Positions 1 through 64,000 of a stretch of 64,000 bases of DNA are shown in pieces. The notes below the pieces were generated by a model. That model was not told where the DNA came from, searched no databases, and was given only the letters and a program-made list of their open reading frames with translations. This DNA comes from Octopus sinensis (lineage: Eukaryota): positions 62,001 through 126,000 of the forward strand of contig NW_021836290.1 in the NCBI RefSeq assembly GCF_006345805.1, read 5' to 3'. Both the position numbers and the translations under genes were made by a program. The first letter of the stretch is position 1. Each line of letters begins with the position of its first letter.

Positions 1-178
1 CAGTTTATATATATACCTATATATATATACCTATATACATATATGGTATATAATATTATATATATATAGATATATATAATATATATTATATAGATATATG
101 TGTGGTGTGTGTTGTGGGTGTGTGTGTGTGTGGTGTGTGTGTTTGTGGGTGGGTATGTGTATGTACATATATATATAC

Positions 179-318
179 GACGGGCTTCTTTTCAGTTTCC
201 GTCTACAAGACTGTGGTCGGCCTAGGCTCTAATAGAAAGACATTTGCCCAAGCCGCCACGTAGTGGGCCTGAACTCAGAACACTGCGGTTCGTTGTCAAG
301 CTACTTATCACCACAGCG
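179..318 (-). mobile_element. tRNA-derived SINE, family A (cephalopod type)
   Basis: Reverse complement matches the plus-strand copy at 26636-26800 (gggcaagtg..ctatagcc..gccgacc..ggtagacggaaactgaaagaagcccgtcg); ends in a TA/TG microsatellite. Confidence 0.75.
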
Positions 319-364
319 CAATCCTACATATTATATATATTATATATTTATTTATTTTTTTATT

Positions 365-3075
365 TTATCTAGTTTCAGCTCACGAGCTGTGGCCATGCTG
401 GGGCACCGCATTTGGTGTTGCTACATGATTTTACTTCGAATGCTTTTAAGCAATTGCCATTTGGGTGCATGAGAGAGTTCGATGCAGCTGCCCTCATCTG
501 CACCTCCTGCCGTGAAGTTGGTCATCTGGGGACACCTGACAGGAAGAGTCCAGTTTTATTTTAAAGACATCTGCATCCACCCCATGCAGGTCTCTCAGGT
601 TCTGGGGAGGATATGAAGAAATATGGGGCCTGAAGCCAGGCATCACATTATCTTGTCCTACATCTTGATGCTAAATTTGGAGTCCTTGGCACTACGCAGT
701 GGCGCCCAGTTCTAGTATTTGTGTGTAACTTCTCGATGCCAAAGTTTGGGACAAGTCCTTCTAGGATCTTCCAGATGTTATTATGGCATATCTTTCTCGC
801 TACGCTCTAAGGATAGAGAGTCTAATCTCTTGGTCTTTCCCAGTAGCTTATAGCTGCACAGAGGCTATCTTCTTAGGTCGTGTAGTTTCGTTGGATCGCC
901 TCAGTTCTGGATTAACTTTGACACTGGATGGGACCATAGCTGAGAGCAATAGTCAAAGTGGCTTAGGACAATATCCTCCAGAGGACATCATGGTTTCTTG
1001 GTCCTCTGTTCTAAAGGTTCTAAGAATCCAATCCGGTCAGCCGCCTACATTTCATTGCAATTAGCAACATGCACATGAAAGGTTGCATCATCACTCATGT
1101 AATACCCAGGTCTCGCACTGATTGTGCCTCTGGGATTGCAATCCCTCCAGGTCCAGCGTATTTATTGGGTATTGCATTTAGTTTGCAGCTGATAGCAAAT
1201 AAAGCTTGAAACTTTTCAGCATTGAACTGCATGCTATCTTTCAGCCCCACTTGTATATTTTTTTCAACTCACATTGCAGGTGTATAGTGTCTTCAGGGTC
1301 TTTCTTATTGCATGTGAAACTTTTGTATCACCGCATAACTTGTGGTCGTGGCTCTCTGCGTGGCTGAGGGCATGCCTGAGAGGACCATTATTGAACAGTA
1401 GTGGTTTCAAAACAGTGCCTTGCGGAACACCGCCTCAACTATTTGCGTGTTAATGGAAGTGGCCCCATTGGCTACATACCACCTGGCTTAATATTGAGGA
1501 AAGTCATGAAGCCGTTCTCCCATTTCCAAACTATGCCAAGATCACGCAGTTTGTACAATATCATTCCATGATCGACTTATCAAAGGCCTTTGCAAAGTCA
1601 AGATAGATTCCCATTTGGGTGGTGAGAGCAGTCGTTTCAGCACCCAGTCATAGTGTTGTAGGAGCTGAGTTAGGCAGCTTCTTCCTGGTCGAAATCATGT
1701 TGGGTGTCAGGCAGCAAGTCATTTTCTTCAAGGAAGGTGATTAGTTTCCTTCTGACTATTCGTTCCATGACCTTACTGATGTGTGAGGTCAGAGAGATAA
1801 GTCTGTAGTTCTTGGCCTCCGCTCTGCTACCTCCTTTATGAATAGGGCATATTTTACCTCTTCAGTTTCTTGGAATTGCCAGTTGCAAGGAAGCTCTGAA
1901 CGAGGAACTGCAGTGGTCTTGCTAGGACTCTCTTACATACTTTTAGAAGGATTGCCGGGAATCCATCGGGGCCAGTAGCTGAGTTTGTTTTCATTTCATC
2001 TATAGCCTTTATGGCATCGTCTTCCTTATATTGATGTAATCATCATCGCTGCCTCTGATTTATATCTGCAGTGGTAAAGAAGTCAGTTGGATTAATGACT
2101 TGAAAATGCCCTAGGGGTGGAGTGAAAATACTCTTGAATTGCTCATTAGTATTTCACTTATCCTCATTGGATTCTATGATGAGTGTGCCATCCTTTTCAA
2201 GGAGTGGCCCTATCCTACAGTGCACCGTAGCTGTTTCTTTTTGGCATACCTGTAGAAAGCTCTGGGGTTAGATTTTATGTTGTCTATAGCCCAGGCTTCT
2301 TTGTCTGCTCTTTCTTTTTCCAATTGTTTTATTTCAGGCGGGACTTTTCACTGCTTTCAATTTGTTTGTTTAGACGATTTGAAACTTTTGTACGCCGTCT
2401 CATTAGAATTTTCCTCTCTCTGGGGATTTTGTTCTTGTGTACAGTGGCCTTTCTCTCTGGGACACATTTGTAGCATATGGCTTGCATTACAGACATGAAT
2501 TGTTGGAGTTTCATGTCGATGGAGAGACATTCGGGCCAGTTTTGTTTGAGGATCCTTTCTCAATTCATTTCCAGTTTGCCTTATGGAAGTTCAAGCTGGA
2601 AAGATTCTGAGAGTTTCTTGTAGACTGCATGCCATGCTTTCCTTTGGCCCGTACATGGTCAGCTCTACCATGTTGTGATCCGAGAGTAGTGTCGGTGTCA
2701 CTTTCACATTAGGATGAGATCCATATTATTTGTGAAGCAGAGATCCAGTATGTTACCTGCCATGGTTGGTTGGAGTATTATTTGCTCCATGTACAGAGTG
2801 TTGATGAGTTCAGGAGGGACCTCGCCTTGTTCTCGTTCGCATCGTGTCATTCCTGGGAGAGAAAGGCCCTCGGGCCATCTGACATTGGGCAGATTGAAGT
2901 CTCCCATGAGAAGTACACTTATGTGTGTTCTAATGTGACTAGAACTTCTATTTTTTAAGGCAGTCTTCAAACTTGCCTACATGGCTTGGGGCATCTGGAG
3001 GGTGATATGTAGCACATATAACTACACCAAGTTGCCTTATATGTACAATTAGTGTGTCACACCGAATTTGAGTAT
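365..3075 (-). mobile_element. CR1-group (APE-RT) LINE, degenerate copy 1
   Basis: Frameshifted remnants on the minus strand: GDFNLPNVRWP and GNILDLCFTNN (APE endonuclease), AFDKVDHG and GVPQGTV-like RT motifs; 3' tail at about 365-420; 5' part cut by (TA)n at about 3075. Confidence 0.85.
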
Positions 3076-3100
3076 ATATATATATATAAATATATATAAA

Positions 3101-3149
<49 letters not shown>

Positions 3150-3214
3150 TAAATATATGATATATATATATAAATATATGTATATATATATATATATATA
3201 ATATATAAAAATAT

Positions 3215-3299
<85 letters not shown>

Positions 3300-3330
3300 A
3301 GATATATCGATAGATATCTATATATATAAA
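3070..3330. repeat. (TA)n microsatellite
   Basis: About 260 bp of nearly pure TA repeat. Confidence 0.95.
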
Positions 3331-3790
3331 CCTGAGAATGTGTGTGTGTCTGTCTGTGTGAATCAATAAACTTGAGAACTACACAACCAATTTTATTCAA
3401 ATTTTGCACATGCCTTACTTAGGGTCCATGTAGTGTTATGGGCAAAAACTTTTAACTTCTTGCCGAGGGCGAGCCCACAGCAATATCATATCTTCTCCAC
3501 TATTTCGGTATTACGTGTTAAAAGTGAAACAAAAACATCTCTGTATTGTAATGTCACATGCTTTCACTTTCATAGTGAAACTAATAAAGTGAAACTAATA
3601 AAGTGAAACTATTATATAAGAGGGATGAACCATTAACAGTGGACATCCATTTTGCTAGAAGAAGATCCGCTATGGTCTTATCTGCTACACACTGGTTCAA
3701 TTCATTTTAATCAAATTAATATTCAATTTTTCACCCTTATTATTTTTAACTTAAATTTACATGTATATATATATTCAAAATGTAACCGCG
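3317..3790 (+). mobile_element. Non-autonomous Helitron, 5' part
   Basis: Starts A|TCTATATATATAAA (canonical Helitron 5' TC after A) followed by a gtgtctgtctgt motif. Body matches 58172-58400, which ends in a Helitron hairpin+CTAG, and 38950-39090. Confidence 0.65.
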
Positions 3791-3962
3791 TGTGTACCGT
3801 TGGCAATTTTTTTCTCCGTCTTCCCTTCTTTGGATCTTTCCTTTTCCTATGAGCTCCGCTCGAAACGTTAAACCCTCCTTCTTTCCTGAGCGTCCAATAA
3901 TACTATATTGTCCACGTCCTCGCGTTGTTGTGTTTTCTCTTTGTGTTTTCATGTTTGGATTA

Positions 3963-4053
<91 letters not shown>

Positions 4054-4719
4054 TAGATGTATATATATATTTACATGTATATATATTATATATATATACA
4101 TGTATATATATACATGTATATCTATACATGTATATGTATAGCTGTATATGTATAAATGTATTTCTATAGATATAGATGTATATGTATGTATATATGTATA
4201 TATGTGTGTCTTTGTGTTTCTCCCTCATCACTGCTTCACAACCGGTGTAAAATAATATGTTGTCGCTAAAGATCCAATAAATTGAATTTCTTTTGATTTA
4301 GAAGTTAGTGATCTGAAAATGTGGGTATCTTAGAGCTGGTCAAAGTGTTTGTTATAGCTGTAATTGTCGCAACACACAACAAAATACACACACAGAAATG
4401 AAAACACTCACACACACTCTCACACTCACACACTCACACAGAAATGAAAACACACAGTTACACACTCACTCACTCTCAAAACACACACACACGCACACAA
4501 CACACAACACACACACGCACGCACACACACGGACACACACACACCACACACACACACACACGGACACATGCACAAGCAATGACCTGGAAACACTCTCTCA
4601 CACATGCGCGCGCACACAGACACAGAAATGAAAGCAAATGGATCGATGTATAGATGTATGTTTGTATATAAGTATACTGTAAAGTGTTAATTTGTATGTA
4701 TAATATATATATTATAAAA

Positions 4720-5135
4720 TATGTCAGTTTCATTTAATTTCTGAACGGTTTTGCTGCCGTTTGTTTATGTACTTTGATGTATTTATCCATTTATTTCTAC
4801 TAAGATAGAGACGCGAATAAAATTGATGATAAAGAAACGAAAAATAACACTTTGGAAACAGCCTAAATGGAGATAACTGAGAAAGACTTGAAAATCAACG
4901 TAAGATCGTAATCATGTAAAGTAAATATAACGAATTATCCAGAATCCTTGTCCGGTACCGGATCGATCACAAAATCTAATCAGTTCGTGCCAATCAGGAG
5001 GCCAAACATTTCTGAAAGTGTCATCCAAATCTAACCAACAGTTCTTGGGATATCTCGTCCTCGGACAAGCAAACAAACAAACACGACTGAAAACAATACC
5101 TCCGTCTTCGCTAAGGCGGAGGTAGTAAAATAAGA
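4720..5135 (-). mobile_element. Helentron/HINE (DINE-1-like) non-autonomous element
   Basis: Terminal palindrome cctccgtctt-cgct-aaggcggagg at about 5099-5122, short (TTTG)n microsatellite, internal palindrome tccggtaccgga. This is the typical HINE layout. Confidence 0.45.
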
Positions 5136-6448
5136 AAATGCATACACATCCCTCACACACACACATACACACAACACACACACACAACACACATATATAT
5201 ATATATGGAGGCACATGTTTTTAACACTCATACGTCTTTGCCATATTGTGACGAGGAAACGGGTGCTAACTGCGGGTTCACAAAATTAGAAATCGACCTC
5301 TGATAACTTAATAATAAGGCCTGAAACTATTTGGAAGAATTAGTTTTTCTAGTCACTAAGTGAAAAATCTATTGTTTAATCATGATCTCTATTCCGTACT
5401 GTGAGACTAAAATGTACGTTTAAAAGGACATGAGAACCACGTTCATCTCGTATTTCTGAGTAACATATCGTTGGGTGGTGCTATCAATAATACAAACGCA
5501 TGTGTGTTTTGTGTGTATGTATATGCATGTGCATTTTAATATATCTGTGTACTTGTATAAATTTAATTGCTGTCGTTATAAGAATAATACATATATCGAT
5601 ATATGTGTGTGTATGCGTATGAATATTTATTGACATCAGTGAGAGAGAGAGTGTGTGTGTGTGTGTGTGTGTAGTTGTATGAAAATAATCGTCGCCTAAA
5701 AATTAATGTTAACTTGACATAATCTTTGGAAACTGAATTATTAGCTGTAAACGCTTTTGTATAATAAACTATTGATTTTGAAAAATATCACTTATTTAAG
5801 GGCATTTATGGCTTTCAAGCAAGTACTTAAACAGGAATTATTAGATGCAAATTATTGTTTATAAGTTTTTGTATTCAACTATTTCTATTAAAAATGTTAT
5901 ATTTTTGTTTCTTTGGTATTTAATTAGCAGCCAAAATAAACCCAATGGATTCGCGTTTCCTGTTTTGACGTATCTGAGAAGTGATGTTATTAATAAAACT
6001 GATTTTATATTTAAACCCGCTTCGTTTTAACGATTTATTATAACAAGCAAATACTTTGTTGAAGGAGCACCAATTGGATAAAATACTGGATAACTGTATT
6101 CTTTTATTCTTTTAGTTGTTTCATTCGTTGGACTGCGACTATGCTGGGATATGACGAAATTCTTAATTATGACAGGTGGGTGGTCTTAATGAAGTATTCA
6201 TGTATTTTTACTATTTATTGGTTTCTTAAATGGGAGGATTATATTTTAGATCTAAGGTGATAGGTAATAAAATACCAATGGAATACAATTGGAGAAGAAA
6301 CTGGTGAACACGTAAAAGATTAGATAGACATATGATGGGCAGAATAAACAAACTAGAGAAAAGACAACCACACCAATTTGAACAATAACATCCACACTAG
6401 TAAAAAATCCAAGAACAAAAACTAATAGTTCTCATCCCATTTTTTCTT

Positions 6449-6668
6449 TTAGAAAACAATAATGACAGTTATCGCGATGGCAATGGTGATGGAAAATCCT
6501 AGAGAAAATAGCCAGATGGAGAACTATTACAATAATCTGTGTCACAGAAACAGTAGAGTGCCGTCATGTTATTGAGGGGCGATGTCCAGTATCGGCAACC
6601 GTTGCTGTCGTCGATGCCCTGCAGCGCACCTTGTTTGTAACATCCCCGGATGTAACCGATCCATCCAT
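6449..6668 (-). CDS. Terminal exon of a Ly6/uPAR (three-finger, quiver/sleepless-like) protein, probably GPI-anchored
   Basis: Strong acceptor ctcttttctcgctttctttcAG (AG at 6670-6669). Phase-1 exon reads GWIGYIRGCYKQGALQGIDDSNGCRYWTSPLNNMTALYCFCDTDYCNSSPSGYF, with the LU-domain RGC and C-x-C-x4-CN end motif. As assembled it stops at TAG 6501-6499; adding one T at the T4 run (6508-6505) gives FSLGFSITIAIAITVIIVF* (TAA 6451-6449). Upstream exons were not identified. Confidence 0.8.
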
Positions 6669-6723
6669 CTGAAAGAAAGCGAGAAAAGAGAATGTTAGTG
6701 ATGAAACAAAAACAAATTTTTAT

Positions 6724-6765
<42 letters not shown>

Positions 6766-6839
6766 CGTGGTGTGTGTGTGTTACACACAAGCATCTCGAA
6801 TGTAAACACGCTTCAGTATATTGTTTTATGTGCAGTCAC

Positions 6840-7080
6840 TACCTGGTGCTTCAAAGTTGTTAACGTGTTATTTTCTGGTCAACACTGATAGAACAATCCA
6901 GACAAATCAACCAGACATTATTAAAGACAGGCTAGAAAATACTTGTAAATTGATAGATGATAAAGAATATCGCTGTTAAGGAATTTGAGAAGTTTAATGA
7001 ATATAAGGACCTGTAAATTGAAATACAAAGGATGTGGCGTCAAATATGTTTCCTGTCACAGCTATCAATATTCGAGCTGA
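6840..7080 (+). mobile_element. R4-like RLE endonuclease fragment (highly degenerate)
   Basis: Translates as TDRTIQTNQPDIIK...KNIAVKEFEKFNEYKDL.IEIQRMW, homologous to the RLE ORF at 19835-20391. Confidence 0.5.
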
Positions 7081-7379
7081 CAGGATAGTTAGCACACCGG
7101 GGTGGAGGAAATGTTTAGTGGCATTTCGTCTGTCTTTACGTTCTGAATTCAAATTTCACTGAGGTCGACTTTGTCTTTTTTCCTTTCGGGGTCGATGAAA
7201 CTTCAAGCCTTGTGCCTTTAGTAGAAAGAGCGCCAATTACTACTGGTATCTATCGTCTACTTTCTTCTTTCACATTGTATTCTTTCACAATGTATGTTGA
7301 TAATCATACATGTTCTTTCTTTTATTCACCATAACATTGTGATCTTTGGTCCAGCGGTAATACTAGGTTGAGGAAAAAG

Positions 7380-9600
7380 TTCAATATTTTTGTGGTGTGT
7401 GTGTTCATTCAGTTCATGACATGTTCATCCCAAATCTAGTCCGCATCTTCTTTGTCTTTCTGTCTAAGCTGTTTAGTTCGTCTATTTTCCATGCCATTAC
7501 TCCTGCTCAATATCTAAGGAGTGAAGTCATTCAGGTGTTGATAGGTTCAATCTTATTCCGTCTGTTTAATTTCGACTTAAGGATCAGTCTCAGTCTACGC
7601 GAGTACTCCAAGCTTAAATTTTTCTGTCAGTTCTTTCTCCTTCAATTTATCCATTTCCAATATCACCAAGGACTTATAGTTTGTTTATTCTGCCATCATC
7701 ATCTACTTCAAAACCTCCCCCGACGGTATCGCTAGCCCATCCATACATTTGATTTTGCCTCTATTCAAGACTAACACGCCATACTTTTTCAGTTCGAACT
7801 CCATTCTGATATCAGCACTGAGAGTATACACCGTATCAACGAGGGAACTGACTTGGGATTCATCTTTACCATAAAGTTTGAGATCATCCATGGATAACAA
7901 GTGGTTGACATTTTGTTGGCGGCTTTTGAATACACACCCACCCTTTGCTTTCCTCAGAATCAGTGTTAGTCATGTCATGCACAGTACAAAGGTCAGCGGT
8001 GACAGGCAGTCGCGTTAGAAGATGACTCTCCTGATTTCTGTTGTCCCTAAACTTCTTCCGTATGCTGTCAGTTCCGTCCGCCACTTCGACATACTTTTTC
8101 CGAGCAATCGCTCAACATTCGATGCAATACCAAATCGGTTCATAATCCAAGGATGTAGGATCATATCGTACGCCTTACGATAATCGATCCATGACATGGC
8201 TAAGTTAGTTTTCCTCCTTGCAAGCTCTAGGCACAGTTTTGTCACTCAGGAGTTGATCCTTGGTACCTCTGCACTTAAGCTTGCAACCCTTCTACTCATG
8301 TGGCAGGACTCCATTTTTCCCCAGATGTTCGTACATTGACTCTGCGAGTATTCCAGTCAATAATTTCCACACAAATGGCAAGCAGGATATCAGCCTGTAA
8401 TTGTATACCGTATTGCCTTTTTCGGTGTTTTTCATGCACATCACTGTCCTACCCATTCTCAATCACTCTGGTGTTACTTGGTCGGCATTAACAAGGTGTT
8501 GAGTTGTGCAGCTATTCGTGCATGACATTCACCAAATCTTTTGGTTCAGTAGTCTTGAAATCCATCTGATCACGAGGCCTTCCAGTTGCCCATTTTTTGC
8601 TGATTTCCTTCACTTCCCTATCTGAAATGACTAGTTCTGCCTGTTATTCTGAATAACCTATTCTGCTGGTAACCTTTCATTCTTTGGTCGTATCTGACCA
8701 AATTTGCTTTCTTTGAAACAAGGTGCTGTTTCAGTTGCTCCATTACCACTTTCAGGCCCTTTCTTTCAACATTATACTTCCTGTTCAGTGCCCTGTATTT
8801 TTGTTCGCTTCTAAGATCTCTCTTTTCTTTTCGGTTTAACACAGAAATGTCCTTCTTCGAGAGCATATCTAAACCCCACCTGTATTCTCTTTTCCACCAT
8901 GGCTCTTTTCTTTTGTCACTCTCATTATATTTCTTTTTCTTGACATCAACACCCACAATTTATGCCACAACAATACTTGCTGCCTTGATCAAATTATTTG
9001 TTTCTGTGATGTTTTTGTCCTGATGTTTTCAGAATTTCAGTCACAGCTTTCGTCTCTTGGTTCAATTTCCACAGATCGACCTTTTTAAGGTTGAAAATAA
9101 TGTCGCTATCATTCCCCCATGGCCTTGGCTTTATTTTGTCGTAGATTGCCTTTTGCCAATCTTTCATGTCATCATTAGTTTTAATGCCTTCTTCCAAACC
9201 ATTTATACGTCTCTCATCGAGCAAGCTATCACTGTTCCTTTCCTGTGGTTTATTAGAGATTTCACCTGTTTTCTGCTATGAGATTATTTTTATCACTCGG
9301 AACTGTATAGTCATCGTTTCCTCTGCTGTTGGATAACGACAGGCTGGAGTCGAAATAGTATCTCTGAGTCTGCCGGGTGTAACATTGTCACCAGTGTTTT
9401 TATTGTAACACCATCACTAGATGTATCATCAATCAGAGCATAGGAAGATTCCAACCGCTTCCTTTCATTATTATCATCATCACTGATATTATTATGTTGA
9501 TTTTTTCCTATTTGTCATTGTTAATATTTCCTCTGATCCGACATGAGTTTTCGCTAAATTATTATTATTAACACTATTGCCACCATCACCATTATTACCA
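7380..9600 (-). mobile_element. R4/Dong-like non-LTR retrotransposon, old degenerate copy
   Basis: Fragments MDDLKLYGK, MSWIDYRKAYDMILHPWI, KEPWWKR; (ATT)n-rich tract at the 5' side (about 9560-9630). Confidence 0.8.
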
Positions 9601-10224
9601 TTATTATTACTATTTCCAATTATTATTAAAAGGTATTATTGAATGACGTTTAGTTTCAACCTTTGTCTTGTACTTGAGACGCTCATAAATATGTGAGTGT
9701 TTCAGGGAATAGTAGGAGCAAGATAGATAGCTTGGTGAATAGATTAAATTCCACAGGTCTGTAAATAGATTCGGCAGACGGTGAAAAGATCTGCAATGGG
9801 CATTCCAGTATGATAAGGAGACAAAAGCGGCCTCATACTCTTGGGATTAGCAGAGGTCAAATGTGTTAACTACTCATAGAGATAAATGAAAGCGTTGACC
9901 TTGGTCTTGAAAAGAACCTAGTCTTCTTGTTCTATTTTTAATTATTGATAGAAAAAATAATTATATATATATAGGTGAGAAAGTTGGTGTGTGAAAGCAC
10001 GTGGTTGGATATATAAAAAATAGAAAAGAGTGAAAAACTACAGAAGGCTTGTGTTATAAGGTTGAAGAATATATTTAAGTCGTTATGTTAGAAAAATGTT
10101 AAAATTTTGTTATAAAATTTTGTGTCATGTCTTCGTTTACATAACGAAGACATGACACGATATAGGTAAAGAAATTTGAGAAATTTGAAAAGTTTACACG
10201 AAACGGGTATTTCTCCAAAAGCTA

Positions 10225-11514
10225 CGAGGGGCGTTCAATAAGTAATGCTCCTGACCCACTTCCCATAGCAGTAGAGCAACGAAACTTGGCACAGTTATTA
10301 GCCTTTTTCTACATAGGAACCACCCAGAGTTACGCATTTCTCCCGTTGTTTGATGCAGCTCTGGAGACCGTTTTTGTAGAAGACCCCAGCTTGGTCCTCC
10401 AACCTGAACGTGACTTCAGAAATCAAGGCTGCACCATCTGGGAAACGCTTTCCTTTCAAAAACAACTTCATGACTGGGAAGAGGTGAAAATCAGAGAGTG
10501 CAAGGTCAGGAAAGTAGGGGGATGGGGGAGGAGTTCATAGCCATACGCCTGTGCTTCTGATCTGGCGACAAGCGAGTTGTGGACCGGAGCGTTGTCATGC
10601 AGGAGGAGGATGCCTTTGCTGATCTTGCCCCGCCTCTTGATTTTGATAACTTCTCTTAATTTCCTCAAAAGTGAAGCATAATAGGCTCCTGCAATTGTGG
10701 TACCCTTTGCCAGGAAATCTGTCATCACTACTCCGTCCTGGTACCAGAAGACTGTGAGCATGACCTTGCCAGAGGAGGGCTGCACCCTTGCCTTCTTTGG
10801 AGGGGGTGAGTCACAGTGCTTCCACTGCATTGACTGGGCTTTGGTCTCTGGATCATCGTGATGGACCCAGGTTTCATCCTGTGTAATCAGTCTTTTGAAA
10901 AATTTTGACTCATCTTCTTGGCACATCTCCAAATTCACCCTCGAGCACTCGACGCGTTCTTGCTTCTGGAAAGGCGTGAGCAACCTGGGAATCCATCTGG
11001 CAGACACCTTTTGCATATGCAAATGGTCATGAATGATAGTTTCCACAGACCCAGTACTAATCTTGACCTCATGGGCTATTTGGCGAATAATTATGCGTCG
11101 ATCTTCCAAAATGGCAGCCTCAACTTGACGGACAGATGCCTCATCAATGGCAGAAGGGGCGACCAGATCTGGGAGATGTTTCCACGGAGTTCCGACTATG
11201 TTTGAATTCACGATGCCAGCGTTTTACAAGGTCATATGATGGGGCATCATCACCATAAGTTACTTTCATTTCATCAAAAGTCTCCCGTGGTGTGAGTCCT
11301 TTAAAATACAAAAACCGGATCACTGCTCGACACTCAACAGGCTCCATTTCACACTTGACTCGGTTCAAACACCTGTAAATCAGAAACCACAATTAATTCA
11401 GAGCTGTAACTTGCCACTCACTCTATAGAGATATAAATGATTGCACATGCAAAATTTCAGCTAGATCAAACAACTGCAAGTGGGTCAGAGGCATTACTTA
11501 TTGAACGTCCCTCG
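10225..11514 (-). mobile_element. Full-length mariner (DD34D) DNA transposon
   Basis: TIRs CGAGGG(G/A)CGTTCAATAAGTAATGC..TGACCCACTT at both ends, TA duplications at 10223-10224 and 11515-11516, length 1290 bp. Confidence 0.95.
10298..11347 (-). pseudogene. Mariner transposase, frameshifted
   Basis: MEPVECRAVIRFLY..PRSGRP HTH region, WIPRLL (WVPHEL-like), QDETW, HDNAPVH and the HPP..PDL..SDF motif; at least two frameshifts; stop TAA at 10300-10298. Confidence 0.9.
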
Positions 11515-11807
11515 TATGTTACTATACACAAAATTTTATAACATTTTTCTAACATAACGACTTAAATATATTCTTCAACCTTATAAAACAAGCCTTCTGT
11601 AGTTTTTTCACTCTTTTTTATTTTATGTATATATGTATATATACTGATGTTCACTTCATTGAATTATTTTTCCTTTGAAATTTTCTTTTCTTTTTATAAG
11701 TTTTACTGTGGTTTACAGTTTTTGTAATTGTGCAGTTTCTATATATTGGCAGGTGATTACCTTCTTAATTTTTTGTTTTTTATCGTGCACTTAATTGTGT
11801 TGTTACA

Positions 11808-12290
11808 ATAAAAGGAATGTTTACATATTCGGTTAGTCAAGGAAAAAAGAAAGATAAAATTTTCACACAAAATTGTAGATATTAAAATTTAAAAAAAAAC
11901 TTTTTTAGATGTTCCTTTATATGTCCGATGAGAGACGACTGTTTTTGCAATAAAAGGATGTCTACATTTTCGAATACTCAAGGAGGAAGGAAAGGAAAGA
12001 AAAGGAGGGTAAAAGTTTTACAGAAAATTGTAGACATTAAAGTTTTAAAAATTTACTAACGATGATCTTTTGTATGTCCGAAAAGAGAAAACTATAGTGT
12101 TCTTATAATAAAGAGGATGTTTGCATTTTCGAATTGTCAGGGAGAAAGAAAAGGATATGTATTCGCAGAAGTTGTGGATATTAAAATTTTTAAAGCTGAT
12201 CGTTTCTGTGTTCGAAAACTATAGATATATGTTTTCTTATTTCGAGGGAAATTTAAAATACTCACAGGAAGTTGTAGATATTCCAGTCTT
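11808..12290 (+). repeat. Degenerate tandem repeat, about 140-160 bp unit, about 3.5 copies
   Basis: Units begin aataaaagg(a)atgt at about 11808, 11949 and 12108, each with ttgtaga(t/c)attaaa and tgtccga. Confidence 0.6.
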
Positions 12291-12343
12291 TGAGATTTAT
12301 TTTTCAGTTTTCCTACTGGGTTGTATTAGTGTTTCTGTGCCTT

Positions 12344-12375
<32 letters not shown>

Positions 12376-13089
12376 GTTGTTGTTGTTGTTGTTGTTGTTT
12401 TTGGTGAAGTTATTTAGATATAAGATAAGAAATATACGGATAGCCTTTTACCCGAGAATTTTCCACTTAAATGTTTGCATGTACAGTTTCTAGTTCTGCA
12501 TTATCCAGTTCCGGCTTGTTTTGTTTAATATGTCTGTATTACCCTATTTATAAGTGTGACTGTGTGCAAATGCAAGAATTATGGGGGGGGGTTGTATGCT
12601 TGTATTGTCATATGTGCGTACCTGTTTGTATACATATTCATGTGTGTTTGTGTGTAACGATATATGTGTATAACCATGTGTATGTTGACTTACCTTTCAG
12701 GGGTGGGTTTTTCTGCAGAGCGCATTTTGAATATGTGGAATCGCACGTTGAACTTTTGAATAAATATGATTGAAAGTTGCCGCCACAGGCCTTCTCCACT
12801 CGATTGGAGCAATAGTAGCAGGTGAGGGCAGCAACTATAAGAGGAGAAAAGAAAAGAGAATGTGTTATGTTATATAACAGTTAAACGCTGCGAAAGGTAC
12901 CGTTATTCTCGGTTTAAATACCAGTATAGCGTTTTCTTTCTCTCGAAAACTTCGCCTCTGTTTTAGTGCAAAGACCCAATTCCTCAGGAAAAAAAAAACT
13001 CCAGGAAAAATTTGTTTTAAACTTTTTTTAAATCTTCCGATGCCTTGTTTGTACTGGTGATGGAACTATTCATATTTTTACAAAAGAAT

Positions 13090-14355
13090 ATGTACAGGGA
13101 AGTCCCATAAGTTAAATAGTTCCATCCAGTCTGTTTGAAATAAATTTGCATTTTTCAACACAAAAACTTTGGCTTTTTCCACGAAATGTAACATCACTTA
13201 TCATTTCGCCCGTAAAATGCAATTTTTTTCCTGAAACACCTCGCGCAATTTTCGAGGTTTTCTTTAATCTAGGTTTCCCTATTTTTTTCCATGTATCTGT
13301 ATTAATTATCGTGATATCTCTGCTCGTATCCATTTGTAACTTGGTATTAACACAATTCATTTTTATGGACACACATTTTCTTCTCTGATCCTCGCTTAGA
13401 ATTTTTTAGCAATACATTCTTTCTAAGTTGAGGTTTTATGCCCGGTTTTTCCACAATCAAAACATTTACGATTTTTAAAAAGATAATTACTTTTCAAATG
13501 TAAACCTCTGTACTCATAGCATGGATTTGGTCTTGATGTTCGTTTTTCTTTTTTCTTATTCGTTTCAGGTCGATACGCATGTATCTGAGAGCAAACTTTT
13601 TCTTCAATTTTATCCGCGTCATGCCTTAAATTTATAATCCTATGGCATTCTTCAGCCGTTGCCTGTATAGTTAATTTTTGAGCCTGTTCTAATTTTTTTA
13701 GTATACGGGAATGTATGTCAGCATCTTTTCTTGCCGTTAACCCTTGAACAAAAATTAGACATTTGAAAAATTCGGGGTTATTTCATTTACTTTTTCACAC
13801 TCTCGGTTAACTACTCCAGCATAAGGAAATCTTCATCTGTTTTAACTAAATTTAAACATTGCCAACGAGTATTGAACAGGGAACTTCTTTCGCTGAAAAT
13901 TCTCGATAACAAATTAACTGTTTCATCGAAACAAATCTCACCTGGTTTCTTCGACAGAATATAGTTACGGTAATTTTCGTGTTTGGCAAGGGATAACTTC
14001 CTTAAACGTAGTTGCACCTTCTTTTCGTCATTCCAATTTTTACATTTTTCTTTGAAGATTTCTTCATATCTTCTAAAATATGCAGAAAAAGTAGTACCCT
14101 CTGGGTTATAAATAAATTCTCTGATTGAATTTGCTACGCTGTCAGACGAGAACGAACCTGAAATATTTTCGGACTTTTTCAACATTACTTCCAGCAACTG
14201 TTGGCATTATTATTGCTGCTGTTGTAGTTGTTGTAATTGTTGTTGTTTTTGTTGTTGCAACTTCACCACGCAAGCCTACGAATCTCCATGTTAATGATTT
14301 CTCTTTAAAAAAAATCTAAACGTCCGACGTAAACTTCGAATATCTCGTCGCCACT
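13090..14355 (-). mobile_element. Ty3/Gypsy LTR retrotransposon internal fragment (gag, zinc knuckles, protease)
   Basis: PBS-like TGGCGACGAG at 14353-14344; gag-like ORF 13811-14197 (FIYNPE..TFSAYFRRYEEIF); knuckles CYEYRGLH / CFDCGKTGHK at about 13430-13530; aspartic protease LQMDTSRDITIIN (13112-13372). No RT or integrase, and LTRs are not clearly delimited. Confidence 0.85.
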
Positions 14356-14519
14356 TTTATATGCTTGTCACAAGCTGGCTTTATAAATTAACGAAGCGAG
14401 GGTTAATCAATGTGTTCACACAACGTATTTCGAGACTACCAAAACGCTCTTTTCGATTCTTACTGACCTCTACTCTTTATAAGAGTTCGGCTAGTCCATT
14501 CTTCCAATCTCCCAGGGGG

Positions 14520-15960
14520 TGTCAATGACTCCCTCTTCTGGGATTCTGGCAATGATGAGAGTATCAAGACCCTCGCCCATTGTCAAAATTTTGTCTTTAT
14601 TTCAATCTACAAACTCCAGAAATTCCTCGTCCTCCTTCCGTATAATTTTCAGAGGCTTGTCCGAGAAATGTTCTACTAGTTCCGTTTTTGTAGTTGATGT
14701 GGTTGTTGTCGTTTTAGTTGTTTTTGTTTAGGCTTCCCCTGTTGCTGATTGCTGATCCTGTTCTGTTCTCGCTGTTATTGAGAATGCTGTTTCAGTTCTT
14801 TTTTGTTCTTCTTCTTCTTCTTCTTCTTCTTCTTCTTCTTCTTCTTCTTCTTCTTCTTCTTCTTCTTCTTCTTCTTCTTCTTCTTCTTCTTCTTCTTCTT
14901 CTTCTTCTTCTTCTTCTTCTTCTTTCTTCTTCTTCTTCTTTCTTCTTCTTCTTCTTCTTCTTCTTCTTCTTCTTCTTCTTCTTCGTCTTCTTCTTCTTCT
15001 TCTTTTTGCTGTTGGTTTGTAACTTTGGTTTCGAGATTTGGCGCAGAGTTCTTCAGCCTGGTGCCCACAAACGTTTGGAATTTAGGAGTTATTTCACCTT
15101 CTCTCTCTCTCATTTTTTTTTTGACGGGGGACTGCTCGATGATCACATACTCGGGTGATTTTATCTCGTCAGAGGCCCATTCTATATCCGAAGAGTTAGA
15201 AATTTTGTTGGACATTTTTCTATCTGCTTGTGTGATTGTTGTTATTGCCGCTGCTTCCCTCTTTGGATCTGTAACGGATTTAGCGTTGGGAATAGTGGTG
15301 CAGTGTGAAGTACCTCTCTCGACTTTTTCACAGAGGGACAGAAAGCTTTTACGTGATAGGTTTTGCAACAAATATGACGCCTGAGTTTCCAACCCTTCTA
15401 TGACCATCCGCATCTATCGTACTCTCCGAAGCAGAAAAAAATCTGGGATTGTATGGACTGCTTCCGGAACAAACAACTGAAACTCCATTGACACTCTTGC
15501 TTTGTTTTGTTGGGCGCTTGTTTTCATGCTTATTGTCTCCCCGTACTCTTCTAGCATTGCCATTACTCTTGCTTGGTCCCTATGAGGAGGTACATTTGAG
15601 AGCCTGGCCTCGGTCACACGACGTCCCATATATAAGGGAAGCATCACCAACTGGTCGGAGGAGTAGGTCACTGTAGCCATCCTGCGCAACTTCCTATTCG
15701 TTGTTGCAGCTGAGACCACAGTCCCATATTACCTTCACTAATGCCTTATAAAAAAACTGATTGTACTCTAATTGCCCTTTTCAAGGCAAACCAATATTTG
15801 TTGTTGACGACTTCCCCCGTCAATTCGGTCTCTGTAGGTTTGATACGCTGGGAGTGACATGTTCAGCTTCCAGGTGGCGAATTGGCAGAATCGTTACCAT
15901 GTTGGCCAGAATCGTTATTACGTTGCTTAGCGGCCTTTTGTCCATCTTTATGTCCTGAGT
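14520..15960 (-). mobile_element. Probable L1/Tx1-like ORF1 remnant
   Basis: RRM-like segment ARLSNVPP..MLEEYGE (15414-15719), then an out-of-frame decayed CX2CX4HX4C knuckle (R-H-I-C-C-K-T-Y-H-V-K-A-F-C, first Cys codon CGT); interrupted by (CTT)n. Confidence 0.45.
14800..15005. repeat. (CTT)n trinucleotide microsatellite
   Basis: About 200 bp of nearly pure CTT repeat. Confidence 0.95.
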
Positions 15961-16844
15961 ACGAATGCCACCGAGGTCAAATTTGCCTTTCAAACTTTTG
16001 GGGTTGATGAAATAAGTATGAGATGCTTTCTGGGATCGATAAAAGAATATTAAACAGTATGTGCACCAATCTCAGATGGGGAAGAGAAGCGAGATTTATC
16101 ATTATTGTTAATAATATGGCGGTTTACTGGTAAAATTGATTAGATGCATTATTTTCTGATACTATAATAATACATTTCACATTTCAGAATTTTTTAATAA
16201 GTTTTAAATGCTTAACAAGAGGATGAAGTGCAGCGCCCTAGGTCCTTTTCAAATCATCTGTATAGGAATGGAGGAGATTGTCCTCGCCCCAAAGAATTTT
16301 TTCAGCAAAGTTATCGATACAAAAGCATCATAAGATCTGGTGGTGGAGATCAACCGATTAATAGACTAAATCAAACATCCTGACGACTTTTCAAGGAGAT
16401 TCCGTCCACCAGAGTTTTCTGGAAAGCTATTAGTCGACCCAAGGTTATAGTAGAAGGACTTGCACAAAATTCAGTGCAGTTGGATTGAACCTGAAACCAC
16501 ATAGTTATGGAAAGAAATTCTTAACCACACAAACGTTATTACATTTACAAAATATTGTGATGAAAGTAGCGGACAAAATATGTTGAGCTCTTCATTTATG
16601 ATGCTTCTTGTCCTGGGCCACTGTTCAGTTTGGCTTTTATCTTTCTTGGACGAATCTAATAAATAGTCACGTAATGAAGTTTAAACAATTGACTGCATCC
16701 TCCTATACATCCTTCCCTTTCCAGAAAGTTGAATCATTGATATAAATACTAAAATAACTATTTGTATTGTAAATTCCAAATATATACATACACAAAGAAG
16801 AATTTACACAGGTACAAACACACAAAAACTCTCTCTCTCTCTCA

Positions 16845-16882
<38 letters not shown>

Positions 16883-18131
16883 TACACACATATACACACA
16901 GATACTTAGACAATACATACAAGCATATATAAGCACATATATTTACATCCACAGACATACACGTAGACAGAAAATACACACGCATACAAAAATCATACAC
17001 AGATGCGCAAATACGCACATGCATTAGAGCAAACTGGGGCGTCCTATGGGGACGAGCTAGATGAGAGAGATATATACATACACACCAACACGCTACTTGA
17101 CTTCGGCATCATAATAACTCTATAATGATATTTTCATTCTTTGAAAATCGTGACAGAACATTGACGTCATGACATTATTTATTGTTTTTGTATAACTTTA
17201 GGCCTCAATAAAGTGGAACTTGCATCAGACATTGCAGCAATGATCATGCTTAGGTGGTGTATGGGTGGCGCCAGTGGTCTTGTGACGTAGCGGTGGTTGT
17301 AGAGTGGTGATGGTGCTGTTGTTGTTGGTTTGGTGGAGGTCTGTTGTTATTGTTGTTCAACCCCAGGTCAGCAGCCTTATCAACATATACATTCCAACCG
17401 TCACTATCCTGTTTTGTTTAGGGATATTTACAATTACTTCTCTTCTAGTTTTAAGAAATTAAACCTTCATTTGAGGATATTTCGTTGCTATTTTTAGCAG
17501 ATAGAGATTCTGAGTAGGGACTTCTAGTTAGCCGCTGCTGGCGTCCATTTCATGGTCAGGCTTCCTTGAACAGACATATAACAAGAAGCATGATTTGAGG
17601 CAGTGATTTGCAATCAAAGCAATTGAATAGCCATTTTAAGTACTTCCTCATCCCCTTCCCGCCCTGCCCCAAACATTTTAAATTCCCATTTTATTTATTA
17701 CTTTGAAGAATCAAATTTTTCGTCGCACCGCTGCAACCTGGTCTTTGACACAATTCTAATATAACTCTAAATTATTATTATCCAATAATTATTCAATATA
17801 TCCTTTGTCTTAAGCTTAAGGTATGAATTGGGGAAGATTTGACTGCTCTTTCTCGCAGTTCAAGCGACTGGTTTGTTTCTCGTGTTGGCTTGTGTTAATT
17901 AGATTCATTAGGGAAGATGTCTGTTTTCCTCATTTTAGGGCGACGTCATTATTGCATAAAGTATTTTAGTACTTTCTCCTCCAAACAAAGAATATAATAG
18001 ATTAGTAACAACGCCCGCAACAAGAACAATAATAGAAACCACAACACTGGCAACGATCTTCACTACCAATGACAGCAGAAATAATGCAACAATAATAACA
18101 ACCATATGAGCTATATCAGCAATAATAACAA

Positions 18132-18171
<40 letters not shown>

Positions 18172-19104
18172 TCAATAATGTCAAAACATTGAAAACACTT
18201 TAACAGAAAAAGCAATAATATCAGCAATAATGATGGAAAAAACAACAAATTAAAATTTTACAAATGTTAGAACAGTTTTGCTTAAAAAAATAAAATAAAC
18301 AAACACTACGTACACCCCGTCATCCGCTCACAGACAGACACATACACAATATACATATCCATTAACATACACATATAGATCAGCACACGCCTACACACAC
18401 ACACACATACACACACACACAATAAGGTAACACATACATACACCTATGCTCACAGATCTGTATGCGCCTTCATATGCACACACACATACATCTGCACATA
18501 TATACACACACATACACATACATCTGCACACATATACACACACATGTACATGACACACCTACACATAAACACGCTACATACACGCTTACATAAAACACAC
18601 ATGCGCTCACACATACACCAATACACACACATACACTCATTCACACCAATACTCAAACACACGTACGTTACTACAACATGGTGCAGTTACCATGACAATA
18701 CTTTCTTAAATCCATTAAGAAATCGGAACACAATGGCGGACATTTTCTTTTGTTCCTCATCATTTTATTGCTGCTGTTGTTGTTGCAATGTTGTTGATAT
18801 TGTTGTTGTTGTTCCTATTACTGTCATTGCGGTAATTGTTATTGTAATGTGCCTGTAATTTCTGCTGCTGCTGCTGTTGTTGTTGTTACTGTTCGTCTCC
18901 CTTCTACTTCTCGACATAAAACTTGTGTCAATCGCGTTACTTTGTTCTGTCTGACAAATTATAAGAAAGACGTCTTACTTTACAAAAACGACGAATATTT
19001 GTACTGTTTACAAAACCATTATTATTATTATTATTATTATTGTTGTTGTTGTGTTGTTGTTGTTGTTGTTGTTGCTGTTATTGTTGTTGTTGTTGTTGTT
19101 GTTG

Positions 19105-19171
<67 letters not shown>

Positions 19172-19176
19172 GGTGG

Positions 19177-19360
19177 TGAGCTGGCAGAATCGTTAGCACG
19201 CCGGATGAAATGTTTAGTGGCATTTCGTCCGTCTTTACGGTCTGGGTTCAAATTCTGCCGAGGTCGACTTTACCTTTCATCTTTTCGTGTCGATAAAATA
19301 AATACCAGTTACGTACTGGAGTCGATGTAATCGACTTAATCTCCTTCCCCAAAGTGCCTT
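19177..19360 (+). mobile_element. tRNA-derived SINE, family B
   Basis: ggcagaatcgttagcacgccgg..gggttcaaatt..gaggtcgacttt..cctttcatc..gtcgataaa..agtaccag. Related copies at about 7080-7230, 19400-19610, 20445-20640, 22420-22557, 28685-28804, 34975-35110, 35740-35835 (-) and 42960-43170 (-). Confidence 0.75.
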
Positions 19361-19640
19361 GAGGCAAAAATTTAAAATCGTCATCATTATTATTATTAAG
19401 GGGGCGAGCTGTCAGAATTGTTTGAACGTTTGACGAAATGTTCATTGGTATTTTTGCCCATCGCTACGTTCTTAGTTCAAATTCCGCCAAGGTCGACTTT
19501 GCTTTTCATCCATTCCGGGTCTATAAATTAATTAACTGTGAAACACTGGAGTCGATAAAATCGACTCATCCCCTCCCTCAAAATGGCTACCCCTGTGGAA
19601 AAATTTGGAACACTCATTATTATTATTATTATTATTATCA

Positions 19641-20388
19641 TTCAGTAGTTTTATTTTTATAGCGTGCTTTCACTTCACTACCGAGCGCAGCTCGGTGTGC
19701 CTTAGGTATGTGCTGTGATTTGTTGTGATGCTCTGATGATTATTGTATGGAAAGTGTTCTGCGTAGGATGTGTGCAGTACCTAGTAGTGCAATTTTCTGT
19801 ATGTTATATGTGTTTGTAAGTCCTGGTGATTTTGTTATGTATTTGTCTGAATATTTTTTATCATGCCTAATGCACCTACTATGATAGGAATTGTTTCTGT
19901 TTTTAGATTCCACATTCTGGTTACCTCTATTTCCAGGTCTTTGTATTTTGAAAGTTTCTCCATTTCTTTTAGAGACACGTTGTCATCTGCCGGTATTGAT
20001 ACATCAATTAGAAAGCATTTTTTTTCTTCATGATCTCTGACAACTATATCTGGTCTGTTGGCCTTAATTTCTCTATCTGTGTGTATCGGCATATCCCAGA
20101 GTATGGTTGCTTTCTCGTTTTCTGTGACCTTTTCTGGTGTGTTCCTATACCATCTTTTTTCTGTTGTTATTCCATAATGTTGGCATAGCTTCCAGTGTAT
20201 GTAGGTTCCAACTCTGTCATGTCTGTGAATATATTCCTTCTTAGCTAGGACTGGGCAGCCAGAGATAATATGATTTATTGTTTTTTGTCCATCTCCACAT
20301 ATTCTGCAGTTACTTGATATATTTCTTTTCATTACATGTTTTTGGTAATTTCTGGTGGTGCTGCAATTAAAAATCCCTCTGTATCTGC

Positions 20389-20391
<3 letters not shown>
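19641..20391 (-). mobile_element. R4/Dong-like LINE, 5'-truncated 3' end with RLE endonuclease
   Basis: CRICGDGQKTINHIISGC (CCHC knuckle), RHD, RPDIVVRD..FLIDVSIP, KLSKYKDL (PD..D RLE domain); 3' UTR ends ctactgaa; flanked on both sides by (TAA)n. Confidence 0.9.
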
Positions 20392-20445
<54 letters not shown>

Positions 20446-20658
20446 GGTGGTGATCTGGCAGAAACGTTAGCACGCTAGCCAAAATGTTTAGCGGCATTTC
20501 GTCCGTTTTTACGTCCTGAGTTCAAATTACACCGAGGTCGTCTTTGCCTTTCATCCTTTCGAGGTTGATAAAATAAGTACCAGTTGAACACTGGGGTCGA
20601 TGCAATCGACTCATCCCCACCTCCCCCAAGCTACCCTTCTGGCAACATTTGAAATCAT

Positions 20659-20757
<99 letters not shown>

Positions 20758-20786
20758 CATTATTATCATTATCATCATCATCATCA

Positions 20787-22339
20787 TTCAGTAGTATTAT
20801 TTTTATAATGTGCTTTCACTTCACTACCGAGCGCAGCTCTGTGTGCCTTGGGTATGTGCTGTGATTTGTTGTGATGCTCTGATGGTTACTGTATCGAAAG
20901 CGGATCGTGCTTTGGCAAGAATATCTTGCTTTAGCTTTTCTTTTATCTCAGGTAAATCTTTTTCTGTGATGTTGTATTTGCACAGTATTTTTGTTTTCTT
21001 TTTGTTGCTTAGTAGCGTTGGTTGTCTACTGATTTCATTAAGAATCGACAGATCTTTTGTTATGTTTTGTATTTTGGATGTTATTTATCCACAGGGTTTG
21101 TTTTGGTGGTGGTACTACTGTTTGGATAGGTTTGAGGGAGTATCCAGCTTCTTTTGTGGCTGCAGTGGTTGCTGCATATACGTAGTCATTTACCTCAGTG
21201 ATATCGCTATTTGTTTCAGTGGCTATTAGTTCTGTGAAAGCTAGGTTTATGCTGTTAATAATTGATGTTGTTTTTTTGTCTATTTTGATTTTTGGGAGGT
21301 ATGGTCGGGGGTCCATTTTGAGATCTGTGTTTTTCAGTTCTTTGATTATTCTACTTTTTATAGTATCATAATCATTAGGCTCCCCTTCGTTGTTTCCAGG
21401 TTTTAGATTTGTGTCGCTTTTTTTCTCATTCGTATGTTTGTCTGTCGTGTTTTGGCTTGCTGCTTGTCGTGCATTATTATGCCTCCTTACTGTCTGGGTT
21501 TGTTGTTTTTTGTTTACATCGTTTTTGTTGGAAATGTTATGTTTGTCTTCGTGTTTTACTATCTCAGTGTTTATATTATTTGGCATTGTTGTGTGGCTTC
21601 TATCTACATTTTCCTGATGTATTTTTTCTATTAAATGTTCTATTTCTATTTCTGATATTTTTTTGCGTTGAGAATATATCTTCGTACATTAGCTAGTTTA
21701 TTAGGGTTCATTGCTGTTTCCAAGTCTTTGTTTATGTTATTTTTCTTCCATATTTTATATGTATATGTTGTTGTGTTTTCGTTCTTTGGGTAGACCACTG
21801 CTGTCAAGTAAGCGTCTAGGATTGAAATGTATTCCTTACGTGTCCATGTATGCCTTTTTGATTTTATTTGCGGAATATGAGGAACAACGTCCGGCCCATT
21901 ATTTTGACGGTCGTCACTTTTGTAGGGTACCGGTCCGTTCATTTCTGTTGTCACATTGTTTTGCACGTGTAGTTTTTCGTACTTTTTGTGTAACAAATTT
22001 AAAGTACGTACTTCTCGATTGTTATTCTTGGGTTGAATAATACCGGTATTATTTAATTTATTCGTAGTGTTTTTGTACATGGTGTTTGGGGCCAGAGATG
22101 ATCTGTTGTTGATAGATCGTAATGTATCAAGCATGTTTACATGGTTGGAGATGATATCGAGTTAAAATACATCATTTCGTTTGGAAAATAGCAATAAATT
22201 TCAATGAGTATTACTTACTCGGATATAGCCCAATCCTTTGTCAGTTATTTTTTGGCTCCATGCGATGTCTTTGTTTCCGATGTTTGTGGATAGATTTCGG
22301 AGCACTGTTTTATCGCTATCACATGTTAAACGTCCCCGG

Positions 22340-22341
<2 letters not shown>
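20787..22341 (-). mobile_element. Internally deleted (bipartite) R4/Dong-like element keeping both ends
   Basis: 5' UTR and N-terminal ORF nearly identical to 40750-42185, joined at about 20899 directly to the last about 110 bp seen at 19641-19755; (TAA)n on both sides. Confidence 0.85.
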
Positions 22342-22409
<68 letters not shown>

Positions 22410-22933
22410 GTTATAATTAAGGCAGCGAGCTGACAGAATTGTTAGAACGTTTACGAAATGCTCATCGATATTTTGTCCATCGCTACGTTCTATGTTCAAA
22501 TTCCACCGAGGTCAACTTTGCTTTTCATCCTTTCCGGGTCGATAAATTAAGTACCATTATTATTACACTTCCTTAATTTGAACCTCTTCATTCATACATT
22601 TCCACGCATACATACTTTTTCAATGCCTATTATTCCGAAAATTCTGCATTTTTACAGTTACACTTTCTCCGTGACAGTAGATAAATTTTACATTCCTCAC
22701 AATAGACCATAGATCATCTTGAAACTGTTTCAATCCTGGATTAGGTGGAGGATTATTTTTAGATTTAAATAATTTCTTAAATTCAGAGGTTATATCATTA
22801 GTAGACTGTTGAATGTCCTTGTAGTCGAAGAAAAAGGTGAGCCATCTAAACGGTTAATAAAGGAATTTGTCTTATTAACGGGTTGCTTAAGGAAAGCATT
22901 CTTTGGGGGAATGGGTGTATCCTTAAGAGATGC

Positions 22934-22986
<53 letters not shown>

Positions 22987-23061
22987 TTACACTAGATATA
23001 TTTTTTCCCAGCCTTTAGAATTTTATTTAATATGCATAACGTTCTATATTTCTCATACTGT

Positions 23062-25395
23062 GAGCAGTAATCCAGGCGGGTGAGGACAAATGTCCTCCAG
23101 AGGACCATCATGGTTTTCTTATCTCTGGTTCCGAATGTTCTCAGGATCCATCCAGCCAGTCGATTGCACTTTGTCGCCATCCTGGTAATGTGCACTTGGA
23201 AAGAGGTATCATCACTCATGTCGATACCCAGGTCCCTCACTAATTTAGGCTCTGGGATTGAAATTCTCTGTGGACCAGTGTACCTTGTAAGTTTCATATT
23301 CAGTTTAGAACTCTGGTAGCGCAGTGTTTGGAATTTTCCCCCATGAAACTGCATATTATTATCCTCAGCCCATCTGTAAATTGAGTCCTGTTGAAGACGT
23401 GCAATATCACTAGCTTGCAAGGGTTGCTATCCGGCACTTGCGGGAATATCAGAGAGAGTCACTATAAAAAGCAGAGGTCCCAAGACAGTGCCCTGTGGAA
23501 CACCGATTACTATTTGTGTTTTCATAGAGGTGGTTCCATTAACCTCAACTGCCTGACTCCTATCTTTCAGAAAGTCATGTAACCACTTTCCAAGTTTTCC
23601 AGCTATGCCGAGATCACGCAGTTTGTGGCATATCATACCATGATCCACCTTGTCAAAAGCTTTTGTAAAATCAAGGTAGATTACGTCATCATTTGAGTTG
23701 TTGGGTAACTGCCTCAATACAGTCATAATGTTGTAACAGCTGGGTCAAGCAGCTCCTACCTGGTCGAAAACCATGCTGGGTATCACTCAGGAAGGTATTT
23801 TCCTCAAGGAATGTGATTAGTTTCCCTCTGACTATCTGTACCATGGCTTTGCTGATGTGTGAAGTCAAAGAGATAGGCCTATAGATCTTGGCATCTACTC
23901 TGCTTCCTCCTTTATGTATTGGGCATATTATTCTCTCCTTCAGCTTGCTTGGCAGTCTGCCATTTGCAAGAAAGCTCTGGAAGAGAATCTAGAGGGGTTT
24001 TGCCAGGGCATGCTTACACGATTTGAGGAGAATTGCTGGGAAACCATCAGGACCAGCAGTTGAGTTTGTGTCCACTTCATCTATGGCTAGTAGTATATCT
24101 TCTTCGCTAATGTCAATGTATTCTATCGTAACTGCTTCGCTGGTTATAGGTGAGGCGGCAAAAAAATCCACTGGTTCGTTCACTTGTCTGTGTTACAACG
24201 GGGTGGTAAAGACACTTCTGAATTGATCATTCAGTATCTCACTGATCTCAGTTGGACTGTCTGTGAGGGGGCCATCCTTTTAGAGGAGGGGTCCTATCTT
24301 GCAGCGTACTGATGCTGTTTCTTTCGTGTAATGAAAGAAGGCCTTTGGGCTTGACTTAATGTTTTTTATAACCCAGGCTTCTTTGTCTGCTCTTTCCTTC
24401 ACATAGGATTGTTACAGCCTTTTTTCGATCTCCATCAATGTTGTTTTTAGGTGGGACCTTTCGCAACTTTTGCGATGTTGATTGAGGCGATTTGCAATCT
24501 TCGCCCGTCGTCTCATGAGGATCTTCCTCTCCCTTGGAAATTTGTTCCTATTTGTTGTGGCCTTGTGCTCTGGGACATATTTCTGGCATATGGCTTGCAC
24601 AACGGACATGACACATTCTAGCTTCATGTCAATGTCTAGTGTGGAGAGACATTTCGGCCAGTCCTCTCTGAGGATCTCTTTTTGGATCGATTTCCAATCT
24701 GCTTTGTGGAAGTTCAGATTGGAGAGATTTCGGGTGCTTCCTTTAGGCTGTATATCTCTGGCTACTTTCGGCCCAAATATAGACAGCTCTATTATGTTGT
24801 GATCCGAGACTAATGTCGGCGTCACTTTCACATCATGAACGCTGTCTATATTGTTCGTGAAGCAGAGATCCAAAATGTTATTCGCCCTAGTTGGTCTGAG
24901 TACAACTTGCTCCATGAATAGGGCATTGGTGAGGTTCAGCAGGGACTCCACCTGTGCTTGTTTGCAATGAGTCATTCTTGAGTGCATGAGTCCTTCGGGT
25001 CATATGGTGTTGGGGAAGTTGAAATCCCCCATAAGAAATATGCTCACGTGGTGTTCCAGTTGCTTGAGGATTTCTTTAATTCTTGTGAGGCAATCTTCAA
25101 ACTTGCCTATGTGGTTTGGAGTATCCGGTGGGCAATATGTATCGCATATGACTATATTGTGTTGTCTTATGTATACAATTAGGGTGTCACATACTGAATT
25201 TGAGTATGACAGTAAGACCTGGGGTGTGAGGTCATCACGGATGTATACAATAACTCCACCATGACTCCTTTCCCTTCTGTCTGTTCGCAGTATGGCATAT
25301 TTTGGTACGTGTACTTCTGCATCCTCTATATTAGGGCTGAGGTGAGTTCACACGAGTGCTATGCATAGGGCTTGATTGCTTGCAGCAAAGTCTCA
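23062..25395 (-). mobile_element. CR1-group LINE, copy 2 (APE+RT, 3' end lost)
   Basis: APE motifs (SHGGVIVYIRDD, ANNILDLCFTNN) and RT motifs (YLDFTKAFDKVDHG, GVPQGTVLGPLLF); multiple frameshifts. Confidence 0.9.
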
Positions 25396-26190
25396 GGAAA
25401 AAAAAATTGCTTTTGTTATGATGCAACAGCATTGTGTATTGTTTGTAAAGAATAAAAAGTTTCGAATGGTACAACAATGCACTATAATACAAAGAGTGGG
25501 CTATGTATCTGTTGTAATTTAGTCATCCGTAGTCTGATATGATATTTTGGAATAAAATTCCTTTTTCAGATATTCTTAGATGGAGTCGCTGCTATAATCA
25601 GTTTTCCAACGGCTTTTCTTTTTTATTATTTGTTTTTTTTTATAGTCAAACATGCATATCGCTTCCTGACTCGCCTTTTATATAAACATTCAACCTTCAA
25701 CGCTTGGACATTTACCAAGTCACATTCACACAGTCATGCTTTCACACACCTTCTTTCTCCAAGTTTGTCTCTTTCCTCTCCTACCCATACTCAATTTACA
25801 TAAACATGTTTCACTCCTACATCTTCACACTTTCTGTTTCTCTCCACCACTTACTCTACTTCAAGTCTTAATATTTTCCTCTATAAACAGTTGAATTTCT
25901 CCCTATTCATTCTGCTTCTCTAATCACTTAGAGATGTTTACCCCAACCATTTACTTATTTCATTTATTATTTTCAATCTCACTTTCTAATTTCTTCCAAA
26001 ATATTTCCATTCAATAGAGCCAATGAAAGAATCTTCGCTCACCAATAAAAATCAGCATCAGATATTTCAATTATCTCTTTCATTCCAGATCTTACTCTAA
26101 TATATTCATGGATTATTTATTTTTGTCATGTATTTTATAAGCTTCCTTTATAAGCTTTCTTGGCGAGGTAACTTGGCCAACTGTCACGAA

Positions 26191-26235
26191 TCATTTAATT
26201 AATAAATTTTGTGTGTGTGTATGTGTGTATGCCTT

Positions 26236-26307
<72 letters not shown>

Positions 26308-26598
26308 CATATATATATACACACACACACACATATATATATACATATAAATATGTTTATATATATACATACATAATATGTATATATATATGTATGTATA
26401 TATGTATGCGTATATATATATGAATCTATATATATGTGTATATATATGTTTGTATATATATATATGTGTGTGTATATATATATATATGAATCTACATGTA
26501 TATATATGTTTGTATATATATATGTGTGTATATATATATATGAATCTATATGTATATATATGTGTATATATATGTGCATATATATATGTATATATATG

Positions 26599-26635
<37 letters not shown>
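26191..26635. repeat. Compound (TA)/(TG) microsatellite
   Basis: Low-complexity TA/TG tract; it explains the I/Y-rich ORFs in the track. Confidence 0.9.
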
Positions 26636-26637
<2 letters not shown>

Positions 26638-26800
26638 CGTAGGAGTGGCTGTGCGGTAAGTAGCTTGCTTACCAACCACATGTTTCGGGGTTCATTCCCA
26701 CTGCGAGGCACTTTGGGCAAGTGCCTTCTACTATAGCCTCAAGCCGACCAAAGCCTTCTGAGTGGTTTTGGTAGATGGAAACTGAAAGAAGCCCGTCGTA
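26636..26800 (+). mobile_element. tRNA-derived SINE, family A
   Basis: A/B-box-like head gtggctgtgcggtaagtag..ggttcattccca, CORE-like ttgggcaagtg, tail gaaagaagcccgtcgtata. Other copies at about 33276-33410 (-) and 38050-38190 (-). Confidence 0.8.
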
Positions 26801-27035
26801 TATATGAATATATATATATATATATATATTTAAGGATAAGATCGTTAATTTAAAATATAATAACGATGTTATCACCTTCAAAGGTAATAGTTATTAAAAT
26901 CATAAATTAGGGTATCTACGATTTAGGTGGTTTTAGAGTCTACACCAATCTATATTTAAGGTGGTTTTAGAGTCAGATCATGGCTGCTATTTTCAGCATG
27001 GTGGTATCTCGTAGATACCCTAATTTATAATTTTA

Positions 27036-27172
<137 letters not shown>

Positions 27173-27904
27173 AATATATATGTATGTTTGTATATATGTT
27201 TGTGTGTCTGTGTTTGTACACACATATATATATATATATATCTTTTTTTACTCTTTTTATGTGTTTCAGTAATTTGACTGTGACATGCTAGAGTACCGCC
27301 TTTAGTCGTGTAAATCCACACCACCACTTATTCTTTGTAAGCCCTGTACTTATTCTATTGGTCTCTTTTGCCGAACCGCTAAACATATTAGTTCGACGCT
27401 CGGGAAAAATGATAAAGTTCTTCACGTTTCGAGCCCATGCTCTTCATTAGAAAGGAATAAGGGAAAATAAACAGTGAGAATGAAAAAAAACTTGTATATT
27501 TCATCGGTCCAACATGGCGAATGAGTGGGGCTAATCGTATAGTGGTGTGTGTGGTGTTGCTACTGAAGATTCTGTGTGGGTATGTGGATAATAGTGTGTG
27601 GATGTGTGGATAATGGTGAGTGGTGTGGGTGCTAGGAGAGTTTGATGCTAGTGTGTATGGAGTAGGAAGGTGATCGTGGGTGAGCGTGTAATGGTGTATG
27701 AAGTGAGTAATGAGCTGCGCAGTGTGTATGCATGTTTATATAGTGTTTATATGTGCGTGACGGTATATGTAGGGGTATGCAGATGTGTAGGTGAAGGTGG
27801 GCAGTTGAATGTAGGAATTGTGTGGAAATCCATGTGGGATTGGTGTCAGATGAAGAGAGGTAGTGAATTGAGCTCACGCGACGCAAAGGACCGAAGAAAG
27901 AAGG

Positions 27905-28127
27905 CCGCAAACTGGCAGAAATATTAGCACGCCGGGCGAAATGCTTAGCGGTATTTCGTCTGCCGTTACTTTCTGAGTTGAAATTCCGCCGAGGTCGACT
28001 TTGCCTTTCATCTTTTCGGGGTTGATAAATTAAGTACCGATTCTCACTGGGGTCGATGTAATCGGCTTAATCCCTTTGTCTGTCCTTGTTTGTCCCGTCT
28101 ATGTTTAGCCCCTTGTGGGCAATAAAG

Positions 28128-28130
<3 letters not shown>
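27905..28130 (+). mobile_element. tRNA-derived SINE, family B, near-complete
   Basis: Same motifs as 19177-19360, with tail tccctttgtctgtccttgtttgtccc..gggcaataaagaaata into (TA)n. Confidence 0.8.
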
Positions 28131-28222
<92 letters not shown>

Positions 28223-29099
28223 CACACAGAGAGGAAGATAGCGAGTGAGAGAAAAAGAGAAGGAGAGAGTGAAAAAGGGATGGAGAAAGTATTTTACTAG
28301 CGATACACTGTCGGCTGATAGACCTAATCGGACAATAATCTTTAACAATCGACAGAAGGAATTATCGGTTGTTTCAAAATAAATTCAACACATTTTGAGA
28401 ACTCGTATGTAAACAAACTCGCACATAGATGCAGAATCATACACACCTCCACTTATACGCATAAGTTTATGTATGTGCGTATGCATGTGCGTGTATATGT
28501 ATCTATGAAGCAATACACTTTTGGATTTTATTTTTTCCCCTTTACAGAATTCTAATCAGTTACTAACAAAGATATTTGGGTATGTGCTTATCTAAAATGT
28601 TTGGTATGTGTAATTAACTGGAATTAGTAAGTGATGTTGGTTATACAATTGTCATTTTTTGTTGAACTTCTTTATTATGCCATAAGGTAGCGAACAGGCA
28701 GAACATTTTTAGAGCATCGGAAAAAATGCTTAGCGGCATTTCTTCCGGCTGTTTACACTTTGACTTTACATCCCACCGAGGTCAACTTTGCCTGTCATCG
28801 TTTTTGCGTGTGTCTATGCGTGTGTGAGTGTGAATAAACTTATACTCGGGTGATATGTTTGCATGTCACTTTTAGTACATAGGTTTATGAGTTTCAATAT
28901 TGTTTATGTTGTTAACAAGTTTGGATATTCCATATAGGTGAGTTCACGCATGCGTGCAGCTCAGAGACCTCAAATGAGGAATTGCTAGAATGTTTCATAT
29001 ATTCTTACTTCACATTAACTCTAATTGATTGTTTACTCTGTTATACTTTAGAGGACCCCAACATTTCAAAAGTTTTATACAAACCTGTTGTTACCTAGC

Positions 29100-29750
29100 C
29101 CATGATAATAGGTAAAAATGAAAATCTATAGCCTGGATATTTGAATTGTTGGTTTCTCATCAGTTCTCCTGTACTGTTTTTCTTTCCCCAATTTTTAATG
29201 AGACGTGCACTTCCATCGGACTTTGGTCTCTACTACAGAACATGGCCACTGTTTCCTCTCCCATACAACTATATCTCGCTTTTTGTGCTTTTACTGTGTT
29301 GCTATCTTTATTGGAATGTTCCACTTGCATTCTATATTTTAAAAGTTGTGGATACTTCCATGTTGCCTTTGATATGGCCATTAGGACAACCTTTCGTGTG
29401 TGTGGTACTGCGGACAGTCTTAGCGACAATATTATATCCTATGGAAAGGTATCTTGCGGAAAATTTTTGATTATCACTGATGGTATGGAACTATCAACAC
29501 TTTTATTACAGAATGAAAGTTTAGAGGCACGTTATCACTTTTGCTGATTTGGTATTTAATAGCCACTTCTTGTTAGATAGTAAAGTCACAGTCTTCTGGA
29601 AAGGATATTGTTGGTATTCTCTAACTGGCAGGATATGTACTTATGTATAAATTTTTGCTAGTATGGTGGGTGTTTATCTTCAAAGTTCCTAATTAAAGTC
29701 AGTCCAGCCACTTTGGTTCAGTACCTAGCTTAATCTCCTGATGCTATTAC
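29100..29750 (-). mobile_element. Possible very old Penelope-like RT thumb/linker fragment
   Basis: Only weak frameshifted similarity (VPLNFHSVIK, IIKNF) to the thumb region of Penelope-like elements. Confidence 0.25.
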
Positions 29751-30206
29751 TTTTATTGTTGATTATAAACAGGGTGTTCAGCAAGTGTAGATTAAATATG
29801 TATGCGTATGTATTTAAGTAGGCATGTATGTGTCTATGTAAGTGTATGTATTTCTGTTAACTCATAGCGGCTATATACAAGCCTTCAAAAATCAAAACTG
29901 ATTATATCCACCCACTAGATTTCATTCATCTTGGAAAGATGAAAAGTAGGATTAACGTTGCTGGGATTTAAACTCCACTGATCAAATAACTAAATCATAC
30001 CACAATAGATTTTGTTCGATGCTCTACTGTTTCTCTGTCTAAAATTTTTCTCTTCTGATCAGTGACTCCGCTAGAGAACGTTAACCTTTCTAAGTAGAGT
30101 GAAGTGAGATTGAATGTAGAACCTCTTGATTGTGAAGAGAACATCTTTGTCATACAGCTATGACAATACATACATACATACATACATACATACATACATA
30201 CATACA

Positions 30207-30237
<31 letters not shown>

Positions 30238-31183
30238 GTAGGTAGGTATGCATGTATAACATCAATTCCCTTGATTTATAAATCTAAAGATATCGGAAAA
30301 AAAGTAGAAGGGTTAATGTACATTTTAATTCCTCCACACAATTCCTCTCAATTCATCTCCCTATTATTTTGTTATTGCTAGCAACAGCATTTCCAGCCCC
30401 TTTACAATAAAAATGGGGTCCACTTTATATGCCTGAATGATAAATCGAGTAAAAGAAAAACCTGCGAAGTATGCAACAAAATTCATTCACTGAAAATATC
30501 TGAAAGAAATTCCATCTAAATTTTGTACTTTAGTTTTTGTTGCGTTTCACAGATATCAGTATGTCGGGAAGAATTTGTTTTGTTAGGATATGGTGGTGAT
30601 GTACGGTTAGGGTGGGCGTGGTGGTTCTTTTGAATATGTGTTAGTGCCTAAGTAAATGAGGAGGTGGGGGGGGGTAGGTGAGTAACATGTTTTCCGATTG
30701 CTCTTTCCTTTCACTGAACCATAAATAGAGTGGGCGATGAAGAAGAGATGTTTGACTGTGAGGAGAAAGGAAGCTCTTGCTGCAGATGAAGATGATGCTG
30801 ATACTTGTAGTTCTGATAATAACTGTGGCTGCGATAATGATGTTGACAGTGATGATGGTGGTGGTGGTGGTGGTGGTGATAACAATGACGGGGGTGACGA
30901 CGATGATCATAATCATCATCTTCATAATCAGCATCACGAACGTGATGATGACCATGATTAGTATACTGATGATGATGGTGGTGGCGATGGTAGCTGCTGT
31001 ACTAAGTTTGTGATGATGACGATAATAATGGTTGAGGTATTAGTGTTTAATGGTATAGAGATGGTAATGTTGTCGTCAGTGGTTCTGATGATGATGTAGA
31101 CAACCAATAATGTGTGTGCGCGCGCGCGTTAGAATCGAACAGTGAGAATGAATGCTCAACATTGCAACTGTGGACAAATATTC

Positions 31184-31225
<42 letters not shown>

Positions 31226-31479
31226 TCAGAGATTTTAGAATTCATATGGTATGATTATATTTATCGCATAGCTTATGACGGTAAATTTATCAATTCCCAG
31301 AGCATAAAAGAAGTTGAAATCTGTGAGATGTGAGCATAAAGTAACATAAATTAATGCTACCATACACTTTTCCCGGCGCTTTAACAGTTATACTGTGCAC
31401 CACTCTCATAGTGAAAACATTAATAAAACTAATGGGGAACTTATCCCAATATCAAGATCTAGAAGCAGATATAAACCGA

Positions 31480-32640
31480 ACGTAAGGACTCAAAACAGAA
31501 ACGATCCCTAAAACGTTGCGTTTCATGGGAATAATTAAATACAGAAAATACACCTCATGAGTATTCTGCTCATTATTACTTCAGTAGAACTGAAACAACA
31601 CAAACATAAAACACTGCTCATACCCAAGGCACACAGAACTGTGTTCGGCAGTGCAGTGAAAGCACTCTTTATAAATAAGACTACTGCAAAAGTTGAGTTT
31701 TCCGTAATCATGTTGCTGGCCACTTTCATAGAGTGGAAAGCAAAAAACGTGAGGAAATAGGAAAATCTCCGCACCAAAATTATGAACGTCAAAGTATCTA
31801 GAATTGCCGTCAAGTTACCATAATGAAAGATTTTGCAACAATTTCAAGAGCTGAAGATTTTGGATATTCAATTTGAAAGTGAATTTCCTGGTTTCAAAGA
31901 AAGCTCGTTTGCTTTCCATAGCAAGGACTATAAGAATGGAACTAGATATCTAAGGTTGCCGGATGTAGCTTTAAATCTAATAATCCAATATCTGCAGAAC
32001 AACCACGAAATACGGATTATACTTAAATAAAAACATAAAGGGATACTGAATTTCTTTATTTCTTTTTCTTTTAATATAATTATAATCTGCAGACTTCAAA
32101 GCTGAGACGAAATGGTTTTTGAATGTGACCCGATCAAACTTTTTCCATCAACAACCACAAAAACAAATGTAAGAATTTTTTTGTGTAGAATATACAGAGG
32201 TAGATGAGAAGGAATTAACTAGTTTGAATTCTCAGTCTCTGATAAAGCAGATTACATCTATAGACACGACGGACTTGGGACTACGCCAACATGATGAAAC
32301 ATCAACAAAGACTATATACGAGAAAAGATCTCATCATATTTTGGGATAAGTCAATCCATATAACGAGGTGATCAAGTCATATCAATCTGATATTGCTGTA
32401 AAGAACCAAGAGAGAGGAAGCGCCTTAAAATAAAAGTACAACTCACGATAAAATATCTCTGAAAGAAATGGAAAAATGATCTAAATACAAAAATCTGAAA
32501 ATAAAGACGATCAGAATTTGGTGACTGAAATAAAAATGAATCTTTATAATATTAGGTGCCTAACACTAGGAGGCACTGCACATGCTGTGTTGTATCTTCA
32601 AGGAAGCCAATAAATATAAAACAGAAGAATGCTGTTGTGA
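31480..32640 (+). mobile_element. Highly degenerate R4-like 3' (RLE) remnant
   Basis: Fragments such as IFWDKSIH..KSYQSDIAVKNQE resemble ILWDMPIHTDREIKANRPDIVV of the 19835 ORF. Confidence 0.45.
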
Positions 32641-34060
32641 GAGGAATGGCAACACAGCAACAACAATTCTTAAAGCCTAGTGCCTAAACTGATAAAGGGA
32701 CTACAGAATGTCATAGTACCATGATAGCAATAAAAGGCCCTTCATTTCTAAAACCTAAAGAAGATTGAAGTAAATATAAGTCAGAAGAGAGTAAAAACAG
32801 TACTACCTAAAACGAGACATATTTAGAATGAGCGGTTTCAAAACAGAAATATTCTCTCTAAGTAACTCACTCAAAATCCAACAACGTATTTATGCAAAAC
32901 AGTCGAAAACTAACAAATCTAGGCAGTGTTTACATATTGCAAGAATAATTTCCATGCAATAACATTTCTGGATATGTTGTTCATATTACAAAGAGTACAA
33001 CTGGACTTACACATAAACCACACAGAGAAAATAACACTGCCATGTATCTTGTATCCGTCTTTTACTTGTTTCAGTCATTAAAGTTCGGTCACGCTGGAGA
33101 TCAAGATTGAAGAAATCTAGTCGAACAAATCAACCACTTATTTATATTTTTAAAGCTTGGTGCTTATCCTATCGGTTTCTTTTGCCCAATCGCTAGCTGA
33201 CGGGAATGTAAACACACCAACACTAACACACATACACACATTCGTACACACACACACACACACACACATACATACAGGCTTCTAATTTCCGTCTACTAAA
33301 TCCACTTACAAGGATTTGGTCGATCCGAGCCTATAGTAAATGAGAATTGCCCAAGGCGTCATGCAGTGGCACTGAACCGAAACTTCTTGCCATACAGCCA
33401 TGCCTGTGCCTATTTATTGTATACATATTGCATAGAATGCACGTGGATAGATCCAATGGTCAGAAAAATGAATTACTGGAGTGTATCTTCAATAATAAAA
33501 CAGCAATATCAGACATTATGCTTTCTGATGCAGACAACTTTCAATAATATCAACTCTACTTGACACTGGACAAACATGAAAATAATAAAACACAAGACTT
33601 CAGTGTTGTACTTGGTTGTGCAATAAAAAAAGGTTCTGAACTCAAGATTTTTCACATTTTAGTGTGAAGCTTAAAGATATGTTAATTCTTAATGAATTAT
33701 TGATGTCTTAATGTTTCTATTTAAGTATACTATACTATAAAATCTATATATACAGCCTGTTAGTCAACACTGCATGTATAGATGGATGGGAATAAAAGAG
33801 CGAGATTAACCAATTCAATGTCTATATAGTCTTTAATACAGAGGATGACATTACGAATCCTCCTATAAATGCAGACTTTGTGGTCAGCAAGCAGATCTAA
33901 TATCATTTGAGAGACGTCGTGTCACCATTTCGCGTGAATTATCAAGTGGGCGCATTTTTTTTTTTTTTTTTTTGATGAGAGAACTTCAGGAGTCATTGTT
34001 TGGAGAATGTTTTTGGACGTCACCTATGAAACAACTCCCTATTGAACAACGAGTAGTGCC

Positions 34061-34139
<79 letters not shown>

Positions 34140-34151
34140 CGTGCGTGTATG

Positions 34152-34272
<121 letters not shown>

Positions 34273-36137
34273 GAGCAAAGCGCACTCCGTCCAATGGACG
34301 GTGCTGATTTGTCAAACATTTAAACCAAATTTTCTCAAAACAACTTGTCCGACCGTCCCATATGCCTCCCCATTGAGAAACACTGATTTAACCTAAATTT
34401 GAGACACCAGCAAAAGAAGAAATAAAGATAGATTTTTTCTATTCCAAAGAAAAACGATTTTATTCACACAAATATGCAACCGAAGAGTTTAAAGTACTAG
34501 TAAGTACATCGCAACAGCTGATGTACTTGCGCGTACAAATGCACGTTCCCGCAGCTTTATAGGTCGCATTCTCACCTGGAATCGATTTTTGTAATTTTTT
34601 CAAGACTTATACACGACGCCCTCATACCGTCGGTATCTACAAATCAAATTTGAGCGCAATCGATGGAGGATGCTCGAAATCGTAGAATACACACACGCAC
34701 CCCCCCCCACACACACACACAGAACGGATTTTATATAATAGATGTATATCAACCTATTTGAACACTTTAATACTATCATATTTAGCATGGAGAAGACTGG
34801 ACATAATTTACCATGCTTCACGTTCTTTTAGGTTTTTTTGAGCGGGGCAGCTATCAACAGTGTATAATAAACACTATTTGGCTGAACTGTGCCTCTGCTA
34901 ATTAACTGGAATTAGTAAGTGATGTTGGTTATACAATTGTCATTTTTTGTTGAACTTCTTTATTATGCCATAAGGTAGCGAGCAGGCAGAACATTTTTAG
35001 AGCATCGGAAAAAATGTTTAGCGGCATTTCTTCCGGCTGTTTACACTCTGACTTCACATTCCACCGAGGTCAACTTTGCCTGTCATCGTTTTGTGGGTTG
35101 ATAAAATAAAGAGACCCCTACCCCTAAAAGTGCTGCTCTTGTACCAAAATCAAAAAGAATATTACATCAAAATCACGCTCTATACAGCTAAAAGTATTTC
35201 CAGCTTTCTTTTTTAATTTTATGCGACTTATTTTTTGTCCATTTTTTGGTGGTTTCGTCAAAATGGCACTTACTCTTTCAAACATCAAGCTCCCATTCCT
35301 GGATAGATTTGAATATTCAATGACTTTGCTTTTTGTGCAGCTTGTTCCCTACGATAGGATTTCATGTGTCACCTTGTAATACATCTTTTCTTTCGTAAAT
35401 TGCTTGTTTATTGTATGTTTAGTCATTTCTAAAGTGCTATTTTTTCTCCATTTCTGTGAAGGTTTATTTCTGTGAATTAGGTGGTTTACTTTGTGGTGCT
35501 TCCATTGCTTTGAGAGAAGTTATCTTTTTAGCATGAAGTCGATAGTTTTGTTTAATTTTTAGTGGTTATTCTTTATGTGAGTTGTATTCGTGTTTCAAAA
35601 TATTTTTATTAACAATGTATATTCAAATATGTATGTATGTTTACTTTTTTTGTTTTATTCTTCAAAGCGCGTACATATTTTTATAGTGCTCGCGTTTATT
35701 AATGATTATAATATAGGTTCCAAATTTTGGTTCAAGGCCAGCAAGTCAGTGAGAGAACATAAGTCGATTACATCGATTCCAGTGCTCAGCTGGTACTTAT
35801 TTTATCGACTCAGAAGAAGGAAAAACAAAGCCGAATTCAGAACGTACATATATATATTATATTATATTATATTATATTATTATAATCGATGTTTTGACAT
35901 AATCATAATCGTTAAGTTTCTAGTTTGATAATAGAGTTTTTTTATAAGAAAAATTATTATATTATTTATTTCTTAAAAAATACTGTTTAAATATTTCTGA
36001 TTATTTATTAAAATATTACAATTAACCTGAAGATTGACTGTAACCATAATTCGAATTATTAATTGAATTTAAATTATTGTTATTCGAATTGGTTACGGGC
36101 ATGAAACGATCGTAGTGTTTTTACTCTTTATCTTATA

Positions 36138-38010
36138 CTAGCAGAGATACCCGGCGTTGCCCGGTTACATTCAATAGAAGAATTAGACTTTCTGTTATAT
36201 ATATGGATACACACACACACACAAATATATGTATATTAATATAAATACATGAAAGTACATGAAGTTTGTTAAAAAAAAGGGATCATGTATATACCTCCTG
36301 GCTGTTGAGATTATAACACCTCGTTGTAAACAATGTTCCTTGTTTTTCCTTGTGGAGTATATACAAAAAGGTTTCTTTTGGTTCCTACTCTTGAGCAGCC
36401 AACATACAGTTGCCTATGCGAGAAGCAGGGCTCTTCCAAGAGAAGACCAGCTACAGAGAGGGTTTGACCCTGAGATTTGTTAATGGACATGGCAAAGCTG
36501 ACACGAAGGGGGAATTGCAGTCTTCTGAATGTAAATGGAATTTCTGCTCCTGATGGAGTAAGAGGAAATCTTGGAATAAAGACGTCATCAGCTTTTCCAC
36601 ATCCAGAAAGAATGATCGTCTCGATAACGTGTAATATCATTTTCTTTATCACCACTCGTGTTCCATTGCTAAGTCTTGGTGGTTCCAGATTGCGGAGTAG
36701 CATTACAGGAGTTCCAACTTTAAGTGGTAATATGTGTGAAGGTAGTCGAGGAGGATCCAGTGAATTGAGAAATTCAGGAGGATAGTTCACAACTTCATTT
36801 ATATCTGGAATTGTATCAACAGAGTTGTAAGTGTGTATAGTGCCGGGAAGAGAATGCATTAGCTGTTGATTAATTTTGTTAACAGCGACGTTTTTTGGAG
36901 CTAATATTGCTCTTTCACACAGCCAATTGTGATTTTGGTAGTTTTGTGTGAAGTTGGGAAAGACTTTGTTTTTGAGGTCATCTACAGAATTAACAACAAA
37001 GGAAAATGACCACACTTCCATTTGTCCTGCAGCATCGAGAGGCATCTTGCCTTCACCAAGTGTCAAAATGTCCTGTGCAAACTTTGTGGACATTTTGTCG
37101 CCGTGTAACTGAGCTCTCATGTTAGTGGTGAGACTAAAGATTGTAACATGATGCCACAGGGTAGAGGACTTTAGGCATGCTTGAACTTCATCAGCTCTAG
37201 TGCCTTTCGGAATGACAGGAAGAGTTTGCCTGAAATCACTTGACAACAGAAGCGTTACACCTCCCATTGGAGCCTGACAGTCTCGGATGTCTTTCAGGGC
37301 TCTATCTAATGCTTCCAAAGCTCCCTTGTGAGCCATAGTGCACTCATCCCAGACAATTACATAACACATTTTAAGTACTTGTCCCTGATCTGAGCTTTTG
37401 TTGATGTTGCATGAAGGCATTTCGGATGCTGCTAAATTGAGAGGGAGATTAAAAGTTGAGTGTGCTGTCCTGCCACCGGGTAACAAAGTAGCTGCAATGC
37501 CAGAGGAGGCTACAGCTACTGCAATGTCCTGATGCTACCTAACTTCTGCAAGGAGAAGCTTTGTAATAAATGTTTTTCCTGTCCCTCCAGGAGCATCGAG
37601 GAAGAGGATTCGTCCCTCGCGTTGGCGTACACTGTTAAGAATAGTTCTGTAGGCATGCAGCTGGTCCGGAAGTAATTTAGGCTTATTTTCAACAATGTAC
37701 TTTGAAAGCACTTGAGTGTCATAGGTTGTTTCACGAATGACAGCAGTGGGAAGGCTATTTGACCCTGACCTGAATGCTTGTGGCAGACCATACGTCGACA
37801 ATTAATTTCCACCCAGTTTAGCAATTCTGTCTTCAACGTCAATGAGTGTTTTGTTATAGATTTCATTGCTGATACCCTCCATGTCAGGATAGAGCAGTTG
37901 AGCTTGGCGCTGAAGGGGACAATGTTTTTGAGATTCCGGTTCGAATCTAAGGCAGGTTTCAAAGTGTTCCCAACAGTTATTAGTTGTAGTGGTAGAGTGT
38001 TTATGCCGAA
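36138..38010 (-). mobile_element. Helitron remnant with Pif1-like helicase and intact 3' terminus
   Basis: 3' end on the minus strand: hairpin ccgggcaacgccggg followed by tatctctgCTAG|T (CTAG 36141-36138); Walker A DAPGGTGKT; no Rep/HUH domain visible. Confidence 0.9.
36311..37801 (-). pseudogene. Helitron Pif1-family SF1 helicase, frameshifted
   Basis: LFLDAPGGTGKTF (37535-37801), IVWDECTM, SDFRQTLPVIP, LRNLEPP.L.NGTR, RLQFPLRVSFAMSINKSQGQTL, YVGCSRV (36311-37486). Confidence 0.9.
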
Positions 38011-38578
38011 TATGTACGTAAGCATGTATATATATGTATGTATGTATATATGTACAAAATCCACTGAGAAGGCTTTTGTTGGTCTGAAGCTACAGCAGAA
38101 GACACATGCCAAGTCACCACACAGTGGGACTGAACCCAGGACCATGTGTTTGGAACGTAGTTTGTTACCACATAGCCACACCTTCCCCTATGTATGTGTG
38201 TGTGTGTGTGTGCGTATGTGTGTATGGGTAGATATATTATGCATGTATATATGTGTATATATATGTGTACATATTACATGTACATCTATATATATATACA
38301 TCTACACATAAAATACAAAATAGAAAGTTATATCTTGATATCGCGAGTGATAACAATACTCAAAATATATAACAGACTGGAATTGTAAGCCCGTCTCTTG
38401 CAATTTCGATCAATTGGATCTTGTCCTCCCTCTTGTATAGAAGTGTACGGCTGCAGCGAAATTCATTTTTGGACTTTCTTCTATCGAAGGCATTTTAACA
38501 AAAATGCTTCCGTAAAGACGGTGAAAATATTGTCAATTTCCCCAAACAGGGACACAATTCAATTTTTAAACAATAACC

Positions 38579-39721
38579 AAAGACAGTTCGTGGATTCACC
38601 AAAAAAATAGATATGAAATTTGGATTAGAAAAATGCGCCAAAGTAACCCTGAAAACAGGAAAACTAGTTAAGAGTAGCAACATCACACTAGATAAAGCCA
38701 ATGAAATAAGGGAATTAGACCAAAGCCAAACTTACAAATACTTAGGAATCCGATGAACTATGATTTTTCCAAGTAGATTCGATTGGGTCATGGCATATAA
38801 AGTTTTTTCAATTTGACCCCCAATTAAGAAAAAATTCGAGAAAACTCAATATTATACGATTTGCCTCTCTCATTTCAAGTGGTTTACTCCTGCTATTACC
38901 ACCACACTTTCTCCTACTTTCTCTCTGCAAGTGTGAAACTATTAAAGTGAAAGTATTATATAACAGGGATGAGCCATTAATAGTGGTCATCCTTTTTGCT
39001 AGAGGAAGATCCGCTATGGTCTTATATGCTACACCACTGGTTTTCAATTCATATTAATCAAATTAATATTCAATTTTTCACCCTTATTATGTGTGTGTGT
39101 GTTTATTAGCAATTTGTATAAAATTGCATCAATGACTTGAACTTGAATAAGTGGTTTCACATAAATGGGGATAAATTTAAAAGGTTTGTTGTTATTATTA
39201 TTACTGTTTGACTATTGTAATCACGTTTGAATATTAATTTGATTAATATGAATTGAAAACCAGTGGTGTAGCATATAAGACCATAGCGGATCTTCCTCTA
39301 GCAAAAAGGATGACCACTATTAATGGCTCATCCCTGTTATATAATACTTTCACTTTAATAGTTTCACACTTGCAGAGAGAAAGTAGGAGAAAGTGTGGTG
39401 GTAATAGCAGGAGTAAACCACTTGAAATGAGAGAGGCAAATCGTATAATATTGAGTTTTCTCGAATTTTTTCTTAATTGGGGGTCAAATTGAAAAAACTT
39501 TATATGCCATGACCCAATCGAATCTACTTGGAAAAATCATAGTTCATCGGATTCCTAAGTATTTGTAAGTTTGGCTTTGGTCTAATTCCCTTATTTCATT
39601 GGCTTTATCTAGTGTGATGTTGCTACTCTTAACTAGTTTTCCTGTTTTCAGGGTTACTTTGGCGCATTTTTCTAATCCAAATTTCATATCTATTTTTTTG
39701 GTGAATCCACGAACTGTCTTT
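38579..39721. repeat. 495-bp inverted repeat with 153-bp spacer
   Basis: 38579-39073 is the reverse complement of 39227-39721 (no mismatch seen by eye); identical ORFs on opposite strands in the track confirm it. Confidence 0.95.
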
Positions 39722-42185
39722 AGTAGTGTTTCCAGCTGTTTGTCATTTGTAGCGTATAGTTTTAGGTCATCCATATATAAAAGGTGGCTGATCGTTTTGC
39801 CGTAACATTTATATCCGCATCCAGTTCTATTTAGCATATCAGATAGAGGTGACAGTACCAAGCAGAAAAGGAGAGGAGAGAGCGTGTCTCCCTGGAAAAT
39901 TCCTCTTCTAATGGGGATGGCTTAGGTTTTCACTAGTCCCTCTTTTGTTTGGAGCTGTAGCACTGTTTGCCATTTATTCATAGAGTGTCCTATGTATTTT
40001 ATAATTGTTGGTGCTACTTCGTTAATGGCTTGTGTTTCGCGGATCCATGTGTGGGGGATGCTATCAAACGCCTTTCTGTAGTCGATCCAGGCCATACTGA
40101 GGCCTTTCTTCTTTCTGTGGCTGTCTTCAGTTATGGCTTTATTGATCATTAGTTGATCTTTACAGCCATATGAGCCTTTGCGGCATCCTTTCTGCTCTTC
40201 TGGAAACAGGTTGTTTTCGTCCAGGTGCTTGTTTAATCTTTGTGATATTACTGCAGTGAATGCTTTGTACATTGTAGGGAGACAGGTTATGGGTCTGTAG
40301 TTTTCTGGTTTTGCTGTCTCATTGGATTTGGGAATTAAGATGGTTTTCCCCTTCGTGAGCCATTCAGACATTGTCTCTGGCTCTGCCAGTATGTTGTTAT
40401 AGTTTTCAACCAGCTTTTTGTGCATTCCTGTCAGATATTTCAACCAGAAGTTGGGGATCTTGTCATGCCCAGGTGCCTTCCAGTTACTTAGTCTTTGCAG
40501 TGCCTGGGTGACCTCTTCAGTTGTTATGGGGGTCCAAAGTTGCTCAGATGCTGAGTTTGTTGTTTTGATACTCCTCTTTTTTGGTTGTTCTTTCGCCGAC
40601 CATATTTCTTTACAGAATTCTTCCATTTCTTCTGCCGTTGGTGCTGCAGTGATGTCTATTTTATTTTTGCCAAGTTCTTGGTAGAACTTTTGGTGTTTGG
40701 AGTTGAACTGTTCGTTTTGTTCAAAGAAACGTTGGCGTTTCTCATACCGGCGGATCCTTTCTACTTTGACAAGGATATCTTGCTTTAGCTTTTCTTTTAT
40801 CTCAGGTAAATCTTTTTCTGTGATGTTGTATTTGCACAGTATTTTTGCTTTCTTTTTGTTGCTTAGTAGCGTTGATTGTCTACTGATTTCATTAAGAATC
40901 GACAGATCTTTTCTCATTTTTTGTATTTTGTTTTGGATGTTATTTATCCACAGGGTTTGTTTGGGTGGTGGTACTCCTGTTTGGATAGGTTTGAGGGAGT
41001 ATCCAGCTTCTTTTGTGGCTGCAGTGGCTGCTGCATATACTAAGTCATTTAGCTCAGTGATATCGCAATTTGTTTCAGTGGCCAGGTTTATGCTGTTTAT
41101 AATTGATGTTGTTTTTTTGTCTATTTTGATTTTTGGGAGGTATGGTCGGGGGTCCATTTTGAGATCTGTGTTTTTCAGTTCTTTGATTATTCTACTTTTT
41201 ATAGTATCATAATCATTAGGCTCCTCTTCGTTATTTCCAGGTTCTAGATTTGTGTCGCTTTTTTTCTCATTCGTATGTTTGTCTGTCGTGTTTTGGCTTG
41301 CTGCTTGTCGTGCATTATTATGCTTTCTTACGGTCTGGATTTGTTGTTTTTTGTTTACATCGTTTTTGTTTGAAATGTTATGTTTGTCTTCGTGTTTTAC
41401 TATCTCAGTGTTTATATTATTTGGCATTGTTGTGTGGCTTCTATCTACATTTTCCTGATGTATTTTTTCTATTAAATGTTCTATTTCTATTTCTGATATT
41501 TTTTTGCGTTGAGAATATATCTTCGTATGTTAGCTAGTTTATTAGGGTTCATTGCTGTTTCCAAGTCTTTGTTTATGTTATTTTTCTTCCATATTTTATA
41601 TGTATATGTTGTTGTGTTTTCGTTCTTTGGGTAGACCACTGCTGTAAAGTAAGCGTGTAGGATTGAAATGTATTCCTTACGTGTCCATGTATGCCTTTTT
41701 GATTTTATTTGCGGAATATGAGGAACAACGTCCGACCCATTATTTTGACGGTCGTCACTTTTGTAGGGTACCGGTCCGTTCATTTCTGTTGTCACATTGT
41801 TTTGCACGTGTAGTTTTTCGTACTTTTTGTGTAACAAATTTAAAGTACGTACTTCTCGATTGTTATTCTTGGGTTGAATAATACCGGTATTATTTAATTT
41901 ATTCGTAGTGTTTTTGTACATGGTGTTTGGGGCCAGAGATGATCTGTTGTTGATAGATCGTAATGTATCAAGCATGTTTACATGGTTGGAGATGATATTG
42001 AGTTAAAATACATCATTTCGTTTGGAAAATAGCAATAAATATTTCAATGAGTATTACTTACTCGGATATAGTCCAATCCTTTGTCAGTTATTTTTTAGCT
42101 CCATGCGATGTCTTTGTTTCCGATGTTTGTGGATAGATTTCGGAGCACTGTTTTATCGCTCTCACATGTTAAACGTCCCCCGGTG
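39544..42185 (-). mobile_element. R4/Dong-like LINE, 5'-complete, RT truncated at its 3' side
   Basis: ORF pieces 41487-41975, 39922-41427 (WKAPGHDKIPNFWLK, PENYRPITCL, MAWIDYRKAFDSIPH) and 39544-39861 (LLYMDDLKLY, YKYLGI); 5' end abuts (TAA)n. Confidence 0.92.
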
Positions 42186-42241
<56 letters not shown>

Positions 42242-42270
42242 GTTGTTTGTTGTTGTTGTTGTTGTTGTTA

Positions 42271-42337
<67 letters not shown>

Positions 42338-42339
42338 GT

Positions 42340-42810
42340 GACGGGTTGGAATTAACAATATTAATGTTGGAACTCCCAGAAAATGAACTTTTATTTAGCA
42401 GATTGGTATTATGATAAGATATAATTGGTGAAAGATTCTTTGTGTTGGAAAAGGCAACTCTAACCATATGAGAGTTAATAATCGAATAACATCTAGAATT
42501 TTTTGGAAAGTTCTTACCAACCACTTCACGGAATTGCAAAGTAAGATTCGATTAAATTTGTTTTCCAGAGGGAATTACAAACCAGATAGTTTTCCTAGTA
42601 ACATTCAAATTGTAAGTGGTATTATCTTTATAAGAATGTGAAATACCTCTAGAGTGAAAAAATGAGCTTAAATAACGCTTGCCTCCCTTACTCCGTAAAG
42701 GAATTTTTTTATGTCTTGTGTTGTTTACAATATCAGAATTAAAATCACTCTTATTATTACAACTAGATTTTTTGTCTTGAACAGTAGCTGAAGCTCGTTT
42801 TTTCACTCTG
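42340..42810 (-). mobile_element. Penelope-like element fragment (thumb-linker), related to the 54686-57745 element
   Basis: IWFVIPSGKQI and QFREVVGKNFPKNSRCYSIINSHMVRVAFSNTKNLSPIISYHN match 55990-56180 (IWFVIPFGKQI..QFRQAIARNFPRNSRY..KVRIAFSNTKNLSQIISSHN). Confidence 0.8.
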
Positions 42811-44303
42811 TAATTCCTTCAACCGGTATCCCATCAATGACCATCTTGTTTATGCTTTGCTATATTCTATTCAATATCGTTTTCTTTTCGATGTTAGCTA
42901 TTTTAGTAGTGTAATATTTGAAGGGAGATTTGACTACAAGTAATCAAGTGGTCGTTAATATTGGTTTCAGATGTTGGCATAAGGCCTGCAGTTTCGCGGA
43001 AGGGGGTAAATCGACTCCTGTGCGTAAATGGTATTTAATTCATCAATCCCGAAATGATGAAATGTAAAGTCGACCTCGGCGTAATTTGAACTCAGAACGT
43101 AAAAACGGACAAAATGGCGCTAAGCATTTTGCTCGGTATGCAAGCGATTCTGCCAGTCCACAGCCTTCAAGCGTTAATTAATATTGGTAGTTATAGTAGT
43201 TAGTATCGATAACTATCGTAGTTATTATTTATAATTATAGTCACAGATATAACGGTTATTAGTAGATGGAGAGTAGTTAGAATTGTGCACGTTGTACACA
43301 ATGTTATGAGTGTCGAGCTAGCTGCTTGTCTAGCTAAATACAATAACTACAGAATAAGTGGAAGTAGAGCCACGAGAGAATACATTTACGGGTATAACAA
43401 GAATGGAATTTACGTCAGCCATACGTAAAGACCGCATAAAATGTGACTGTAATACAGGATATACCCGTACAAACAGACTAATCGAAATATCAGTTTCAAC
43501 AAATATAATGTCTCTCGTAAAATTTTAGAGAAATTATCCAAATAGAAACACCTGGAAACAGAGTCTGCGTGAATGTGCACTCTGAAAACAGGAACAATCT
43601 TTATAATGATAGGGTGGAAATAAAGTTGTCTTTGAGCATCATATATTTTAGACTTTGTAAATCTTCGTTTATTAGTTGTTCAAAAATATCTTCTCTTTCA
43701 GATGGAACACAGTACTGAGCGCAATAGAGGTGGCGATGATCACGTGATATTAACACGAAACTTTAAACCAACTATGACAACAGAAAATTATAGTAAATGA
43801 AAATGAGTACATTTGCTGATTAGGGAGAAGGAAATAGGATCAGAATTCAGTAGACACTTAAATGATAGATTACCGCTGAAAATACATTGATGTTCTATCA
43901 ACGTCTGAAACTAGAATAACTAGAATTTATGGTTGTTTTTACCATCTTATAAAACAAGCGATACTGACAGGCAAGTTTAGATGTGAGAAGTTCCAATACG
44001 AACAGTGAAAGACGATCAAAGTCGTGCCTGTTCCGATCTTACCGAAGTGGTAGTTTGTTGCCTGTGAGGTGATGGATAGTCATAATTTGTTCGTTGTTGT
44101 GTTTAATCTGTGTGTATGTATTTGTTTAATTTCAAAAATAATAAATGCGTCTTAATGGATTTTAAAAATGTTTCCATTCCCACCACATAACATCTATTTG
44201 CACAGGTTTTTAAGTCTTTTTGTCCTATATTGTTCTCTGTATGAATAGATCTTGATGGCAAACTACTATTAGCAACAGCAGTAGTAGTAGTAGTAGTAGT
44301 AGT

Positions 44304-44370
<67 letters not shown>

Positions 44371-44863
44371 TCGTTGTTCATGCTATATCTGCTGATGGTA
44401 GCGGTAGTGTTGCCGTATGTATTATTGCATTTTACGCTGCATACATTTTAAGCGTAATATGTCAATTAAAGAAATTAAAATCGTCGGTTTAATAATGGAT
44501 AATGGATAGTGGTAGTGGGAGGAATAGTTTTAGTGTGTGCTATAAGGTGGGGGTGTAATTGTTTACAAGTGTGGACAATGTAGGTGGCAATACAATGGTG
44601 TACAGTGGTGGGGGCAGCGCTGGTGGTGTGTCAGAAATGTGGGTTCATATACTTAAAAGATGAAATAAATGTTTAAAGACGAACTTTCAAGTCAAAGTTG
44701 ACTCATTTAGCACAATTTCCCTCTCCAACCCACCTACCCTACATTAACACATCTTACACACCCACCCTCACACCTGTAAAAGCATTCGGATCTCGTGAAG
44801 AAAAGCTTTCGGTTTTGAACAAACGTATATCGTGCATAAACATTATACTCATACGCACGCATG

Positions 44864-44908
<45 letters not shown>

Positions 44909-45294
44909 GAATCAGGTTGTGTTTTGTATCGAAAGACATTGTCGCAAATTCTAAATTCAGATTTACCATTTTATTAGGAGAAAGAAAATAACATGGTGGC
45001 AAGTGTTAACAGCACTCGAAGAAAAACAGGTAATTAAGAATTGAGTTTTCATGCTGAGCGTGGTTATCTGATTTTTGTTAGCAGGCAATACTAAAGCAAC
45101 GGACACTTTTTGGTTTTATTAAAATTCATGAGAGAAACATTGTCTTCTAGAAACTGATAACCCGCCAATAATTTATTACAGCGTTTGACCATGAAAAATA
45201 ATTTTCCTTCCTTGACCAGGTAATTCTCACCAATGTTTACGTGAATTATGTGATCCTGTGACCACACCCAACACAGTACCTTTTACCCCTTCAT

Positions 45295-45500
45295 TTGTTA
45301 CAGTCAATACACTGTGGCCATGCTGAGGTACGGCCTCCAAGAATTTTAGTCGAACGAATCAACCGCAATACGTTTATTCTTTTAAAGCCTGATACTTATT
45401 CTATCGGACACTTTTGCCGAATCCCTAAGTTTCGGAGACGTAACTTAGCGGTGTGGTGTTGCCAACACTGGTTGTCGAGTGGTGTAGGAGCCAAACATGC
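45295..45500 (-). mobile_element. SINE, family C, with CR1-like 3' tail
   Basis: Plus-strand ctgtggccatgctg..tacttattctatcgg..ttttgccgaa. Related copies at about 27240-27385 and 33060-33230. Confidence 0.65.
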
Positions 45501-45508
45501 ACACACAC

Positions 45509-45593
<85 letters not shown>

Positions 45594-45661
45594 GTTTAAA
45601 TATTTGTTGTGCAAGATTTTTTATTGGCTAAACTGGCAAAATGACCATTCCGAAATATAAC

Positions 45662-45715
<54 letters not shown>

Positions 45716-45724
45716 ATGTATATA

Positions 45725-45780
45725 CTAGCTGAAGGTGACCCGCTCTACGCGCGGGTAAGAGTGTGGTTGTTACTTTCTGT
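45725..45780 (-). mobile_element. Helitron 3' terminus remnant
   Basis: Minus strand reads acccgcgcgtagagcgggt hairpin, then caccttcagCTAG|T. Confidence 0.55.
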
Positions 45781-46102
45781 TGCTTCCTTTCAGCACGTAA
45801 AAACCACCATCCGAACGTGGCCGATTGCAGCGCCGCCTTGACTGGCTTCTGTGCCAGTGGCACGTAAAAAGCACCAACCGATCGTTGCCGCTGCGAGCCA
45901 CCCTGGCACCTGTGCCGGCGGCACGAAAAAAGCACCCACTACACTCACAGAGTGGTTGGCGTTAGGAAGGTCATCCATCTGTAGAAACACTGCCAGATCA
46001 GACTGGAGCCTGGTGCAGCCTCCTGGCTTCCCAGACCCCGGCCAAACTGTCCAACCCGTGCTAGGACGGAAAACGGACGTTAAACGATGATGATGATGAT
46101 GA
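45780..46102 (+). mobile_element. SINE with RTE-like 3' tail
   Basis: GC-rich body with repeated gcacgtaaaaagcacc motifs; ends ggaaaacggacgttaaac(gat)n. Confidence 0.6.
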
Positions 46103-46611
46103 TTCTCCCTCTTTGTTTCTCTCTCCTTTCTCTCTCACTTTCCCACTCTCTTACTTTTCTTTTCTCTCGGACTCTCCCTCGCTTTCTCTTACTCTCTATC
46201 TTTATCTATCTCTCTCCCATTTATAAACAACAAAAGATCTTGAGTAGGTTGAGAAATAAAATATTTAGAAAGATCAATCATAAATATCAGGCAGTGGCAA
46301 CGGAAAGGTCTGTTTCAAGGCAGACAGCAAAACGCTAACATTTAAAAGGGACAGACGAACTTGCGAGCTGAATAAAAATAATAAAATATTGGAAAACAAA
46401 GTTTGAAGGGATAGAATCTGAGGATAGTAGAGTCACCATCACTGGCATTTCTTAACGACGGACAGCAACGTATTGACAGTTTAACGGCTGGCGTAAAATT
46501 TTGAACTTGGTGTAAAAGAAAATTCGTAAACACCAAATTTTGAAGTATGTACATGTATATATATGTATATATGTATATGTGAATATATATATATGTATAT
46601 ATATGTATATA

Positions 46612-46720
<109 letters not shown>

Positions 46721-46754
46721 ATATATATGTACTTTTTGTTTTTGTTTTTGTCTT

Positions 46755-48985
46755 TGTTTCAGCTCAGAACTGCGGCCATGCTGATGCACCGCCGTTTTCT
46801 GCTACACTGTTATTACTAAGAGCCTCCTCTAATATGTGGCACTTGGTGAAGAATGGAGTTTGATATAGCTACCTCATTTGCACCTCTTGCCGTGGGGTAG
46901 GTTCATCTGGGACTCTCGACAGGAAGATGTCCAGCTTTGATTTAAAAACCGCTACATCTACTTTGTGCAAGTTCCTCAGACTTTTTGGGAGAATATTAAA
47001 AAGCTGTGGGCCCTTGAAACCCAGGCTGTTGCAGTAGCTAGTTCTGAAGCGTGATGGCATTGCTGGGATATTTGGCACTATGCAGTGTCGCCCCGTTCTA
47101 GCATTGGTGTAGCTTACAATGCCAAAATTTGGCACAATTCCTTCCAGGATCTTCCAGATATATATTACTGCATACCTCTCCCGTCTTCTCTCCAAGGAAT
47201 AGAGTCTTAGCTGTTTCAACCTTTCCCAGTAGCTGAGCTGTTGCAAAGAGACGATCTTCTTCGTGAATCTTCTCTGGATTGCTTCAAGGTCCGCTGTTAA
47301 TTTCACACTGGTGGGTGACCATAGCTGTGAGCAGTAATCCAGGCGGCTGAGGACGAATGTCCGCCAGAGGAGCATCATGGTTTCCTTATCTCTGGTACTG
47401 AATGTTCTTAGAATCCACCCAGTCAGTCGTCTGCACTTTGTCGCCATCCTGGTAATGTGCACTTGGAAAGAGGTATCATCACTCATGTCGATACCCAGGT
47501 CCCTCACAGACTTAGGCTCTGGGATTGAAATTCCCTGTGGACCGGTGTACCCTGTAAGTTTAATATTCAGTTTTGGATGCTGGTAGCACAGGGTCTGGAA
47601 TTTTTCAGCATTAAACTGCATATTATTATCCTCAGCCCATCTGTAAATTGAGTCCAACTCCTGCTGCAGGTGTGCAACATCGCTGGAGTTCTGTATTTTC
47701 TGTGAGACTTTCGTATCGTCTGCATAGCTTGCCAGAGTGGCTATACGGGCATTTTAGGGCATATCTGAGAGGGCCACTATAAAAAGCAGTGGTCCCAAGA
47801 CAGTGCCCTGTGGAACACCGCTCACTATTTGTGTGTTCATAGAGGTGGCCCCATTAATCACTACTGCCTGACTCCTATCTTTCAGGAAGTCATGTAACCA
47901 CACTCCAAGTTTTCCAGCTATGCCGAGGTCACGCAATTTGTGGGATATGACTTTGCTGATGTGTGAAGTCAGAGAGATAGGCCTATAGTTTTTGGCATCT
48001 GCTCTACTTCCCCCTTTATGTATTGGGCATATTATTCTCTCCTTCAGCTTGCTTTGCAGTCTGCCATTTGCAAGAAAGCTCTGGAAGAGAATCTAGAGGG
48101 GTTTTGCCAGGGCATGCCTACACGATTTGAGGAGAATTGCTGGGAAACCATCAGGACCAGCAGTTGAGTTTGTGTCCACTTCATCTATGGCTAGTAGTAT
48201 ATCTTCTTCGCTAATGTCAATGTATTCTATCGTAACTGCTTCGCTGGTTATAGGTGAGGCGGCAAAAAAATCCACTGGTTCGTTCACTTGTCTGTGTTAC
48301 AACGGGGTGGTAAAGACACTTCTGAATTGATCATTCAGTATCTCACTGATCTCAGTTGGACTGTCTGTGAGTGAGCCATCCTTTTGGAGGAGGGGCCCTA
48401 TCTTGTAGTGTACTGAGACTGTTTCTTTCGCGTAATGAAAGAAAGCCTTTGGGTTTGATTTTATGTTTTTTATAACCCAGGTTTCTTTGTCTGCTTTCTC
48501 CCTCATATAGGATTGTTGCAGCCTTTTTTCGATCTCCATCAGTGTTGTTTTAGGCGGGACGTTTCGCTACTTTTGGGATGTTGGTTGAGTCGATTTGCAA
48601 CCTTCGTCCGTCGTCTCATGATGATCCTCCTGTCTCTTGGAATCTTGCTCCTATTTGTTTTGGCCTTGTGCTCTGGGACATATTTCTGGCATACGGCTTG
48701 CACAGAAGACATGAAACATTCTAGTTTCATGTCAATGTCTAGTGTGGAGAGACATTTCGGCCAGTCCTCTCTGAGGATCTCTTTTTAGATCGATTTCCAA
48801 TCTGCTTTGTGGAAGTTCAGATTGGAGAGATTTCGGGTGTTTCCTGTAGGCTATATGTCTCTGTTTACCTTAGGCACAAACATAGACAGCTCTATTATGT
48901 TGTGATCCGAGACTAATGTCGGTGTCACTTTCACATCATGAATGATGTCCATATTGTTCATGAAGCAGAGATCCAGAAAGTTATT
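46755..48985 (-). mobile_element. CR1-group LINE, copy 3 (3'-complete, internal deletions)
   Basis: ORF 46869-47657 (RLDYCSQLW, LKQLRLYSLERRRERY), [21 protein letters not shown]; 3' tail at 46755-46800; 5' side cut by a TA/TG microsatellite. Confidence 0.9.
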
Positions 48986-49560
48986 CGACCTATATATGTA
49001 TGTATATATATATGTATGCATATATATGTATATGTATATATATATATACATATATGTATGTATATATGTATGTATATGTATGTATATATATATATATGTA
49101 TGTGTATATATATTTGTATATATATATGTATGTATATACATATGTATGTATATATATGTATGTATATACATATGTATGTATATACATATGTGTGTTTATA
49201 TATATGTGTGTATATACATGTATATATATGTATGTATATATATATACGTATGTATATATGTAAGTATATATATATGTATGTATTTATATATGTATGTATA
49301 TATATATACATGTATTATACACATGTATTTATATGTATATGCATGTATATATATATGTGTATGTATATATATATATATGTATGTATATATATATATGTAT
49401 ATGTATATATATATATGTATATGTATGTATATATGTATATGTATGTATATATATATATATGTATGTATATGTATATATATATACATATATATATATATGT
49501 GTATATATATATATATATGTATATATATATGCATATATATGTATATATATGTATGTAAAT
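48985..49560. repeat. Compound (TA)/(TATG) microsatellite
   Basis: About 575 bp low-complexity tract. Confidence 0.9.
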
Positions 49561-50820
49561 TGATCAAAATAAAAACATGATGCCAAGGATTCAGCGGTAC
49601 ATATGTTTCGGGCCTTTATTAGACAGATTTATAACAATGCATAATGTATGTCTGTGGCCTTCTTCAACCGCGCACAACAACTTCCGCAAGGACATGTGTT
49701 ACATCAAAAATTCTTGGTTGGGGATGCAAATCCTCTCATTCGCGTACGACATAATGCGGCAACAGCATAGAATTGAAGCGTCCATCTCTTTCTTCTCTCA
49801 ATGTAGAATGAGGAAATTTGGATGTTGAAGTAATGTAAATAAATTAATAAATAAATACATATATAGACGTGAAGGGACCCGGTAATAAGAGTAGATAGGG
49901 GTAAAGATGGAGGGGCGAGAATTCAGGACGAAGGATAAAAAATATATAAAAAGTGTAAGTATAGAAAAATATAAAAATGTAGAGTATAAAGATATAAAGA
50001 GATATAAGGAGATATAAAGGGGATATAAAGAATATAAAAAAATATAAATGAATATAAAGGTATAAAGTTAAAATAGAAATAAAATAGAAATAAAAATAAA
50101 AATAGGAATAAAAATGATAAAAAATGTAAAAAAATATAAGGATAAGGGATGTATAGTGGTTACGGACCAAACATGGTGGTCAGGAAAATGACAAAATTTG
50201 GTTGTAGAAGTTTTGGGTGTCAATAAATCAACAGGGGCGTCTGGGGACCTAGTGTATTGTAAATCAGAGCTGTTGAGCAGTTAATCTAGTTCCTTGAATT
50301 AAGTGGTCATCTTGTACATACATACCAGCATGGATACATACACCCATTATTGGAAGTCCACCTGAAGATTGTCGATCAAGACAAGAAACGATTGTAGTGG
50401 CGGTTTTTTTGACTATTTATTAAAATTTTATGTATTGATTAAGTCTTTCCTTGTTTGTTTTGCAAAATAGTGGTTTTGTCTCGAATAATATTTTATAATA
50501 TTTTACTATAAAATCGATTTAATCCTAAATCTGATTTTTTCCCTGTAAATTTGGATTTATTCCCTAATATTTATTATTATATATATATATACATATATAC
50601 ACACACACGCACATACACATATACACATACACATACACATATGCATACACATATGCACATGTATACCCATACATACATACGCATATACACACACCCATAT
50701 ATACATACGTACGTCCATCCTTACATACACATACACAGATGCCCACACATACAGGTTTAGATATAAGATATTAAAAGATGTATATAAGAACGCATGTAAA
50801 GAATCACGCACTCATATATG

Positions 50821-50851
<31 letters not shown>

Positions 50852-51329
50852 GTAAAAAATGAAGTTCGAAAATGCTGCTGTATTATACAATTTTTAATTT
50901 TTATATATACATTATAACATGTTTCAGTTCCTGAAATGAACCTTATCAAAAAAAGTTATATATAAAAAGAGACAGCTCATGCCGTCAAACACAAGAAATT
51001 CATTTATAATACACAACGGAGTCAGACATCTTAGAGTTCATGTATAGTTGATATATAGTTCATGTATAGTTGATATATAGTTTGAAGTATATGTTCAAAG
51101 TGTTCGATGCAGTGGCCCACGGTGGCGATACGTATTCAATACAAAAGCAGATCAAAGTGGTGGAAAGCGGTCAATACAGAAGATTGATGTTTCCGAAAGA
51201 GCGAGGAATTCATTTTTACCTTAAGCAATTGTGATGGCCCATGGTGGAAGTTCGCTGGGTGGTTCTAGTGAGTTTTTGTGAAATGCTCGGTTTTATAATG
51301 CCTGTTAGGTGGTCAATCTAGCGTAGCGT

Positions 51330-51662
51330 GACGTCATCAATGTTTTGACCAATCGTTTCGTTAGGTGGCTTTAATCAAGTGGAACGGGACGTCATCATTA
51401 TTTTGACCAATCGCTGCATTATAACTCCCTCTTGTTTGTTTCCTGTCTTGACCAGTCGCTTCGTTAGTCAAGCATAGCGGGACGTCATCCAGATTCTGCC
51501 CAATCACGACTTATAGCTACATTAGATCTGCCCCCTGTCTGTACTTGTTAGGTGACTATTCAAGCAGAAAAGGACGTCATCAATATTCTGACTAATGACT
51601 GTCCCCTGTTTGTATCCTGTCCATTCTAGCAGAGCTAGACGTCATAAACTTGTTGACCAATC
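51330..51662 (+). promoter_or_regulatory. Array of five GACGTCAT-N8-TGACCAATC-like cassettes (CRE-like + CCAAT)
   Basis: Cassettes start at 51330, 51388, 51481, 51573 and 51638, each with an 8-nt spacer. Regulatory function is inferred. Confidence 0.45.
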
Positions 51663-51829
51663 AGAATCGGGTCTGACCCTTAGCTGTATCGTATGTATCA
51701 GGGTCAGATTTGCACGAAAGAATTTTTTTCCTTTTTTACTAAGGCATATTTCTGTCAGAGTGAGTGTCTGTTTGAAGTAGCGGCCGTGGTGAAATTTGGT
51801 TCTCCTTTTCGGAGGACTTATCTTTTGTT

Positions 51830-54127
51830 TTAGTATTCCTGGCCCAGGGTGTTTAAACTTGGTCTAAATTTTTTTATGAAATATAGTTCTTTATTTTGGC
51901 GTTGTGTGAAGGTTGCGTTGTCACTGAATTTATAGAGCGGGTTAGTTGTAAATTTCGGATTTACATTTCCAGCACATCTATCTATGTGTCCGCTGACCGG
52001 TATTTTGCGGTAATCAGGGTTTCTAATTTGTGATTTATGCACCGCCATCCTGTTACGTAAGCTATTTTTTGTATGGCCTATATACTGCCTATTGCAGCCT
52101 GCGCATGTTATGACGTAAATTAAGTTTTCTGATGCGCAGGTGAAGTTTGTTCTAATGGTGAACTGGTGGCCTTGTTCCAGTATAAATTCTGATCCTTCTT
52201 TCAAGATGACACAGATTCCGCAGTTGGGCCTTCCACATTTTCTAACTGCTGGTTTTGTGGTTGATGTTGAGTGCAGTGTAGCTTGGGTTAAAATCCTTTT
52301 CAAGGATTTTGGTTGCCGTTTACTTTTAATGATGGTGTGTGTTTCGAGGATCCGGTTCATCTTTGGGTCTCCTTTTAGTAGGGCTGTGCTTTGTAGTATG
52401 GTGTTGAAGGCCTCATTGTTGAGTGGGTTGTGTGTAGAGATGTAGGGAAGGGTTTTTAATTGTTCTTTCTTTTTTGGTTTTGTTTGTCTCAGGTCTTCTA
52501 TACTTAATTTAAGTACCCGTTGGATTGCACTGTCTATTAGGGGCTGTGGATAGTTTCTATTTGTGAGTATGGTTCTAAGTTCCTGGAGACGTGTGTGTCG
52601 GGTGTTTGTGTCTGATATTATGGTGCAAATCCTTCTAGCTAAACAAAAATGGACATTCATTCTAGTGTGTCGTGGGTGGCATGAATCAAAGGGTAGGTAC
52701 TGTTTAGAGTCTGTCGGTTTATAGTAGATATCTGTCTCTATTTTGTTGCCGGTTTTCTTAATGAGGATGTCTAAAAATGGTAATTCTTTTTCGTTGTGGT
52801 CCATCGTGAATTGTATATTGTCATTTATTCCATTTAATAGAATTTTAAATTCCTCAAGTTTCTCTATGCCTTTGTCCCAGATGATGAAACAGTCATCGAG
52901 GTATCTTTTCCAGTTGTTATGGATATAGGTGGCGAAGGTGTTTCCATATTTCTCGAGTGTCATCCGGTATAGTATTTTCTCGAGGTATCCCATCACTAGG
53001 TTGGCAAAAGATGGTGCAGTACGCGTGCCCATCGCTGTTCCCGATCTTTGCCTGTAGAAATCATTGTCAAAAATAAAATAATTGTTCTCTAAAATGAATC
53101 TAAGTCCTTCTATTATAAGGTCTTTGTTTATGCGAGTTGGGAGTTCAAAGGGGTAGTTATTCAGCCAGAAGGTGATTGCTTCTATTCCTAGGTTGTGAGG
53201 GATGTTAGAATAAAGATTAACTACGTCGAATGATACTAGAAGGGTTTTCTCATTGACTGTTTTAGGGAGGTGGTTGAGCATATCTATATCGTCTCTTACG
53301 TAGCTTTTGATGTGTTTTAGGAAAGGTTTAAGAAGTGTGTCTAAGAAATTGCTGAGGCGGTGAGTTTCACATGCTGGCCCTGCTATTATCGGTCTTAGTT
53401 TAAGATCATTTGGTGAAGGGATTTTGATGAGTGTGTCGGTGGATGTTTTGCACGTTTCTCTAATGGTTTGGCTTTTGTGTACCTTAGGGATACCATAGAA
53501 CAAACTCGATTTGCATTTGAAGTTAGTGATGTATTCATATTCCTTGTTCGTGAGTCCTTCTTGGTATGTGTTGATTAATGTCCTAAGGTTATGCATTATT
53601 TTTTGCTGGTTATACTGTTGGGCCCTTTCATAATACGTTTCATCTCTTAATAGGGATAGCACTAAATTTTTATAATTGTTTGTATTCATTATTACTATCG
53701 CGTTGCCCTTATCTGCCTCCTTAATTGTTATTGTTTTGTCTTCTCTTAGTTTGATGAGGTCGTTCCATTCTCTTTTGTTGAAGTTAGGGCTGTGTTTTTG
53801 TTTCTTGATGAATTGAAACGGGAAATTAGTTATGTAGTCACAATAGCGGTCTAAGGCTTTATTCTTACCTTTGGTGGGGGTGTAATTGCTCTTGTTTCTA
53901 GCTATTGAGTCCTCCTCTATTTGTTTGTCTTGAAATGCCTCGGTGAGTCTTAGTTTTCTGCAAAATTCCGAAATATCATCTTTCATTTCATAATAATTAG
54001 AACGTTGTGGGGTGGGTGTAAATTTAAGTCCTTTGGAGAGTGTGCTTATTTCGTTAGGTGTAAGTTCTTTGTTTGAGAGATTGATTATCTTAATTACCTG
54101 AGGTTTCTTTTGTTTGTTCTTTGCCAT
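51830..54127 (-). CDS. Penelope-like reverse transcriptase + GIY-YIG endonuclease (765 aa, uninterrupted)
   Basis: IINLS..LSKGLKFTPT, LRPIIAGP, SFDVVNLYSNIP, GTAMGT, RYLDDCF, DIYYKPT, linker CGRPNCGIC, NLIYVITCAGCNRQYIGHT..R..HK. Confidence 0.93.
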   Translation of the reverse strand: MAKNKQKKPQVIKIINLSNKELTPNEISTLSKGLKFTPTPQRSNYYEMKDDISEFCRKLRLTEAFQDKQIEEDSIARNKSNYTPTKGKNKALDRYCDYITNFPFQFIKKQKHSPNFNKREWNDLIKLREDKTITIKEADKGNAIVIMNTNNYKNLVLSLLRDETYYERAQQYNQQKIMHNLRTLINTYQEGLTNKEYEYITNFKCKSSLFYGIPKVHKSQTIRETCKTSTDTLIKIPSPNDLKLRPIIAGPACETHRLSNFLDTLLKPFLKHIKSYVRDDIDMLNHLPKTVNEKTLLVSFDVVNLYSNIPHNLGIEAITFWLNNYPFELPTRINKDLIIEGLRFILENNYFIFDNDFYRQRSGTAMGTRTAPSFANLVMGYLEKILYRMTLEKYGNTFATYIHNNWKRYLDDCFIIWDKGIEKLEEFKILLNGINDNIQFTMDHNEKELPFLDILIKKTGNKIETDIYYKPTDSKQYLPFDSCHPRHTRMNVHFCLARRICTIISDTNTRHTRLQELRTILTNRNYPQPLIDSAIQRVLKLSIEDLRQTKPKKKEQLKTLPYISTHNPLNNEAFNTILQSTALLKGDPKMNRILETHTIIKSKRQPKSLKRILTQATLHSTSTTKPAVRKCGRPNCGICVILKEGSEFILEQGHQFTIRTNFTCASENLIYVITCAGCNRQYIGHTKNSLRNRMAVHKSQIRNPDYRKIPVSGHIDRCAGNVNPKFTTNPLYKFSDNATFTQRQNKELYFIKKFRPSLNTLGQEY

Positions 54128-54738
54128 CGTGTGTCCCTGTTCCTGTGTGTGGGGTCTAAAAAATGGTTGGTGTAGTTATGTTCAAAGCTATTATTTATCT
54201 GTCTCATGTTGTTATAATTGTCAGAGTGAGTTTGTGGTGCTCTGTTCTGGAGTCTGTTGTTGAACCTAGTGTTACGTCTTAGTTCCTCAGGTGTATTGTG
54301 TTGGTAGTTGTTTCCTCCGTAGTGCATTTGTTGTTTGTTATGGTTGTATGGTTGGTTCCTGGGGTGGATGTTTGGTAGTAGCGTTTTGGTTTGGTTATGT
54401 GGGTTGTATTTTATAGTATTGTATGTTATGGCTCTTAGGTTCGTGGAATGGTGTGGTGGGACCCTATAAGTGTTTTGGGGTTGGTGCAGGTAGTGTGGGG
54501 TGCGTTTTAAATGCATTTTTCTGGTGTAGAGTGTGTTTGGATTTCTTGGTGGTTGTTCTGCTCTGTTGGTATGTCTATTTTCGAACTGGTGTGGTGGGCC
54601 TCTGTAGGTGTTTTGGGGTTGGTGTAGGTAGTGTGGGGTGTGTTTTAGGTGTATATATATGTGTATATATATGTGTATATATATATAGTGTAGGAAGAAA
54701 TGGAGCTGAACGAAGACTTAACAAAATTCCTTTTTATT

Positions 54739-54824
54739 ATTTTCTACATATGTTTCAAAGGCTGCAAAGTCCCTAATTCGGATTGAATAAGGAGTCCATT
54801 TTGCAGCCTTCTCTTCAGGAAAAT
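54739..54824 (-). ncRNA. Type I hammerhead ribozyme, inverted copy
   Basis: Exact reverse complement of 57607-57692. Confidence 0.78.
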
Positions 54825-54958
54825 CCAGGAACTTAATTCTCCAACAAAATGCACAGCAAGCTTTTCGACAAACGCTCACGAGGAGCCCATGGAATAAATG
54901 GCACAAACTGTCTGTCAAAATGCGTTGACGCCAGGCTAGGTGAAAGCCGACGTACATT

Positions 54959-57016
54959 TTAGACAAATACATTCCTAGTTTAGTTAATAAGCTTAAGCTT
55001 AACCTTTGGGCGAACTCCTCGCAAGTCGTAAAGTGATTCTCTTCTATCCCTAATAAAAACAGAACTAAGTTCATTCAGTTCGATATTGCTAATTTCTACC
55101 CCTCGATTAACCCTAGTGTACTCAATAAGGCCCTGTGGCATGCACATAATAAGGCAGGCCTCACAAGAGAAGAAATTGATATAATTCTAGTCGCCAGAAA
55201 ATCCTTTATACAGTTTGAAGATAAGTTATGGGTTCGTAAGGATACTCCCAACGAGTTCGATGTACCTATGGGTAGTTCAGATAGCGCCCAGGTTGCCGAT
55301 TTGGTCGGAATCTATATTCTTTATGAATTATCCGACCAATTCCCGGACATCGGAGGCGGCCTATATCGTGACGATTGTCTGTTTTACTTACAGAACAACC
55401 CGAATAGAATGATACAGAAAACTAAAAATAGATTAGCTAGGTTCTTTAATAGAATGGGCATGAGCATAGTCTTTGATAACGAACTTACCAAGGTAAATTT
55501 CTTAGATGTCACACTAGACCTGCATAGCGATTCGTACTGCCCCTACCACAAACCTTCCACTAACTTAAAGTATGTCAGTGTTTTCTCTAACCACGCAAAA
55601 ACTATAACAGACAATTTGGTTAAAAAAATTTCTCAAAGATTAACTAATTTGTCTGCTAACGTCGACATTTTTAGGCAGAAAGCGGAATTTTATAATGCCG
55701 CCCTGTCAAAAGCCGGTTATAGGGAGAAGGTAGCATATATAGACCCGGCCCTTCCGAAACCAGCATTCTATCATCAGGATAAGGCAAGTTACAATAACAT
55801 AAATAATATAAGTAGTGATGGTAGCCTGAGGAATGCCGATACAAGTACAACTAGCATAAATATAGATAACATAAATAATTTGCGGTCCAGGGGAGGCCAT
55901 AGTAAGCCAAAACCCATTATTCAACCCAGAGATACCCACCTTAATGTTAGAGATGACTCCCCGAGCCAGTACAAGAACAGGAAAAACTATATTTGGTTTG
56001 TAATTCCCTTTGGTAAACAAATAAGATCTAACCTACCGTTGCAGTTTCGCCAAGCAATTGCCAGAAATTTTCCCAGAAATTCGAGATATTTCTCCACTGT
56101 AAATTCACACAAAGTTAGGATAGCCTTCTCCAATACTAAAAATCTTTCACAGATAATTTCCTCCCATAACAATAAGCTGCTAAATAAGACCCTCTCACCC
56201 ATGAGCGGAGACTCTGCTCCGTCTAATTCCAACATAACACGCAGTAATAATAATAATAATAATAATAATAGTACTGGCACAGATATTAGCAACCTCCATA
56301 CCAACATTGGTGTTAGTAATAGTAATAAGGATAAGAGCAATGATCTCGTCATTAACGTAAGTAATGGTAATAAGGATAAGAGCACTGATCTAGTCATTAA
56401 TGTAGGGAGTCCCAACAACAATATTAGCAGCGGTTTTAACAACAGTAGCATTACGGACATTAGCAATCACAGCATTCACAGTAGCTGGGAGCATGCAGAT
56501 GATATTGTATTAAATAGTAATGATAATGGGGTGAATAATATCGAATCCAGCGGTAGTTTTTACAATCATCATAGTAATAAGAACGCTGTATTAATATCGG
56601 AAACCAATCCCAATAGAATAAGGTTCTTATCTAGTAACTCCAAGATTAGAAACGCCATTTACCAGTGCAGAGTTTATACTGATTCAGATGTCTACATGTA
56701 TATCTGAGCTTCATCATCGAAATTGGCTGTTAGAATATCGAATCATTTTTCCACGTTTCGTGATGAGGAAAAGAAACACGCTACGGGACTAAGTAAATTA
56801 GTCTGGCGTTTGAAGAACGCGAATTCAAATTTTAGACTGGAATGGTCAATTTTATCGGTGTCTATACCGTTTGATAAAGGCAAAAAAATCTGTGCTCTTT
56901 GCAACTCGGAACTCTTTCATATTCTGTTCGCCCGAGGGCACCTTGTTAACTCGATTGTGCAAAATTCTTTCAGATGCACACACTGGAAACGGCATACATT
57001 TCTTTCATACCAGTGA
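54959..57016 (+). pseudogene. Penelope-like RT-GIY-YIG reading frame with two in-frame TGA stops
   Basis: One frame throughout: QFDIANFYPSI, FDVPMGSSD, GLYRDD, NFLDVTLDL, then IYQCRV..YI*, NH, LSKLVW.LK, CALC, RCTH. TGA at 55034-55036 (Trp position) and 56705-56707 (Gly of YIG). Confidence 0.85.
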
Positions 57017-57606
57017 AGTCTAATATAGTTAACCCCTTGATTTCCTAAGAAAATGAAAAAAATTTTGAATTAAATTAGTAAGGGGATATCACTCCCCTGT
57101 TTAGTGTAAGAACTGCTAGTTATCTAGAACTGCTGTCAGGGATGTCACGGTATCCTGCCATGACCATTGTTGACACCCCCTCTCTCTCTATCAACTGGTT
57201 ACAGACGAACACATAGACACAGTTTTTTCTGTTGCTTGACCATTGATATCTGCTGTATCTCTCTCCCTTGCTCCCTTCTAAACACACTGCCACACATACA
57301 TAGACGCATACACACATACATGAATGCAACTTCTCACATTCAAACACGCTAGCACTCATTCTTAAAACAATTCAAATATTAACGCCAGTCATACAGAATA
57401 CGTACACACTCTTTGTTTTTCCTGTACTCCCCCTCTGTTAACCGGATTTTGACCTTGAATTATCTCAACGGACCTTTTCGTCGGCTTTCACCTAGCCTGG
57501 CGTCAACGCATTTTGACAGACTGTTTGTGCCATTTATTCCATGGGCTCCTCGTGAGCGTTTGTCGAAAAACTTGCTGTGCATTTTGTTGGAGAATTAAGT
57601 TCCTGG

Positions 57607-57692
57607 ATTTTCCTGAAGAGAAGGCTGCAAAATGGACTCCTTATTCAATCCGAATTAGGGACTTTGCAGCCTTTGAAACATATGTAGAAAAT
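57607..57692 (+). ncRNA. Type I hammerhead ribozyme in the PLE pseudo-LTR
   Basis: Stem I ATTTTC/GAAAAT; core CUGAAGA (57613-57619); 12-bp stem II GAAGGCTGCAAA/TTTGCAGCCTTT; GAAA; palindromic mini stem III ACATATGT; GUA cleavage triplet ending at 57686. Confidence 0.8.
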
Positions 57693-57980
57693 AATAAAAA
57701 GGAATTTTGTTAAGTCTTCGTTCAGCTCCATTTCTTCCTACACTAAATATATAAAACTTCAAATTTCCGCACTAAGGCACGGATTTTAGACCCCATGGTC
57801 GTAACCTCCACCGTGCTTTTTCTGTTGTGATTTTTGCTACCCAGGTATCGGTTATCATTTGAATAATCCGTAATAAGATAATTCATTTATCTACTATATA
57901 TATATGTATGTATACCGGAGTAAACACATAAATGTGAAACAAGGTGGAAAAAAGAGTACTCAAATACCAGTGGTAGAGTA

Positions 57981-58135
57981 ATATGCTTTATTTAAAGCAG
58001 CAGAAAATTCAACAAAACCTGTTACTCTGAGTTTCCCGTTGCCGTTCATCGGACAGTTTTTGCTAGATGAACGGCAATGGGAAACTCAGAGTAACAGGTT
58101 TTGTTGAATTTTCTGTTGCTTTAAATAAAGTATAT
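57981..58135. repeat. 70-bp-arm foldback hairpin, probably PLE-derived
   Basis: 57981-58050 pairs with 58066-58135, with 3 mismatches and a 15-nt loop. Confidence 0.9.
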
Positions 58136-58171
58136 GCATGTATATATATATATGTATGTATATATATATAT

Positions 58172-58860
58172 ACAGCAATAACATATCTTCTCCACTACGA
58201 TTTCCTAAAACTTGAGAACTACACAACCAATTTCATTCAAATTTTACACATGCCTTACTTAGGGTCCATGTAGTTTCATGAGCAAAAAACGTTCAACTTC
58301 TTGCCTAGAGCGAGCTCATAGCAATATATCTTCTCCACTATTTCAGTATTACGTGTTAAAAGAAAAACAAAAATATTTCTCTTTTTTTATGTCAGATGCT
58401 TTCACTTTAACAATAAAAATAATAATAACAATTGAATTATATGTAGTAAGTAATAATTAAAATCAAACTAAAGTATAATATAAGTAGAAATAGCAATTGG
58501 TATAAAATTGCATCAATGATTTGAACTTGAATAAGTGGTTTCACATGAATGGGAATTAAATTAAAAATAAAATTAGCGTGCAGAAATGGAATAGTCCAGA
58601 TGGATAATAAAAAAATGAAATTAAAGAAAAGACTATTGTCTATAAAGTATACAATGTAGAGAAAAAAGAAGAGCTAACAATTCCAGTCTGTTATATATTT
58701 TGCGTATTGCTATCACTAGCGAAATCAAGATATAACTTTGTATTTTGCATTTTATGTGTAGATGTATATATATAGATGTACATGTAATATGTACACATAT
58801 ATATACACATATATACATGCACTTGCACTATGACCCGGCAACGACGGGTCTTTAATGCTA

Positions 58861-58861
<1 letters not shown>
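58172..58861 (+). mobile_element. Non-autonomous Helitron with canonical 3' end
   Basis: Hairpin gacccggcaacgacgggtc (58832-58850), then tttaatgCTAG|T. Body matches 3370-3560, 39100-39170 and the reverse complement of 38230-38390. Confidence 0.8.
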
Positions 58862-58925
<64 letters not shown>

Positions 58926-59793
58926 CATATGTATATGTATATATATGTGCATGTATATGTGTATATATATGTATATATATGTATATATATATGTATATAT
59001 GTATATGTATATATGTATATGTATGTATATATATATGTATATGTATATATATATATATGTATATGTATCTATATATATGTATATATATATATATATGTAT
59101 AAATATATGCATGTATGTATATATGTATGTATAAATATATGTATGTATATATGTATGTATGTATATATATATATATATACATACATATATTTAGTCAGGT
59201 CTCCGCTTGGAGCTACTGGTAACATGTAACCCAGTACAACCTGTTACATGGTCGGGTCGTTGGCGACTAAACTGGCAACCCCACCAAGATTTCTTGGTGA
59301 GGAGGGTGATTTGGACATCCAGCAGGACTAAAAACAAAACCTGTCAAAGGGCAGAGGAACTCTCTCATGAGTCAATGGCCATCCAAAATCCGGAGTGGAG
59401 CCCCTAAGGCGGTTGGATTGCGCCATGCGTGCCACCTTCCGGCAGCTCCTGCATCTTGGTCTACCCCAGTCGTCTTGACTTTGTCTTGCCACTGGATTCG
59501 GCGCACCAGGACGAGAGAGTGAGGCTGATCCTGCGCAAGTCACCCTCACTATAATCCAATTCACGCGCATGTCACGACATCATGACGTTATGACACCATC
59601 CCAAAGTCCTGTGGCGATGGGGAAACGGCGAAGTAGCAGGTGAGGATACACTGGGAGCTGCAGTCGTGAACCCACACACAGGCGGCTCAGGACATGTGGT
59701 CGCCCCTCACTGAACTGAGGCAGCAGTGGAGTCCGGCAGCCTGCTGAGTGACCGAGCAGCCCTCTTCAGGATCGCTCTGCTCGCCTCCCCAGC

Positions 59794-59868
59794 ATGAGGA
59801 CGGGGCTAGAAAAGGTTGCCCTAAACATAGCCTGCCTCACCTCACCCTGGTCAGCAAACCGCGGCTGA
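59794..59868 (+). CDS. 24-codon upstream ORF in frame with the RTE APE-RT ORF
   Basis: ATG 59794: MRTGLEKVALNIACLTSPWSANRG, TGA 59866-59868, then CGG and an open frame to 63129. Confidence 0.55.
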   Translation: MRTGLEKVALNIACLTSPWSANRG

Positions 59869-62800
59869 CGGGGATCCTTTCCAAGCGGTCGAAACAAAGA
59901 AAGAAGAAAACAAACAAAGGTGCTCACTTTCGCAACTTGGAACGTGAGAACTCTGCTTGACAACACCAAAGCGGACAGACCAGAGAGACGAACTGCCCTG
60001 GTGGCCAGAGAACTGAGCCGATACAATGTCGATATTGCAGCACTGAGCGAGACCCGCCTTGCGGACAAAGGCCAGCTGACAGAGACAGGCGGCGGCTATA
60101 CTTTCTTTTGGAGTGGTCGCAGCAGCGAAGAGCGTCGTGAGGCTGGTGTTGGTTTTGCCATTAAGTCAGTACACGTGCGGAAACTGGAAAGCCCCCCCCC
60201 CGAGGGTATCAACGATCGGCTGATGAAGATGCAGCTCCCACTTGGAAACAAGACTAGTGCGACCATCATCAGTGCTTACGCCCCCACCATGACCAACCCT
60301 GAAGAAGTTAAGGACAGGTTCTATGAGGAACTCGACTCCCTCATCACGTCAGCCCAGCCTGGGAGGCTCATCCTCCTTGGGGATTTTAACGCCCGTGTCG
60401 GGACTGACCACCAAGCCTGGCATCGCGTACTGGGAAAGCAAGGAATCGGAAAGTGCAACAGCAACGGACAGCTCCTCCTGCGTGCGTGTGCCTCTCATGA
60501 TCTTACCATCGCCAACACCTTGTTCCGTCTGCCAACACGCAACAAGACATCATGGATGCATCCACGCTCCAAACATTGGCATCTGATAGATTACGTCATC
60601 GTCAGGGCGAAAGACAGGCGGGACGTGAAACTGGTCAAAGCCATGTGCGGAGCTGACTGCTGGACGGACCATCGCCTCATCATCTCCAGGATGGATTTCT
60701 ACATCCGACCTAAGAGAAGACCACAGGGTCAGAAAGTGACGAGGGAGCTTAACATCACGAAATTAAAGAACCAGCTGACTGCACAAGATCTCCAGTCACG
60801 TATGGACAGCAAGCTGTTGGACATTCGGAGTGATCAGTCCAGCATCGATGAGCAGTGGGAATCATTCAGGGACACGGTTCATTCCATCGCCCTTGAAACT
60901 CTGGGCCAAGTTACGAGGAACCACCAGGACCGGTTCGACGAAAACGACCAGGAAATCCAAAAGCTCCTGGAAGAGAAACGCCGTCTGCTGTGGGCTCACC
61001 AAAATGACACCACCTGCACGACAAAGAAGGCCGCTTTCAACAACATTCGCAGCACAGTCCAGGCTAAACTCCGCCTCATGCAAGACGCATGGTTAAGCGC
61101 CAAGGCGGATGAGATTCAGGGATACACAGACAAACACGACACCAAGAAATTCTACGAGGCGCTGAAAGCTGTCTATGGACCGCAGTTCTCCTTTGGATCA
61201 ACCCCCCTGCTCAGCTCGGATGGAACCTCACTCCTGACTAACAAGAGGCTGATCCTGGAGAGATGGGCGGAGCATTTCAACATCGTGCTCAACCGACCAG
61301 CCCAGATCAACGAGGAAGCCATCGCACGACTCCCCCAGGTGCCGACATACCACGAGTTGGCTGTTCCCCCTGCAGTCGAGGAAGTGAGCAGAGCCATCAA
61401 AAAAATGTCCACCGGCAAAGCTCCAGGCTCTGACGCCATCCCTGCAGAGGTGTTCAAGTCGGGCGGCCCCACCATGATCAGTCAGCTCACCAGCCTGTTC
61501 CAGTTGATGTGGGACAGGGAACAACTCCCTCAAGATTTCCGGGACGCAACAATCGTCCACATTTATAAGCGGAAAGGAGATCGGCAGTCCTGCAACAACC
61601 ACCGAGGTATCTCCCTCTTGTCCATAGCAGGCAAGATCCTGGCCCGGGTCCTGCTTGACCGCCTTCTGGAACACTTGGAGCAAGGCCTTCTCCCTGAGAG
61701 CCAGTGTGGATTCCGCGCGGATCGAGGGACCACTGACATGATATTCGCCGCCCGCCAGCTCCAGGAGAAATGCATGGAGCAGCACCTTGACCTCTGCATG
61801 ACCTTTGTTGACCTCACCAAGGCCTTTGATACAGTCAGTCGGGAGGGACTATGGAAGGTCATGGGAAAATTTGGTTGCCCCAGCAAATTTATTGCAATTG
61901 TCCGCCAGTTCCACGACGGAATGACAGTCAGAGTCCTTGAAGACGGCAACTCATCTGAAGCCTTCCAGGTGACCAACGGAGTCAGGCAGGGCTGTGTCCT
62001 GGCCCCAACACTGTTCAGCATCATGTTCTCGGCAATGCTGTCCGACGCCTTTAGGGACTGCAAGTCCGGTATCGACATCAAGTACAGGACAGACGGGAAA
62101 CTTTTCAACTCCAGAAGATTGCAGGCTGTCACAAAGGTGAGGGGGACAGTCGTCAGAGACTTTCTCTTTGCTGACGACTGCGCCCTTAATGCAATCGATG
62201 AGCAGGAGATGCAGCTCGAGATGGACAGGTTCTCATCAGCCTGTGACAACTTCGGTCTCACCATCAGTGCCAAGAAAACCGAAGTGATGTTTCAGCCAGC
62301 CCCCGGCAAACAATACCATGAGCCTCAGATAAGGGTGAACGGACGGATCCTACGAGTGGTGGAAAACTTCACCTACCTGGGCAGCACTCTCTCCTGCAAT
62401 GCCAACATAGATGCTGAAACCATCAACAGAATCTCCAAGGCAAGCAGCGCGTTTGGGAGACGACTGCGAAAGAAAGTCTGGGAGCGGAGAGGAATCAGCC
62501 TCAACACCAAGCTGAAAGTCTACCGGGCAGTCGTGCTTACCACCCTACTATACGGCTGCGAGACGTGGACTGCTTACCGAAGGCACGAGCGCCAGATAAA
62601 CCACTTCCATCTCAGGTGTCTTCGGAACCTCCTTCACATCCGCTGGCAGGACAAAGTCCCAGACACGGAAGTTCTGAAGCAGGCAGATCTCCCTAGCACC
62701 ATCACAATCATGCGCAAGGCCCAGCTGAGATGGGCGGGCCACGTCTCCCGCATGTCCGACACTCGCATCCCAAAACAGCTCTTCTACGGTGAACTCGGCC

Positions 62801-63129
62801 AGGGCAGGCGCAAAGTCGGAGGGCAGAAGAAGCGCTACAAGGATAGTCTCAAGGTCTCTCTCAAAGACTTCTCCATCGGAACAGAGACCTGGGAGACACT
62901 TGCTGCCAACCGCTCATCCTGGCGCAGCGCAATCACCGTGGGAGCAGGGACAGCCGAGGAGGAACGGATTCGGTCAGCGGAGCAGAAACGTCAGATGCGT
63001 AAAGACAGAGCCGCCTGCACCAGTAGCACGGCCCCTACCCACTTCTGCCCCACCTGTGGGAGGGGCTTCCTTGCCCGGATTGGCCTCACCAGCCACCTCA
63101 GGTCTCATGGCGGCAGTTCCATCAGATGA
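59869..63129 (+). CDS. RTE APE endonuclease-reverse transcriptase with C-terminal C2H2 finger (>=1069 aa)
   Basis: [36 protein letters not shown] (APE); [33 protein letters not shown] (RT); [21 protein letters not shown]. No ATG before the first APE motifs within this open frame. Confidence 0.95.
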
Positions 63130-63168
63130 TGTCAGTTGGTCATCTTCGAGCCGAAGGACGAACATTAT

Positions 63169-63215
<47 letters not shown>

Positions 63216-63286
63216 GTATATATATGTGTGTATATATAGATATATAAGTATATATATGTGTATATATATATATATATATATGTGTG

Positions 63287-63339
<53 letters not shown>

Positions 63340-63650
63340 GGAGGTGCAATGGCCCAATGGTTTGGGCAGCGGACTCGCGGTTGTAGGATTGCAGTTTCGA
63401 TTCCCAGACCGGGTGTTGTGAGTGTTTATTGAGCGAACGCATCTAAAGCTCCACGAGGCTCCGGCAGGAGGTGGTAGCAATCCCTGCTGTACTCTTTCGC
63501 CGCAACTTTCTCTCACTCTTTCTCCTGTTGGCCTACTCGCTTAGCCAGCGGGGTGGCGTCATTTGAAGGCTAAAACATGGCGAAGCGCATTGCGACCAGC
63601 GATGTGTAGCAACATCTGATAGCCTGGTCGGTCACGGTGATCACGGTGAT
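63340..63650 (+). mobile_element. tRNA-derived SINE (further family)
   Basis: A box tggcccaatgg, B box gtttcgattcc, tail ggtcggtcacggtgatcacggtgat into (TA)n. Confidence 0.7.
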
Positions 63651-64000
63651 ATATATATATATATATATATAAAAGCAGAACATGCAGGAAACTTTTGATC
63701 AAACAAATTGACCAACATCAGAAAATTATTTTTTAATACAAAACATAATATTGCAAACATTTCTTCAAAAAGTTTAAGCATTATGTCTCTCAATTTCTAT
63801 ACGCGACAGTGCACACGACTATTTGAAAGCCAACGAACCTCTGTGAATAGTAGATGTCTCCTGAAATTTTCTCCCATTTCTTCACAAATATGAGCAAATG
63901 ATTTTGATTTAAGATATTTGTTATAATTGCTCACTTGGACCACTTCTTTTATAACTCTTCGGAAATCATCTCCACCAGTTTGCGCAATTAGTGATTCGCG

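Follow-up and report, generated by a model that had tools for sequence, protein, structure and literature searches.

The terminal coding exon of a Ly6/QVR-family gene lies on the minus strand of the window (the whole stretch of 64,000 nucleotides of Octopus sinensis DNA that was analysed). Judged by its sequence, this is the last exon of an ordinary and already annotated gene, LOC115232082. The protein as assembled lacks a C-terminal GPI signal, although the window has the coding sequence for it, undamaged but out of frame, beyond a run of four T residues (T4) that is five residues long (T5) in the sister species Octopus vulgaris. Very probably, T4 is an assembly artefact arising from a single-base under-call, and the real gene would have T5 and an ordinary GPI-type tail; this call is statistical and was drawn from an alignment with the sister species rather than from O. 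sinensis reads. Such an under-call means that the 123-residue RefSeq model of the protein, XP_029657813.1, is probably artificially truncated.

Identity of the gene

A search of a protein collection showed that the exon peptide is 100% identical to residues 68-123 of O. sinensis XP_029657813.1, which is named 'uncharacterized protein LOC115232082 isoform X2', has 123 amino acids and ends in ...SSPSGYFL. The search returned a single cluster comprising this protein and O. vulgaris CAI9737306.1 (140 amino acids; UniProt A0AA36BPL9), whose UniProt name, 'Protein sleepless', is an automatic label. For this gene the collection contains the RefSeq and O. vulgaris entries only, with no independent O. 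sinensis sequence, and none of the protein searches returned the RefSeq isoform X1. An earlier note on this DNA had described the exon as hidden, which is contradicted by its presence in both XP_029657813.1 and CAI9737306.1: the gene and its family are already known, and both the RefSeq and the O. vulgaris annotation include the exon. The exon is, as that note had stated, missing from the bacterial-style list of open reading frames, because the LU frame has no start codon. A literature search found no paper that mentions LOC115232082, no published expression data for the octopus protein and no paper on Ly6 proteins in octopus.

Pfam analysis agreed with the assignment to the Ly6/three-finger (LU) proteins that the earlier note had made from the letters, since the exon peptide alone matches the QVR profile (PF17064, 'Quiver family u-PAR/Ly-6-like domain') with E = 5e-5 and 24.6 bits, spanning profile positions 48-86 of 86, and corresponds to the end of an annotated protein. 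The two full-length proteins, P0001 and P0002, score 44.3 and 43.8 bits, respectively, against a curated cut-off of 27.3, and each covers the profile end to end (positions 1-86 of 86). QVR was the sole Pfam family matched, whether by the exon or at full length. Ten cysteines were counted (C26, 29, 37, 51, 58, 77, 92, 108, 110 and 115), and the LU pattern closes with a CxCxxxxCN motif, here the CFCDTDYCN that the earlier note had picked out in the exon frame. A hydrophobic N-terminal stretch, MNNCKTYLIFTALGILVIQTVAA, precedes the first cysteine and was judged by inspection alone to be a secretion signal. An AlphaFold2 model built on an alignment of only five sequences is weak (mean pLDDT 51, pTM 0.40) and places beta strands at residues 56-59, 76-79, 91-96 and 103-109, while a sequence search of the PDB gave chance matches only (E about 0.9) and no relative by sequence. 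The predicted three-finger fold is assigned from the Pfam match together with the cysteine pattern.

Exons and splice sites

The gene has three coding exons, and all introns are GT-AG and of phase 1. Exon 1, which encodes the signal peptide, is located about 4 kb past the window end, and the remainder of the window outside exons 2 and 3 is intron full of transposable elements. Upstream of the terminal exon, tblastn placed exon 2 at about 12835-12695 on the minus strand with 100% identity; direct reading of the sequence sets it at 12694-12834 (minus strand, 141 nt, phase 1 at both ends, AG/GTAAGT splice sites). Its product, (V)AALTCYYCSNRVEKACGGNFQSYLFKSSTCDSTYSKCALQKNPPLK, contributes five cysteines and the N-terminal half of the LU domain, and the exon is 100% identical to its O. 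vulgaris counterpart.

The terminal coding exon as assembled occupies positions 6499-6668 of the minus strand (170 nt including the stop codon TAG at 6501-6499) and matches XP_029657813.1 at 100%. Read in the frame set by the phase-1 intron, it encodes (D)GWIGYIRGCYKQGALQGIDDSNGCRYWTSPLNNMTALYCFCDTDYCNSSPSGYFL up to this TAG, and thereby the second half of the LU domain with five of the ten cysteines and the end motif. The clean acceptor noted earlier was found on the minus strand at 6669-6692, where direct reading of the sequence shows a polypyrimidine tract and an AG (6670-6669) in the context ...ctcttttctcgctttctttcAG/ATGGATGGATC..., the slash marking the boundary, so that 6668 is the first base of the exon. 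This region is kept in O. vulgaris except for a 2-bp length difference within the polypyrimidine tract (6675-6678) and one substitution in the same tract. A compound (CA)n(TA)n microsatellite, also differing in length from that of O. vulgaris, is located about 55 nt upstream of the exon-3 acceptor (6725-6785, minus strand). Past the coding region, the first AATAAA (6214-6219, minus strand) is a candidate poly(A) signal by pattern match only; it lies 233 nt after the TAA that ends the tail frame described below, and a 1-bp difference from O. vulgaris adjoins it.

A GPI-type tail one frame over

The earlier note had read the assembled exon as ending in SSPSGYFL and had proposed that one extra T in the T4 run would restore a typical GPI-anchor tail by undoing a 1-nt frameshift. 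All three points hold. The assembled frame stops at TAG 6501-6499, and the alignment shows T5 in O. vulgaris where the window has T4 (6505-6508, minus strand), a single-base difference that causes the frameshift. The frame one base back, which one more T would bring into phase, reads FSLGFSITIAIAITVIIVF and ends at the TAA at 6451-6449, whose last base is the coordinate at which the earlier note begins the feature, so that an out-of-frame remnant of the GPI signal spans 6449-6508 on the minus strand. This tail has a maximum 12-residue Kyte-Doolittle mean of 3.13, whereas the assembled protein ends eight residues after CN and has no hydrophobic stretch (Kyte-Doolittle mean about 0.1). Downstream of the T run, the tail DNA of the window is identical to the in-frame tail of O. 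vulgaris, and identity extends over about 100 nt of 3' flank. The sole substitution in the coding exon is at 6516 (minus strand), where the window has TCT (Ser) and O. vulgaris has ACT (Thr); apart from the T run, the exon therefore shows no decay.

The orthologue CAI9737306.1 is encoded by the same three-exon gene at a collinear O. vulgaris locus (OX597833.1; L001), and the two species split about 2.5 Mya (PMC10700109). The two proteins are identical save for the Ser/Thr difference and the C-terminus: O. vulgaris has T5 and a complete hydrophobic tail, and the window model is 17 residues shorter. The O. vulgaris protein ends in ...CNSSPTGYFSLGFSITIAIAITVIIVF, which matches the predicted 19-residue tail exactly. 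Its organisation is that of a GPI-type signal, with N-S-S at the attachment position, a PTGYFS spacer and then 17 hydrophobic residues, LGFSITIAIAITVIIVF (Kyte-Doolittle 3.13).

A hydrophobic C-terminus also occurs in Argonauta hians and two other relatives, and an exhaustive HMMER search extended the comparison to 61 relatives. A strongly hydrophobic stretch follows CN within about 10-30 residues in 57 of the 60 motif-bearing proteins, a count that takes in the query and the window model. The three tail-less proteins are the window model itself and two short, possibly partial models (P0018 and P0038). Across this family the tail reads as ancestral and constrained. Two transcript-like Logan contigs, L002 (SRR30826389) and L003 (SRR30826393), encode a tailed QVR relative of 136 amino acids (P0004; 44-47% identical). 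An exact-protein look-up of P0001 found no matching contig.

Missing bases around the exon

About 43.3 kb of the window could be aligned collinearly to the O. vulgaris locus, and this alignment served as a yardstick for single-base differences. It contains 376 substitutions (0.87%) and 133 one-base indels, in which the window is the shorter sequence 85 times and O. vulgaris 48 times (binomial p = 0.0017). Homopolymers of at least five bases are contracted 16 times in the window and 4 times in O. vulgaris; the imbalance is slight among runs that are exactly five bases long (4 contractions in the window and 2 in O. vulgaris, of about 183).

The differences are distributed very unevenly when only clean events are counted, for which 12 identical flanking bases were required on each side. 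The segment from 1 to 15 kb, which includes exons 2 and 3, has 42 clean substitutions and 35 clean 1-bp indels (ratio 0.83), the window being shorter in 27 and O. vulgaris in 8, whereas the 49 kb from 15 to 64 kb have 151 substitutions and 15 indels (ratio 0.10), divided 9:6 in the same order. This contrast in indels relative to substitutions is highly significant (Fisher p = 3e-10), and a ratio of 0.10 is within the range expected for real divergence. In 4-kb bins, the counts of window-shorter to O. vulgaris-shorter indels are 14:3, 5:2 and 7:1 over the first 12 kb (26:6 in total) and fall to 0-2 per bin beyond that point, so that the excess of single missing bases, likely a sign of under-polished consensus, covers positions 1-12000 and includes the exon. 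Had indels occurred at the rate of the clean region, the first 15 kb should contain about 2.5 in which the window is shorter; 27 were seen, which implies that about 90% of them are artefacts before selection is considered. The focal T4/T5 indel does not itself count as clean, being only 8 nt from the substitution at 6516.

Substitution density is not raised in the first 15 kb, so neither a divergent haplotype nor a locally faster clock accounts for the excess. Of the 27 missing bases, 12 do not belong to a homopolymer, as is typical of the deletion errors that remain in a long-read consensus. Illumina data were used to polish the O. vulgaris assembly, which has a reported QV39 (PMC10700109), equivalent to about 6 errors per 43 kb. 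For O. sinensis, the assembly is based on PacBio reads and has a genome-wide BUSCO completeness of 95.7% (PMC10700109). At this figure coding regions are usually well polished, and the argument for an artefact thus depends on the locus being locally poor. The counts show the first 15 kb of the window to be such a place, which points to local under-polishing of the long-read consensus. Other features within positions 1-12000, such as the reading frames of transposable elements, may also bear artificial frameshifts. No paper on frameshift errors in this O. sinensis assembly was found in the literature search.

Artefact or real change

The earlier note had offered two explanations for the frameshift, namely a homopolymer error in the assembly or a real, recent switch to a secreted protein. 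The local indel excess strongly favours the error and disfavours the switch. A genuine T4, present as a heterozygous allele or fixed in O. sinensis within about 2.5 My and giving a secreted, soluble LU protein, is unlikely, even though T4 appears in both the assembly and the RefSeq model and leaves the LU domain and the signal peptide intact. A stop codon in the last exon escapes nonsense-mediated decay, so decay is not expected and the truncated product could be made. One-base changes in the opposite direction also exist in runs of five bases (2 of 182) and some are probably genuine, and P0018 and P0038 are two more tail-less members of the family, though maybe through being partial models. 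The excess of missing bases around the exon (27:8; 0.83 versus 0.10) nevertheless makes an artefact roughly ten times likelier, and selection should act against the loss of a tail that 57 of 60 relatives retain. The undamaged state of the tail DNA points the same way, but 2.5 My is too short for this to carry much weight.

The exon also shows no further sign of becoming a pseudogene. No splice site is damaged, exon 2 matches that of O. vulgaris at 100%, exon 3 carries one substitution and no other lesion is present, and the same local excess (27:8) applies; that a real T4 marks the start of pseudogenisation in O. sinensis is thus highly improbable, despite the fact that the frameshift takes away a conserved functional element. 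We give least credence, and very little indeed, to a real T4 compensated during expression, whether through tRNA-Phe slipping by -1 on U UUU or through transcriptional slippage. On the U4 run a -1 shift would allow perfect re-pairing and give ...GYFSLGFSIT..., as in the O. vulgaris protein, but there is no canonical X XXY YYZ heptamer, and the 113 nt from the run fold like shuffled controls (z = -0.38; 61 of 200 shuffles as good). A programmed -1 frameshift was rejected on both counts, the lack of the heptamer and of downstream structure, and efficient transcriptional slippage needs a run far longer than four U. Two other routes past the stop codon were tried and rejected. Were the TAG changed by A-to-I editing, the protein would gain WDFPSPLPSR before the next stop but no tail, and the only upstream GT that could define a mini-intron removing the stop gives a 32-nt intron and an in-frame TGA.

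With T4 taken as an under-called T5, the practical value of the finding is curatorial, as it identifies a probable consensus error in RefSeq XP_029657813.1. The first 12 kb or so are evidence that many single bases are missing from local patches of the assembly. Frameshifts or 'lost' C-termini in O. sinensis gene models therefore call for comparison with reads or with O. vulgaris before an evolutionary reading is made. As biology the case carries little weight, the gene being ordinary and annotated and its odd feature probably not real. Were T4 true, it would amount to a Lynx-to-SLURP-type switch by a one-base deletion, between sister octopus species and within about 2.5 My, and would be a minimal example of membrane-tethered Ly6 modulators turning secreted.

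Predicted protein and known LU proteins

The native protein would begin with the signal peptide encoded by exon 1, continue with an LU domain of 10 cysteines from exons 2 and 3 and end in a C-terminal GPI-attachment signal. In this signal, small residues from the Asn of the CN motif onward would be followed by a short spacer and the 17-residue hydrophobic tail. By analogy with characterised relatives, the protein would enter the secretory pathway, a GPI anchor would replace its C-terminal signal at the Asn of the CN motif or close by, and at the cell surface the LU domain might then assist or modulate channels or receptors, or take part in assembling junctions. The domain family, cysteine pattern, gene structure and tail conservation are direct observations; from the characterised relatives we infer a role as surface modulator or in junctions.

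Ly6 proteins occur in GPI-anchored forms, such as Lynx1, and in secreted forms, such as the SLURPs. Mammalian GPI-anchored LU proteins (Lynx1, CD59 and the Ly6 antigens) resemble the predicted octopus protein in having a signal peptide, one LU domain and a GPI signal, although they have no detectable sequence match to it; the mammalian genes have three coding exons and phase-1 introns. As assembled, with a signal peptide and LU domain and no tail, the octopus protein is instead like the secreted LU proteins SLURP-1 and SLURP-2 and the snake three-finger toxins. This secreted-type architecture is true of the assembled sequence, but it hangs on a base call that is probably wrong and against which the local error signature (27:8) speaks, and all close relatives of the octopus protein are tailed. 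A toxin gene, considered on account of the three-finger fold, was rejected as a candidate: every relative is a tailed, QVR-type membrane protein, nothing marks the octopus protein as a toxin and nothing suggests venom or expression in salivary glands.

A further parallel is with Drosophila QUIVER/SLEEPLESS and the insect Ly6 proteins of Pfam QVR, which share a single LU domain on the full QVR profile, ten cysteines, a signal peptide, a predicted Asn attachment site and a hydrophobic tail. Drosophila SSS is GPI-anchored and N-glycosylated, its predicted GPI attachment site is an Asn, and it binds Shaker K+ channels and nicotinic receptors (PMC4735452). Drosophila QVR/SSS members bind and modulate Shaker-type K+ channels or nicotinic receptors, or act in septate junction assembly (PMC4735452). 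The insect Ly6 family as a whole has varied jobs in sleep and excitability, septate junctions and nociception. The octopus gene is assigned to the QVR branch as a whole rather than to Drosophila sss as a one-to-one orthologue.

Transposable elements in the window

The first intron of the Ly6 gene is long and contains several transposon-derived reading frames, which lie at 36311-37486, 10468-11211 and 39922-41427 (all minus strand), and comprise a PIF1-like helicase (Helitron-type), a mariner-type transposase fragment and a further reverse transcriptase fragment. A 3.8-kb segment at 50850-54671 is represented by only 63 bp at the collinear O. vulgaris site and contains a 765-residue open reading frame (51830-54127, minus strand), whose product has a reverse transcriptase and a GIY-YIG domain. 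From these domains the segment looks like a Penelope-like retroelement, which probably either inserted after the two species separated about 2.5 Mya or is polymorphic. On the plus strand at 59920-63129, an uninterrupted open reading frame of 1069 amino acids encodes an apurinic-type endonuclease and a reverse transcriptase of the LINE type, and lies in a G+C-rich island (48-55% versus about 36% elsewhere). This LINE is about 98% identical in O. vulgaris, which lacks a 214-bp segment of it (61928-62141). Finally, 4.7 kb of the window (14904-19615) are outside the collinear chain, the corresponding O. vulgaris interval being 5.8 kb, and this mismatch is repeat turnover or rearrangement within the intron.
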